Virus record (IMG/VR): IMGVR_UViG_3300001765_000035 | Location: 16,012-80,011 of that record | Length of the DNA: 64,000 bases | Strand: one strand, 5' to 3' | Source of the DNA: a virus | Lineage: Duplodnaviria; Heunggongvirae; Uroviricota; Caudoviricetes | Part shown: positions 1-64,000 of the stretch, piece by piece | Layout of the letters: the number at the start of each line of letters is the position of its first letter | How positions within the stretch are numbered: position 1 is the first letter of the stretch | Position numbers and translations under genes: made by a program | The notes under the pieces: generated by a model | Told to the model about the DNA's origin: nothing | What the model saw: the letters and a program-made list of their open reading frames with translations, nothing else | The model's database searches: none

Positions 1-39
1 GATTCTAAAGCTACACTATTTGAAGGCAATACTACCCAG

Positions 40-1905
40 ATGATCAAAGGATATAGCAAAGAAATATTTGATGATAAGATTACAATGGAGATTGCACCTA
101 TAAGTGAACAGTCTGCTATGGAAGCTAGAGGGTATGAATTAAAAGAAGAGTTGCTGAAGAATGGAGCAGATAGATCAGTACCTATGGGTATCTATGTAGC
201 TACAACATTCGTTACTAATGAACGACTTAGAGCAGCAACTAGAATGACTAGAATGGGAGTTAAAGGTACATCTATTACAGATATATATTTTAAAGAAGGT
301 AGTACATTAGCTCAAAAAAAGATTGAGTTAGCAAAGATTAGGTTAGATAGAGAACGTACAAAAGTACTTAAGAGTATGGAAGAAGGTACTTACGTTTACA
401 ATGCGAATGACAATGTAGTTATGGCACCGATAATGGATGAGTTTGGGAATGTAACTGATTACCGTTATATGATGAACAAGGCATCAAAGAAGAAGTATCT
501 AGGGCAAGACACAAAAGTAAGTGATGTACTCGCTAGATCTTTTGGTAACAGTATTGATAAAGCTGGTACTAATGAGCATAACAAAAGAGTACTTGATCAC
601 ATACTAGAAGTAATGAAAGAGGATTGGATTCCAGGATCTACTGTAGGTAAGACAGGAATGGAATACATATTGATAGGACCGAAAGCTACTAATAAGGAAG
701 CTCAAGAAATTTACGCTGTATTACCACCGTCATTTAAGAATGCTATTAAAAAACATCCTCAAGAAACATTAGCTGTACCTAGATACTTGATGCATATGTA
801 CTTTGGGTATAGACATTTAAGTATTGTAGATTTCCCGGGATTAAAATATATAACTCCGGCATTTATACAAGGTCTTATTCGTATGGCAGAGACTATGTGG
901 ATAGAAGCTATAAAAGTACTTAAAGGTAGCATTTTAATGAAGATGCCTTTTATCCTTGTAGGAAATATAGTTAGTAATGTTGTGTATGCTATTATGACTG
1001 GAGAGGTAAATCCTAAAACATTGTTTATGGATTACAAGCAGAGTTTTGCAGATATACGAAAGTATATTAAAAATAACAGAGAGATTTCTAGACTTGAAAT
1101 AAAAGAAACTTCAAAGACTATTAAACCTGATGAGAAGAATAGACTTGCTATGCTACGAACTCAGAACAGTAAAAGTCCTATTGATGAACTTATGCAGATT
1201 GGTTTGTATCAAGCAGTTGCTGAAGATGTTGAAGCAATGGATGTAGAAAGTACTAACAAATGGAAACAGATTATAGATGAAAAACTAAAACCTATGCCTA
1301 CATTTGTTAAGACTCCGTTACAGTGGATGTACTTAAGTTCTGAAACTAGCTGGTATAAAGTTAACCAAGAAGTATTACAGATGTCAGATTTGATTGCTAG
1401 GGATGTTGAGAATAGACGTAGAAAGCGTATGGAGATTAGACAAGCTTCTGGCGATAGACCTTTGCCTTCATGGTGGGTAGATAAACATGGCAATGCTAAG
1501 TTAACTACGCAGAAACAGAAAGCAGCATTCTTTAAAGAAGCAGAAGCTATTCGTCATTATAGCTTACTAGAAAACTATGTAAACTATAACAAACCAGCCT
1601 CTAGATTAGAAGAGTACTTAAATCGTGTAGGTGCAATTATGTTTACGAAGTATACTAAAAATATACAGCGTGTAATTGCAACAAGTACGTACAAGTATCC
1701 TATCAATGCACTAGCACTGTTGTTAGGACAAGAATACTTGGTAGATGTGGAGACAATCCAAGATCAAGCCTTCTTCACTAGAAGTTGGTTTAACTTCGGC
1801 TATGGTCCTGGTGATGTATTACCATTCCACAGTCCGCTAGACCAAATCATGGAAATGATAACACCAGCAGTACTTAAACCAGAGACTTTAACGTTTATTC
1901 CGTAA
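40..1905 (+). CDS. hypothetical protein (621 aa); only large plus-strand ORF in the left part of the window
   Basis: Long uninterrupted ORF with no competing frame; no motif I can assign. Confidence 0.6.
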   Translation: MIKGYSKEIFDDKITMEIAPISEQSAMEARGYELKEELLKNGADRSVPMGIYVATTFVTNERLRAATRMTRMGVKGTSITDIYFKEGSTLAQKKIELAKIRLDRERTKVLKSMEEGTYVYNANDNVVMAPIMDEFGNVTDYRYMMNKASKKKYLGQDTKVSDVLARSFGNSIDKAGTNEHNKRVLDHILEVMKEDWIPGSTVGKTGMEYILIGPKATNKEAQEIYAVLPPSFKNAIKKHPQETLAVPRYLMHMYFGYRHLSIVDFPGLKYITPAFIQGLIRMAETMWIEAIKVLKGSILMKMPFILVGNIVSNVVYAIMTGEVNPKTLFMDYKQSFADIRKYIKNNREISRLEIKETSKTIKPDEKNRLAMLRTQNSKSPIDELMQIGLYQAVAEDVEAMDVESTNKWKQIIDEKLKPMPTFVKTPLQWMYLSSETSWYKVNQEVLQMSDLIARDVENRRRKRMEIRQASGDRPLPSWWVDKHGNAKLTTQKQKAAFFKEAEAIRHYSLLENYVNYNKPASRLEEYLNRVGAIMFTKYTKNIQRVIATSTYKYPINALALLLGQEYLVDVETIQDQAFFTRSWFNFGYGPGDVLPFHSPLDQIMEMITPAVLKPETLTFIP

Positions 1906-2058
1906 GTCCTGGAGAAAGTAAAATACTATAGCGATTGAACCTATAATAAATAACCCTATACCGAAAATATAGATTAAGTACATAGATATGATTGCGAGAA
2001 AAGCTATCAGTAGGAAAGTAAATACTATACCTACTGACTTGATTAAATTTTGAATCAT
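1888..2058 (-). CDS. small membrane protein (56 aa, two hydrophobic segments), translationally coupled to the upstream membrane protein
   Basis: Hand-translated MIQNLIKSVGIVFTFLLIAFLAIISMYLIYIFGIGLFIIGSIAIVFYFLQDLRNKR. ATGA overlap with the stop of 2055..2333. AAAGGA Shine-Dalgarno 6 nt upstream. Shorter than the ORF-track cutoff. Confidence 0.35.
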   Translation of the reverse strand: MIQNLIKSVGIVFTFLLIAFLAIISMYLIYIFGIGLFIIGSIAIVFYFLQDLRNKR

Positions 2059-2333
2059 CTAGATCCTTTTCGTTTAGTCCTTCTTAAAAACTCTTTAAGA
2101 TATCCGTTATCACCGCTGAAAAATTTTGGAGGACTAGCGTATAAATATGCACTAATAAATGCAGAAGCTATAGTACCAACTACAAGCCCTGCGTATGAAC
2201 CTCCAAAAACTGCACTAAGCAGTACAAGAAGTAGTGCATCAAAAATAGCATCTTCATAACGTTTACTCTCAACTTTCATTTTAATAACAATAAGATTGGC
2301 TGCTGTTGCAAAGCCTATAAGTAAAAATTCCAT
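2055..2333 (-). CDS. small membrane protein (92 aa, 2 TM, charged C-terminus); holin-like
   Basis: AGGAAA SD before the ATG. Hydrophobic helices then an RRTKRKGSR tail. Preferred over the overlapping plus ORF 2050..2259. Confidence 0.5.
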   Translation of the reverse strand: MEFLLIGFATAANLIVIKMKVESKRYEDAIFDALLLVLLSAVFGGSYAGLVVGTIASAFISAYLYASPPKFFSGDNGYLKEFLRRTKRKGSR

Positions 2334-2453
2334 TACGATTTTCCTTCTATATAGTCAGACATTTGCATATATGAAAGTACCTCCTTAACAGTTGGTGATG
2401 CTTTATGTACACTATATAAATAATCGTATACTCTTTTATATTCTTTTTCCATG

Positions 2454-2915
2454 TTAACTCCTTTGGTCTAGTATTTTTTGTAATACGACTTCTGGGCCTA
2501 CGAACTCAGGCGGTTTAATAAGTTTACCATGTTCATCTCTAGGCATACCTAGCTTTTGAGTATTTGCATGATTTACTGCAAGAATACCTTGCTGTATTTG
2601 TTGTGGGTTTAAACCTAATTTACCTAATGATCCAATAGCGAATACGATAGCATCAATAGCTTTATCGAAACGATCTACATCATTTAGTACCCATGGTTTT
2701 TGATGTCCTAAAGATACTATAAATCTTGAAAGTTCTTTTGGGCAATCATGAAATCTTTCATGGAGTTCAAGTTGTTTTCCTAGTTCAGGTAAAGAAGTAA
2801 GTCCTTCAAGTGCTTCTTCTATTTGAAAACTAGATTCTAGAAAATCGTTATAAGCATGTTCTAGATTGCCTGCATCTTTTTGCCATTGATACACAGCTTT
2901 AATTGGATTTTGCAT
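2454..2915 (-). CDS. hypothetical protein; possible all-alpha NTP pyrophosphohydrolase (MazG-like)
   Basis: 153 aa; IEEALEGL and DVDRFDKAIDAIV acidic motifs resemble MazG/HisE-type NTP-PPases; placement among dNTP-metabolism genes. Confidence 0.35.
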   Translation of the reverse strand: MQNPIKAVYQWQKDAGNLEHAYNDFLESSFQIEEALEGLTSLPELGKQLELHERFHDCPKELSRFIVSLGHQKPWVLNDVDRFDKAIDAIVFAIGSLGKLGLNPQQIQQGILAVNHANTQKLGMPRDEHGKLIKPPEFVGPEVVLQKILDQRS

Positions 2916-2918
2916 TGA

Positions 2919-3326
2919 CTATCCTTTATGTTGTCTGTAGTTAATTCTACATTTTTTTAAAAATTTCAAGCCATGGTCACTTTTGTAAAAGTCTTTATAT
3001 ATGACTTCTGAGATACCGGCTGCAGCCATGGCTTTAGCGCACTGTTCACAGGGATTGTGTGTGATGTATACTTTAGCGCCTTCGAGGCTGATACCTTTAC
3101 GAGCAGCATAGAATACTAGATTCTGTTCAGCATGTATAGTTGTATCTTTAGTCTTGTAGTTTTCATCTTCACAACAGTTATTTGTTCCTGCTATAGTACC
3201 ATTGTAGCCGGTAACTAGTACTCTACCATCTCTAACAGCTACAGCACCTACTTGTAATTTCTTACAGTAGGATTGTTGTGCAAATAGCACAGCAGTTTCT
3301 ATCATGACGGTATCGTACTTTGTCAT
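2919..3326 (-). CDS. dCMP (deoxycytidylate) deaminase
   Basis: HAEQN zinc-binding motif and PCEQCAKAM motif of cytidine/dCMP deaminase family; 135 aa. Confidence 0.8.
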   Translation of the reverse strand: MTKYDTVMIETAVLFAQQSYCKKLQVGAVAVRDGRVLVTGYNGTIAGTNNCCEDENYKTKDTTIHAEQNLVFYAARKGISLEGAKVYITHNPCEQCAKAMAAAGISEVIYKDFYKSDHGLKFLKKCRINYRQHKG

Positions 3327-4696
3327 CTTTTTACCTTTGAGAATGTAGTTTCTGCAAATTCTGCAATGTTTGATCTTAATATTTTTGTAAGAGGTACTGC
3401 ATAAAGTTTAACGTTAGTTTGTTCTTTAGTACAAGCATCTAACAATACAGATAGACCATTTGTATGTTTAGTAATATACGGATGATCGATTTGTTTATTT
3501 GATCCCATGATGATCAGTTTACACTGTTCACCAACTCTAGTAAGTACTTTTTGAAATGAAGAAGCTGTTTGGTTCTGGCTTTCATCCATAATAATTACAG
3601 TTCCTTTTTTAAAAGTACGTCCACGTAAACCTAGAGTAGTTATTGTAGTGATACAGTAACGAAGTTTCATTTCTTCGACTTGTTCATCCACAAAATCTTC
3701 AAAGGCTTTACCTTTTAGTTTAGAACTTTTATATCTGTTTCTTACGATAAAATCTAAAGTATCATCTACAGGTCCAAAGTAAGGAGCTACTTTTTCATCA
3801 TTACCTGAACGAAAGCCCATCTCTTCAGCTTTTTCAACATCATCCACAGAGTTTCTGATATAAATAATTTGATTGTAGTCTTTCTTCTTTACTAATTGCA
3901 AAGCGTTAGAGAAAGCAGTTAATGTTTTACCTGTTCCTGCTGAGGCTTCACAGACAACAATATCAATGTTAGGGTTTTGTATGGCACGAGCTAAGAACAG
4001 CTGTCCAGAGTTTGCTGGAGCTACATCTTGACGACGTAGTTCAGTTTCTGTATCTTTACCTAATACATCTACCATTCCATTACGTAGATTAGCAAGTTTA
4101 GTTTGTCCTGTAGTTTCATCAGCGAATATGTAATTGTAATTAGCAGGTACGTATTCAGGATCTACATCAAGGATAAGCATATTGTGTAGTTTAACAAATA
4201 CACTAGAAGGTATTGTTAACTGTTTTGTGAACTTATCTTCACTAATTTCTACAAGTTTTAAGTCTATAGAATTAATTCCATATACTAATGCTCGTTCTCT
4301 ACACATTACATCATTAGACATAAATGTTACCTTGTGACCTAAGTCAGCAAAGAATTTTGTAGCTTGAAGTATCTTACGATCATTTCTAATGTTAACTTCA
4401 GAATCGTCAAACACATCGTATTTTGTTAGTGAGATAGTTTTAATAATAACATCTTCATACTGTCGAGTTACAATAGCATGAGTATCTGTAACTAAAATAT
4501 CAACAATAGTAGTATTGGTTAATATTCGTCCAAACTGTCTTGCTTGAAATCGTAGATCTGGTTTGTCATCTGTTTTTTTAACATCTAATTCATCAATAAC
4601 AGTTTCAGGTAAGACTATTATATAGTCTTTCCCTAAAGTAAGTAAATTATTTGCATCTAGTAGTAATATGTTTGTGTCTAATATTAGATACTCCAT
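3323..4696 (-). CDS. phoH: PhoH-like ATPase with N-terminal PIN-like domain (PhoH2-type)
   Basis: Walker A GTGKT and DE Walker B region in the C-terminal half; ~150 aa N-terminal extension consistent with a PIN domain; 457 aa. Confidence 0.75.
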   Translation of the reverse strand: MEYLILDTNILLLDANNLLTLGKDYIIVLPETVIDELDVKKTDDKPDLRFQARQFGRILTNTTIVDILVTDTHAIVTRQYEDVIIKTISLTKYDVFDDSEVNIRNDRKILQATKFFADLGHKVTFMSNDVMCRERALVYGINSIDLKLVEISEDKFTKQLTIPSSVFVKLHNMLILDVDPEYVPANYNYIFADETTGQTKLANLRNGMVDVLGKDTETELRRQDVAPANSGQLFLARAIQNPNIDIVVCEASAGTGKTLTAFSNALQLVKKKDYNQIIYIRNSVDDVEKAEEMGFRSGNDEKVAPYFGPVDDTLDFIVRNRYKSSKLKGKAFEDFVDEQVEEMKLRYCITTITTLGLRGRTFKKGTVIIMDESQNQTASSFQKVLTRVGEQCKLIIMGSNKQIDHPYITKHTNGLSVLLDACTKEQTNVKLYAVPLTKILRSNIAEFAETTFSKVKR

Positions 4697-4700
4697 ATGA

Positions 4701-5315
4701 TTACTCGCTAGGTTTAGTTGTTTTATCAGAGATTCTAGGAATTACTTCTTTACGAAGTAACTTACATCTTGTATCCCAACGTGCAACTACTTCTTCTTTA
4801 CCCATCCACATATCTTTACCGTCGATTACTTCAGTCATTTCTGTATCAGTTAGGAAACCTCTATAGAATGTCTTGAACGCATCGTTGAGAGATTTATCTG
4901 TGAACTCTTGTCTAGCTTTCATCTCATGACCTTTACCCATCATGCCTGCACTGTAGTTGTGAATCATGAATGATGTGTGATCAGCGATTGTAAGCTTGTC
5001 ACAAGCAAGTGCAATCATAGTACCGGCAGATGCAACTGTACCTGTAAGGTGTGCTGTTACTGTAGCTTTAGATGTTTTGATAGCATCAATTACCATGAAA
5101 GCTGAATCAATCATACCGCCTGGGGTATTGATATGAAGAGTAAAAGTTTCATGTTCATTAGCATTGTGTAACGTATGATATAGTTCAGCATAATCAAATG
5201 GTTCGTTTATACTGTCACATACATACGCATCAGTATGGAAATTTGTTTTGATAATTGGTATTGTATTCTCCCAAGGATTTTCAGCCTCAGTAGATAGGGA
5301 TGGTTTTTTTCTCAT
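4701..5315 (-). CDS. ClpP-family serine peptidase
   Basis: GTVASAGT serine motif and MIHN histidine motif, spaced as in ClpP; 204 aa. Confidence 0.65.
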   Translation of the reverse strand: MRKKPSLSTEAENPWENTIPIIKTNFHTDAYVCDSINEPFDYAELYHTLHNANEHETFTLHINTPGGMIDSAFMVIDAIKTSKATVTAHLTGTVASAGTMIALACDKLTIADHTSFMIHNYSAGMMGKGHEMKARQEFTDKSLNDAFKTFYRGFLTDTEMTEVIDGKDMWMGKEEVVARWDTRCKLLRKEVIPRISDKTTKPSE

Positions 5316-5620
5316 TTTAGTTTTCCTTCATATTGTGTTTGTTTTATTGCAAATCCGGCTAAAGCCCATATTTGTTCTCTAGCATTATCAAATGCAATTT
5401 GTTTTCCTAACGTTTCGTCAAAATTTTCCATTGAGATTGCTGCGGACTTACCAACAACAACGTACGTATTCTTTAATACAAGAGCACATATAGTAGTTGT
5501 AGTATTAGGTACATGAAAGTATTCTGCATACTCAATAGCGTTGTCTATATCTTGTGGAGTAAGACGTAAAGCTGTTAGCTTCTTGTCCTGAATTGTTTTT
5601 TCTATTTCAGCTTCTGTCAT
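5312..5620 (-). CDS. hypothetical protein
   Basis: ORF with start overlapping the upstream stop (operon packing). Confidence 0.5.
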   Translation of the reverse strand: MTEAEIEKTIQDKKLTALRLTPQDIDNAIEYAEYFHVPNTTTTICALVLKNTYVVVGKSAAISMENFDETLGKQIAFDNAREQIWALAGFAIKQTQYEGKLK

Positions 5621-5964
5621 ACTTCAATACCTTGTAGTTCTTTAACGATCAACTCAGCATATCCTGCAATGTCTTTCCACGAATCATCGTAAAATGCGTC
5701 TCCATTAGCAATTCTGCCTAGTTTATGACAGATCATTGTTAGAGCTTCTATTTGAGAAGGTGATAGATTTGGTCCTTGCGGATGTGTTTGTCCATAATGT
5801 GAAAATATAGCTGTACGTAATGTCAATGATATATGTGCATGGTTTTTAAATGAGCCATAGCGTGATCCTCTTTGTTTAAGAGTTTCATCAACAGTCATTG
5901 TAGTATCTTCTCCAGCATCATTACTAGTTACAGCTTCTAGAATTACTTCTTCTTCGGGTTTCAT
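5617..5964 (-). CDS. hypothetical protein
   Basis: ORF, overlapping stop/start with neighbour. Confidence 0.5.
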   Translation of the reverse strand: MKPEEEVILEAVTSNDAGEDTTMTVDETLKQRGSRYGSFKNHAHISLTLRTAIFSHYGQTHPQGPNLSPSQIEALTMICHKLGRIANGDAFYDDSWKDIAGYAELIVKELQGIEV

Positions 5965-5998
5965 AGGTTATTTCCTTTTATGTTTAGTAGTAGAATGC

Positions 5999-7732
5999 CT
6001 AGCCTTCACAGGCTGAACATTCTGATTTATCTACTTTGTAGGTAGATTCTTCGTTTGTACTATAGATATAGTATAAAGAGTGTATAAATTCATCTCTAAA
6101 TGCAATATCGTGTAGTCTAGATATTTCTTCTTCTGTTTCTTCTGCTGTGATATACAAGTTCAATGATTGTCCTTGTCCACCGCCACCTTCAGACATAATC
6201 TTTTGTCTATGAGATCCCATTAACAAAATTGTTTCTTGGTTTCTTTCAAAAGCAGTTCTGTACACCTTTTTTTCATGATCTGTAAGCCAATCTTCTCCTT
6301 GAACGGATCCTTGAGCTTCAGCAATACGTCTCATTACTTCTTCGGTATACATATTACGCTCTTTCATTAACTTTAAGAACGGAGGGTTGATTCTATAAAT
6401 CATACCGCCTGCTGTATCTTGTTCATATACATTTGCATATACTGGTGCTATACCTTCAGATACACCACCCATAATAATTGCTGTAGATTTAGTTGGAGGT
6501 AAAGCTAGTCTATGAGAAAATCTTTCTCCATAACCTTGCATCCATTCTGGTTCACCTACTTCTCTAGCTAATAGCTTTGACGCTGCAAGAGTCTCTCTAT
6601 CCATTTCTTTCATAAGCATTTGATTAAACTGGATAGATTGGAAATCACCGAACTCCCAATTTTTAATCTGAAAGTATGTAGATTGTCCTAATTGACCTAG
6701 ACCAATAGCTCTAGATTTTTCAGTGAATGCTACAATTCTTTCAAAACCAGGTTCTGTTTTTGCTTTGATTAGCATATCAGACATTACAGCATCTAGTAAA
6801 AATGTTGCAATTTGAATAGCATAAGTATCTTTCCATTCATCGTATTTTGATACGTTCATAGATGATAGTACACAAGTAAATGAGTGATCTTTATCATTCA
6901 TTAATGCTATTTCAGCGCATAAGTTTGAGTGTTTAACATAGAATTTCCTATCTACATACATCTTAGGTCTGTATCTATTTACTTTATCTAGAAAGAACCA
7001 GTAGCCTTTACCTTTTGTCATCTTTGTACGAAGTAATCGCTTCCATATGTAATCAGCTCTATCTAAATCTTTATTAAATAGATCTGCATATTCATCTGTG
7101 ATGTTCCATCCGATATTCCATCCTGTATCATCAGACATTATTTGATCACAAAGCTCATCGAAATCCGGATGAAGTACGTTTAAATACTGTCCTACGGATC
7201 CTCTTCTAGTTCCTTGTGATACTTCTTTCATATCATCAACTACACCTTGGGCTGGTTGCATGATACCATTTGCAGTACCACCTTTAGATATTAGAGATCC
7301 TCTGAATCTTACAGCGTCTAAACACCATGAAGTACCATACCCACGTTGAGTTAGTTGTGCTATTTCTCGTCTTGCTGTATAAAAATCTCTGATATTATCC
7401 ATTAGATTAGTACCAGAACATGCAATTGGATGTCCTTTATTGTTACCCATATTCGTTAGAATAGGAGTAGACGGTGATACCCATCCTTTCCATAATACAT
7501 CGATATAAGCATCATACCAAGAGTCATAACCTAAATATGAAGGGATTGTAAATTCCGTTAATTCTGCGGCTCTTTTAGCGATCCTGACATACATATCTCT
7601 AGGTGTTTCTGCTGTGTCTAGGTAGTTTTGTTCTGTTAGTAATTGGAAACTAGCAGTAGACATCCATTCAGGTATTAATCCGTCTCTTTGAAACTGTTTA
7701 CGTTGATGACTTAATCTTTCGTATTTATTCAT
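5999..7732 (-). CDS. nrdA: ribonucleotide reductase large (alpha) subunit
   Basis: NLCAEIAL active-site motif, C-terminal CSACEG cysteine pair, 577 aa. Confidence 0.85.
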   Translation of the reverse strand: MNKYERLSHQRKQFQRDGLIPEWMSTASFQLLTEQNYLDTAETPRDMYVRIAKRAAELTEFTIPSYLGYDSWYDAYIDVLWKGWVSPSTPILTNMGNNKGHPIACSGTNLMDNIRDFYTARREIAQLTQRGYGTSWCLDAVRFRGSLISKGGTANGIMQPAQGVVDDMKEVSQGTRRGSVGQYLNVLHPDFDELCDQIMSDDTGWNIGWNITDEYADLFNKDLDRADYIWKRLLRTKMTKGKGYWFFLDKVNRYRPKMYVDRKFYVKHSNLCAEIALMNDKDHSFTCVLSSMNVSKYDEWKDTYAIQIATFLLDAVMSDMLIKAKTEPGFERIVAFTEKSRAIGLGQLGQSTYFQIKNWEFGDFQSIQFNQMLMKEMDRETLAASKLLAREVGEPEWMQGYGERFSHRLALPPTKSTAIIMGGVSEGIAPVYANVYEQDTAGGMIYRINPPFLKLMKERNMYTEEVMRRIAEAQGSVQGEDWLTDHEKKVYRTAFERNQETILLMGSHRQKIMSEGGGGQGQSLNLYITAEETEEEISRLHDIAFRDEFIHSLYYIYSTNEESTYKVDKSECSACEG

Positions 7733-8735
7733 TAGTATCTCCTTTTATAAACGGAATTCTGGTAAAGTTATCAAATTTCCATCCTCTACGATACTGTGAA
7801 TTTCCTGACGCAAAAAAATCATGAGTCTTAAGACCTTTGGTTCCTTTATAGAACCAAGTTCCAATAGGGTTGTTTTCAACAGTATAATACGGATCATATC
7901 CTATACTTTCTAGTACCCAGTTTGCTCTAGAGCGTATGAATAGCTTTAGCTGATTTCCTGTAATATCGTTTATAGCGGTATTTCCAGGAAAGGTATAGTC
8001 GATTACAGCATCTTCATGAGATACGATTTCGTGAACTACTTCAAGTATCTGAGAGTGTAGTCCAGTAAGATCATATAAATTGAATCTTTCATTTTCTTGT
8101 AGATAAGTAAGGAATAATCCTTTTGCTAACTCTCCATGAATTTGCTCATCTTGAATTACATAATCTACACCTGTTAGTGTATATTTAATTAAGTTATTAC
8201 CGTTAGCTTTAAACGATTTTAACATGGCAAAGTTACTAAATAACAATACCTGTTCTACTAACGCTACTGTAGCTAAGGACAATGGTTTATTTTCGTCTAA
8301 GTTAGATGTAATATATTCTATCAGATTTAACTTATTTCTCAATACTTGTATAGTTTGTTGATTTTTTGCGGTTTCTTCCGGATCGATGTTTAAAACATCT
8401 GACATTTTTTGATAGAAGAAAGCATGAACTGCTTTTTCCATTCGCTCTACTTCAGTGCAAGCACCTTCGATTTCAGAATGTGGAAACCATTTAGCGATTT
8501 TTGCCCAGATGTCTCCAACTTTTTGTTCGATTTCTACAAAGAGTTGTAGGGTAATAGTATTTAGATGTAGTTGTTCTGGTGACATTACAGATTTAAAATC
8601 ATGAATATCATTCTCTACAGGTATTTCCTGAGCAGTCCAAGTTACATCTTGCTGTTGTTCCATAATCTCTTTTATTTCTGGGTATAAATATAGTCCAAAT
8701 AGGGGATTAGGAGTTTCAATTGGGAGTGTTTTCAT
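7725..8735 (-). CDS. nrdB: ribonucleotide reductase small (beta) subunit
   Basis: Di-iron ligand pattern (E..H repeats, IQDEQIHGEL), 336 aa, directly downstream of nrdA with overlapping start. Confidence 0.8.
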   Translation of the reverse strand: MKTLPIETPNPLFGLYLYPEIKEIMEQQQDVTWTAQEIPVENDIHDFKSVMSPEQLHLNTITLQLFVEIEQKVGDIWAKIAKWFPHSEIEGACTEVERMEKAVHAFFYQKMSDVLNIDPEETAKNQQTIQVLRNKLNLIEYITSNLDENKPLSLATVALVEQVLLFSNFAMLKSFKANGNNLIKYTLTGVDYVIQDEQIHGELAKGLFLTYLQENERFNLYDLTGLHSQILEVVHEIVSHEDAVIDYTFPGNTAINDITGNQLKLFIRSRANWVLESIGYDPYYTVENNPIGTWFYKGTKGLKTHDFFASGNSQYRRGWKFDNFTRIPFIKGDTNE

Positions 8736-8804
8736 TAGTTATTGGATCCTTATTTTTGTATTCTAACCATAATTATACACAAAAGAGGTTAAAGAAAATT
8801 GAAA

Positions 8805-9371
8805 CTAGTCAGCTTCAACTTCTTTTTCGAATAAGTAGCGCAACTCAAACGGTATAGCTTCAAACATAGCATCTGCTACTTCACGAATGTGAAAGTGTGC
8901 CGCTCTTGATCTACGTAGTTCAAAGAAGTTCATTAATGATCTTGCGTTGAATTGTACTTGCCACTTGTATTGATAAGCCTGTGGAAGCATCAAAGATGTT
9001 ATTTCGTTAGACTTACCAGAAGCTACAAAGGCTGTAATAATACTATTCCATGTAGCTAAAGCAGCATCGACTTCTTCATCACCTGTAGATTCAAATATGA
9101 TTTCACCTTTATTCAAAGTATATCGACTTGATTTACAAGCATAGTTAGCGTGTCTATGTCTAGTCATTTCTAAAAGTACTTTAGTAGATGCTTCAATTTC
9201 AAATATAAAATTTGTGAATTCTATAGTACTTGAATGCTTATGTTTAAGAGCGACTTTTTTGATACGTTTATCACGCTTATCCGGATCAGTATAGCAGCCC
9301 TTATCATAACATAGTCCTATGGCATTATCAGAGAATATTAATCCATTAGTATGTAATAAACGTACTTCCAT
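8805..9371 (-). CDS. thyX: flavin-dependent thymidylate synthase
   Basis: ThyX signature RHRHANYACKSS (RHR-x7-S), 188 aa. Confidence 0.8.
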   Translation of the reverse strand: MEVRLLHTNGLIFSDNAIGLCYDKGCYTDPDKRDKRIKKVALKHKHSSTIEFTNFIFEIEASTKVLLEMTRHRHANYACKSSRYTLNKGEIIFESTGDEEVDAALATWNSIITAFVASGKSNEITSLMLPQAYQYKWQVQFNARSLMNFFELRRSRAAHFHIREVADAMFEAIPFELRYLFEKEVEAD

Positions 9372-9373
9372 AG

Positions 9374-9652
9374 TTAAGCTACTTTAGTTTTTAGAGCGTT
9401 GAAAGGTCTAAACTTAGGTGTCTTCGAACCATTTGTTCTTGTATACTTTTCAAATTTACCAAATCCGCTGATGCGTACCTCTGTACCTTTTACGATAGTA
9501 TCTGTGATGATATCTAGAAATTCATTTAGAAATTCTTTAGCGGCTTTCTTAGTCTGAAAATGCTCTGTAGCTGCGATTGCGTTAATTAGTTCTTGCTTGT
9601 TCATTTGTATATCCTTATATAAGAGTATGTATTTAGGGTTTACAAAGGACAT
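9374..9652 (-). CDS. HU/IHF-family histone-like DNA-binding protein
   Basis: 92 aa; ISGFGKFE..R..R.PF arm motif typical of HU. Confidence 0.8.
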   Translation of the reverse strand: MSFVNPKYILLYKDIQMNKQELINAIAATEHFQTKKAAKEFLNEFLDIITDTIVKGTEVRISGFGKFEKYTRTNGSKTPKFRPFNALKTKVA

Positions 9653-9700
9653 CAGCAGAGCTAGTTAATACTAACCCTAACTGCCTAAGACCTATGTAGC

Positions 9701-10369
9701 TTACTTAGCGAATCTGCTACGTTTAGTAGACTCTGCCGCTGGTTTTTCTGAATCGTTACCGCTACGTCTAGCGTCGATCATTGCTTTTACTTCTGCTTCA
9801 GTTACGTCTTTGTAACCTACATCTTCAAAGTACTTAGACTGTTTTTCGAAACGAATACCAGCTTCAGTTTCATTGATGATTTCATCACCAGAAGCATTAT
9901 CTTCTGTTCTAAAGATACCTTTTACGAGTCTTGAATCACCGATCTCACCATTAGACTTTTTATAGAAGTCTTGTTTGATCCATAGTTTAACAGGTACATC
10001 TTCAAACTCTTCAAAGATTGCTACGTCTTTCATAGCACCACCTTTACCGATTGGTAGAGAAGCCTCTGTAGGTTCGAAGTTTGTATCCAAATCTACACCC
10101 GCAATAGTACATAGTGTTCCGAAAGTTTTTTGATTACCTTCTAGTACAGTTTTGTTATCATAAGTTGCCATTGGAAGTGCACCATAAAGCATTTGCTTAT
10201 TGTCGTTTCCTAGATCTACATAGAAACCTAATGACACAGCACCGTTTTCGTTTTGATCTACTGTTATAGCTGTAATGACTACATCGTAGATACCTGATGT
10301 TGAAATGAAAGATGATCCACCGCTACCTTTAGCGACGTCTTCTTTTGTAATACTTAATTTAAATGACAT
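9701..10369 (-). CDS. hypothetical protein (222 aa)
   Basis: ORF in the replication-gene block; position suggests ssDNA-binding role but no diagnostic motif. Confidence 0.5.
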   Translation of the reverse strand: MSFKLSITKEDVAKGSGGSSFISTSGIYDVVITAITVDQNENGAVSLGFYVDLGNDNKQMLYGALPMATYDNKTVLEGNQKTFGTLCTIAGVDLDTNFEPTEASLPIGKGGAMKDVAIFEEFEDVPVKLWIKQDFYKKSNGEIGDSRLVKGIFRTEDNASGDEIINETEAGIRFEKQSKYFEDVGYKDVTEAEVKAMIDARRSGNDSEKPAAESTKRSRFAK

Positions 10370-10629
10370 TGTATTGTCTCCTGGTTTTTTGATTTAAGTG
10401 CTATGCACTTAGTAAAACTTCATAGAGGATCTCTTTTCTACAGTCTACCCACCAGACTTTTTCTAGGTAAGTTGGAGTACTTATGAAATTTTAATAAATG
10501 TATTATATAAAAGGATGTTGATATCCGGTGCCACTCCCCATATTTCTATGAGTTAAAACTCTCTGTTTCTTATGTAGTCCGCAAGTTTGCAGTGCGGTTT
10601 TAACACTGTCTTCAATCAACATCCTAATA

Positions 10630-10704
10630 GCGTAGTACCAAGATTCGAACTTGGATATCCACCTTTATCAGTGGTGATGCTTTAACCAATTAAGCTATAC
10701 TACG
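10630..10704 (-). tRNA. tRNA, anticodon read as GAU (Ile)
   Basis: Minus-strand cloverleaf folded by hand: 7-bp acceptor cgtagta/tactacg, D-stem gctt/aagc, T-arm ccaag-ttcgaat-cttgg, anticodon loop cTGATAa; anticodon stem has one mismatch. Confidence 0.5.
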
Positions 10705-10824
10705 TGCTTGCAGGGTTTCTTTCCCACCCTGTGAAAGTCTATCAGTTGTATTTTCTATGTCGAACCTTCCCCTGATATGTGACAAAACCTCACTACCGAT
10801 GCACCAGCGTGAGGAACTGTAGAT

Positions 10825-11493
10825 TTAGATAGTCCACTCATCTGCTTCATCAGCAGACGACTCAAGTAGTTTTATATGAGCATTGATATCAAACTCATCC
10901 ATATCTACTGAAGCAGGAAGATCTTCTTGTAATGTACGACATGGAAACTTCATAGTTTTCATATGTACTATACGTTTACTTGCTTTTACTTCGATGAATA
11001 TTGCTTCATCTGTTACAGATAACCAGCTACCGTTCTTACCGAAGTTTCCTGGTGCACTGATTTTATATTTAGCAGTATCTGTGTCATATTGACAATGTGA
11101 AGTAAATACAACATTGATACCTGCAGGGATAATCACATCTTCAAGATATGCGTTAAACTCCATGATGTCTTTACCAAGACCGGACCATACGTTAAAACCT
11201 GTAGCTTTTTCATTCCAATACTTTTCCATATTATTAGCAAGGTGAGTTACAGAATCTATTACAAGAGTTGCTGGTAATACTTGATATTTAGCTTCGTAGC
11301 TTTCTAATTTCTCTGCAATAGTTTCTAATAGTGGTTGAATTCCTGAATATTCAGAATACCTGAAGTGTGGGATCTTACCTCTAAACGCTTTGTTGTCTGT
11401 AGATAGTACTAGAGCATTCTCTAGTTTACTTATCAATGTAGTTTTTCCAGAATTCTCTAGTGCGACAATTCCTAATTTTATTCCATTTGCCAT
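10825..11493 (-). CDS. P-loop ATPase, RecA-like core (Sak4-like)
   Basis: Walker A ALENSGKTT near N-terminus, ~220 aa, beside nuclease/phosphoesterase genes. Confidence 0.5.
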   Translation of the reverse strand: MANGIKLGIVALENSGKTTLISKLENALVLSTDNKAFRGKIPHFRYSEYSGIQPLLETIAEKLESYEAKYQVLPATLVIDSVTHLANNMEKYWNEKATGFNVWSGLGKDIMEFNAYLEDVIIPAGINVVFTSHCQYDTDTAKYKISAPGNFGKNGSWLSVTDEAIFIEVKASKRIVHMKTMKFPCRTLQEDLPASVDMDEFDINAHIKLLESSADEADEWTI

Positions 11494-11545
11494 GTTATGT
11501 CCTCTTTCTTTTATATAATAGTAGTAGTAAAAACTACTACATGTA

Positions 11546-11932
11546 TTACATACTTGCTAATATAAGTATAATTAACAAGTAATGTGTTAGATGATGTACC
11601 ATCTGATCAAATCCTAATGACCACCAGAAGTATCGGTTGTCAGGAGTAAATCTACCAAGTAAATTTGGGCTAGCTTTGATTCGATCCATAGTAATATGTA
11701 AAACGAAGTCTAACATAGCTAAACTTAAGGCAGTGTTAATTCCGACGAATAGTATGGATATTATGAATGTCCCTATTGCGTGTACACTTCCATGTGATAC
11801 CAATGGTAGTACCCATTCTGTCCCACCTTTAAATTTACCAAGCATGTACTGTCCTTGAAGAGGAAAGTCTGCTATAAAATGTTTAAGTTGGAATAGTAGT
11901 AGTAACGTAAATATAGTTACAACCATTAACAA
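11546..11932 (-). CDS. integral membrane protein (128 aa)
   Basis: Several hydrophobic helices. Confidence 0.5.
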   Translation of the reverse strand: MLMVVTIFTLLLLFQLKHFIADFPLQGQYMLGKFKGGTEWVLPLVSHGSVHAIGTFIISILFVGINTALSLAMLDFVLHITMDRIKASPNLLGRFTPDNRYFWWSLGFDQMVHHLTHYLLIILILASM

Positions 11933-12681
11933 TTCTTTAATTGCATTGATTTAAACAATAAGTAGTTTAGTTCAGGATTTGATCTTGATAGCAAAATTGT
12001 ATCTGCAATAATTTCTAGTACATTTTCAATAGCTTCATAGTCTTCTTTACCTATTACTTTTGTTACTTTAAAGAGTCTTACACCCATAGTTTTTGTAGGT
12101 CTTACGACGTACACTAAACGTATCTTGTCAATCTCAATACCTTCTTTTTGTAACATCCAAGCATAAGCCATAAGCTGTATGTAGTAGTTCCAAGGAATCT
12201 TTTCTGAATTTGGTTTTATAGATACGTTTTTGTAATCTACTATAATAGTATTTGTTCTATTATCAAATGTACCAGCTACATAAACTCCGTCTTTTACTTC
12301 GTGATACATACTTCGTTCTACTTCAGTAGGTTTGTTAAGTTTAATATACTCATTGATAAGTGTTGAAGCCATGTCCGGGTATAGTTCACGTATTTCTTTA
12401 ACATTTACATCTGTATTAAACATATGTTTTGTAAGATAACCTTCTACTAAATCTCTACTAGTCTCTTCGCCTTTTGCGTATAGCTCTGCTAGTCCGTGTA
12501 CAATAGAACCTAATACAGATGCTGTATTACCTTTGAATTGTGTTTCTCCTAGTACTTGATCCTTATACCATATGATAGGTAGTTCAAAGAACTTACTAAT
12601 TGATGATGGTGATATCTTAAAGATACAGTCTTCAGGCAATGGTACTTTGACGTGGTCAAATATTGTTGAGGTTTTGCTCAT
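11926..12681 (-). CDS. hypothetical protein; possible PD-(D/E)XK-type nuclease
   Basis: 251 aa; VDYK-containing segment; genomic context only, weak. Confidence 0.45.
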   Translation of the reverse strand: MSKTSTIFDHVKVPLPEDCIFKISPSSISKFFELPIIWYKDQVLGETQFKGNTASVLGSIVHGLAELYAKGEETSRDLVEGYLTKHMFNTDVNVKEIRELYPDMASTLINEYIKLNKPTEVERSMYHEVKDGVYVAGTFDNRTNTIIVDYKNVSIKPNSEKIPWNYYIQLMAYAWMLQKEGIEIDKIRLVYVVRPTKTMGVRLFKVTKVIGKEDYEAIENVLEIIADTILLSRSNPELNYLLFKSMQLKNC

Positions 12682-13174
12682 TTCGATCCTTTCTTTCTTG
12701 TATGATTTTGTTTATTTCCTGACGATCTATTGGAGTATAATTAGTATTTTCCAATGATACGTTGAAGTATCGATCATCAGGTAATGTTTGTGCGTGTACA
12801 TGGCCATGTATGTTTATTTTTCCACGAAGTTCTTCTGGATGGATAGGTGCATGTGATAGCCAAGCCTTCTTTTTTGAAGTTAATGCATATATTCTATCGA
12901 ATACTCCAAAGAAATCTTCTAATCGTAAGAAGTCTGTATCGTGGTTACCTACTACTAGTATTTTATAGCCTGGTAGTTCTTGTATGATAGGTAGATAGTC
13001 TTTATGAAAAACTATATCACCATGAAAATATACAGTATCTCTACGTGTAATAGTTTTCATGTAGTTTTCAATAATAGTATTATCATGCTCTTCGATCGTA
13101 GTAAAGTCTTCACGATATTTTAATATATTTTTATGACCGAAATGCCAATCGGCTGTGTGAAATACTTTAGACAT
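12656..13174 (-). CDS. calcineurin-like metallophosphoesterase
   Basis: ADWHFGH, GDIVFH, GNHD, GHVH metal-ligand motifs in canonical order. Confidence 0.7.
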   Translation of the reverse strand: MSKVFHTADWHFGHKNILKYREDFTTIEEHDNTIIENYMKTITRRDTVYFHGDIVFHKDYLPIIQELPGYKILVVGNHDTDFLRLEDFFGVFDRIYALTSKKKAWLSHAPIHPEELRGKINIHGHVHAQTLPDDRYFNVSLENTNYTPIDRQEINKIIQERKDRNEQNLNNI

Positions 13175-13195
13175 GTTGTTCCTTTCTGGTAGTAA

Positions 13196-13549
13196 TTACC
13201 ACCATAATTTATTGTACCATTCCCCAAGAAGAACCCAAGCTTTACTTATTTTTTCACAGTTTTCTTTATTAAGGTCATCACCATTTGCTGCAAGTTTAAA
13301 ACCTTCTATCATTTCTTCAAGTGCTTGTCTGAATCCTTCATGAGCATCTATATCAATTATCTTATCGGATAATTCATAAAACGATACAAGTCGTGGGTAT
13401 AAAAATTTAGCGGTAGAATGATCTAATGACCATGTTACAGTATCATCAAAACCTTTTTCTTCGTACTGTTTTTTAAATTTTTTAAGACGTTTCTTTCCAA
13501 GTTTTTTATTTGCATAACCTACATACGCTGGATGTTTATAGAATTTCAT
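13196..13549 (-). CDS. hypothetical protein
   Basis: ORF. Confidence 0.5.
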   Translation of the reverse strand: MKFYKHPAYVGYANKKLGKKRLKKFKKQYEEKGFDDTVTWSLDHSTAKFLYPRLVSFYELSDKIIDIDAHEGFRQALEEMIEGFKLAANGDDLNKENCEKISKAWVLLGEWYNKLWW

Positions 13550-13824
13550 GTAAGACTCCTTAACAAATTTTCTTTTTCGTATGTTTCAGAATGTTCTATT
13601 AGGCTTAGTGTTAAGTTTACGGCTATTCGTCGTGAGAGACGATCTACAAGCTGTTCTACTAAAGGTTCTTCTGAATATTTATCTATAACAAAGGAACCTG
13701 TTACTCTATCTGTTCCAAATATGTAAACATAATCACATACTTCATCGTACATTTTTTGGTATATATTAACCATAAGCTCTCCTTGGAGAGGTTTTAGTTC
13801 ATACTTATGTAAACCTTCTTTCAT
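13546..13824 (-). CDS. hypothetical protein
   Basis: ORF with overlapping start/stop with neighbours. Confidence 0.5.
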   Translation of the reverse strand: MKEGLHKYELKPLQGELMVNIYQKMYDEVCDYVYIFGTDRVTGSFVIDKYSEEPLVEQLVDRLSRRIAVNLTLSLIEHSETYEKENLLRSLT

Positions 13825-13982
13825 GTATTTTCCTTTTTTGTATTAGGGCAATAGTCCTCACAAGTACCTGTAAGTTCTACAAACGTATAGAGGTCTTGTA
13901 TTAAACAAAAACCTTTGTCTAATCGTATACCATTTATATCCATAGTTTCATAGTATATGCAATTTTTGCATACTTCTTTCAT
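13821..13982 (-). CDS. small Cys-rich protein (53 aa, CxxC..C..C..CxxxC)
   Basis: Hand-translated MKEVCKNCIYYETMDINGIRLDKGFCLIQDLYTFVELTGTCEDYCPNTKKENT; ATGA overlaps on both ends (with polymerase stop and with next gene start). Confidence 0.5.
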   Translation of the reverse strand: MKEVCKNCIYYETMDINGIRLDKGFCLIQDLYTFVELTGTCEDYCPNTKKENT

Positions 13983-15808
13983 GCAATCCCTTTTAACATT
14001 TCTTTTATTTCTTCTATAGTAGCTTTTTGACTTAGTTGTTGTAAACTAGACCAATCCATTCCTATTTCACCAGTAGCTTCATTCTTTACGATTTGATTAT
14101 CTATAAAGTCTGTAGCCATAATAGATGTTATATTATCGTTTAGCCACTTAATAACTTCTGAATCACGTTTTACTATAAAGTAAATAGAGTCGTATATTGT
14201 AGATGTTACTTGTATTTTATCAGACCATCCTTTCTCATCAATGAGAGTATGTATCTTATTAATAGCTAATGCTGTTAGTATAGACCAGAACTGGCATGTT
14301 GCATTATTAAGTGTTCGAATATCCTTATCCGGATTATCTGTACTTATATAGAAGCCCATACCTAAATGTATTCTACGATTTTGTTCAGCTGTAGTTAAAA
14401 CATAGTTTTCTCTATAGTGAGTTATGCCCGGATATAGCATATAGTGGTAATTTTCAAAGATTGTTGTAGCTTCTCCTAGGGAGATCTTTAAAGACTTAGC
14501 CACTTTAGGTGGATAGGCACCGTAGCTTAGACCGAATGTAGCAGGCTTACCTTTTTGTCTGATAGCTTTTAGTTCTTTATGCCCTTCTTCAACAAGTCTG
14601 AAAAATTCCTTAACATCTGTAGTTGTATCTCCAGTGATAGGCATATACTGTGCTATCTCATCTTTAAAATACCCATAAGCATTTAAGCAATGGCCATCTA
14701 GATTTTCTAGGAATACATTACATTTATTTGTGTCTTTAGTTAGTGATGCTATTACACGGTCTTCTAATGCTGAGTAGTCTATTGCATATACTATATAATC
14801 TTCTGGAGCAATGAAGCATCGTTTGATCGGTTTAGCATAGATAGAACCTGTAGAAGGTGCATTAAGCATGTTTGGACTATTAGATGTATATCTACCTGAT
14901 TTTGCTCCAAGTAGCTTATATTGACCGTATAGACGTCCATCAATAGTATACTTATAGAATGCGTTGATAAAATTGTTACGTACAATAGCTGCAAATGAAT
15001 GATCAATAAATGCTTGATAAAGTTCAAGTAATATAGGATCAGTCTCTGTGCGTTGTAATTCTTCGATAGGTTCTCTTCCCCAAGACGCTTCACCGGTATC
15101 TTTAGAAAATTCTATAGGATCTATACCCATATACTCAAAGAACTCACGTTTTTGTGTAGATGATCCCGGATTAAACGGTTTCATAATATTGTTAAAACTA
15201 ATGTCTGTTACTTGATCATGATATGATTTATTCCAGATAATAACCTTATGTTCTGCAAGACGTTGCATAGCAAGCATAGCAGTAGGTTCTGTAGGTTTAA
15301 TGCCTTTATTTAAAAGACGTTTAATCTCATGGTGTTCAATAGCAAATGGTTTAACATCTCTGACTGACCATTTAGGTACACCAGGAAGTATTTCTTCTAA
15401 AGGTGTAATTACATCATACATGTCTTCGGCATGTTGTTCCATAAATATAAGCATGTAAAAACTACGGTGTGTCATATTTGAAGCATCAAATTCTTTTAGA
15501 TAGTATGCCGTATCTCTCATTTTAGATTCGATTTCTGCTTTAAGTTCAGCAGCTACTAAAGGAAATTTCTGTTCAAGAAATGCTTTTACGTACGTATTTT
15601 GGTTGATAGTTGTTTGTACTTGTTCAAGTATTGTATCTAATTGTTGTTCTAGTTCGTATACTCTATTAAGATCAATCGGTAAACCGTTGTGCATAATTCT
15701 AACAGTATCTTTAACAAGAGGTTTAGCTACATTTTCATAAAACCACCCTAATGGAATTTCATCATTACGAGGTTCTGGTAAAGGTAGTAGATCAATTGGT
15801 GGTATCAT
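13979..15808 (-). CDS. polA: DNA polymerase, family A (polymerase domain only)
   Basis: Motif A IDYSALEDRV and motif B RQKGKPATFGLSYGA (R..K....G..YG); 609 aa, no exonuclease domain in the same ORF. Confidence 0.85.
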   Translation of the reverse strand: MIPPIDLLPLPEPRNDEIPLGWFYENVAKPLVKDTVRIMHNGLPIDLNRVYELEQQLDTILEQVQTTINQNTYVKAFLEQKFPLVAAELKAEIESKMRDTAYYLKEFDASNMTHRSFYMLIFMEQHAEDMYDVITPLEEILPGVPKWSVRDVKPFAIEHHEIKRLLNKGIKPTEPTAMLAMQRLAEHKVIIWNKSYHDQVTDISFNNIMKPFNPGSSTQKREFFEYMGIDPIEFSKDTGEASWGREPIEELQRTETDPILLELYQAFIDHSFAAIVRNNFINAFYKYTIDGRLYGQYKLLGAKSGRYTSNSPNMLNAPSTGSIYAKPIKRCFIAPEDYIVYAIDYSALEDRVIASLTKDTNKCNVFLENLDGHCLNAYGYFKDEIAQYMPITGDTTTDVKEFFRLVEEGHKELKAIRQKGKPATFGLSYGAYPPKVAKSLKISLGEATTIFENYHYMLYPGITHYRENYVLTTAEQNRRIHLGMGFYISTDNPDKDIRTLNNATCQFWSILTALAINKIHTLIDEKGWSDKIQVTSTIYDSIYFIVKRDSEVIKWLNDNITSIMATDFIDNQIVKNEATGEIGMDWSSLQQLSQKATIEEIKEMLKGIA

Positions 15809-16260
15809 ATATGATCCTTTTCATTAAATAAATTTCTTACTTTCATTAGTAGTTTACCTAAATAGTTACTGCCTATGCCTTTACAAGTTCCCCAGTATGT
15901 ATCGTTCCAATCGTTACGTTCTTCGATATGCTCATCACCCGTAGCTATTAACTTAGAAAGTAATTCTGTGTGTTGAGAAAATTTAGCTAATAATGCTACA
16001 AGCATTACTTCAAGTTTTATATCATCCCAATCAGTTCGTATTAATTTAACATTAAGTCTAGATAACTTCTTAGCTTCTTTAGGAGTACAACTTTCAATTT
16101 GTTTAGCAAGTTGTTTATCTGTAGTAATGAACTTCATTGACATATAGTAGTTTTCTGAACTGCTGTAAGTTATTCCGTCTATTACTATTTTACAGAAATA
16201 CATATTAGATAAATATTGTTTTTCGTTTTTAAATTCGATGTTATCTAAATTAAAACTCAT
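15805..16260 (-). CDS. NADAR-domain (YbiA-like) protein
   Basis: FKNEKQYLSNMYF...IDGITYSSSENYYMSMKF resembles the NADAR/DUF1768 signature. Confidence 0.45.
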   Translation of the reverse strand: MSFNLDNIEFKNEKQYLSNMYFCKIVIDGITYSSSENYYMSMKFITTDKQLAKQIESCTPKEAKKLSRLNVKLIRTDWDDIKLEVMLVALLAKFSQHTELLSKLIATGDEHIEERNDWNDTYWGTCKGIGSNYLGKLLMKVRNLFNEKDHI

Positions 16261-16940
16261 GCAGATACTTCTGCATCATACTTAAGTTCTGTAAGTGTTG
16301 ATTGTATTTCTTCCCATAAAGCAAATGTAGCGCATGAATCAATTGCAGCATATTTAATCAAACCTTCATCAAACATGTTGTCTAAATTGAAGTTTTCGGC
16401 AGATACCGCCCAATCTCCATACTTATAACCCATTAGATGTTTAAGACCTACTTTAGCTTCCAGTATATTTACATGATTTAACATAGTCTTTGAGAGTACT
16501 TCTGTGTCCTCATAATTTAAAGGAAATTTACCTGTATGATATAGGATATGTTTACCATCAAAGGATAGATTATGCCATATTTGTTTACGTGTAGTATTAG
16601 CTAACCACTTAAGTACTAGCATACGATGATGATCGCTAGGTAATACAGCTACAAATGCATCTGTAGGACTCCAGGCTATAGAGAAGTGTGTGACATAGGT
16701 TAATGAAGGGTGTGATAAACCTGTAGATTCTATATATTGTCGTATCTGACGTTTATCTTCACGATCAATATCTTCATCATGCTCTTTTAAATATTCTTTC
16801 ATGATTTCTTTTTCAGAATCAGTCCATTTAGATGCTGTTTCAAAATCACATGCAACTATATCAGGCATACTATTTAGTGTTTGCATGATATTATAAAGGT
16901 TACTTGAATAAGTATGTGTTATAGGTATTACGAATTGCAT
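16257..16940 (-). CDS. DEDDy 3'-5' exonuclease (separately encoded proofreading domain)
   Basis: Exo I ACDFETAS and Exo III YAAIDS motifs; 227 aa. Confidence 0.7.
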   Translation of the reverse strand: MQFVIPITHTYSSNLYNIMQTLNSMPDIVACDFETASKWTDSEKEIMKEYLKEHDEDIDREDKRQIRQYIESTGLSHPSLTYVTHFSIAWSPTDAFVAVLPSDHHRMLVLKWLANTTRKQIWHNLSFDGKHILYHTGKFPLNYEDTEVLSKTMLNHVNILEAKVGLKHLMGYKYGDWAVSAENFNLDNMFDEGLIKYAAIDSCATFALWEEIQSTLTELKYDAEVSA

Positions 16941-16949
16941 GTAAATCCT

Positions 16950-17312
16950 TTATAGTTTTTTTGTAAATAAGTATCTTACTCGTTGTAAGAAAGAAGCATT
17001 TATGAAGCTGTGTAATTTTTTAACGTAGTATGAATTATTTGCTTGTAAACTATAAATACTTTCACGTTGATCATCAAATACATCAAAAGGTATATGAAAT
17101 GCTGCTTTTGCAGCTTCAGACCATCCGATTACATATTCGATACCTCTAGCATCTCTAAATCTTTCACCACGTATCATTTCTGTTGTTACGTTTACCTTCA
17201 TATTAGGTTGGTCTAATCTAGGCAGTGTAAAGCTATCTGGGTTATAGTGTTCTATATAAGCAACTGCTTTATCTGGAACATCTACTACGACTATTTCTGT
17301 TATAAGTAACAT
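16950..17312 (-). CDS. hypothetical protein
   Basis: ORF. Confidence 0.5.
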   Translation of the reverse strand: MLLITEIVVVDVPDKAVAYIEHYNPDSFTLPRLDQPNMKVNVTTEMIRGERFRDARGIEYVIGWSEAAKAAFHIPFDVFDDQRESIYSLQANNSYYVKKLHSFINASFLQRVRYLFTKKL

Positions 17313-17321
17313 AAGTATCCT

Positions 17322-17777
17322 TTAGTAGGTTTTTCTAAGATAGTGTGCAATACCTAATGCATCACATCTACCATCGAGTAATCCGCCTTTAGGTCCGTTT
17401 AGTTGAGCTTGTGGATAGATTTTAGATATAGCTTCGTACGTACCTTTTTTACCTGATTTTGGAACAACTCCACATAGTTTTTGCCATTCTTGTGGGCGTA
17501 CTTCTACGTAGCCTATTTCAAGTGTTTGTAGCATACCTTCAAGTTCTCCTACACGTCTACCTAAAGACAGCATGGATGAGACTCCTTGGCCCGGCATAGC
17601 TCTCACTTTCTCGATAGCAATCATTGTAGGAATTTCATCTGCAAGTATTTCTTTAAACTCTTTAATATACCCAGTAAGTCCTTGATACTTAAAGTCAATA
17701 AATACGACATGGTTTTCTTCGGTCAGTATACACATAGCCCCGGATGCTCCGGGATCAATTCCAATCCAAAACTTCAT
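17322..17777 (-). CDS. ruvC: RuvC-like Holliday junction resolvase
   Basis: N-terminal KFWIGIDPGASGAM motif characteristic of the RuvC/RNase H-like fold; 151 aa. Confidence 0.65.
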   Translation of the reverse strand: MKFWIGIDPGASGAMCILTEENHVVFIDFKYQGLTGYIKEFKEILADEIPTMIAIEKVRAMPGQGVSSMLSLGRRVGELEGMLQTLEIGYVEVRPQEWQKLCGVVPKSGKKGTYEAISKIYPQAQLNGPKGGLLDGRCDALGIAHYLRKTY

Positions 17778-18505
17778 AGCAATCCCTTTCTGTAGCTACT
17801 AATATACTCATGCATAACAATGTTATCTAGAGTTTCATAGTCTACTGGTTGTTGTTCGTATGTAAGTTTCTTTTCTTCGTAAATAGCGTCAAGACGTTTT
17901 ATGTAATCGTTTTTAAGTAAACCTGCTGCTTCGATAGGTAAAGAACCTCGTTTAATAGCAATAAGCCTTTCTCGTTCGTTTCCTTCGTAAGCAACAACAT
18001 TTTCACCTGATTCTAATACATCTACAAGACGTATGATGTGATGTAGTTGCTTAGGATCATATCCGTATTTTTCTACTATTGAAGCTCTACTTGGGTAAAG
18101 TTTACTAAAAGCATGTACTTTTTCCATAGTCATACCTTTTAAAGCAGAAGGATTCACTTTATAGTTTTTGAACATATCAAGTGATTTACCTATTTTATAC
18201 TTTGTTTGACACACTTCAATCCATTGAGGATTACCTTTAGCGACAATTTCTGCAAAAGTATATATGTTATGACATGTAATCTCGCCTGTAGGAAAGGTGT
18301 ACTTATATGATTCATTCTTACGAAGATCTGCAAGTGTAGGTATAATAATAGCATTTGCATCTATATCTGATTCATCATCATCTAGATTGTAATTCTGAGA
18401 GCCTTTAAGCATAACAGCGTATACTGTATGCCCCTGTGACTCTAGATGTTTTCGATAATCATGAAGAGTATCTATAATTGTTCGATATTTTTCTGTTTTA
18501 TTCAT
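17774..18505 (-). CDS. Pol-beta-superfamily nucleotidyltransferase
   Basis: GSQNYNLDDDESDIDA matches the GS...DxD NTase motif; 243 aa. Confidence 0.5.
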   Translation of the reverse strand: MNKTEKYRTIIDTLHDYRKHLESQGHTVYAVMLKGSQNYNLDDDESDIDANAIIIPTLADLRKNESYKYTFPTGEITCHNIYTFAEIVAKGNPQWIEVCQTKYKIGKSLDMFKNYKVNPSALKGMTMEKVHAFSKLYPSRASIVEKYGYDPKQLHHIIRLVDVLESGENVVAYEGNERERLIAIKRGSLPIEAAGLLKNDYIKRLDAIYEEKKLTYEQQPVDYETLDNIVMHEYISSYRKGLL

Positions 18506-28658: not shown

Positions 28659-28931
28659 TTAAACTTTTTGTAGTTCTTTTATTGTTTTGTTTAGAAGTTT
28701 TATAAGGTTTTCTTTTTGTTCAGGTATTTTATTATACTTACTAAATACATCTTCTAAACATAGCTCGTCGTAAACATCTGGTACATTTGCATCATTGAGT
28801 TTAGTCCATATGTTTCCAGCAGTTTCTAAATACGCTTCTTCGTGTTCTTTACTGTTTTCAACAAAACCGCCAAATACATTTGTTATTTCTTTTATGAGGA
28901 TTAACTCTTCTTCTGTAAAAGCTATTAGCAT
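28659..28931 (-). CDS. hypothetical protein
   Basis: ORF. Confidence 0.45.
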   Translation of the reverse strand: MLIAFTEEELILIKEITNVFGGFVENSKEHEEAYLETAGNIWTKLNDANVPDVYDELCLEDVFSKYNKIPEQKENLIKLLNKTIKELQKV

Positions 28932-28938
28932 AATATTT

Positions 28939-29451
28939 TCACGTAATATCTGGATCTACGTAGTCAGTTGAAGCCCAATCTGCTGGATTTCCGCTTTCTA
29001 CAATTCTACGTAATGTTCGATCTGATACATCTCTCCATGTATTATGAAAAGATGTAAAGCCATTACGTAATTCATTACTTCTTGCCCTGTTTCTACGAGC
29101 ATCTGTAGTTAATGCTTGGATCTTAGCTTGTACACGATCGTCTGTACGAATTTCCCATAGGTTATGTTTATACTTTTTAGACATATACATACCACGTTGT
29201 GCTAGTACACGGTTAAAACGATTTTGCCATTGACTACGTTTATTTGTATGAGAAGTATGTGCGTTAATCACATCTTCAGGAGAAAGTCCTGTATAATTTG
29301 GTGCATACACACGAAATTCATGTAGTATTCTAGGTACTTCAAATTCCATCCCTGATACAAATAGCAAAGGGTTTTGGTTAATAAAGTTTCTAACTTGTTG
29401 CATTTTTCTAAACTCAGAGAATTCTCTTCTGTGCGCTCTTCTTAGTGACAT
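28939..29451 (-). CDS. hypothetical protein (basic, 170 aa)
   Basis: ORF. Confidence 0.5.
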   Translation of the reverse strand: MSLRRAHRREFSEFRKMQQVRNFINQNPLLFVSGMEFEVPRILHEFRVYAPNYTGLSPEDVINAHTSHTNKRSQWQNRFNRVLAQRGMYMSKKYKHNLWEIRTDDRVQAKIQALTTDARRNRARSNELRNGFTSFHNTWRDVSDRTLRRIVESGNPADWASTDYVDPDIT

Positions 29452-29473
29452 GTTCTTCTTTCCTTGTATAGGC

Positions 29474-30055
29474 TTATTTCCAGCCCAATGATTTTAGTCT
29501 ATGAAATACTCTTGCATCGAGTAAGTGTTTATTAGCTTCGAGATCTTGTCTGATATCTCTAGCATTAGCGTTAATTTGTAGATCAGGATGTTCGTTAAAA
29601 GATGAATGTTTTAATTCAAAACCATTATCTTTAAAGATGTCAGTATACCATGTATTTACGTACTGTTTTCCGTTATACCAAAAATCAGTACGGTCTACTT
29701 CTTTATTTGTATGATATATAACTACATCTTTTTGTAAGTATACTCTTGCTTTTTTAAAGTTAGTAAAATATATATACTTAGAAGTAACGGCTTTCATCAT
29801 TTGGTCATACCACAATGTCCAATTTGTAAAATCGTTTGAAGCTACGTGAATAAATAATTCATCAGGATATATAGAGTCTACAAGATACATACGTTGTTTT
29901 GCTGTTAATGGATTTTTAACAAGATCCCTATCATCATTAGAACTACCGTAAACTATTATAGGTATGCGACCATCTAACATTATCTCATTGATAATAGCTT
30001 GATGTCCCAGATGAAATGGTTGAAATCTGCCCATTATTAAGCCGTATTTTTTCAT
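29474..30055 (-). CDS. nicotinamide-nucleotide adenylyltransferase (NMNAT; cytidylyltransferase-fold)
   Basis: GRFQPFHLGH (HxGH nucleotidyltransferase motif) near the N-terminus; 193 aa; adjacent to NAMPT. Confidence 0.7.
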   Translation of the reverse strand: MKKYGLIMGRFQPFHLGHQAIINEIMLDGRIPIIVYGSSNDDRDLVKNPLTAKQRMYLVDSIYPDELFIHVASNDFTNWTLWYDQMMKAVTSKYIYFTNFKKARVYLQKDVVIYHTNKEVDRTDFWYNGKQYVNTWYTDIFKDNGFELKHSSFNEHPDLQINANARDIRQDLEANKHLLDARVFHRLKSLGWK

Positions 30056-30064
30056 TACTTATCC

Positions 30065-31489
30065 TTAGCGTTTTCGTATAGCGTCTAATGTATCATTTGA
30101 TAATAATTGTCCATTTAAATATACTGGATATAATACTTTTGTGTACTCTGAGTTTGGATCTTCTGCTTGAGCTACCGTTACGGTACAATATTTACCGTTA
30201 CGATTTAGCGCAGTTGTTACTTTACCCTTCTTTGATGTTTTTCCCGGATCTGTAATAGGATCTTTGAATATATCATGATCTACTGTTGTTGTCATATCAC
30301 CACCGAATTCTATTGTAGACCAATGTTCAGTAGTTATAGAACTACATTTAATAGCGAATTTACAAGTATCTCTTGTCATATTTTGCATTAAGTCTCCTCC
30401 TGATCCGAATATAAAGTTTTCAGCAGCGAATATTGGTCTATCGCTGTAGGTATGGGCTGTAAAATGTTGTAATATTTCTTCAATGTTCTCTGGTGTAATA
30501 CCATCACCCCAAAGAATTCTGTAGTTACTTGAAAATAGTTTACCTTGAATTGTTTCATCAAATACACCATTACAATGCATTATTTTTAACATACCTTCAA
30601 GTACTTCAATAGGATTACCACTATCTGGACGTAAAACTAACACCTGATGTGGTCTAGATTCTATAAGTTCTCTTACTTTTCCACCTTTTTTTGTACAAAC
30701 TTTAGTAAAATCATATACGTCATAACTATCTGCTACAAAGCTTAGAATATTACTGTCAGGATGTGCTTCTAGCATAAGAACTACAAACTCATGTTCTTTA
30801 TCTCTGCCATGAGAAGTAGTAGATGAATGTTCGGTAGCGAATACAGAGTATCCAGCAATTTCAGAGTTGTAATACTGTGTAGCATATGATAAACTATTAA
30901 AGTTATCTGTACCTTTGAAACCAGCTGATAAGTGGGCTATACCACCAATAGCTGCAGATTCTACTGAGGTTGCTCCTCGGTCTCCGAAGTTATGGTAAGC
31001 AAATTCAGCCCAGTCAGCTGATCCATATTTTAATAGCATCTGTTTTACATAATGAGACTTTGTAGCTACTGTAGTTGGGTACCATATTTTCATTAGGAGT
31101 GTTTCCAACCATCCAGCTATCCATGGAACTTTAGGATCTGTAGATTCTATTGTCATTAATACATTACCTGTTGGAATAAGACTTCCTTCCGGAACTGCTT
31201 TAATCTTGACGGGTAAGTTTCCATGTAATTCTTCTACAATATATTTCCACCCATTAAAATCAAAAGGTACTCCATGGGCTTCTGCGTAGTTAGATGCGTC
31301 ATAAATTTCTTTATATGTAATAGGTGTTGACAAGTACTTTTTAAGGTAGTATTGTAAACCAAAGAATTTAGTTGCAGGGTATACTCCACCTCTAGCTTCC
31401 ATATAATCATACATAGAAACCATGTTACGAGGGTACTGGGATGCATGACTATATTTATAGGAGTCTGCAAGCATTACTCTATTTTCCAT
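30065..31489 (-). CDS. nadV: nicotinamide phosphoribosyltransferase (NAMPT)
   Basis: 474 aa with AGFKGTDN and other NAMPT-family segments; typical NAMPT length. Confidence 0.8.
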   Translation of the reverse strand: MENRVMLADSYKYSHASQYPRNMVSMYDYMEARGGVYPATKFFGLQYYLKKYLSTPITYKEIYDASNYAEAHGVPFDFNGWKYIVEELHGNLPVKIKAVPEGSLIPTGNVLMTIESTDPKVPWIAGWLETLLMKIWYPTTVATKSHYVKQMLLKYGSADWAEFAYHNFGDRGATSVESAAIGGIAHLSAGFKGTDNFNSLSYATQYYNSEIAGYSVFATEHSSTTSHGRDKEHEFVVLMLEAHPDSNILSFVADSYDVYDFTKVCTKKGGKVRELIESRPHQVLVLRPDSGNPIEVLEGMLKIMHCNGVFDETIQGKLFSSNYRILWGDGITPENIEEILQHFTAHTYSDRPIFAAENFIFGSGGDLMQNMTRDTCKFAIKCSSITTEHWSTIEFGGDMTTTVDHDIFKDPITDPGKTSKKGKVTTALNRNGKYCTVTVAQAEDPNSEYTKVLYPVYLNGQLLSNDTLDAIRKR

Positions 31490-31491
31490 TG

Positions 31492-32031
31492 TTACTCCTT
31501 ATTATAAGCTTCTGCGAAGTATCGCAATAAAATTAATGGTGCCTTCCAGTCTTGAGTAGCTTCTACAACGTCTTGAGGACTTAACCAAGCTACAGTAGAT
31601 CCGAATTCATGTTCTTCAAGAGCTTTATCACCTACAGGTATATCTGTAACATCAACACAGAAGAGGTGGCAGTATTGATTCATCTGTGTACTTACGAGTA
31701 CTTTACCGAGGTAGTGTATATTAGATATATCTACAATATACCCAGATTCTTCCTTTACTTCTTCTTGAACAAGTTCCGGTAATGAAATATCTTTATCTAG
31801 AGAACCGCCAAAGGCAGTAGTTCTAAATTCTTTTTCACCTAATGGTGGTTTAGGTTCGTTAATAAGACCGAATGTATAATCTGTTTTATTGTGTAAAACA
31901 AAAGCTACAGAGTCAACTCCTGCACGCTCACCGTAGATGTAGTAACCATCTGCTTTACGTACTGTAAAGAATGGATCTCCGTTTGCATTTACTTCTTCAC
32001 TTTTCCATAGGATAGGGTGGTTATTTTTCAT
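31492..32031 (-). CDS. Nudix-family hydrolase (degenerate Nudix box), possible ADP-ribose pyrophosphatase
   Basis: QEEVKEESGY matches the REx2EExGU core with R to Q/E substitution; 179 aa; NAD-module context. Confidence 0.45.
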   Translation of the reverse strand: MKNNHPILWKSEEVNANGDPFFTVRKADGYYIYGERAGVDSVAFVLHNKTDYTFGLINEPKPPLGEKEFRTTAFGGSLDKDISLPELVQEEVKEESGYIVDISNIHYLGKVLVSTQMNQYCHLFCVDVTDIPVGDKALEEHEFGSTVAWLSPQDVVEATQDWKAPLILLRYFAEAYNKE

Positions 32032-32251
32032 TGTTTAACTCTTTCGCTAAATTAGCATTTTGTTTAATAAAATCATTACAATCTTTTACCCATACTGTTT
32101 CGTTTTGATAGTTTGAAAGAATATTTGGACATTCTTCTAAACCTTGTTCTGCGTATAAAGCAGTTTTATCAAATACTTCAACGATAGTTAATCCTATTGT
32201 TGTAAATAAACTTAAACTTATCATTAGTATTACAAACCATTTTGCTTCCAT
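32021..32251 (-). CDS. small membrane protein (76 aa, one TM)
   Basis: N-terminal hydrophobic helix. Confidence 0.45.
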   Translation of the reverse strand: MEAKWFVILMISLSLFTTIGLTIVEVFDKTALYAEQGLEECPNILSNYQNETVWVKDCNDFIKQNANLAKELNNEK

Positions 32252-32450
32252 ATTAATCCTTTGGTAATTCTGGGTTTTTATTTTTCATTTTGTTCTTTTT
32301 TTATTTTGACAGCTAGCTCTAAAAGTAATACTTTATAAGGTAACTCATTTCTATTTGATAATATAAATAAAGCAGTTCTAACCTCTGCTTGATAGACACT
32401 AAATTTGTTATCTAATATTTCATCAATTTCTTCATCACTTATGTACATAG

Positions 32451-33044
32451 TTATTTCATTTCACCAAATAGTTGTCCTATGTAAGGAATAATAGTTTCAA
32501 AACTCACTAACGGTGTATAATCATGTGTCATTAACATTCCATCAATATGTATAACTTCAGCTATTTCTATTCTACCGCAAGAAGATTTACATATTATAGC
32601 ATCCCCTATTCGTGGTGTCCATAGTGCATAGAAATCAAGTAAAACTGTATGAGCCAATAACTCCTTAAGTCTCTTGCTTGTTAATAGTTCTATATGTCTA
32701 GCTCCTCTTGTAGAGGAAATCCAATCACCTACTTTAAATTTAGGTTCATCAGGCTTGATACGATATCTGCAAGGAGGTAAATCCCATCTACAAAGAGATT
32801 TACTCCAATCTAGTCCTGTGTTATCTTGAACTTCTTTACCATCTGCAACGGCTTTACGAAATTCTGCGTATTTATCATCCATAATATATGTAGTATCATC
32901 TTCCCATCTTGCCCCATTTCCATTGCTTAAAGTCCACCACGCTCGGGTTCTAAAATCATTTCCGTTAACCTTAAATAGAACTTTACCTCCGTCTAGCCAA
33001 TAGTCAAAACATTGTTTATTCTCTATAATTACTTCTTTGTTCAT
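32451..33044 (-). CDS. hypothetical protein
   Basis: ORF. Confidence 0.5.
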   Translation of the reverse strand: MNKEVIIENKQCFDYWLDGGKVLFKVNGNDFRTRAWWTLSNGNGARWEDDTTYIMDDKYAEFRKAVADGKEVQDNTGLDWSKSLCRWDLPPCRYRIKPDEPKFKVGDWISSTRGARHIELLTSKRLKELLAHTVLLDFYALWTPRIGDAIICKSSCGRIEIAEVIHIDGMLMTHDYTPLVSFETIIPYIGQLFGEMK

Positions 33045-33117
33045 TAGTGTGTTCCTTTTAGTAGTTTATTACATACAATTGTTCGTGTGTCATGTTAGCT
33101 TCTTTTAGTTATGATAA

Positions 33118-34368
33118 CTATACTTCTTCTAGCTCGAGCTTAACTCTAGACGCTTTACCTATATAGTAAGGAACCATAGTCCAACCAGTTGCTCCTGGCT
33201 GTCTAAGGATATTTGTTGCTTTTTCTAGTGCTTTCTTCCCGCTGAAGTTTTCAGTAAGTACTAATCTTCCACTGAAATCATAGTATTGTGCAATGAGTGA
33301 AGGTTTTGCTTCAAGTGCTGTTTTAATTTTAGCTTCTTTGCCTGCATCGATTGATACAACTTTACCGTTTACTTTTACTTCTACATTTACTTCTTTCATT
33401 GTTTCCTCCTGTGGAATTATTATTTGTTGGCTATTACTAGCAATTGTGTTACTGTTAACTATATTACTAGCAACGGTACATTCATAAGCTTGAGTTAAAA
33501 CACCTACAGTAGTTGCTGCTGTTGTTAGATTAGTTATTGGATTATCTATAAACGGATCTTCTGATACTTTAGTATCTGATTCTTCTTTATGTTTTATTAT
33601 TACGAAATTTGAAGTAGCAAAGTATTTTGTGTAACCAACTAGAAAAAACAAAGCATTATTAGGTTGTGTTTTTTCTACGATGCATACTGTTCCTATTTTT
33701 ATTATACCGTTATCTCCATATATTTTTACTACAGTGTCACCTTCTTTAGCAGTTGATCCTTTTGGTAATGTATCTAACCATTCACAGCTTTTCCCTATAG
33801 TATGACTATAAGCAGAACCGTTAACGTCATCAGCTAATACCCATATTGTTTCTGTAGTACCTTTTTGTACAATTTTTGAACCTACTGGATGTCCACTATT
33901 ACGTATAGTTGCAATTGCAATACGTTGATCTGATTTATCTGATACCGTTTTTGTTTTATTTGGAAAAGTTTTATCGTAATTAGTATGTAACCATTCCCTC
34001 ATTTTTGTAGATGTTTCTTTAGATAAAGAAAATAATTTATCATACGATGAATTACGCTCTCCCCATGAAGTTATAGGACCACTTCTATAATTGTGTCTAA
34101 CCTTAATAGATCTATCTTTATATAGAACATGAGTATATACTATAATAGTTTTATTTATCTCTTTCCAGTATTCTATGTATGCTTGAGTTCCCCATTCAGG
34201 TTCAACAGGTTGATATAATTCGATATAAGATTCATCATAAACACCTGTTAAATCTTGTATTCTATATTCACCATTATGTTTACATACTGATTCTATAGTT
34301 CCATACATGTTTCCTGGGAATTCTTTACGCTGTACTTTATCTCCTGCTTTATACTTATGTATAGCCAT
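33118..34368 (-). CDS. hypothetical protein (416 aa)
   Basis: ORF; plus-strand 33293..33487 inside it rejected. Confidence 0.55.
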   Translation of the reverse strand: MAIHKYKAGDKVQRKEFPGNMYGTIESVCKHNGEYRIQDLTGVYDESYIELYQPVEPEWGTQAYIEYWKEINKTIIVYTHVLYKDRSIKVRHNYRSGPITSWGERNSSYDKLFSLSKETSTKMREWLHTNYDKTFPNKTKTVSDKSDQRIAIATIRNSGHPVGSKIVQKGTTETIWVLADDVNGSAYSHTIGKSCEWLDTLPKGSTAKEGDTVVKIYGDNGIIKIGTVCIVEKTQPNNALFFLVGYTKYFATSNFVIIKHKEESDTKVSEDPFIDNPITNLTTAATTVGVLTQAYECTVASNIVNSNTIASNSQQIIIPQEETMKEVNVEVKVNGKVVSIDAGKEAKIKTALEAKPSLIAQYYDFSGRLVLTENFSGKKALEKATNILRQPGATGWTMVPYYIGKASRVKLELEEV

Positions 34369-34855
34369 TTGTGTTCCTTTAGTAGTTTTAATTATTACAC
34401 CCTAGCATTCTATTAATTTTATCATTTATTAACTCATGATATCGTTCTAGCGTTATTAGTTTATGTTTTAATAAAACACATAAGGGTATAGCTTTTTTAG
34501 CTTGTACTTTTTTCATTATAGTTCCTATATATTTACTTTTGAAAGAGTACTTGGGTTAGTTACTGCAGAACCACCGTGTTCTATACTCTTACAAAAATAA
34601 ATTATGTTATTCGTTTTTTAAGTACTTTAAGTAACAGTCCATAGCTTCTCGGTACGTTGGTATGATAAGATCTGTGTCTTCTCATATTACGCAGCACTAT
34701 AGAAAGTACTGACCTATCCACGACTCTACTGATGGTGACTGTTAGTTAAAATACTTGGGGCGGATTGTAGGATTTTAACCTCTGACCGGTTTTAACCACA
34801 GGTCTTTAACAATATGTTTAGCAAATGGTTAATTTTAACTTTTCTATCCGCATAA

Positions 34856-34937
34856 GGTGCACCATACCGGACTCGAACCGGTAACTGTCCTCTTTGAGGT
34901 CCTCTTTCCGTGCAAATATGCTCTGAGCTAGTGGTGC
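34856..34937 (-). tRNA. tRNA-like element, atypical (82 nt, T-arm and acceptor canonical, D/anticodon region not resolvable by hand)
   Basis: Acceptor gcacca/tggtgc, T-arm accgg-TTCGAGT-ccggt; internal aaagagga direct repeat; could be a pseudo or unusual type-II tRNA. Confidence 0.3.
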
Positions 34938-34944
34938 GTATTTA

Positions 34945-35020
34945 GGTCGCGACACAAGGACTTGAACCTCGGACCTCCTGCTCCTGATGCAGGCGTTCTA
35001 CCAAACTGAACTATGTCGCA
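34945..35020 (-). tRNA. tRNA, anticodon read as CAG
   Basis: D-arm gttc-agtttggta-gaac, anticodon arm cctgc-atCAGga-gcagg, T-arm with TTCAAGT loop, 7-bp acceptor with U1-G72 wobble. Confidence 0.6.
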
Positions 35021-35026
35021 GTTTTA

Positions 35027-35103
35027 GGTCACAATACCAGGAATCGAACCCGGGACCTCCGCTATATGCATGCGGTGCTCTTCCAAGACTGAGCTATATT
35101 GTA
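35027..35103 (-). tRNA. tRNA, anticodon probably CAU
   Basis: D-arm gctc-agtcttggaa-gagc, T-arm ccggg-TTCGATT-cctgg, acceptor 7 bp; anticodon stem ccgc/gcgg with CAT centred in loop. Confidence 0.5.
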
Positions 35104-35146
35104 ATATAAACCTACGATGTAGGTAATAAAACCTACAAAGTAGTTA

Positions 35147-35359
35147 TTAATGGAAAGCTTTTGTAAGCTTATTTCTCCATGGTTTGTGTTGATCATCTCC
35201 AACCATAACGTACATTCGTCGGAGGTTTCTATGGCGGTCACGTCGTGGTAATTTATTACCCTCTAGTGTACGTTCGCCTTGTTGTGGAAAGGTTATTTCC
35301 GGATCACGAGTTTGTTTTCTTAGGAAATATTTGATATTTCTACTTTGCTGCGTTAACAT
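35147..35359 (-). CDS. small basic protein (70 aa)
   Basis: ORF. Confidence 0.4.
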   Translation of the reverse strand: MLTQQSRNIKYFLRKQTRDPEITFPQQGERTLEGNKLPRRDRHRNLRRMYVMVGDDQHKPWRNKLTKAFH

Positions 35360-35609
35360 TTTGTTCCTTTACATCATATGAACATCTTTGCAATAGTCTT
35401 TGTCCTGAATATACAGTTTCGACTCTAGGTACGAATTCATTCGCTTGTGCTTCTGTCATATGTTTTGTTTGAGAATGTACTCTGTTTCCCAGTTTAAATG
35501 TAGCAATGTACATGTGTATTTCTTTACCTGTGTCAGATTTCTTCTTGTGAGTAGATTTCTTCTCGAGGGTTAGGTTTGTTACATCGATTGTTTTTTTATT
35601 TTTGTTCAC
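35340..35609 (-). CDS. small basic protein (89 aa)
   Basis: ORF. Confidence 0.4.
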   Translation of the reverse strand: MNKNKKTIDVTNLTLEKKSTHKKKSDTGKEIHMYIATFKLGNRVHSQTKHMTEAQANEFVPRVETVYSGQRLLQRCSYDVKEQNVNAAK

Positions 35610-35662
35610 GTTGTTTCCTTACTTTACGCCTTAATAGGCTTCGTCGTAGTTGTTGGCTGTTG

Positions 35663-36049
35663 TTACAGCGCCTCTAATTCTTTTTTAAGTTCATCAAGAG
35701 ATTTACCTTTGAGTTCTTCGTCTTGCTTATCAGCCATAATAGCCATGATATGCTTTTTACGATCATTCTTTTCTCTGAGTGTTTTCGCAGCATCTTGTTC
35801 TTCAAGTTTTACAGCGATGATGTGCTTAAGAATTCCCATCTTAAGAGTTAGAGAAGTATTCTCTACAGAGATAGGAGCTACAAAGCTTTCCTCTTCAGTA
35901 GTTTTAATCTCTTTATTGACCGCTTTTGCAATCGTATCAAGATCTACTCTTGTTTTTGATTGTAGTGGTAGGTCCCATAGGTCTTCTACAGATAGCATAC
36001 CTGCAGCGGACGCAAAACGTAGTTTTTGTCTTGTTGCTTTTTCGAACAT
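35663..36049 (-). CDS. coiled-coil protein (128 aa)
   Basis: ORF; preferred over plus-strand 35709..36158. Confidence 0.5.
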   Translation of the reverse strand: MFEKATRQKLRFASAAGMLSVEDLWDLPLQSKTRVDLDTIAKAVNKEIKTTEEESFVAPISVENTSLTLKMGILKHIIAVKLEEQDAAKTLREKNDRKKHIMAIMADKQDEELKGKSLDELKKELEAL

Positions 36050-36051
36050 AA

Positions 36052-36318
36052 TTACTCCTTTCCTTTTAATAGATTTGCAATGTTTTGTTTTAAGGCAGCA
36101 CCTGTTTGTGCAATTTCGTCTAAAGCTTGAATGTCATCTTGTGTTGCTTTTTCGATAGCTTCCCACTGTTTTTTCTTAGTAGTAAGTTCTTGCTTCTTCA
36201 AGTTTTTTTCTAGATGAGTTTGTTTAATACCCTCTTCTAGATCTTTAACCAAAGAAGTAATACTATTAATAGCTTTAGAGATTTTATCTTTACCGGATAA
36301 TTTAAATACGTCTAACAT
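36052..36318 (-). CDS. coiled-coil protein (88 aa)
   Basis: ORF. Confidence 0.5.
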   Translation of the reverse strand: MLDVFKLSGKDKISKAINSITSLVKDLEEGIKQTHLEKNLKKQELTTKKKQWEAIEKATQDDIQALDEIAQTGAALKQNIANLLKGKE

Positions 36319-36334
36319 ACAGTATTTCCTTTCT

Positions 36335-38329
36335 TTAAAATTGAATGTCTAGTACACGAGTTACTGTGCCATGTACTTTTACGATTAGGTTATCTCTCTT
36401 TGTAGATGAGAAACCGATTCCTGATAGTTGATGATCAACTATTTCCGGTTTTGTTTTAGTAGCAAGTACTTCAAATACTTTTCTGTGTTTGTCATATTTA
36501 GCGTTAAGGAATTCGTTGTAGAAACCTCTTGGTTGTTCTTCGTTGATACAGTCTTTAAGCATAAAGAAATAATGCTTATTACCGATTGTCTGATCATCCC
36601 AGTAATTAGGAGATAAAGTTACCATGTTTACAGGTTCAAACTCTTGAGTTTTTATACTCCAAAGATTTTTTGAAGTAGTTGTTGTTGGCATGTAAGGAGT
36701 TATGGTAAACTCATTACCTTTTTTAGTTACAGTAGCTACTTTTGTGTCACGACTACAAGCTCCTTCATGAAAGAATTCATAGATTGTTCCGTTAAACTCA
36801 ATTTCAGCAGAGAAATTACGACCATTCCTGTTAGCGTAGGTGTTAACACTAAACGTATAATCGCCATCAGGCATTTTGTTTATGTCAGTGTAGATGATGT
36901 TTTCAACTGCAGGTTTTCCAGACGGGTGCATAATATCTACATCAAGAGTTCCTGAGAAAGGACTTTGTTTTTTACCGTAGTAGATATGTCCACCTTTAGG
37001 TTCATTGCAATGAGCATCTAGATCGTTTAGGTTATCGTTTTCTGTATTCCACTGAATAGAGAAGCGAAGTACACCTTCAACGTTACCACCAAATGATTTA
37101 ACACGTTCTTTCATAGAATCTGTCACACCACCGGAGTAACTCCATGTGAAGTTGTTGTTCCATTTAAGAATGTTAGGAGCATCAGCATCTGTAGGTGCTA
37201 TTAATGATACGAGGTTGGCTTTGTGACGGTTTTCTACCATTACCTCAAGTGATTGGGTAGTAGGTAGTACTTTCGTGATGAAATCGTCAATAGAGATCTT
37301 TTCTACTTTAGAGAAGTCTTTAGTAGTTTTAACTTCAGTCATAAGAAGATTCTGAAGTGAATCAGCATCTTTCATTACTTTTGCAGTTGTTCTATCTACG
37401 AATAGTACGTTGTTAATGCTGATGTCTTCAGGAGTTGCAAAACGTCTTTTAAGTGCAGACTCGATACCTTCATCCTGAATAGTTTTCATCGCTTGATCAA
37501 TCATACCCTTAGTAATAAGAGCTGTTGGTCTTTTGTAGTTAGTAGGTGCTACTTTTACTTCAAATGATTTTACAGCTACTTCTAAATCTACACCATCTGA
37601 TAAGTCAGTAAGGAGTGTACCGATTACAGAGTTTCTGATACGGAATCCTGGTTTTTTGAAGCTGGTCCAGATAAAGATATCTTTTTCAACATCTGATTGA
37701 AGTTTTAAATAAGCTGTTTGAAGCTGTTTAAAGTTTTGAAGTACAGATAGATGTTCTTCACCACGATAGATTGAGTTTTGTGCAATAAGTTCTAATAGAA
37801 CATCTACAACCCCGGGCTGAATTTCTTCGAAACCACGAGTACCTACCTGAATAGTAGATACAATATCACTAAGTACTGAACCCTCAATACTGATATTTTG
37901 AGTAGGAACTTTAGCATAAAAATGGTTCCAAACTTTTACAGAATTGTCTGCCAATAGTTGTTGAGAATTTTTTGTACCTACTGCACCTTGATGTGTAGAT
38001 AACGGTTGTTTGATACGTTTTGTACGTACAAAAGCAGCAAGAGCACTTGCAACATCTTGATAGAAGTCAGGTGCTATAACATCCCAAATAGATACAATTA
38101 CATCATCGATGATAGCTACAGTATTTCCAACATCTCTGATAAAGTTTTTACAACAGTTGCAAGTATGTTCTGTTCTTTCTTTGTACAGAGGATCAGTACC
38201 TTCAGGGAAAGATGATAGGTATAAAGTGAACAGTTCGTCTTTATCTACGTCTACCTCGAAAAGGTTATGTTGTTTCATGATGTTGAATTGTGCTTCAACA
38301 GCTTCTGAGAACGCTTTAAAATTTGCCAT
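36335..38329 (-). CDS. hypothetical protein (664 aa)
   Basis: Long ORF; several plus-strand shadow ORFs inside rejected. Confidence 0.6.
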   Translation of the reverse strand: MANFKAFSEAVEAQFNIMKQHNLFEVDVDKDELFTLYLSSFPEGTDPLYKERTEHTCNCCKNFIRDVGNTVAIIDDVIVSIWDVIAPDFYQDVASALAAFVRTKRIKQPLSTHQGAVGTKNSQQLLADNSVKVWNHFYAKVPTQNISIEGSVLSDIVSTIQVGTRGFEEIQPGVVDVLLELIAQNSIYRGEEHLSVLQNFKQLQTAYLKLQSDVEKDIFIWTSFKKPGFRIRNSVIGTLLTDLSDGVDLEVAVKSFEVKVAPTNYKRPTALITKGMIDQAMKTIQDEGIESALKRRFATPEDISINNVLFVDRTTAKVMKDADSLQNLLMTEVKTTKDFSKVEKISIDDFITKVLPTTQSLEVMVENRHKANLVSLIAPTDADAPNILKWNNNFTWSYSGGVTDSMKERVKSFGGNVEGVLRFSIQWNTENDNLNDLDAHCNEPKGGHIYYGKKQSPFSGTLDVDIMHPSGKPAVENIIYTDINKMPDGDYTFSVNTYANRNGRNFSAEIEFNGTIYEFFHEGACSRDTKVATVTKKGNEFTITPYMPTTTTSKNLWSIKTQEFEPVNMVTLSPNYWDDQTIGNKHYFFMLKDCINEEQPRGFYNEFLNAKYDKHRKVFEVLATKTKPEIVDHQLSGIGFSSTKRDNLIVKVHGTVTRVLDIQF

Positions 38330-38377
38330 TTTTACGCCTTTATATTTTATTTATTTTTTTGTTTATTGTGGGTGAGA

Positions 38378-38500
38378 CTAACCGCATTTATTACAACCAA
38401 ACCAAGTCACGTCATCCCATAAGTCTTTACTGCCGCATCTTGGACATATACCACTAAAAGGTACATATCCATCAGCTTTAAAGTTAAACCATTTATACAT
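38378..38500 (-). CDS. small zinc-ribbon protein (40 aa, CPRC..CNKC)
   Basis: Hand-translated MYKWFNFKADGYVPFSGICPRCGSKDLWDDVTWFGCNKCG. Confidence 0.35.
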   Translation of the reverse strand: MYKWFNFKADGYVPFSGICPRCGSKDLWDDVTWFGCNKCG

Positions 38501-38515
38501 AGTTTGTAGCTTTAG

Positions 38516-39397
38516 TTATTTAGCAGTGTTAACGATAACAGGAACTGAAGATGAATCTCCAGAAGTCATAAGAGTTGTTGGTAATGCACCATTCCATTTG
38601 TCAAGTTCTTTTTCTTTTAGTTCAAGTTGTCTAAGTTCTAATAACTTATCAGTAATACCTTCAGCAGTGATTCTGTTGAAGTCTCTGATTCTTTTTGCTT
38701 CCATCATTCTGATGTTGTATTCAGCTTTAGCAAGTTCTTCACGACCACCTGCTTCGGTAAGCTTGATCTGTACTTTTGCTTCTTCTTCTTCAATAGCCAT
38801 ACGCTTTTGTGTTGCTACTTCAATAGATTTTTCTACTACTTTAGGGTACATTACAGAACCAAGAGTAATATCAGAAATTTCAATAGGTAAACCTTTGAGT
38901 CTTTTAGACACTTCTATAAATAGTTCCGTAGTTATACGACCATAGTTCTTAGGCAGCTCATCTACATTGTATTTGGAGATAATATCTCTTGCTGTATTGT
39001 TTACGATTTGTTGTCCGTAGATTGCGTATACTTCATCAGTAGTTACAATATTATCGTTCATAGGAATATCATTAAAGATAGCGTTTAACACGGAATCACT
39101 TCCGTTAATACGGCCTCTGAATACGATGTCTACAGTTACATCAAGTTTTTCTTTACTGAGTTTAACAACAACAGGTTGTGTATACTTACGAGTAGTAGTT
39201 TGTACAAGGTATAATTTTTCAGGTACGGTAGTAAACATTGTTTCTAACCATACTTTCGATGGTGGGTATAATTCAGGTTGAAAACCTTCTTTTCCAGAGA
39301 TTTTCCCTTTGTTACCTGGTGGTACTTGTTCGTAACATCCAGTCATTAAAGTAGCCAAAGCTACGAGCATAAGTAGTTTAAGTAGTACATTTTTCAT
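38516..39397 (-). CDS. SPFH/Band-7 domain lipoprotein
   Basis: Lipoprotein signal MKNVLLKLLMLVALATLMTGC. Body resembles the stomatin/HflKC core (LDVTVDIVFRGRI ... ISDITLGSVMYPKVVEKSIEVATQKRMAIEEEEAKV). C-terminal coiled coil. Confidence 0.6.
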   Translation of the reverse strand: MKNVLLKLLMLVALATLMTGCYEQVPPGNKGKISGKEGFQPELYPPSKVWLETMFTTVPEKLYLVQTTTRKYTQPVVVKLSKEKLDVTVDIVFRGRINGSDSVLNAIFNDIPMNDNIVTTDEVYAIYGQQIVNNTARDIISKYNVDELPKNYGRITTELFIEVSKRLKGLPIEISDITLGSVMYPKVVEKSIEVATQKRMAIEEEEAKVQIKLTEAGGREELAKAEYNIRMMEAKRIRDFNRITAEGITDKLLELRQLELKEKELDKWNGALPTTLMTSGDSSSVPVIVNTAK

Positions 39398-39534
39398 TTT
39401 TTTCCTTTAGGAGTTTGTTTAGAATTTGTGAATATAATCATCATCATAGTTTTTTGTATCATCAGGGAAGTACTTATTGCCTATGTATGCAAGTGTAAGT
39501 ACGCAAAGAATTGCAAATACAGTATGCCATATCA

Positions 39535-39765
39535 TCATACTTCCTTATTGAAACGAAGGTAAAGAGAGTTGATAGTTCTTATACCTACATAAGTAGCTAC
39601 AGCGAACCAAGAGGCTATAGTAGCTACACCTGTAATAATTGTTGCTATAGCAATAAAACCAGGTAAGTCAAATCTTCCTTTATCATCTTTGTTATCATGA
39701 TAATAGGCTATGATATGAAATACTACAATAATAAAGGCTATAACAGTGCCTAATGTATACATCAT
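39535..39765 (-). CDS. small membrane protein (76 aa, 2 TM)
   Basis: Hydrophobic helices; overlapping stop/start with next gene. Confidence 0.5.
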   Translation of the reverse strand: MMYTLGTVIAFIIVVFHIIAYYHDNKDDKGRFDLPGFIAIATIITGVATIASWFAVATYVGIRTINSLYLRFNKEV

Positions 39766-40076
39766 GGTAAATCCTTTTCTTTTATTCCGAGATTTAATTT
39801 TCTCTTACTGTATGACTCATCTATTATACGTGGAGGAAGTTCTTTAGTAGCATTAATGCAAGCATTTGTTTGTGTCTGTAGCTTTCTTGAATCAGCATTT
39901 GTTAGCTTGATAGGAGAAATTACTACTAGGATTAAACTGATAAAAAACATCGCTATCCAGTATTTTGCTTTAAATCCTGATTCAACCATTTTATATGTTG
40001 AAAATAAAAGTGCTATAAGCACGAGCAGTTTGAGAATCCAAAACCATTGAATCATTATATCCATAATTATCTCCAT
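39762..40076 (-). CDS. small membrane protein (104 aa, 2 TM)
   Basis: Hydrophobic helices. Confidence 0.5.
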   Translation of the reverse strand: MEIIMDIMIQWFWILKLLVLIALLFSTYKMVESGFKAKYWIAMFFISLILVVISPIKLTNADSRKLQTQTNACINATKELPPRIIDESYSKRKLNLGIKEKDLP

Positions 40077-40166
40077 ACTTCTTCGATAAGACTTTCATCT
40101 TGCTTACATGTCTGTACTATGCCGTTGTTGTGGATAAATCCCTTTTTCATCTGTATTACCTTTTTT

Positions 40167-41681
40167 TTATTTTTCGATTAATTTGATATTTCTACGCACA
40201 TCTTCAATGGAATTACCTTTAACGATTTCCCCAATGAATTGTGCATCTCTTGTTATCTTCTTTGATAGTTGTTGAGACTTATCAGATACCATTGCTACGA
40301 ATTTTTCTCCACGTACAGCTTGTTGCGCTAAGTAGTCCATAGTATGTGTATCTTTAATCTGCATATCAAGAAGGTTTTCTATTACGGTGTGTGTTTGTTC
40401 TGACGTAGTTTTAGCAACACCAGATACGAGTTCTGCGATTTCTTGGAACATATGCTGATAATCATCTACATTTGATAGTAGTGAACCAATAGCCATTTCG
40501 TCGATAAGATCGGTTTTCATTGCAGGCAGTTCTTTACCTAATGCGATGATCGTAGTTTGTGTTGCCATAATAGCACTATCAATCTTCACAAGGCGTTGTT
40601 TGTATTTTTCTACAGATGCTTTGATCTGTGTATTAAGTTGGATATCCTTCATAGGAGTATCGAGCAGTGATGTGTACTTACTAAGTTCTTCATCAGAAGC
40701 TGTTACCAGTTCTTCAAGAGCTTGTACTTGAGCTATTAGTAAGGCTTTTGTTTTTTGTAAAGATTCACCTGTAACTACAAGTTTTTCATACTTAGAATAG
40801 ATGATACCGAACAGATGATTGATGTTGTTTTGAATGCTGTCATTCTCTGTGCGTATATCTTTAGTAGTTTTAATCATTTTTTGTATCATCTTGTTTCCGG
40901 AAAAGTATTTACCGAAGAAGCCTGATACACTTTCAGGTACTGAAGATGTAAGTTTTTCAATCTCAGCTTTAGCTTTAAGGAAAGATTCTACGATTTCTTT
41001 GTTATCTCCTAAAGCAGTATTTTTGTTGATTGATTGAGTAAGTTCTGATACTTTACCTACAATAGAAATAAATTTCTCCTGTACAGTATTACCTTCGATG
41101 TTAAAGTCGATAGTTTCTTCTTCAATGTGTCTAAATTCTGGTCGTACTTGTTTACCTGTTTCGGTGAAAGCTTCTCTACGTGCTGTTTCTTCTTCTGTTT
41201 CATGAGTACCTCTATAAAGTTCGTCATACAATTTAAACAAAGTTTTAAGAATTTCCGGAGTACGTTCTGTAATATCTTGAATAGATTTAACAGTAGTATC
41301 TGCTTTTATGATAGGCTGATCTTTTTTATAGAGTATTGCTCTAACTTTGTTATCGCTATTACTACCAATTGTAAGTGTTTTATTATAGCTATTTACACTA
41401 AATACTTGAGCAGTAAACTCTTCACCTTTATACTGGAGGATCGCTAAATTAGCGGAGCTTAACGTACCAGGATTATCAAATTGTTGATCTCCTATACGAT
41501 ACTTATAACCATTATTTCCTGGGATATAAAAACCAGTAGATGTTGGGTAGTGTGAATATTTGTTAATCATCATAAATGTACCTAATGATGGTTGTTCGAT
41601 ATGTACACCTTTTTCAATACTAAACATAGTTTTCCTTTTATTTGATAAGTTGTGAGGCAAGTTCAGGGAGTCTACCTTCAT
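40167..41681 (-). CDS. long coiled-coil protein (504 aa)
   Basis: Extended helical/heptad-rich sequence; no catalytic motif. Confidence 0.55.
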   Translation of the reverse strand: MKVDSLNLPHNLSNKRKTMFSIEKGVHIEQPSLGTFMMINKYSHYPTSTGFYIPGNNGYKYRIGDQQFDNPGTLSSANLAILQYKGEEFTAQVFSVNSYNKTLTIGSNSDNKVRAILYKKDQPIIKADTTVKSIQDITERTPEILKTLFKLYDELYRGTHETEEETARREAFTETGKQVRPEFRHIEEETIDFNIEGNTVQEKFISIVGKVSELTQSINKNTALGDNKEIVESFLKAKAEIEKLTSSVPESVSGFFGKYFSGNKMIQKMIKTTKDIRTENDSIQNNINHLFGIIYSKYEKLVVTGESLQKTKALLIAQVQALEELVTASDEELSKYTSLLDTPMKDIQLNTQIKASVEKYKQRLVKIDSAIMATQTTIIALGKELPAMKTDLIDEMAIGSLLSNVDDYQHMFQEIAELVSGVAKTTSEQTHTVIENLLDMQIKDTHTMDYLAQQAVRGEKFVAMVSDKSQQLSKKITRDAQFIGEIVKGNSIEDVRRNIKLIEK

Positions 41682-42153
41682 TTAAAGCAGCACGTATAGT
41701 TATAGCAGTATGCTCTGACATATATATAGTACCTATAGTTCTAGTAGTTACATTACAGTTAGCTATAAACTTAGATGTAACTACATCATAGCCGATATAC
41801 CATTTAGTTGTAGAATTAGGTCGTACCCAATTAAGATTATAATCAGGCTCTAACCAATCAACAAGTTCTTGTAGTTTATTACTTTGGATAATACGGACTA
41901 CGTTTTGTGCAACAAGTTCAGATGTTTTTCTTACTACACCAAACTCAATAATGTTTTTTAACCATGTAGGAGGACAACTAGGTATGTTCTGGATTTTATA
42001 ATCTTGAATACTTGATTGAGAAGTAGCATAATATATAGAACCGGTATAGATAATTTCTAAAGGATTTACCGTAGCATCGGTAATTACTTTTATCTGTTCT
42101 GCTGTAAGTTCTATCTCAACGTCTTTACCGTTGATGTTTATCGTAGTTTTCAT
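41638..42153 (-). CDS. hypothetical protein, paralog of 48773..49237
   Basis: N-terminal MKTTININGKDVEIELTAEQIKVI vs MKITVEINGIDTEITLTAEQIAKI in the paralog. Confidence 0.55.
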   Translation of the reverse strand: MKTTININGKDVEIELTAEQIKVITDATVNPLEIIYTGSIYYATSQSSIQDYKIQNIPSCPPTWLKNIIEFGVVRKTSELVAQNVVRIIQSNKLQELVDWLEPDYNLNWVRPNSTTKWYIGYDVVTSKFIANCNVTTRTIGTIYMSEHTAITIRAALNEGRLPELASQLIK

Positions 42154-42458
42154 TTTCGAATATCCTTTAGTATTGTTTTAAAAATTGATAGTTCTACTTG
42201 TTTTATAACAAGAGTAGCATTAGGTGTATGAAGAGATAGTAGTATAAATAATGTAGTTAATAAAATTCCTGTATTTAATAAAGGTTTTTAGAGGACTTAC
42301 ACCTCCGGGAAATTATAGTCTTATCAGACAACCTTAAACCAGGACGTATCGTAGATTTAACTACTGCTTTTTATATACCGCTATTCAACGTTTTCTGTCA
42401 TTGCGGTGATGATCCGTACACGTATGATAGTGTACTGTAGCTTAATTTAATATAAATT

Positions 42459-42701
42459 TCAGCACTCTTTGATACTGTGTTGTACCCATCTTTTAAAAGA
42501 TATTACACCTACAGATGCAGTTACCGCATAACCTATAAAAGCTGTTAGAGTCAGTAAAAAACTTGGATGAGCTTCAAGTATGTATGCCATTATTACTGCA
42601 CAGGTAACTATAATTATAGTCATAATCCCGAAAGCACTTAATAAGTATCCTATAGCTTGTAGTTCTACTTTTGCATGATTTGTTAAACAGTACTTTTTCA
42701 T
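42459..42701 (-). CDS. small membrane protein (80 aa)
   Basis: Hydrophobic helices. Confidence 0.45.
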   Translation of the reverse strand: MKKYCLTNHAKVELQAIGYLLSAFGIMTIIIVTCAVIMAYILEAHPSFLLTLTAFIGYAVTASVGVISFKRWVQHSIKEC

Positions 42702-42811
42702 TTTGTTTTTTCCTTTATCTGTTGAAATTCTCCGGTAGTAATATTATACTCCGCACATTAAGGTACTAAGGTAACTATTAATAAAAATATTAAAGCTCCC
42801 ATAATAATTCT

Positions 42812-43255
42812 TTAGTGAGATTTAAGATCATAGGTATTAGCAGGATTTTCTTCATAAACTTCCCAATGATCCCAACCAGTATACAATGTAGTAGACCAAG
42901 AAGTAGCTCCTAGATCGAAACAGTAACATTTACCATCTTTAAAGTGTGAGAAATGACGTTTATGCTTTGCATCATCCACCCATACGGTCATTTTAGCATC
43001 TACGGGTAGTTCTGGTACAGGTTTATTTGGGTAATCGATTATAATTGCATCCCAAAATAAAGAGGGTAATTGATCATTATCAAATCTATACCCTTCTTTA
43101 GTGTAAATAGTAGTGTTTCCATAGTCATCTACCATTTTTATTGGATAAGGAACTTCAGGATCTATTTTTTTAACAGTACCCCAACCTTCGGTTAGGTGTA
43201 TACCCCAAAGTCTGTCTCCAACTTTAATGTCAGTTAAATCATTCTTTTTCATCAT
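42812..43255 (-). CDS. hypothetical protein (~147 aa; start moved to MMKKNDL)
   Basis: The listed 42812..43417 ORF runs through a poly-K stretch that is the other-frame shadow of the acidic tail of 43239..43463. AAAGGA SD precedes the ATGATG at 43250-43255. Confidence 0.5.
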   Translation of the reverse strand: MMKKNDLTDIKVGDRLWGIHLTEGWGTVKKIDPEVPYPIKMVDDYGNTTIYTKEGYRFDNDQLPSLFWDAIIIDYPNKPVPELPVDAKMTVWVDDAKHKRHFSHFKDGKCYCFDLGATSWSTTLYTGWDHWEVYEENPANTYDLKSH

Positions 43256-43463
43256 CAATCCTTTCTTCTTCTTTTTCTTCTTCTTTATAACTAACTGCCG
43301 GATAATTAGTATAGCTATGTTCTTTATGTCCACACTTGTCACACTCATACTCATACTGAGGAGGATAACTGCATAGCATACGTGAGGATCTTTCCATTTC
43401 AGTATTACAGTGATCACAAAATAATCTTGTAATGATTGTACGTACCGGTATTTTCTTTTTCAT
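43239..43463 (-). CDS. zinc-ribbon protein with acidic C-terminal tail (74 aa)
   Basis: CDHC ... CDKC paired CxxC motifs; EEEKEEERIDDEKE tail. Confidence 0.5.
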   Translation of the reverse strand: MKKKIPVRTIITRLFCDHCNTEMERSSRMLCSYPPQYEYECDKCGHKEHSYTNYPAVSYKEEEKEEERIDDEKE

Positions 43464-43649
43464 TATGTTTCCTTTATAGTAAGTTTTTATTTTTCTTTAT
43501 TTTTAGTAGATGAATATGAATATTACGTATACTATCAGCTAACTTTTGTTTATATAGTTCGCCAATATACACTTTAGGTGTTAACGTTTCTGCAATTTTT
43601 ATAACTTGATCTACCCTTTCTTGGGAAGTAAGTTTTAGTAACTGTATCA

Positions 43650-44138
43650 TTAACAGTTTCTAGACGCTTGTTGTAGTTGTTCTAGCGTAATGATGTTATC
43701 TTTGTACAGTTTTAAAATAGAACAATCAATATCGCTCATATACTCAAGTTGTAGTTCTTTTTTTATCATATACATAATAACTTTTTTTTGGTAGTAAGAA
43801 CTTTCTAACCATTTTGTCCACTCTTGTTTTGGTACTTTTATATTAACATATATATTACTGTTTTGACCATAGGTTGTTGTTACACCAGTAACGGTATATA
43901 TGTAACTAGTATCTTCTTGTAGCTTTTTAGTCACTCTTACATTTAAGGTTTCAACATCTTTTAAAGTTTTTAATTCAAAACTATACGCATTATTGCTTCT
44001 TTCAAAAAGTAAAGATTTTTCAAAAGAATTAGGTACATTTTCTATATAAGCTTTAGCTTTACTTTGCATACTTAGTACATAATCGTCCAAGACTTTTGTA
44101 TATTTTTTAACAAGTTCTTCATATTTTAGATTAGCCAT
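43650..44138 (-). CDS. hypothetical protein
   Basis: ORF. Confidence 0.5.
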   Translation of the reverse strand: MANLKYEELVKKYTKVLDDYVLSMQSKAKAYIENVPNSFEKSLLFERSNNAYSFELKTLKDVETLNVRVTKKLQEDTSYIYTVTGVTTTYGQNSNIYVNIKVPKQEWTKWLESSYYQKKVIMYMIKKELQLEYMSDIDCSILKLYKDNIITLEQLQQASRNC

Positions 44139-44233
44139 TTAAACACTCCTATTAGAATAAGTTGAAGTAGTATTACTACTATAAGCACTTTTACGATTGT
44201 TTTATTGTTGGGTTTTGGTGTATCAAGCATTTA

Positions 44234-44422
44234 TCAACTCCTTTTTTTACTATTTTCGCTTCTATCTTTTCTTAAAAAATGAAAAGGTAATTGTTTATAC
44301 CAATATACAAGGTAGATTAATACTAAACTACATCCTACAATAACGTATAGATGAGGTACCAAACTAACTAAAAGCATAAAAGCAAGAAGTATTGCTCCTG
44401 CTTTATATACATATTTATTCAT
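44234..44422 (-). CDS. small membrane protein (62 aa)
   Basis: Hydrophobic helix, basic C-terminus. Confidence 0.4.
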   Translation of the reverse strand: MNKYVYKAGAILLAFMLLVSLVPHLYVIVGCSLVLIYLVYWYKQLPFHFLRKDRSENSKKRS

Positions 44423-44492
44423 CTACTCTCCTTTTAATGTTCTATCCTTTTGTGAGAAAAAAAAATAATAGCAACAGCATAAGCTGTTACCA

Positions 44493-44867
44493 TTACATTT
44501 TGAAGTCTTTGATTAGTGTTTTTACATCGGGATAGTCTCTATACGTTTTTTTACCTGCTTGAAAGTATCTACAGTAGTAAAAACATCCAGAGTTTTGTCC
44601 TTCCCTACGCATATCAAGAGGACACTTATGTTGTTTTTGTTTATAAACACCTGATGCAATTTCTTCTATACTTTCATCACATAACCCATGATTACATTCT
44701 GTAGATTTATTGCCCGATGAAGTGTTATCATAGCCTATTACTTTAACAGAAGTATTTGCTATAGCCTTTAATTTAGCTATAGCATCTACATAATCAGTAT
44801 CAGTCCAGTATAATGGTTTTCTGTTCTCGTTCATTTGCTTGTCCTTATTTAAGAGCCATACGGCCAC
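44493..44867 (-). CDS. hypothetical Cys-containing protein (124 aa)
   Basis: ORF. Confidence 0.5.
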   Translation of the reverse strand: MAVWLLNKDKQMNENRKPLYWTDTDYVDAIAKLKAIANTSVKVIGYDNTSSGNKSTECNHGLCDESIEEIASGVYKQKQHKCPLDMRREGQNSGCFYYCRYFQAGKKTYRDYPDVKTLIKDFKM

Positions 44868-45990
44868 ACTTGAATTCTGAATTGATCGGATGTACCATTG
44901 CTGTTACGTCTGACCATTTAGACTGAGCCTCTGCCCCTATGCCTATTGATAGGAAGTAGTTTGCTAGAATCTCTTTACGATTTGTATGAATGTTTGTTAA
45001 CTCTTCAGCATACCAATACCTTACGTCTTTTGCTGCTTCTGGATTGACTATGAATGCATCATGCAAGTCCATACCCCAACCATATTTTTCCATTACTTTA
45101 GCGATTACTTTATCAGCTACCTGTGAATCTAAGTTATGAATTATCAGTGTTACAAAGTAACGTCTGAACTGTTCTAAGTCCGGTATACGCTTAGTATCTG
45201 TATGATGTATACGCTTTACGCAATCTGTTTCTGTATCGTAGATATCGTAGTACTTTGTAGTTTCACCAATGTTACGAAATCTATTACACTCAATAGTAAA
45301 CTCTTCATCAAAGATACGTATGAGCATCTCTTCAGTAGGTTTTACATTGTTAATGATAAATTCTTTAAACTGATTAGCTAGGCCAAGAGCACCGTTAGTA
45401 AGTTCAGTATTGAATAGTCTTACTTCTTCTAATGTATACTTGATATTGTTACTCTGCCATAACTCATGACAAGCCTTGCTTGAACCGTATAGCATTGGTG
45501 TTGCTGCTTTCTTGAATTGATTACGGTTAATCCCTTCAAAGTTCCAAGGATCTGATAGTGTATCTCCAATAACATTAGTCATTCCACAAAGTCTTTCGTC
45601 ATTGAGTAGAATGCCTATGTACTGTAGCATCGATGCACTAGCATCTAATTCTATAGGTACTGTCCAATAGAAATCCGTAGCTGGAGTAGACATAAGCCAT
45701 TCCATATCACGTTTACCTGAAACTACCCATTTCTTCTTAAGGCTACCGGTTACACCACTTAGCTGAAAGAATTGATCTAGTTCATTATAAAGACGCTCTA
45801 ACCAGATGTTCTCATGTAGCTCTTTACGATCTTCTTCATTACCTAAGTCTAACTCATGTTGAGAGTTTGTTACATAGCAATGTTGACCGAACTCTATTTT
45901 GTCTGTAACTGTTCCTTCTTTGAAACCGTTAAGTTCTGCTATAAATAGAAATACTGCTTCTGCACCGTCTTTTGTTGCTATGTGTCTCAT
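44845..45990 (-). CDS. hypothetical protein (381 aa)
   Basis: ORF. Confidence 0.55.
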   Translation of the reverse strand: MRHIATKDGAEAVFLFIAELNGFKEGTVTDKIEFGQHCYVTNSQHELDLGNEEDRKELHENIWLERLYNELDQFFQLSGVTGSLKKKWVVSGKRDMEWLMSTPATDFYWTVPIELDASASMLQYIGILLNDERLCGMTNVIGDTLSDPWNFEGINRNQFKKAATPMLYGSSKACHELWQSNNIKYTLEEVRLFNTELTNGALGLANQFKEFIINNVKPTEEMLIRIFDEEFTIECNRFRNIGETTKYYDIYDTETDCVKRIHHTDTKRIPDLEQFRRYFVTLIIHNLDSQVADKVIAKVMEKYGWGMDLHDAFIVNPEAAKDVRYWYAEELTNIHTNRKEILANYFLSIGIGAEAQSKWSDVTAMVHPINSEFKCGRMALK

Positions 45991-45999
45991 TTGTTCCCT

Positions 46000-46164
46000 T
46001 TAGGTAGTTTTCTTTTTTCGTGTCATTGCTTGAGCAAATCCCCACTTTGTTACGGCATATCCTGCTGATATACCACCTTGTAGTTTCCAACCTTCAGATA
46101 AAAGCTTATTTACTTTCGTTTCTAAAGCCTTTATCTTTGAATCTGCTAGTATTACATATTCCAC
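46000..46164 (-). CDS. small protein (54 aa, GTG start)
   Basis: Hand-translated VEYVILADSKIKALETKVNKLLSEGWKLQGGISAGYAVTKWGFAQAMTRKKKTT; AAAGGA SD. Confidence 0.3.
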   Translation of the reverse strand: MEYVILADSKIKALETKVNKLLSEGWKLQGGISAGYAVTKWGFAQAMTRKKKTT

Positions 46165-46167
46165 ACG

Positions 46168-46929
46168 TTATCCTTTAGGTATTATGAGCAATGCTCTAAA
46201 GTCCTTATCGGACAATGGGTTAGCAACTTTTCCTAGCACAGAACTGATAGCTCTTCCTCTGCTATCGCAGTAGTTGTCTCCTCTGGAGTATACTTCGTCA
46301 GTTTCCATCATATATTCGAGAATCTCTATATTGATAGTATCGTAACTAGCCAAATCTGATCTCATTTCTGGATAGATCTTAGCAAGTTTATCCATAGACT
46401 TTGTAAGGTTCTTAGCTATAGGATCAAAGTATTCCTCTATCTTAAGAGTATCGTACATAAACCGAGTATTACCGGCAGCCATAAAGCCTAAACGCTTAAT
46501 GCCGGTCTCTTTGATACGTCCATTAACCCTAACTTTAGTAGATAGCGTAGACTCTTCTATTTTAGGTACATATTGTGTAAATTTATGGTATGCACGTACC
46601 CTTTGTAGTTCTTTCTCAGTTACAAACTCAAGTAGTTTTCTTTCGTTGATAGCAATCTCCGACCAGTTCCTAGACGGAATGCTATGACTTGTTACCCAAT
46701 CGCCTTTACTAAGCGACATTATCACCAAGTTAAATACTTTTGGGTTGTTGAACTTATCTGCCCAGTAAGGTCCGTTAATAGAGCTTTTGTTTCGTAGGTA
46801 CTGATACCATAGAGCTTTAACCAAGTCATCGGCTAATTTAGCATAGTCACTGCCTATAGCAGTAACGAATTTCTTATATCCAGGTAGTTCAAACCTACCA
46901 CTGAGTAATTGATCTCTTACTATGTCCAT
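46168..46929 (-). CDS. hypothetical protein (253 aa)
   Basis: ORF. Confidence 0.55.
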   Translation of the reverse strand: MDIVRDQLLSGRFELPGYKKFVTAIGSDYAKLADDLVKALWYQYLRNKSSINGPYWADKFNNPKVFNLVIMSLSKGDWVTSHSIPSRNWSEIAINERKLLEFVTEKELQRVRAYHKFTQYVPKIEESTLSTKVRVNGRIKETGIKRLGFMAAGNTRFMYDTLKIEEYFDPIAKNLTKSMDKLAKIYPEMRSDLASYDTINIEILEYMMETDEVYSRGDNYCDSRGRAISSVLGKVANPLSDKDFRALLIIPKG

Positions 46930-46961
46930 TTATATCTCCGATGATGTAGTTTATGTTGTTG

Positions 46962-47624
46962 TTAGATGCTGATTGTTTGTCCGTGTAGTTCTCTTGTAGC
47001 CAAGTCTTCTTCGTAGTCACGTTCAGCACGTAGTCTTGCAGTCTCAAATCTGTGAGCCAATACACTGTCACTTACTCTGTGCAGTTCCAATCTAATGTCC
47101 AATACATCTTGAATGATATCCAAGCACCCACGTAGTTCTTGTGTGTTGTACGGTACTTCATCTACAACTGTAACATAGTTTCTGCTGTAGTATGATGTAT
47201 TACCAAGTGCAGCCAATGTATTCTCGATTAGCACATCTGATAATCCTGTAATGGCAAGCATTTGTTCTTTATGCTGAGCAGCTGAGTACTGAATACCTGA
47301 TAGCAATCCTGTAAGTATGTCCATTTGTGGTCCCATTCCATACTGTCTAGACGGATTCCACTTACGGCTTTCTCTTGTCTTAGCACTGTGAATAGGCATA
47401 TCAGATACGATAGCTTCACATTGCATATCCAACTCTTTAAGCTTAGTCATAGTATCTTCTTGTAGCTGCAATCTTACTTTGTTGTTAATGAAAGCATCAT
47501 TACCAAGCATGTTAATCTTTGCATCAATAATAGCGATCTCTGCTCTTTCTCTTTGTACTTTTACAGCTTCTGCAATTTTAGTTTGTAGCAATGCTCTTTT
47601 TTCTTCGATTGTAGCGTTTTTCAT
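46962..47624 (-). CDS. hypothetical coiled-coil protein (220 aa)
   Basis: ORF; internal opposite-frame ORFs rejected. Confidence 0.55.
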   Translation of the reverse strand: MKNATIEEKRALLQTKIAEAVKVQRERAEIAIIDAKINMLGNDAFINNKVRLQLQEDTMTKLKELDMQCEAIVSDMPIHSAKTRESRKWNPSRQYGMGPQMDILTGLLSGIQYSAAQHKEQMLAITGLSDVLIENTLAALGNTSYYSRNYVTVVDEVPYNTQELRGCLDIIQDVLDIRLELHRVSDSVLAHRFETARLRAERDYEEDLATRELHGQTISI

Positions 47625-47637
47625 ATGTATCCCTCTT

Positions 47638-47680
47638 GTAGTTTATTTTTATAGTTTATTTTTATAGTTTATTTGATTAG
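47638..47680. repeat. 13-bp tandem repeat (atagtttattttt) x3, third copy degenerate
   Basis: Read directly: gtagtttattttt atagtttattttt atagtttatttgatt. Lies just 5' of the 46962..47624 start. Confidence 0.6.
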
Positions 47681-47722
47681 CCTTTCGGCAACATTAACCC
47701 ATATCCTTGTAGTACCCTATAC

Positions 47723-47944
47723 CTACTCCTTTGTTAAAGTAGTTATACGTTCTACTTTATTGTCATATTTAAGTAATACATAGTTAAAGTATTTACTCAT
47801 TACCTTACCGTAGGTTACGGCATGGTCTCTTGTTTTAAACTCGATGGTTTTTCTTTCCGGGACGAATTTTCCGTCCAACACAGTTACCTTATAAGGATTT
47901 CTTCCTAGACCAAACAGATCCAATACTCTTTCAAAAGCTCTCAT
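47723..47944 (-). CDS. hypothetical protein (73 aa)
   Basis: ORF. Confidence 0.45.
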   Translation of the reverse strand: MRAFERVLDLFGLGRNPYKVTVLDGKFVPERKTIEFKTRDHAVTYGKVMSKYFNYVLLKYDNKVERITTLTKE

Positions 47945-48152
47945 TTTCTAACCTTTCAAGTAATGTAATTATATTGTCTACAGTATTGACTTCCACTACA
48001 GTAGATTCACCTATTAATATAGCGAATCGTTTAGTCTCGGTATTTATACCAATACGAAGTGATATGTCAATATTATAAACTAGTTCAGCTATCTCATCCT
48101 GACGTTCTTTTATTTCGCCTATCATCATTAAGAGCTTTACAGAGTAGTCCAT
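47931..48152 (-). CDS. hypothetical protein (73 aa)
   Basis: ORF. Confidence 0.45.
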   Translation of the reverse strand: MDYSVKLLMMIGEIKERQDEIAELVYNIDISLRIGINTETKRFAILIGESTVVEVNTVDNIITLLERLENESF

Positions 48153-48166
48153 GGTAATTCCTTTCT

Positions 48167-48376
48167 TTAGTTACATGTTGCAGGTATAGCACTACGTACA
48201 ACAGGAGTAGTCTCATACATTTGGACAAGTTGAGTACTATCCTTACCATAGGTCCATAAGTACTGGTATCCATTGATACACAATACAATAAACCCATAGT
48301 CTTTATTTACTTCTACGACTTTAGTAGTTGCAAATGCTCCAATCGTTAACATTATCAGTAACACTAGTTTTTTCAT
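48167..48376 (-). CDS. small secreted protein (69 aa, signal peptide)
   Basis: MKKLVLLIMLTIGAFA signal; strong SD AGGATGAGGA. Confidence 0.55.
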   Translation of the reverse strand: MKKLVLLIMLTIGAFATTKVVEVNKDYGFIVLCINGYQYLWTYGKDSTQLVQMYETTPVVRSAIPATCN

Positions 48377-48510
48377 TCCTCATCCTTATGAGTAGGTATT
48401 TGCATAATAAATATAGCATCGCAGTAAGTGCAGACGCAAATAGCTCCAGTTTCTGAATCTTCAATATAACCTTCATCATCACAGAATAGGCATTCAGGTG
48501 TATCGTACAT
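48373..48510 (-). CDS. small Cys-rich protein (45 aa)
   Basis: Hand-translated MYDTPECLFCDDEGYIEDSETGAICVCTYCDAIFIMQIPTHKDEE. ATGA overlap with the next gene. Replaces wrong-frame listed ORF 48321..48515. Confidence 0.45.
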   Translation of the reverse strand: MYDTPECLFCDDEGYIEDSETGAICVCTYCDAIFIMQIPTHKDEE

Positions 48511-48521
48511 GTCAATTACCT

Positions 48522-48776
48522 TTAATTACAGCCATAGGTATTACAGCCTGTATCATAAGTACTATCATACAGGTTGTCATCCATAGCGTTATCGTCTTCG
48601 TCTACACCTTGGTAGCTTCCATCTGGTGCCATTTCGTAGTCGTCACCTTCTACGTAACTTCCATCAGGTGTAAGTACATAGTCATCACCTTGTACATAGC
48701 TTCCATCCGGAGCTAGAGTATAATCCTGAGCTGATGCAATAATGCACAATGTAAGTAGTGTTATTAATGTTTTCAT
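48522..48776 (-). CDS. secreted tandem-repeat peptide (84 aa; start at MKTLITLL)
   Basis: Signal peptide; three 13-aa repeats DYxLxPDGSYVxGDDY; Cys-pair C-terminus; AAGGAAA SD; ATGA overlap with upstream gene stop. Confidence 0.55.
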   Translation of the reverse strand: MKTLITLLTLCIIASAQDYTLAPDGSYVQGDDYVLTPDGSYVEGDDYEMAPDGSYQGVDEDDNAMDDNLYDSTYDTGCNTYGCN

Positions 48777-49237
48777 AGAACAAATTTTCCTTTGTTGATC
48801 ATATGGCAAATTTCTACTGCACAACTATATGTCATGTACGTTACTCCAAATACAATACGATTTTGTATATAATCATAAGATACCATCCCATCAGGATAAA
48901 TATAAATATAGTAATTCAACTTTCCAAATTCAAACTCTTTCAGCCCGCCTAACTGTTCAGCTAAAGCGTGTAATCTAGCTGTCCTAGTAAGTAATGCAAG
49001 TTTATCTTCCGCCACTTTTTGAGTAATCGCATACCTTCCTCGATAATTAATAGATTCATTATCCCCAACGAACTTTGGGATAACCACACCTGTATTGAAA
49101 TCAACTACATATGTTTCATTTTTTGGGTATTTAAATTCAAATAATTTAAACTTTTTATCCGCTTCAATTTTAGCTATTTGCTCAGCTGTTAGAGTAATCT
49201 CTGTATCAATCCCATTTATTTCTACTGTTATTTTCAT
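48773..49237 (-). CDS. hypothetical protein (154 aa; start at MKITVEING), paralog of 41638..42153
   Basis: AAGGAG SD before the internal Met; N-terminal motif shared with the paralog. Confidence 0.55.
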   Translation of the reverse strand: MKITVEINGIDTEITLTAEQIAKIEADKKFKLFEFKYPKNETYVVDFNTGVVIPKFVGDNESINYRGRYAITQKVAEDKLALLTRTARLHALAEQLGGLKEFEFGKLNYYIYIYPDGMVSYDYIQNRIVFGVTYMTYSCAVEICHMINKGKFVL

Positions 49238-49238
49238 T

Positions 49239-49415
49239 TTACTCCTTTGTAAATTTAGTATTGAAAGCTTTAAGCCCATAGGTCATTGTTTTACCTTTAT
49301 CAGTCTCAACTGTAATCCAGGTTGCTGCTTCTGTATGATCCACTTTAATAACAGTAACAATGCTGTTCCCGTCTTTATAAGTATCTCCTACTTCGATTTC
49401 TTTAACTTGTTTCAT
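49239..49415 (-). CDS. small protein (58 aa)
   Basis: Hand-translated MKQVKEIEVGDTYKDGNSIVTVIKVDHTEAATWITVETDKGKTMTYGLKAFNTKFTKE; AAAGGAAAG SD. Confidence 0.4.
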   Translation of the reverse strand: MKQVKEIEVGDTYKDGNSIVTVIKVDHTEAATWITVETDKGKTMTYGLKAFNTKFTKE

Positions 49416-49424
49416 TACTTTCCT

Positions 49425-49586
49425 TTAGATTTTAAGTATATTTTTACCGCTACCCAGTGGATATATTATACCACGTAGCTTTTGTAGAGATTCGATAGCC
49501 TGTACTAATGCTACATACGTTGCATTTTCATACATTACACCAATAACATGGTAGTTATTTCTATCATTCTCCAATGCTTTGATCAT
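49425..49586 (-). CDS. small protein (53 aa; start moved to MIKALEND)
   Basis: Listed 83-aa ORF overlaps the upstream gene by 77 nt; internal Met has a GAAGGT SD and removes the overlap. Confidence 0.35.
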   Translation of the reverse strand: MIKALENDRNNYHVIGVMYENATYVALVQAIESLQKLRGIIYPLGSGKNILKI

Positions 49587-49599
49587 AATGTTAATACCT

Positions 49600-49878
49600 T
49601 CAGTTGTCACAGTAATACTCCTTCGTAGTTTCATCTGCATACAGCAGTAACGTTTTAAGTGCTTGGTTATACACAATCACAGCTTTTGTTTTAGCAGTAA
49701 GCAAATCAGTATCCAATAACGATAGCAATAACCTATCAGCTTGTTCAGTTGGAGTATCATCAGGATGCCCTACCAAGATATTACTATCTAAGATTGGTTG
49801 TCTGACAAATGTATAAGCTTGTTCTAGAAACACTACATGAGGTCCTATAGTGATTTCTTTATCCATATTTATTCGCAT
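49600..49878 (-). CDS. hypothetical protein (92 aa)
   Basis: ORF. Confidence 0.45.
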   Translation of the reverse strand: MRINMDKEITIGPHVVFLEQAYTFVRQPILDSNILVGHPDDTPTEQADRLLLSLLDTDLLTAKTKAVIVYNQALKTLLLYADETTKEYYCDN

Positions 49879-50016
49879 TACTATTCCTTTTCACCCATAA
49901 GTGTGCACATAAACTCTGTAGTTTCTGCTTCAGTAGCTTTACAGTACTTACCACAGGTTCTACCTTCGTCATCCCATTCTTTAAGTATCATCAGTACCAT
50001 ACCACATAATGTCTTT

Positions 50017-50439
50017 TTAAAATAGTATCTCATCCTCTTCCTCTTCATTACTGTATATAGTTGTATTAAGCCTTTGTAGCGTATTCACGTGTAATACTTC
50101 TACCTTTTCTGCATATCCATCCACGAATTGTACTTGCTTAGCTAATATATGTGCATATCTGATTGGTACTTTATACTTAACCAATCGATAGTCTAACTCT
50201 TCTAACTTTTTCCTATCCTGTAGGTTAAACCATTGTTGATAATGTGAAAGAGACACGAAACCATGTCTAACATCTTCATCGTCTACGTCTGAAGCATCTA
50301 AGAAGTAAGAGAATCGTCTATACTTCTCATGTACAGGTGTTGGATGTGTATGTCTATTGTTATGATGCCTAAAGGTAAACGCATGTCCTCCTTGATAAGG
50401 ACCATAGCCCTCTTTGTTCTCTACTCTGTAGACAAACAT
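50017..50439 (-). CDS. hypothetical protein (140 aa)
   Basis: ORF. Confidence 0.5.
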   Translation of the reverse strand: MFVYRVENKEGYGPYQGGHAFTFRHHNNRHTHPTPVHEKYRRFSYFLDASDVDDEDVRHGFVSLSHYQQWFNLQDRKKLEELDYRLVKYKVPIRYAHILAKQVQFVDGYAEKVEVLHVNTLQRLNTTIYSNEEEEDEILF

Positions 50440-50449
50440 GTAACCCTCC

Positions 50450-50692
50450 TTAAGTAGTTAAGATTAAGATTTCATCTAAACCATATAGTTTAGCTAATTC
50501 CGTAGCTTCTTTATCCTTACAGTTTACAGCATATACAAAATCTGATACTAAGCTAAAGCTAGACTCAGCTAATACTGTTTTAGGTATTGCTCTACAGCTT
50601 TTATGCCTTGCGATAAACACCGGATTAGTAGCTGTATTAAGTCTACCATGACTGTCTGTATACAAATATATATATTTATCACAGTTGTTCAT
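50450..50692 (-). CDS. hypothetical protein (80 aa)
   Basis: ORF. Confidence 0.45.
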   Translation of the reverse strand: MNNCDKYIYLYTDSHGRLNTATNPVFIARHKSCRAIPKTVLAESSFSLVSDFVYAVNCKDKEATELAKLYGLDEILILTT

Positions 50693-50861
50693 TACTATCC
50701 TTTAGTAGTGTTCTTCAGAATCATCATCATCTGATAATTGTTTTTCCCATGATTCTACATAAGCATATGCTTCATCCCAAAGCTTAAGTTCCTTAACCGT
50801 CTTAGCACCACAAGCAATAGCTTGTTTAAGTTGTTCATGTGTCATTGTATTCCTTTAGTAG

Positions 50862-51056
50862 TTATGACATTAGATACTGACATACAGCATCTTGTATATC
50901 TTCTTCGTTGATAACAGAAGGCTTAATGATAGTGTAATCATCTGACATATATGCATAGTCTGATATGTCTCCGCTAAAGCACCATGTGCCATTAGGCCAC
51001 ACTGCAATAGATACCTCTATTCGTTCTTCTTCGTCGATTTCTACAAGTGTAGCCAT
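50862..51056 (-). CDS. hypothetical acidic protein (64 aa)
   Basis: ORF. Confidence 0.4.
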   Translation of the reverse strand: MATLVEIDEEERIEVSIAVWPNGTWCFSGDISDYAYMSDDYTIIKPSVINEEDIQDAVCQYLMS

Positions 51057-51148
51057 TGTATCTCCTTTAGCGTGTAGTAGTGTATGTTAAGATTTAAGAT
51101 TTGATTAAGGTTGAATTAATCGTAGAGAGTGATAGTTGTTGTGTAGAG

Positions 51149-51613
51149 CTAGAAAGCATCTATGGTATTATTTCGCTTGTCTATCTCGATAACTAAAGTT
51201 GTTATGAATTGCTGTAGTTCAGTGATGTACTGATCAATATCTGGATCTCCGATACCAGCTGTTGCTCTCGTCTCTGCACCCATTACTTGGGCACCTGCTA
51301 TAAGGTATTCCAATTCGTCTACCGTATACATTACCAATACGTCTTCACCGTATCCATGTTCCATCAAGTATGATGCTGTGCTTTCCGCTGTTTCTATCTG
51401 CATAAGATTTCCTTTAGTAGTTCTGGCTATGCCATCTGCAACGATATTAATTATAACACTGCAGTTTAGCTTATCTTCGAAGTAAGCTTTAGCCTTGTAG
51501 TTTAGCCAGTCGTTACCGACTTCACCTAACCATTGGCAATCCTCTACGTTATTATTGTCTGCCCATATGGCATCTGCTGTACCATCAGCTACGAATATGT
51601 TTACGATTATCAT
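51149..51613 (-). CDS. hypothetical protein (154 aa)
   Basis: ORF. Confidence 0.5.
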   Translation of the reverse strand: MIIVNIFVADGTADAIWADNNNVEDCQWLGEVGNDWLNYKAKAYFEDKLNCSVIINIVADGIARTTKGNLMQIETAESTASYLMEHGYGEDVLVMYTVDELEYLIAGAQVMGAETRATAGIGDPDIDQYITELQQFITTLVIEIDKRNNTIDAF

Positions 51614-51829
51614 TGTCTGCCTTCTCTCTTGTAGCGTTCTCTCTTCTGCCAGAATTATAGCTAAGGCCTAAGCCTTAACCATTGATGATCTACCCTTGAT
51701 CTTAGCGTTGAGCCTAGCCACTGCTGACTTGCTAATAACTAACGTAGACTCAGGAACCATTGCTGATCCCAGTTGCTCTGACGTCTTAGTGCCAGTGTAC
51801 TTAAGTGAAACTCTTCTCATAAAATCCTC

Positions 51830-52186
51830 CTATAGATTTCTGAATGATCTGATTAACTCTTTCTGAGTAACAGCTTTATCGTACTGGTCTATGTCAATAG
51901 AGGTCTTGTTATAAAACTTAATCTCTTCCTGAATCTGCTCAGTCTCAAGCATTTCAATACGTCTGTTACCCATACGTGCTGCTGTCTCTACCGTGTCGAA
52001 AAGTCCGTAGTATGCTGCGATTGCTGCGATTATGATTATAAGTAGTGCGATATCCATTGTATTCTCCTTCGATGGTAAGTCATCACCTGTAAGTATTAGT
52101 CTGTGGCCTCTAGCTAACAAGCCAACATACCAAAGCATAAGAAAGAAAGTGACGGAAATGAAGGAGGAACGGTCGAGAGAAACCAA
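51830..52186 (-). CDS. membrane protein (118 aa)
   Basis: Hydrophobic segments. Confidence 0.45.
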   Translation of the reverse strand: MVSLDRSSFISVTFFLMLWYVGLLARGHRLILTGDDLPSKENTMDIALLIIIIAAIAAYYGLFDTVETAARMGNRRIEMLETEQIQEEIKFYNKTSIDIDQYDKAVTQKELIRSFRNL

Positions 52187-52235
52187 CTGAAAGGTATAGA
52201 AGGTATAGAAGATGGTTTCTCTCGATTCCGGTGTA

Positions 52236-52283
52236 ACAAAAAAAGCCGTAAAGGCTACAGCTTAAGCTGTAACCTTTCTACGG
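52236..52283 (-). terminator. intrinsic terminator for the 52255..52509 transcript
   Basis: Minus-strand hairpin ccgtagaaaggttacagctt/aagctgtagcctttacgg (perfect 16-bp palindrome core tacagcttaagctgta) followed on the minus strand by a U7 run; overlaps the stop codon. Confidence 0.55.
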
Positions 52284-52509
52284 TGCCTGTACCTGTGGCA
52301 GCATTGACACACGCCCAAGCTAACTCGTTTAGCTTTACGTAAGAGCCTGTTGCCTCGCCCACCTGTCTGAGCAAAGGTTTGACCTTGGCTGCAGCAATCT
52401 GGTAGTTCTTACCATCATTGTCAATCAATTCTTGTTTGAAATCTTGATTCTGCTCTACTAGAGCACACGCTACTTCGTCAATCGTTAGTAGTACTTTCTT
52501 CTTTGCCAT
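52255..52509 (-). CDS. hypothetical protein (84 aa), first gene of the leftward block
   Basis: ORF next to divergent intergenic region. Confidence 0.5.
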   Translation of the reverse strand: MAKKKVLLTIDEVACALVEQNQDFKQELIDNDGKNYQIAAAKVKPLLRQVGEATGSYVKLNELAWACVNAATGTGTVERLQLKL

Positions 52510-52559
52510 GTGGAATCCTTTAAGTTTGATTTATCATAGCACTAGTAAAAAAGGAGGCT

Positions 52560-53100
52560 CCACCGTAGTATACGGGGGGGTACTGCTTTGCTTAGCGCCC
52601 TAGCAGTCTATATTACACAGCTACAAATTTTTTAAAAATTCCCTACATGAGGCTGCCTCTTCACTTCTATCCTATAGCTATGTTACCGCTGCATATGCAT
52701 CTACAAGTATCTTCTGCATATCGGTATAGAATCTACCCTAGTGTTACCTTGGTAGTTGCTACATCGTAGTTGCCTCTCTCTCCTACCTACCCCCTGTAGG
52801 CTGAGTGCTGTCATATGCATGTGTAGGTCCTAAGACCGTAACATGTATTGACTAGCGAAGTCTGAGGAACGGAGTTCCGAATAGTATCGTTTAAGTTTCG
52901 TTTAAGCAATTGGATAAAAATATCCAGTGTATAAAAAATATATATATTATATATTATATAAAATATCCAATGACTAAAAAATATTATATATTTCCTATAT
53001 GTGTAGGATACTTTAAGGATAGTCTTAGGATATTACTAGTATAATTTTAATGGTTAAGGAGTAGTGAGATTTAACAAGTTATCAACTAATAGAGAAAGGA
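52560..53100. promoter_or_regulatory. divergent intergenic control region
   Basis: Strand switch. GC-richer 5' part with hairpins: cctacctaccccctgtagg, ggaacggagttcc. G7 run 52575-52581. catatgcat x2 at 52692 and 52812. Perfect palindrome tggataaaaatatcca 52911..52926, with a further atatcca at 52963. gtttaag x2. AT-rich 3' part. Confidence 0.5.
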
Positions 53101-53285
53101 TAACCAATGAAGAATCTATACAAGACCGTGATACAAGGTTTACTTATTTTACTTATTATAATAGCTGTAGTGTTTGGAGGTAGCCATGATGATGGTCACC
53201 CGGAACATAATAATATTGTTAAGATAGTAAAATGTAAGAAAGATAAAGGTAAGAAAGATGATGAAAATGGTACTAAAGAGTAACA

Positions 53286-53990
53286 ATGTATGAGATAGAT
53301 GAGTTAGCTAGTATTGTAGCTATGGCTAATGAGTATGAGCAGCTAGCACTTACTGAAGATATACGACAGAATGGACAGCGTGATGCTGCTGTTCTGTGGC
53401 ATGGTAAGATAGTTGATGGTAGATGTAGACAACTTGCTTGTATGACTATTGGTGTAGATCTACTTGTTATAGAATTAGATAGTAGTTTATCCCGAGAAGA
53501 AGTAGCTAGTATTGTTAAGTCGTTAAATACAAGACGTAACCTTACACCTACACAGAAGATGATGAGTGCTTATAAGGAACAAGAGGTTAGTGGTAAGTCT
53601 AATGAATATACGTCTAAGGCTTGGGGTATACCGCTAGGTTCATATAAGAATGCTAGGTATGTAGCTACTAATAAGCCTGATGTAGTCGAACCTTTGTTTA
53701 ATGGAAAAAGTGTTATGATATTTGATCCGGATAAGGGGAGAGATATAACTACTGATAAGATCAATACTCTTGCTAGGATTATAAAGAAGACTGAAGAGAT
53801 GGTATCATTGATAGTTGATAATAGTGAGAGGATAACATTCTCTGTTGATTCTTGGATCAAAGCAGAAGAAGGTAAGAAGTGGTACTATAGTAAGATGCAT
53901 AGCTTACAGATACCTGAAGAAGATATAGAGGTACGTATGGATTACGTTGAGTTAGCAAATTTTAAATTTAGATTAAAGGATATGAGTTGA
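53286..53990 (+). CDS. ParB N-terminal-domain (ParB/Srx-like nuclease) protein
   Basis: IRQNGQRDAAVLWHGKIVDGRCRQLAC matches the ParB box (G..P..V...G...DGR.R..A); 234 aa; first plus-strand gene after palindromic sites. Confidence 0.5.
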   Translation: MYEIDELASIVAMANEYEQLALTEDIRQNGQRDAAVLWHGKIVDGRCRQLACMTIGVDLLVIELDSSLSREEVASIVKSLNTRRNLTPTQKMMSAYKEQEVSGKSNEYTSKAWGIPLGSYKNARYVATNKPDVVEPLFNGKSVMIFDPDKGRDITTDKINTLARIIKKTEEMVSLIVDNSERITFSVDSWIKAEEGKKWYYSKMHSLQIPEEDIEVRMDYVELANFKFRLKDMS

Positions 53991-54157
53991 AAGAAGAAAC
54001 TGTAGAAGTAAATGTAAGTAAGGTTAAGTGTGATAACTGTGGTAAGGAAGTTAGTATAATAGATGGATATACATACTTTGGTGTACTATGTTTTAAATGT
54101 TCACAGAATAATAACGCTATGAGTAAAGAGATAATTAAGGATATGATCAATGACTAA
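53987..54157 (+). CDS. small zinc-ribbon protein (56 aa, TTG start)
   Basis: Hand-translated ..KCDNCGKEVSIIDGYTYFGVLCFKCSQNNNAMSKEIIKDMIND. AAAGGA SD 7 nt before the TTG. Overlaps neighbours at both ends. Confidence 0.25.
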   Translation: MKEETVEVNVSKVKCDNCGKEVSIIDGYTYFGVLCFKCSQNNNAMSKEIIKDMIND

Positions 54158-54617
54158 AGAAGTAATGAAGAGAGCAGTACTGCTAATGTTTGAAGAAGGT
54201 ATCCAGCGTGTTACTAATAAAATAGATGACGTAAAGGATATAAGGGAATTAGTACCTTTATATGAAGAAGCTGTAGAAGTAATTAAAGATACGGTTAGGC
54301 AATTGGATAAGTTAGAAGGTAAAGAAGAAGTTGTAGAGAAACATACGCCTACTGCTCCTTGGATTATATCTACTAAAGATCACTTAATATTTTATACTAA
54401 ATGTAAAGAATGCGGTAGAGATCAGAAGTATGTTACACAGAATAGTTTAATGTTAGTATGTAAGTATGGACACGGTAGTGATAGAAGTAGTATGCCTACA
54501 CCTATTAACTGTGCAGAAAGTAAAACTATAGAGTATCCATGTCTGCACGATAACGTAAAGCCTGGTACTATTACAAGTATCTCCTGTACATGTCCTAGAT
54601 GTTCTCCTAGATGTTAA
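54150..54617 (+). CDS. Cys-rich hypothetical protein (155 aa)
   Basis: CKECGRD ... CTCPRCSPRC zinc-binding-like motifs. Confidence 0.5.
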   Translation: MTKEVMKRAVLLMFEEGIQRVTNKIDDVKDIRELVPLYEEAVEVIKDTVRQLDKLEGKEEVVEKHTPTAPWIISTKDHLIFYTKCKECGRDQKYVTQNSLMLVCKYGHGSDRSSMPTPINCAESKTIEYPCLHDNVKPGTITSISCTCPRCSPRC

Positions 54618-54627
54618 GGAGGACAGT

Positions 54628-55062
54628 GTGTTTAGTGCGAAAGGTAAAAAGTTCAAAGGCGATAGTAAGTGTAGAAATAAAACTATAAGCAAAGAAGAGC
54701 GTAAAATAAAACATATAAAGAAAGAGTCTGAGAAACAGTATCATAGAACGGCTACTGCTAGAGAACATATAGGTAAGTTCTGTAATAAACAGGTAGAGTG
54801 TAATGCTAAGCTTAAAACATTTAAGTCTAACGATCCCTTTGCTCCATGTCTATTACAGAATGTACATATAAACGGTGAGTATGTAGACCATATATGGGTT
54901 ACGTTTGATATAGCTGATAGACGTAAGTTGAAGCTATGTAAGCTTGGGTATAGAATATACTTTATAGCAGAAGTAAAAGAGTACTATAAAAGATATGATA
55001 GAGAAGTTGAGATTAAGTGTGGGTTAAAGAGTATTAAACTAGTTACAGAGTATACTGTTTAA
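54628..55062 (+). CDS. basic Cys-containing hypothetical protein (144 aa)
   Basis: ORF. Confidence 0.5.
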   Translation: MFSAKGKKFKGDSKCRNKTISKEERKIKHIKKESEKQYHRTATAREHIGKFCNKQVECNAKLKTFKSNDPFAPCLLQNVHINGEYVDHIWVTFDIADRRKLKLCKLGYRIYFIAEVKEYYKRYDREVEIKCGLKSIKLVTEYTV

Positions 55063-55121
55063 ATAGGTATAAAGGTATATTATGATATACTTAAAGTAAT
55101 ATTAAGTATAGAGGGGTATAG

Positions 55122-55346
55122 ATGGAAGGGTTAGCAAAGATGTCAACCGGAGAGTATTACTACCAAGGAGCAAAGATATCAGAGGCAGAAGCAAATAAGC
55201 TGCAAGGTACTAAGCCGGTAGTAACACCGCCTAAGCCTACAGTAAAGACTGCACCTAAGCCTGATATACTAAAGCAAGCACAAGCAGATGCTATAGACAG
55301 AGAGAAGACCTATTCTAATGGGTTAGCTGGAATGTTAGGTATATAG
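55122..55346 (+). CDS. hypothetical protein (74 aa) with GLAGML motif
   Basis: ORF; shares GLAGML with the next gene. Confidence 0.45.
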   Translation: MEGLAKMSTGEYYYQGAKISEAEANKLQGTKPVVTPPKPTVKTAPKPDILKQAQADAIDREKTYSNGLAGMLGI

Positions 55347-55347
55347 T

Positions 55348-55860
55348 ATGAGTGATAAGGTACAAATAAAGGCACCTAAACCGGCTAATAACAAGGATAA
55401 CATAGTAGTTAAAGGATTTCATTCAGCTGCTACTAATCCAACAGAGGATGAACTGCTGAGCGTTAAAGCACAAGTACCTATAACAGATAACTTCGGACTA
55501 GCAGCTAAAGCCTTTCAAGGCAGGTTTCATAACTTCCAAAACCTAGATAGGGATAAGTTCTTAGAGGGTAGGTTTGGTGCAAACTACAGAATAGATCCTG
55601 GTACTGTAGGTGTAGGTATTAGTAAAGAACAATTTAATGAGTATAATCCTAAGACTATGGTGGATGCTGGTATAGACTTAAATAAGGTAGGAACGTTTAA
55701 TATAAAACAAAATGTTAATGATCCTAGAGAAACTGTATATGGTTACAGTAAAGATATCCCTATAGATGGCTTGGCCGGAATGTTACAACTAAAGGCTGAT
55801 TACAATACTAAGCTAGGTACTCCAGAATATGCTGGAATAAATTTCACTAAACACTTTTAA
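55348..55860 (+). CDS. hypothetical protein (170 aa) ending in an aromatic residue (OMP-like C-terminus)
   Basis: C-terminal ...GINFTKHF; alternating-polarity segments. Confidence 0.45.
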   Translation: MSDKVQIKAPKPANNKDNIVVKGFHSAATNPTEDELLSVKAQVPITDNFGLAAKAFQGRFHNFQNLDRDKFLEGRFGANYRIDPGTVGVGISKEQFNEYNPKTMVDAGIDLNKVGTFNIKQNVNDPRETVYGYSKDIPIDGLAGMLQLKADYNTKLGTPEYAGINFTKHF

Positions 55861-56125
55861 TACAAGGTATGTTTAAGGAAACACAAGATATACTTTTAAA
55901 ATATAAATACAAACTTTAAGAAAGGAACCAATATGAGAACTACAACTACATCTACTTCTACTCAGCATCTACATGATTGGTTCCAGGATAGTTATTCGTA
56001 CAATGAAACGAATAATTATTTTATCCTCTAGGATTATTTCTTAAAGAACTACACAAGTTTTTTGAGAAGTAATTCTCAGAAGACATTCACTTAATTACTT
56101 CACTTTTTTAATATACATAATGTAT

Positions 56126-56200
56126 TGCATTGTAGGACAATGGTAGTCCACCTCGCTGTTAACGAGTATGTTGTAGGTTCGAGTCCTACCAATGCAGCCA
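56126..56200 (+). tRNA. tRNA-Asn (GUU)
   Basis: Acceptor tgcattg/caatgca, D ggac/gtcc, anticodon loop cTGTTAa, T-arm gtagg-TTCGAGT-cctac, encoded CCA. Confidence 0.75.
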
Positions 56201-56202
56201 AT

Positions 56203-56278
56203 CTATTCTAAGCTAACTAGGTAGAAGCGCTAGTCTGAAACGCTAGAGGATGTGGTTCGATACCACAAGAATAGGCCA
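56203..56278 (+). tRNA. tRNA-Phe (GAA)
   Basis: Acceptor ctattct/agaatag, anticodon arm ctagt-cTGAAAc-gctag, T-arm tgtgg-TTCGATA-ccaca, CCA. Confidence 0.7.
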
Positions 56279-56287
56279 TATACAAAT

Positions 56288-56363
56288 GATACTGTAACTC
56301 AATGGTTAGAGTACTTCCCTGTCACGGAAGAGGTTGTGGGTTCGAGTCCCATCAGTATCGCCA
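56288..56363 (+). tRNA. tRNA-Asp (GUC)
   Basis: Acceptor gatactg/cagtatc, anticodon arm cttcc-cTGTCAc-ggaag, T-arm gtggg-TTCGAGT-cccat, CCA. Confidence 0.8.
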
Positions 56364-56365
56364 AT

Positions 56366-56441
56366 GCCGGATTAGCTCAATTGGTAGAGCAGTTGTTTTG
56401 TAATCAGAAGGTTAGGAGTTCGAATCTCCTATCTGGCTCCA
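56366..56441 (+). tRNA. tRNA-Thr (UGU)
   Basis: Acceptor gccggat/atctggc, D gctc/gagc, loop tTTGTAa, T-arm aggag-TTCGAAT-ctcct, CCA; anticodon stem weak (G27-A43 as in E. coli Thr). Confidence 0.6.
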
Positions 56442-56444
56442 TTT

Positions 56445-56520
56445 GCTCGGTTGGCGGAACGGCATACGCACTTGTCTTAGGAACAAGCTATTGAAGGTTC
56501 GAATCCTTCACCGAGTACCA
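56445..56520 (+). tRNA. tRNA with anticodon UAG (Leu-decoding) but type-I length
   Basis: Acceptor gctcggt/accgagt (G1-U72), anticodon arm cttgt-cTTAGGa-acaag, T-arm gaagg-TTCGAAT-ccttc, CCA. Confidence 0.55.
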
Positions 56521-56528
56521 AAATTAAT

Positions 56529-56612
56529 GTAGAGTAAAAGTCGATCGGATTCGGCAGCGAGGCTGTAAACCTCGTCTTTAATGGGGTGGTTCGAGTCCAC
56601 TATTCTACACCA
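56529..56612 (+). tRNA. tRNA-Tyr (GUA), type II
   Basis: Anticodon arm cgagg-cTGTAAa-cctcg, long variable arm, T-loop TTCGAGT, acceptor gtagagt/attctac, CCA. Confidence 0.7.
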
Positions 56613-56615
56613 TAT

Positions 56616-56691
56616 ATATGTCTAGCTCAAATGGTAGAGCGACGGATTCCAAACTCGTAGGCTGTGGGTTCGATTCCTACGACATATGCCA
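56616..56691 (+). tRNA. tRNA-Trp (CCA)
   Basis: Acceptor atatgtc/gacatat, D gctc/gagc, loop tTCCAAa, T-arm gtggg-TTCGATT-cctac, CCA. Confidence 0.7.
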
Positions 56692-56698
56692 ACTATAA

Positions 56699-56773
56699 GG
56701 TTCATTCGACTATCGGTAAGGTCATCAGGTTTTCATCCTGAAGAGAGGAGTTCGATTCTCCTATGAACTACCA
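56699..56773 (+). tRNA. tRNA-Glu (UUC)
   Basis: Anticodon arm tcagg-tTTTCAt-cctga, T-arm aggag-TTCGATT-ctcct, CCA. Confidence 0.75.
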
Positions 56774-56783
56774 TAATAATTAT

Positions 56784-56858
56784 TGCGTTGTAGCCAAGTG
56801 GTAAGGCATCGGTCTTTGATACCGACATTCGCAGGTTCGAACCCTGCCAGCGCATCCA
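56784..56858 (+). tRNA. tRNA-Gln (UUG)
   Basis: U1-A72 acceptor tgcgttg/cagcgca, D gcc/ggc, anticodon arm tcggt-cTTTGAt-accga, T-arm gcagg-TTCGAAC-cctgc, CCA. Confidence 0.8.
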
Positions 56859-56863
56859 ATTTA

Positions 56864-56947
56864 GGAGAGTGCCGTCAAGGTGGCAAAGCTGGTTTGAACC
56901 CAGTGGTACGGTTAAACGTAGGATTTCGATTATTCCACTCTCCTCCA
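56864..56947 (+). tRNA. tRNA-Ser (UGA), type II
   Basis: Acceptor ggagagt/actctcc, anticodon arm gctgg-tTTGAAc-ccagt, long variable arm, CCA. Confidence 0.7.
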
Positions 56948-56984
56948 TACTATTACAGTAAAGCTCTTAATGTAGATTTTTACT

Positions 56985-57061
56985 GTGGCAGTAGCCCAAT
57001 GGTTAGAGGCGGTAGGTTGTGAACCTACTTGTTGCGAGTTCGAGTCTCGTCTGTCACCCCA
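56985..57061 (+). tRNA. tRNA-His (GUG)
   Basis: Anticodon arm gtagg-tTGTGAa-cctac, T-arm gcgag-TTCGAGT-ctcgt, acceptor gtggcag/ctgtcac, C73, CCA. Confidence 0.7.
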
Positions 57062-57065
57062 TACT

Positions 57066-57156
57066 GGAAAATAAAACTAATAGGTGTTAGTGTCTCCCTG
57101 CTAAGGAGTTCGTGGGATTCCCGTCTCATACGGTTCGATACCGTTGTTTTCCTCCA
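57066..57156 (+). tRNA. tRNA-Ser (GCU), type II (91 nt)
   Basis: Acceptor ggaaaat/gttttcc, anticodon arm ctcc-cTGCTAa-ggag, long variable stem-loop (ggg att ccc), T-loop TTCGATA, CCA. Confidence 0.65.
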
Positions 57157-57213
57157 CACTATTTACATATACCCATAAATATGCTATAATAATATTTTAC
57201 ATAAGGATAAACA

Positions 57214-57759
57214 ATGAAACGAAGAAATTTTATAAAGACCGTAGCTGTATCAGGATTATTAACAATACCACTGTTTGCTAGAGGTAGACAAAGATCTACT
57301 ACTCCTACTATTACTGAGGTACATAAGAATGAACTACTTTATATATACCAAGAAGAGAAAGTTGCTAGAGATGTATACATCACGCTAGGTAAACTTTACC
57401 CAGGAGAAGGAACGTTTGCTAGTATACAACTATCTGAACAGAGACACATAGATGCCGTACAAGGACTATGCGAAAAGTATAGAGTAGATATATCAAAGGT
57501 TAATGAACTACAAGTAGGTAACTTTGTTATACCTGAACTACAAGATGCTTATGACACATTCATTAGTTTAGGTAAAGAAACTTTAATAGATGCTTTACAG
57601 GTAGGTAAAGAAATTGAAATGATGGACATCATTGATTTAGATAAAGCTATGACTATGTTCATTGGGTTCAATGATGTACAGAATGTATTTGGTAATCTTA
57701 AAGAAGGTAGTTTAAATCACCTTGATGCGTTTAATAATGCAATAACTAGATTAGTATAA
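57214..57759 (+). CDS. Tat-signal secreted protein, ferritin-like DUF2202-type
   Basis: Twin-arginine signal MKRRNFIKTVAVSGLLTIPLFA. Motifs EEKVARDVY and SEQRHIDAV resemble the DUF2202 ferritin-like family, recalled from memory and not searched. Confidence 0.45.
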   Translation: MKRRNFIKTVAVSGLLTIPLFARGRQRSTTPTITEVHKNELLYIYQEEKVARDVYITLGKLYPGEGTFASIQLSEQRHIDAVQGLCEKYRVDISKVNELQVGNFVIPELQDAYDTFISLGKETLIDALQVGKEIEMMDIIDLDKAMTMFIGFNDVQNVFGNLKEGSLNHLDAFNNAITRLV

Positions 57760-57763
57760 TACT

Positions 57764-58114
57764 ATGTATCAATACGAATTAAAAGAGATTGTTAAGATAT
57801 ATGATGCTGATACTATTACTGTAGTAGTAGATCTAGGATTTGGTGTAACTAAAGAAGAAGTCTTTAGGCTTATGTTTATTAATGCACCTGAAGTAAAAGG
57901 TATAGAGAAAGAAGCCGGTATAGTATCTAGAGACTGGCTTAGAACTAAACTATATACAGCGGTAGAAGATGGTTTAGATATTACTATTAATTCCTTTAGA
58001 GATACTAAAGAAAAATACGGTAGATACTTAGCTGAAATTTTTATTGAAGGTGAACAGGTATCTATCAACCAACAGCTTGTAGATGCAGGACTAGCAGTAC
58101 TTAAGGAGTACTAA
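57764..58114 (+). CDS. staphylococcal-nuclease-like (thermonuclease family) protein
   Basis: RLMFINAPEVKG matches the SNase R..GIDAPE motif; 116 aa. Confidence 0.5.
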   Translation: MYQYELKEIVKIYDADTITVVVDLGFGVTKEEVFRLMFINAPEVKGIEKEAGIVSRDWLRTKLYTAVEDGLDITINSFRDTKEKYGRYLAEIFIEGEQVSINQQLVDAGLAVLKEY

Positions 58115-58154
58115 TGTATACTCCTTTTATAAAATAAAATAAGAGGAACTATAT

Positions 58155-58775
58155 ATGGTAATAGTTTGCATATCCGATACACACGAAAAGTTAATAGAAG
58201 ATATTCCTGATGGTGATATACTAATACACGCTGGAGACTTTACTATAAGTAGGAATTCAATCAATGCTGCATATGCACTTAATGACTGGTTTAAAACACT
58301 TCCTCATAAACATAAGATACTAGTACCTGGTAACCATGATTGGTGCTTCGTAGATGATGAAGTATTCGCTAGAGAAATATTTACAGAGGCCATAGTGTTA
58401 ATCAATGAAGAAATTATTATTGAGGGTGTAAAATTTTACGGTACTCCTGATCAACCTATATTCTATAACTGGGCTTTTAATAAAACTACAGAAGAGTTAG
58501 TTAAATCTTTTGATAACATTCCTGAAGATACTGCTGTACTTATTACCCATACACCACCATTCGGAATACTAGACGTAAGTTCACATAGTAATAAACATGT
58601 AGGTTCTGGAGTATTGTTAAATAAGGTATTAGAAGTAAAGCCTAAGTTTCATATATTTGGACATATACACGAAGGTTATGGTGTATTAACCGATAAAGAA
58701 ACTACATATATAAATGCTTCATTGTTAGATGATAGATATAGACAAGTCAATAAGGCTATAACTATAGAAGTGTAG
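58155..58775 (+). CDS. calcineurin-like metallophosphoesterase
   Basis: DTHE, GDF, GNHD, HTPP, GHIHEG motifs in order. Confidence 0.65.
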   Translation: MVIVCISDTHEKLIEDIPDGDILIHAGDFTISRNSINAAYALNDWFKTLPHKHKILVPGNHDWCFVDDEVFAREIFTEAIVLINEEIIIEGVKFYGTPDQPIFYNWAFNKTTEELVKSFDNIPEDTAVLITHTPPFGILDVSSHSNKHVGSGVLLNKVLEVKPKFHIFGHIHEGYGVLTDKETTYINASLLDDRYRQVNKAITIEV

Positions 58776-58851
58776 AAGACTTAAAGTTTTATTAAGTGGA
58801 TATTAATATGTTTTATAGTAATATTACTAACTATTAAAACAAGGAAGTTAG

Positions 58852-60024
58852 ATGGCTATAATCGATTCAGTATCAAGAGAAGACCTAAAAGCGCTCAAGG
58901 AAATATTAGAAACTCCAACGAGCAAACTACCTGAAGGACCAACAGGTAAAATAACTAAAGGTAAAAGACTACAAGTGTTTTGTACCCGATATAAAGTAAA
59001 CGATTGGTACTTCTACAAAAACAAAAATAAAATCACAGACTTATTGAATGGTATAGTATCTGCTCAACCTACTGTAATTGGAACATCAACCTTGTTAGAT
59101 AAGGAAGGTAATGTTAAACTACAATGGGTAAAAGAGAAAGCTAGTGATAAAGCAGCAGCTGTACAAGAAGCTATTGATGAGATACTAGGTTCAGTAGAAT
59201 CAAGATATACTCCTGTAAAAAAAGATAAACACGTAAGTATTGAGGATAAGATAACTCTGTATATATCTAATGATGTACACTTAGGTGCTCTTATGTGGGG
59301 TGATGAAACTGGTGATAGAGATTGGGATTTATACTCAGCAGAGAAAACATTTAAAGATGCAATCAATAACCTAGTAGATCGAGCACCTGAAACAGAAGAG
59401 TGTATCGTAGTAGATCTAGGAGATTTAACTGAGATGGATGACTTCAAGAACATGACACCTAAATCAGGGCATGTACTAGATGTAGATGGAAGATATCCTA
59501 AAGTATTAAAGATGGCTATGGATTGTATGGTATACTTCGTAGAGAGAGCTTTAGAAAAACATGATACAGTAAGGTTCTATAATATTAGTGGTAACCATGA
59601 TATAACTACAGGCTACGCTATTGCTGCCTTTGTATCCGCATGGTTTAAGAATGAACCTAGAGTTATTGTAGATGAAAGTCCTGCTAAACAGAAATACTAT
59701 TTATTTGGATCTACTCTATTAGGGTTTGCACATGGTGACGGTTTACGTATGAGAGAGTCTGGTGAGGTAATGGCTATGCATAATGCTAACGTATGGCATC
59801 AAACAGTTAATAGGTATTATCACTTCGGACACGTACATAAAGATATGGTATATGATGGTAGACTATGTAAGTCTGAGAGTCATAGAAACTTAGCACCTCT
59901 AAATGCATGGGCAGCTGATAAAGGTTTTGGTAGAAACTCCGGAACTATGAAGAGTATCGTATATGATAGAAACCGTGGTGAAGATACCAGGATTACTTAT
60001 AATGTGGAGAGTGTAGATGGGTAG
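58852..60024 (+). CDS. metallophosphoesterase-domain protein (390 aa)
   Basis: C-terminal half has DLGDL, GNHD, GHVH motifs; N-terminal half unassigned. Confidence 0.45.
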   Translation: MAIIDSVSREDLKALKEILETPTSKLPEGPTGKITKGKRLQVFCTRYKVNDWYFYKNKNKITDLLNGIVSAQPTVIGTSTLLDKEGNVKLQWVKEKASDKAAAVQEAIDEILGSVESRYTPVKKDKHVSIEDKITLYISNDVHLGALMWGDETGDRDWDLYSAEKTFKDAINNLVDRAPETEECIVVDLGDLTEMDDFKNMTPKSGHVLDVDGRYPKVLKMAMDCMVYFVERALEKHDTVRFYNISGNHDITTGYAIAAFVSAWFKNEPRVIVDESPAKQKYYLFGSTLLGFAHGDGLRMRESGEVMAMHNANVWHQTVNRYYHFGHVHKDMVYDGRLCKSESHRNLAPLNAWAADKGFGRNSGTMKSIVYDRNRGEDTRITYNVESVDG

Positions 60025-60169
60025 TAAAACAACTATGAAGGTAGATACAAGTACTCATCAAAAACTACAGATAGTAAAAGGTATGATAGGTACAAAGACT
60101 TTAAGCGAGACTATAAGAGTTCTCGCTGAAGAGTATATAGCAATATGTATAGCAGAGGGTAAGAAATGA
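60017..60169 (+). CDS. small protein (50 aa), possible RHH-like regulator
   Basis: Hand-translated MGSKTTMKVDTSTHQKLQIVKGMIGTKTLSETIRVLAEEYIAICIAEGKK; ATGA overlap with next gene. Confidence 0.4.
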   Translation: MGSKTTMKVDTSTHQKLQIVKGMIGTKTLSETIRVLAEEYIAICIAEGKK

Positions 60170-60363
60170 AAATAATATTACACTATAGAAACGGTACAAA
60201 GCGTACGATAACAGCACCTCACGGAATGCGACATCCTAAAGATGGTAGTAGAGCGTATAAAGTTGTACTAGATAAAGAAGCATGGGATAGTACCTTTGTA
60301 CATAACGCAGTACTTCAGACACTAGATGTACGAGACAATGAAGGTGTAACATGTCAGGATTAG
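60166..60363 (+). CDS. hypothetical protein (65 aa)
   Basis: ORF coupled on both sides. Confidence 0.45.
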   Translation: MKIILHYRNGTKRTITAPHGMRHPKDGSRAYKVVLDKEAWDSTFVHNAVLQTLDVRDNEGVTCQD

Positions 60364-61103
60364 GTATCGTAAAAAAAGATAAGACTATTGTAAGTAAGGC
60401 AGATTTGATTAAAAGATTCCCTGCTAAGAAAGCTACTATATCAGATGAAATCGTAGATCTAATAAACGAAGTCAATACAGATCCGGAATTTAATGGTGAT
60501 GAGTTTATTGAGAACATGATGACGTATCAGAATGTTATGTATAAAAGTAGTGGTAGTATGGTAGACTATATCAATGCATTAAAGTTCTGTGCATACTTAG
60601 AAGCTGATGTAAACAATTACACAGAAGCTTATAAGAGAGCTAGAGCAAATGATCAGTTTGTAATAGAGAGAGCTAATCTACCTACGGATAGTGCTGGGTA
60701 TAAAGAGCTTACCAATGCTGCAAGTAGATATAGAAAAACTCCTATGGTAAGAGACATACTTGTACAAGCAGAACTACCTTTATATCTAATGTTTCAAGGT
60801 GGTAGATACTCTGCTGTAGCTAAACTTATGGAAGAGATGGAAACAGCTCAGTACAGTAAGGATAGAATTAGTGCAGCTAAAGCCATTCTTGAGCACGTTA
60901 AGCCGCCTGATAATATGAAGATAGAATTAGACATAGGTATCAAACAAGATAACATAATTGATCGATATGAGAATATGATCAATGAGTTAGTTCAGCACCA
61001 ACAAACACAGATAGCTAATGGTATGGATCTACATGAAGTTACTAACATGGCTATTATAAGTAGCAAGGATGTAATAGACGCAGAGATTGAGGAGAACAAA
61101 TGA
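60351..61103 (+). CDS. putative terminase small subunit (by position)
   Basis: 250-aa ORF whose stop overlaps the start of the large terminase; no motif support. Confidence 0.35.
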   Translation: MSGLGIVKKDKTIVSKADLIKRFPAKKATISDEIVDLINEVNTDPEFNGDEFIENMMTYQNVMYKSSGSMVDYINALKFCAYLEADVNNYTEAYKRARANDQFVIERANLPTDSAGYKELTNAASRYRKTPMVRDILVQAELPLYLMFQGGRYSAVAKLMEEMETAQYSKDRISAAKAILEHVKPPDNMKIELDIGIKQDNIIDRYENMINELVQHQQTQIANGMDLHEVTNMAIISSKDVIDAEIEENK

Positions 61104-62782
61104 ATGTAGAAATCATACAGGAAGGATCTCCTCATAACGTAGAGTACTACTTAAATAACATTGACTATGAGTTTAAAGGGTATATGCCAACTACAGAAGC
61201 ACTGAAGTTTGTTAACTTCATTAAAGCAGTGAATGGCGGAGAAGAAGAAAATAAAACTCCGATCATGCACCTTGTAATGATGGAGAGAGTATTTAATAAA
61301 GATCGTAGATGTGCTATTATGATTTTCCGGGGAGCTGGTAAGACTACAGTATTTGCCGAATACCTTATATTATATATGGCTGCCTTTGGTGAACTACCGG
61401 GCTTTGGTAAGGTAAACCTTATGCTATATGTAACAGACTCTATTGAGAATGGTGTAAAGAACTTAAGACGTAACGTTGAGTATAGATACCAAGAGTCAGA
61501 ATTCTTGCAGCATATAATACCTAACCAAAGTATTAAGGTAGGTACAGACGGACTTGACTATGTAGATTTAGATGTATATGAAACACAGACTGCCGGTGGA
61601 CGTAAGTTCACAGACATACGTTTAGAGTTCATGAATAACAAAGGACATAGATTAGTTGTTAAAGGTTATGGTGCACTTACAGGAGTAAGGGGCGCTAAAG
61701 AGATGGGACAACGTCCACAAGTTGCGTTACTGGATGACTTACTTAGTGATGAAGCTGCGAGAAGTGCTTCAGTAATTGAGACTATTAATAACACTATATA
61801 TAAAGCTGTATCAAAAGCATTACACCCATCTAGACAGAAAGTTGTATTTCTAGGTACACCCTTTAATGCTAATGATCCATTATACGTAGCGGTTGAATCC
61901 GGTGCATGGACCGTATCCGTATTCCCTATCTGTGAAAAGTTCCCAGTGAGCCGTGAAGAGTTCCGAGGGGCTTGGGAGGATAGATTTACCTATGACTATG
62001 TTAAAGCAGAATACGACGAAGCTATGGCCCTTCATAGGCCTGAAAACTTTAACCAGGAATTGATGCTAAGAATTATGTCTGTAGAAGATCGTCTTGTTAA
62101 AGATGATGACATAGTATGGTTCAATAGAAGAAAAGTATTAGAAGATAAATCTTCCTATAATTTTTATATAACTACAGACTTTGCTACGAGTGCTAAGAAA
62201 GGTGCAGACTTTAGTGTTATAAGTGTATGGGCTTACAATAGTAATGGTGATTGGATGTTGGTAGATGGTATATGCCAACAACAACTAATGGATCAGAACA
62301 TTAAAGACTTATTTAGATTTGTAAGTATGTATAGACCGTTGAGTGTAGGTATAGAAGTAAGTGGTCAGCAAGGTGGATTCATTAGATGGATCAATAATGA
62401 AATGATAGATAAGAATGTATACTTCAGCATGGCATCTAGTAGGAATAGTAATGAGCCTGGAATTAGACCGGCATCAGATAAACTAAGTAGGTTCAACCAA
62501 GTACTACCAATGATTAAAGCAAAGAAGGTTTGGTTTGCACTTGAAATGAAAGATACAGCTTACGGAAGAGAACTGGTAGATGAATTAATGAATGTATCTA
62601 AAAAAGGTTTTAAAAGTAAACACGATGATGTTGCAGATACTATAAGTATGTTAAGTGAAATAGAGGCGTATAAACCTACTCAAGATGTAGAAGCTGTTAC
62701 TAATGAGTTTCATGCAGACTCTGGTATATGGTCTGATTTTAACTCTGATGATGACGGAGAAAAAAACAGTACTATATTTTAG
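61100..62782 (+). CDS. terL: terminase large subunit
   Basis: N-terminal ATPase Walker A FRGAGKTT and LLDDLLSDE Walker B-like; C-terminal RNaseH-like nuclease region with acidic residues; 560 aa. Confidence 0.8.
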   Translation: MNVEIIQEGSPHNVEYYLNNIDYEFKGYMPTTEALKFVNFIKAVNGGEEENKTPIMHLVMMERVFNKDRRCAIMIFRGAGKTTVFAEYLILYMAAFGELPGFGKVNLMLYVTDSIENGVKNLRRNVEYRYQESEFLQHIIPNQSIKVGTDGLDYVDLDVYETQTAGGRKFTDIRLEFMNNKGHRLVVKGYGALTGVRGAKEMGQRPQVALLDDLLSDEAARSASVIETINNTIYKAVSKALHPSRQKVVFLGTPFNANDPLYVAVESGAWTVSVFPICEKFPVSREEFRGAWEDRFTYDYVKAEYDEAMALHRPENFNQELMLRIMSVEDRLVKDDDIVWFNRRKVLEDKSSYNFYITTDFATSAKKGADFSVISVWAYNSNGDWMLVDGICQQQLMDQNIKDLFRFVSMYRPLSVGIEVSGQQGGFIRWINNEMIDKNVYFSMASSRNSNEPGIRPASDKLSRFNQVLPMIKAKKVWFALEMKDTAYGRELVDELMNVSKKGFKSKHDDVADTISMLSEIEAYKPTQDVEAVTNEFHADSGIWSDFNSDDDGEKNSTIF

Positions 62783-62843
62783 CAAGTAAGTATATGTTAA
62801 GTAGTATTTAGATATAATAAAGCAAAAGTATAAAAGGCCTTAG

Positions 62844-63545
62844 ATGACAGTTCGTGACATTATATCATTAGCACAATCAGGCGAACTGTTACAGTTAAGC
62901 CCTACTATAAAAGATAATGACAATACTGTTGTTGCTTTTATAAATCTAGGGTTAATTGAAATATATAAAAGATTTGTACTACGTACAGATGAAGCTATAC
63001 TAACTTTAAAAGACGGTAAAACTATTTATAAATTAGACGGTACTGATAATACCACTGTTATTATAAATGGTGTTACACTTCCATGTGTTCTTATGGGAGC
63101 AAGTAGGTATATGTATATGATAGCTGCTTACGGACCAGCGCTAACTGAAAGTGATTATACAGCTACAGATGTTGTACTTCCTATTAATGAGGAAGACAAC
63201 TTAATGAGTATAAATACTATTAGTTATAATGAAGTGCAAGTACCATTAATTACTGAAGGTTCTCAGGTAAGTATTATATATGCTTCACTACCTACAAGAG
63301 TTTCTACTTCTGTTGTAGGTTGGGATTCCTTAGAACTTGATATTCCTGAACAGTTTACAGAAACACTTCTACACTATATTGGGTATAGAGGACATGGAGC
63401 TATGGACGGTAAGATAGATACTGAAAGTAATACTCATTATATGAGATTTGAAGCAAGTTGTAATAAGCTACGCGAATTAGGTGTTGGTATTACTCCTGAC
63501 GATATAAGTATGGATACACGAGTATACGATCGTGGATTTATATAA
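62844..63545 (+). CDS. hypothetical protein (233 aa)
   Basis: ORF downstream of terminase. Confidence 0.55.
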   Translation: MTVRDIISLAQSGELLQLSPTIKDNDNTVVAFINLGLIEIYKRFVLRTDEAILTLKDGKTIYKLDGTDNTTVIINGVTLPCVLMGASRYMYMIAAYGPALTESDYTATDVVLPINEEDNLMSINTISYNEVQVPLITEGSQVSIIYASLPTRVSTSVVGWDSLELDIPEQFTETLLHYIGYRGHGAMDGKIDTESNTHYMRFEASCNKLRELGVGITPDDISMDTRVYDRGFI

Positions 63546-63556
63546 TAAAGGAATAG

Positions 63557-64000
63557 TATGAGACGTAGTAGTTCTTTACATAATATAGATACACATATTG
63601 AAAGAAATATCGGTAGCGATACTTATCTAGAGGTAGCTTTAGTTGCTGATAATATAGATAGTATTGTAGTTCTTTCTGATAATATTAATACTGTAAACCA
63701 AGCAGTAACCTTATTAACTCCTACAGTATCTTCTAATATTAATTTATTAGGGCCTATACAAGATGAAATAATAGATGTTGCAAATAATATAGACAATATT
63801 ACTACAGTTAATTTAAATGCTGTAGATATAACTACTGTAGCATTAAATATTTTAAATATTAATAATGTAGAAAATAGTTTAGCAAATATTAATGCTGTAT
63901 CTTCTGCTTTAATAAGTATTGCAACAGCTAATACAAATATAGCTAATATAGATACAGTAGCTATTAATATCTTAGGTATCAATGGAATAGCTGCTAATCT
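63557..64000 (+). CDS. repeat-rich protein, 5' partial (continues beyond window)
   Basis: AAGGAATAG SD then ATG at 63557; open to the window end; low-complexity N/I/D/V repeats (NIDxI, NINxV); not in ORF track because no stop in window. Confidence 0.5.

Follow-up and report, generated by a model that had tools for sequence, protein, structure and literature searches.

An operon of three adjacent genes in a large uncultured phage of the class Caudoviricetes very likely serves to keep up the NAD+ pool, with a predicted NAMPT and a predicted NMN adenylyltransferase (NMNAT) rebuilding NAD+ and a Nudix hydrolase predicted to hydrolyse ADP-ribose. The operon is located in a stretch of 64,000 nucleotides (hereafter the window; positions 16,012 to 80,011 of IMG/VR record IMGVR_UViG_3300001765_000035). 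NAD+ salvage is a known phage strategy; new here are an undescribed gene layout and an uncharacterised Nudix family, with recurrent links to NAMPT and NMNAT through its place in operons and through gene fusions.

All three open reading frames (ORFs) are encoded on the minus strand and follow each other in the transcription order Nudix hydrolase (31492..32031; 179 aa), NAMPT (30065..31489; 474 aa) and NMNAT (29474..30055; 193 aa), boundaries for which an earlier sequence-only reading and the ORF list agree exactly. That reading had the Nudix gene following immediately upon the other two; the adjacency holds, but the order does not, as the Nudix gene is the first of the operon, upstream of NAMPT, and follows in plus-strand coordinates only. 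Only 2 nt separate the Nudix stop codon from the NAMPT ATG and 9 nt the NAMPT stop codon from the NMNAT start, AAGGAG immediately precedes the NAMPT start, and the Nudix start codon overlaps an upstream 76-aa ORF by 11 nt. The three genes are probably co-transcribed as one operon and translationally coupled. They are surrounded by genes for the large and small subunits of ribonucleotide reductase (RNR), ThyX, dCMP deaminase, DNA polymerase A and a helicase.

All four family assignments that had been proposed for the window (NAMPT, NMNAT, Nudix and NADAR) stood up to tests by profile, structure and context. By sequence, the 474-aa product of the second gene (NAMPT/NadV) is unambiguously a NAMPT, as had been suggested: it exceeds the cutoff of NCBIfam NF006629 (453.7 bits, cutoff 405) over residues 2-474, contains both Pfam domains, NAMPT_N (90.2 bits, cutoff 25) and NAPRTase (104.6 bits, cutoff 20.8), and matches PHROG 448 (3.7e-113), PDB 7yqo (8e-102) and human NAMPT (3e-87). 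The motifs FGDRG, GTDN, ATEHS, RPDSG, GDGI and FGSGG...RDT.KFA.KCS are conserved in the alignment to 7yqo; the autophosphorylated His and the nicotinamide-selecting Asp of the NAMPT active site are, we assume, H247 and D219 in human numbering. The predicted reaction is the conversion of nicotinamide and PRPP to NMN and PPi. Among isolates, the nearest homologue is that of Xanthomonas phage LucasX (43.5% identity), the gene for which lies directly after one encoding a canonical NadM~Nudix fusion. Among the top isolate homologues (35-43% identity, E 1e-67 to 4e-103) are those of LucasX, XacN1 and MD18, in all of which NadM is present, and that of Vibrio phage PVA8 (247 kb), which we take to be KVP40-like. 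Identities to homologues from Staphylococcus (~140 kb), Escherichia/Salmonella (~88 kb) and Pseudomonas (~93 kb) phages, which we presume to be of the NARP1 type, are 24-30% (E 1e-16 to 1e-39).

Motif, profile and predicted fold clearly identify the 193-aa product of the third gene as an NMN adenylyltransferase domain of the NadM/archaeal type. The HxGH motif claimed for this protein is found as H15-L-G-H18 inside GRFQPFHLGH (residues 9-18), and G9, R10, Q12, H15, G17, H18, P49, D75, W82, A165 and R169 are invariant among 27 relatives, with a conserved MKKYG N-terminus backing M1 as the start. D75 and W82 align with D80 and W87 of PDB 1ej2/1hyb, presumably the NMN-site residues of the Methanothermobacter thermautotrophicus enzyme. 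The second nucleotide-binding motif, expected as ISxTxxR, reads I-N-A-N-A-R-D-I-R (161-169) and varies among relatives (ADATNLR, DISATQIR), the first Ser not being conserved in the family. It is nevertheless paired with isATxIR of phage NadM by hhalign, which aligns the protein with six phage NadM NMNAT domains over 161 columns that include this motif (probability 99.8%, E 2.4e-29). The protein matches Pfam CTP_transf_like (35.1 bits, cutoff 21) and, in the PDB, 2qjo (7.7e-8) and 1f9a (6.6e-7), the match to 2qjo improving to 1.7e-13 with the family profile. Foldseek ranks 1-20 in the PDB for its AlphaFold model (pLDDT 94.0) are all NMNATs (1hyb, 4yp7, 1f9a, 2qjo, 2qjt, 1lw7; TM <=0.75 on target). 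The protein falls far short of the NCBIfam equivalog cutoffs (NF002243, 44.6 vs 127; TIGR01527, 43.7 vs 181; NF003786, 37.2 vs 397), which marks it as a divergent member and not an equivalog. A generic cytidylyltransferase with another substrate, the outcome that would have spoken against the NMNAT assignment, was checked and rejected, as NadM/archaeal-type NMNATs head the matches by sequence, profile and fold alike and synteny with NAMPT recurs in many independent contigs. The predicted reaction is NMN + ATP to NAD+ + PPi, a preference for NMN or NaMN not being readable from the sequence. Neither the ORF list nor Pfam places a fused Nudix domain in this protein, the Nudix hydrolase being encoded by the separate gene.

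The sequence-only reading had linked the module to KVP40-type NadV/NatV and to countering NAD+ depletion, in agreement with the literature on NARP2: KVP40 Nampt and Nmnat replenish NAD+ and defeat Thoeris, DSR and SIR2-HerA (bioRxiv 10.1101/2024.02.11.579819), and NARP2 also cancels aRES (bioRxiv 10.64898/2026.01.28.702374). As in KVP40, the genome of a large phage combines NAMPT and a NadM-type NMNAT with an attached Nudix, the same two core reactions are predicted, and full-length homology links the window NMNAT to the NMNAT domain of phage NadM. The genes that define NARP2 are found in the window, with a Nampt-clade enzyme beside an Nmnat and no Adps family among the ORFs scanned. In contrast to the NMNAT~Nudix fusion (~340 aa) of KVP40-type phages, however, the NMNAT is a stand-alone protein of 193 aa, and the Nudix is separate, lies ahead of NAMPT, belongs to another Nudix family and has an atypical box. 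We considered and rejected a Nudix domain split off from KVP40 NadM, since the family is a different one: its profile gives canonical NadM proteins at most 7.7 bits, and the protein has no match among phage records. The combination of NMNAT and NAMPT with a different Nudix family thus points to NARP2-like NAD+ reconstitution, split over separate genes and with a Nudix that is not orthologous.

Bacterial NadM, which like phage NadM is an NMNAT fused to a Nudix domain (PMC9503650), provides the best solved-structure sequence matches to the window NMNAT (Synechocystis slr0787, 2qjo; Francisella, 2qjt), which are also among its top folds, and shares the functional pairing of NMNAT with an ADP-ribose-type Nudix. 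In the window, by contrast, the two proteins are not fused, the C-terminal half of the NMNAT is longer and divergent, with an insertion at about residues 95-135, and the Nudix is non-orthologous, neither 2qjo nor 2qjt being among the 60 listed of the 69 PDB sequences that its profile matched. NARP1 (Adps + Namat), NARP1-AP (with an additional Macro phosphatase) and NARP3 (PnuC + NadR) likewise rebuild NAD+ in the infected cell, but the predicted chemistry of the window is the canonical PRPP-dependent salvage route. Adps/Prs-like, PnuC and NadR-type Pfam families were not found among the 77 longer window ORFs scanned, nor was the Macro family among the window ORFs scanned. That an accessory enzyme for ADP-ribose processing can be added to a core NAD+ reconstitution operon is already known from NARP1-AP (10.64898/2026.01.28.702374; PMC13464706).

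The 179-aa product of the first gene had been read as a Nudix-like hydrolase with a degenerate Nudix box. Against Pfam NUDIX it is marginal by its own sequence (22.0 bits, cutoff 21.1), but once family and structure are counted the protein has, as modelled, a securely recognisable true Nudix fold. Pfam NUDIX is matched by 26 of 32 relatives at E<=0.01 (best 1e-10), and the AlphaFold model (pLDDT 94.9, pTM 0.89) yields 427 Foldseek PDB matches at E<=1e-3, with all 50 of the 50 listed being Nudix enzymes. Escherichia coli NudK, a GDP-mannose hydrolase, ranks at the top, level with the ADP-ribose pyrophosphatase (ADPRase) of Thermus thermophilus (TM 0.75-0.79), followed by NudF, NUDT5 and NUDT14, and a PDB profile search with the family retrieves NUDT5 and ADPRases at E ~1e-3. 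The box description proved right in detail: in G76-x5-I82-x7-E90-E91-V92-K-E94-E95-S-G97-Y98, seven of the nine positions of GX5EX7REUXEEXGU are kept, and the canonical first Glu and the Arg are replaced by I82 and E90. Both departures are family traits, as the Arg position is E/D in 76 of 103 relatives and the Gx5E position is K/I/L/V, whereas, of the metal-binding glutamates, E91 and E95 are invariant and E94 is kept in 102, and G76 is kept in 102 and G97 in 101, giving the variant box GGS[LIF]D-x10-[ED]EVxEExG[YF]. D79 is invariant and position 81 mostly D/N/E; either may compensate. Further invariant motifs of the family are ERxGxDSVAF, AFGGSxD, VSTQMNQ and DWK.

Compared with its nearest folds, the ADPRases (T. 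thermophilus Ndx4, 1v8l/3x0j; E. coli NudF, 1ga7; NUDT5) and NudK (TM <=0.79 on target), the window Nudix keeps the catalytic EUxEE glutamates, but shares only 10-18% identity, has motifs of its own and lacks the box Arg, the first Glu and the signature Pro. This Pro, which reportedly lies ~15-16 residues past the box in ADP-ribose pyrophosphatases, is absent at the aligned position, T115 (T in 97 of 103 relatives), inside VSTQMNQ and opposite DPG of NUDT5. The NUDT5 profile alignment spans the N-terminal strand, the (K/R)PP motif and the Nudix helix and sets K61-P-P of the family opposite the R-P-P stretch of NUDT5, which, together with an Arg possibly matching the invariant R36, we take to bind the ADP-ribose phosphates. 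Judging by fold, kept catalytic glutamates and gene context, the protein is predicted to be an ADP-ribose/NDP-sugar pyrophosphatase with ADP-ribose as the probable substrate. Given the missing box Arg, first Glu and ADPRase Pro, the substrate could be another molecule, such as NAD(H), ADPR-1''-phosphate, cyclic ADPR isomers, another NDP-sugar or capped RNA.

The Nudix family is known almost exclusively from metagenomes (122 clusters at E<=1e-30), and a tblastn search of 50,697 phage records returned no match. Of 27 non-redundant loci bearing it, 18 have a NAMPT gene on the same strand at a distance of no more than 8 kb and 16 have NAMPT together with NMNAT there, in three different gene orders, whereas no NAMPT was found within 8 kb in the other nine; by our own rough estimate, random placement in phages of this size would bring the two together in a few per cent. 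NMNAT is fused to the same Nudix family in seven diverged representatives and at one further locus, and one such fusion clusters with NAMPT and an NAD kinase. These fusions, which occur in at least seven lineages, parallel NadM and do not descend from it. At six related loci an NAD-kinase-like gene directly follows NMNAT or is fused to it, and at another ThyX adjoins the module; no NAD kinase was found in the window itself.

In the pathway that we propose, strong homology to characterised enzymes suggests that NAMPT would join nicotinamide and PRPP to NMN, which the stand-alone NadM-type NMNAT would adenylylate with ATP to NAD+. The Nudix hydrolase would split ADP-ribose, the other product of NAD+ cleavage, into AMP and ribose-5-phosphate, as its fold, glutamates and context indicate; this would remove ADP-ribose and return ribose-5-phosphate to the host PRPP synthetase, which in turn would feed NAMPT. 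The payoff would be an NAD+ pool kept for replication and nucleotide metabolism during infection, also if the host runs down NAD+ by means of an NADase defence of the TIR, SIR2, SEFIR or RES type. The anti-defence role of the operon is drawn by analogy, and its setting among RNR, ThyX, dCMP deaminase and polymerase genes, together with the NAD kinases of related modules, fits a general metabolic role equally well.

Such a role is the content of an alternative that we regard as a substantial possibility, falling somewhat short of even, namely that the module is an auxiliary metabolic one, not a counter-defence, which supplies NAD(P)+ for phage replication and nucleotide synthesis regardless of host immunity. 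Candidate consumers would be ThyX and ribonucleotide reduction, which draw on NADPH, and NAD+-dependent enzymes. The location of the operon within a replication and nucleotide-metabolism region and the ThyX gene beside a related module are in line with it, as are the NAD-kinase-like genes of other modules, since NADP+ is not needed merely to reverse NAD+ depletion, and KVP40 NARP2 raises NAD+ without any defence system (bioRxiv 10.1101/2024.02.11.579819). The same enzyme pair, however, experimentally beats NAD+-depleting defences (bioRxiv 10.1101/2024.02.11.579819; 10.64898/2026.01.28.702374), an ADP-ribose-type Nudix conserved with it is easiest explained by cleavage of NAD+ to ADP-ribose, and the window has no NAD kinase. 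This alternative disputes the selective reason for the module and is otherwise compatible with NAD+ reconstitution by the three gene products. Very improbable, by comparison, is that the NAMPT homologue is a Namat-type NARP1 enzyme, which would transfer nicotinamide onto ADPR-pyrophosphate and take no part in PRPP-dependent salvage. Phage records annotate Nampt and its homologue Namat alike as NAMPT, and KVP40 Nampt weakly uses ADPR-PP in vitro (bioRxiv 10.1101/2024.02.11.579819). Yet a Prs/Adps-like family was found neither in the 77 longer ORFs scanned nor among the precomputed Pfam families of called genes in related contigs, and an NMNAT, for which NARP1 has no need, adjoins the gene. The closest isolate homologues also include those of NadM phages, with the phages presumed to be of NARP1 type well behind at 24-30% identity, and the matches to human and bacterial NAMPT reach 3e-87 to 8e-102.

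A further alternative concerns the Nudix hydrolase, which, instead of recycling ADP-ribose, would destroy or regulate another NDP-X compound: ADPR-derived immune signals (cyclic ADPR isomers, ADPR-1''-phosphate), NAD(H) itself, so as to curb overproduction, or RNA capped with NAD. Although we consider this unlikely, it is in line with the family-wide loss of the box Arg and first Glu, with the near-invariant Thr in place of the ADPRase Pro and with the rank of a GDP-mannose hydrolase, not an ADPRase, at the head of the fold matches. The family also stands apart from both major phage Nudix clades: hhalign aligns only 55 columns with T4 NudE (probability 56%), and the alignment with the NadM Nudix domain (probability 89%, E 2e-6) goes along with the low profile scores of NadM proteins given above. 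The Nudix domain of KVP40 NatV is itself reportedly active on NAD+ and NADH as well as on ADP-ribose. Against this, ADP-ribose/ADP-sugar pyrophosphatases dominate the nearest structures and profile matches, K61-P-P lies opposite R-P-P of NUDT5, and the repeated fusion to NMNAT mirrors the NMNAT/ADPRase architecture of NadM. On a tentative and rather doubtful extension, NARP2-type pathways would include ADP-ribose hydrolysis as a third step proper instead of an incidental appendage. On this view, the joining of two unrelated Nudix families to phage NMNAT, that of canonical NadM and the variant-box family that occurs both as a separate operon gene and in independent fusions, would point to selection for the route from ADP-ribose via ribose-5-phosphate to PRPP, with both halves of cleaved NAD+ being recycled. 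In a bolder version, the atypical box may reflect a specificity shifted to defence-specific ADPR derivatives (ADPR-1''-phosphate from RES, cyclic ADPR signals), which would make the Nudix a counter-defence enzyme in its own right.

NAD+ depletion is among the commonest bacterial anti-phage strategies, and NARP1, NARP1-AP, NARP2 and NARP3 are being catalogued now. The operon indicates that in uncultured phages the NARP2 principle can be realised by a modular set of unfused genes, a form that homology searches seeded with the fused KVP40 NatV could under-detect. It offers a concrete candidate for a third activity of the pathway that has received little study, and it prompts one to ask if NARP2 draws on PRPP only or recycles ADP-ribose too. 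The related modules with an NAD kinase suggest an extension of the pathway to NADP+ in some phages.

The window also encodes a NADAR protein (15805..16260, minus strand; 151 aa), which had been counted towards the ADP-ribose-processing capacity of the module. The domain is real, with 96.3 bits against Pfam NADAR (cutoff 35.1) over residues 12-143, but the literature favours a reversal of DNA ADP-ribosylation over a part in NAD+ salvage (PMC11825919, PMC11543638). A weak additional match is to Phage_30_3, and T4 gp30.3 is AdfN (PMC11825919). The gene more likely encodes a separate DNA de-ADP-ribosylase than a part of the module; it lies 13 kb from the operon, between the split exonuclease and polymerase genes of DNA polymerase A.

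The window encodes a three-gene NAD+ salvage operon on the minus strand, arranged as a Nudix gene (179 aa; 31492..32031), a NAMPT gene (474 aa; 30065..31489) and an NMNAT gene (193 aa; 29474..30055), all delimited from the ORF listing. Only 2 nt separate Nudix from NAMPT and 9 nt NAMPT from NMNAT, the sequence AAGGAG lies immediately 5' of the NAMPT ATG, and the Nudix start codon overlaps the stop of an upstream 76-aa ORF by 11 nt; the simplest reading is a single operon with coupled translation. A consensus scan predicted 36 promoters (shuffled expectation 41.1) and nine terminators (3.8) around the operon, counts near the shuffled expectation, and returned no convincing promoter or terminator at its boundaries. 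The upstream 76-aa ORF (32021..32251, minus strand) has a hydrophobic N-terminus, and its homologues also stand before the Nudix gene in the related loci L018 and L040. A 197-aa ORF located farther upstream (32451..33044, minus strand) recurs in L008, L012 and L026. Both are possible accessory components of the cassette.

The surrounding sequence is a piece of a large phage genome. It is AT-rich (about 34% G+C), with dense, same-strand gene packing, and contains 14 tRNA genes, consistent with a large phage genome. Eleven of these form one tight cluster (56126..57156, plus strand), with further tRNA positions at 10630..10704 and 34945..35103 (minus strand), and the coding strand flips near 52-53 kb together with the GC skew. 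The 3.5-kb operon region yielded no megablast match among 50,697 phage records, and the phage is without a close sequenced relative; a JGI metagenome contig bears an identical copy of the operon locus.

The 474-aa protein matches NCBIfam NF006629 over its full length (453.7 bits, cutoff 405), the Pfam families NAMPT_N and NAPRTase, and PHROG 448 (3.7e-113). Against the PDB it matches Xanthomonas NAMPT (7yqo, 8e-102) and human NAMPT (3e-87), and its FGDRG, GTDN, ATEHS, RPDSG, GDGI and FGSGG motifs align with those of PDB NAMPTs. Phage Nampt, which belongs to the NARP2 pathway, and Namat, which belongs to NARP1, are homologous (bioRxiv 10.1101/2024.02.11.579819). The closest relatives in isolate phages share 35-43% identity and include those of LucasX, XacN1 and MD18, all of which carry NadM; in LucasX the NAMPT gene lies directly 3' of the gene for the NadM~Nudix fusion. 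Identity falls to only 24-30% with proteins from Staphylococcus (~140 kb), Escherichia/Salmonella (~88 kb) and Pseudomonas (~93 kb) phages, which we take to be NARP1-type. No Adps/Prs, PnuC, NadR, Macro or ART gene was identified by Pfam among the 77 longer window ORFs scanned (7 + 10 + 10 proteins one by one, a further 48 in one batch). Because NadM-carrying phages are among those with the closest relatives, the presumed NARP1-type phages are distant and no Prs/Adps-like family was found in the ORFs scanned, the window protein is treated as a predicted PRPP-dependent Nampt.

Searched alone, the 193-aa NMNAT gives N-terminal matches only, including Pfam CTP_transf_like (35.1 bits), NCBIfam NMNAT models at about 44 bits, far under their cutoffs, and the PDB entries 2qjo (7.7e-8) and 1f9a (6.6e-7). 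In a family alignment built with 27 of its 51 metagenomic relatives, the positions that never vary match the NadM/archaeal NMNAT family: the alignment contains GRFQPFHxGH, an NP(L/F)T turn, residues D75 and W82, opposite D80 and W87 of the M. thermautotrophicus enzyme, and a C-terminal xA(T/R)xIR motif in which A165 and R169 are invariant. The profile of this family retrieved exclusively NMNATs from the PDB (best 1.7e-13), and its alignment with a profile built from six NadM NMNAT domains of phages spans 161 columns and takes in the second motif (probability 99.8%, E 2.4e-29). The AlphaFold model (pLDDT 94.0) likewise has only NMNATs among its 20 best PDB neighbours. The sequence-only reading had named a generic cytidylyltransferase as the case that would overturn its NMNAT assignment; these NMNAT-only profile and fold matches rule it out. 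Unlike KVP40 NatV and bacterial NadM, the window protein ends after the NMNAT domain, without a fused Nudix domain.

The separate Nudix protein barely passes the Pfam NUDIX cutoff on its own (22.0 bits, cutoff 21.1); 26 of 32 family members match Pfam NUDIX. It has no PHROG or NCBIfam match and no tblastn match at E<=1e-3 among the 50,697 phage records. It has 103 metagenomic relatives, and a HMMER search of 1.84 billion representative proteins with the family retrieved 122 clusters at E<=1e-30 and 286 at E<=1e-10. A search for cellular homologues in 185,579 species genomes, made with a single peptide pattern of limited sensitivity, gave one hit, on a 33-kb MAG contig. The structure model (pLDDT 94.9) is closest to solved NDP-sugar/ADP-ribose pyrophosphatases, namely NudK, T. 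thermophilus ADPRase (TM 0.75-0.79), NudF, NUDT5 and NUDT14, and a PDB profile search with the family returned the same group; the best viral structure neighbour is a phage 'ADP-ribose pyrophosphatase' with 19% identity. The Nudix box is atypical in a conserved manner. Across the 103 relatives E91 and E95 are invariant and E94 (102/103), G97 (101/103) and G76 (102/103) nearly so, with Glu or Asp at the canonical Arg position in 76 and K, I, L or V at the Gx5E position. The motifs ERxGxDSVAF, AFGGSxD, VSTQMNQ and DWK are invariant and particular to the family. That the metal-binding glutamates are kept speaks for an active hydrolase, and the protein has no extra domain to make it an NrtR-like regulator.

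The NadM Nudix and T4 NudE clades are said to cover most phage Nudix proteins (PMC9503650), and both origins were considered. The idea that the window protein is a split-off NadM Nudix domain was rejected: hhalign gave a probability of 5.8% against one NatV, a six-sequence NadM Nudix profile produced generic similarity only (probability 89%, E 2e-6), canonical NadM proteins reach no more than 7.7 bits with the HMM of the window family, and the two boxes differ. A T4 NudE-like origin was rejected as well, with alignment restricted to 55 columns around the box (probability 56%). By these profile comparisons, the family is neither the NadM Nudix domain nor T4 NudE.

Among contigs that encode close relatives, the order Nudix-NAMPT-NMNAT is found in L008, L011 and L012, and in L009 it is broken by small genes and a NAD-kinase-like gene. 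Collapsing close-relative contigs and 24 IMG/VR loci at 90% Nudix identity left 27 non-redundant loci, of which 18 have a NAMPT gene within 8 kb of Nudix on the same strand and 16 have both NAMPT and NMNAT. Most loci keep the window order; L024, L028 and L031 have NMNAT-Nudix-NAMPT, and in L034 NAMPT is followed by an NMNAT~Nudix fusion. The genes flanking the module are mostly unrelated from locus to locus, and a linkage that outlasts rearrangement is a classic signature of functional coupling. Metallophosphoesterases recur close to the module in some relatives; they were not counted as parts of it, the window copies (12656..13174 and 58155..58775) being far from the operon.

The case for joint action of the three genes rests most strongly on the NMNAT~Nudix fusions. 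The L034 fusion (7518-8459, 313 aa) combines NMNAT at residues 5-120 with the window Nudix family at 154-311, both Pfam domains scoring above threshold, and seven diverged proteins among the best 150 Nudix-family representatives (P0158, P0166, P0168, P0186, P0276, P0280 and P0290) are likewise fusions with the variant box. The gene for P0280 clusters with those for NAMPT, NAD kinase, a metallophosphoesterase and an AAA_28 protein. These fusions, from other metagenomic lineages, share the bifunctional layout of canonical NadM but use a different Nudix domain; on at least two occasions, therefore, phage NMNAT has gained a Nudix partner, and the partners come from two different families.

In several related modules, NAD-kinase-like genes are located directly 3' of NMNAT (L009:7198-7914, L016:10396-11046, L025, L026 and L048:884-1687), and in L033 (14975-16156) the kinase appears to be fused to NMNAT in a 393-aa ORF. 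The presence of these genes suggests that some phages carry the pathway on to NADP+. No NAD-kinase-like gene was identified in the window.

The sequence-only reading of these genes as a NAD+ salvage module stands with amendments, the NAMPT, NMNAT and Nudix assignments having all held. Strong homology predicts that NAMPT would convert nicotinamide and PRPP to NMN and that NMNAT would convert NMN and ATP to NAD+. The Nudix protein would probably cleave ADP-ribose to AMP and ribose-5-phosphate, as its fold, conserved catalytic residues, gene context and the analogy with NadM suggest, and might thereby clear the product of NADases and supply host PRPP synthesis. Experiments on KVP40 genes (bioRxiv 10.1101/2024.02.11.579819; 10.64898/2026.01.28.702374) suggest by analogy that the pathway could protect its phage against defences that deplete NAD+. 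The data fit a general metabolic role equally well: the operon lies among nucleotide-metabolism genes, and relatives add NAD kinase, which in L033 appears fused to NMNAT. Beyond the operon, the window carries genes for ribonucleotide reductase, ThyX, dCMP deaminase, a split DNA polymerase A, a UvrD-like helicase and a PIN-PhoH protein. The module, which combines a genuine NAMPT with a divergent NMNAT of the NadM type, would work like NARP2. It does not belong to the fused NadM/NatV architecture, and its Nudix is non-orthologous. The core biology is already established; the split architecture, the uncharacterised Nudix family linked to NAD+ genes and the parallel NMNAT~Nudix fusions are new details.

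The NADAR gene (15805..16260, minus strand), which had also been credited with a part in ADP-ribose processing alongside the module, is genuine (Pfam NADAR, 96.3 bits), but a salvage role is less favoured. It lies 13 kb from the operon, between a 3'-5' exonuclease gene (16257..16940) and a polymerase gene (13979..15808) of the split family-A DNA polymerase, both on the minus strand, and its stop and start codons overlap those of both neighbours. The protein also weakly matches the Pfam family of T4 gp30.3 (AdfN). Phage NADARs such as T4 gp30.3/AdfN strip ADP-ribose from DNA and counter DarTG1 (PMC11825919; PMC11543638). The placement among polymerase A genes and the gp30.3 match suggest a DNA de-ADP-ribosylase (anti-DarT) with a link to replication, a better working hypothesis than a part in NAD+ salvage. 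Other phages nevertheless have NADAR genes close to NadM/NadV (PMC9503650), and XacN1 has one (DUF1768) near NadM.

Among the replication genes, the window encodes a 249-aa reverse transcriptase (22975..23724, minus strand; Pfam RVT_1, 72.6 bits). The interval 20500..28500 contains no template/variable-type direct repeats >=40 bp, and the gene therefore does not resemble a diversity-generating retroelement (DGR). Large ORFs (621-767 aa) at 26140..28128, 18505..20808 and 36335..38329 (minus strand) and 40..1905 (plus strand) lack a Pfam match; the 662-aa ORF among them, near the operon, has no PHROG match either. An SPFH/Band-7 (prohibitin-like) gene is located at 38516..39397 (minus strand), with an NfeD-type match elsewhere in the window. 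Rhizobium phage B1VFA (L043) encodes a 'prohibitin family protein' just 3' of NadM and NAMPT; this shared feature may be coincidence. Two related contigs possibly carry intein-containing replication genes: a 716-aa ORF (L034:3604-5754) appears by eye to be a candidate replicative helicase broken by an intein, and a family-B DNA polymerase (L019:11566-13788) has a below-threshold Pfam intein match (25.4 bits, cutoff 35.8).
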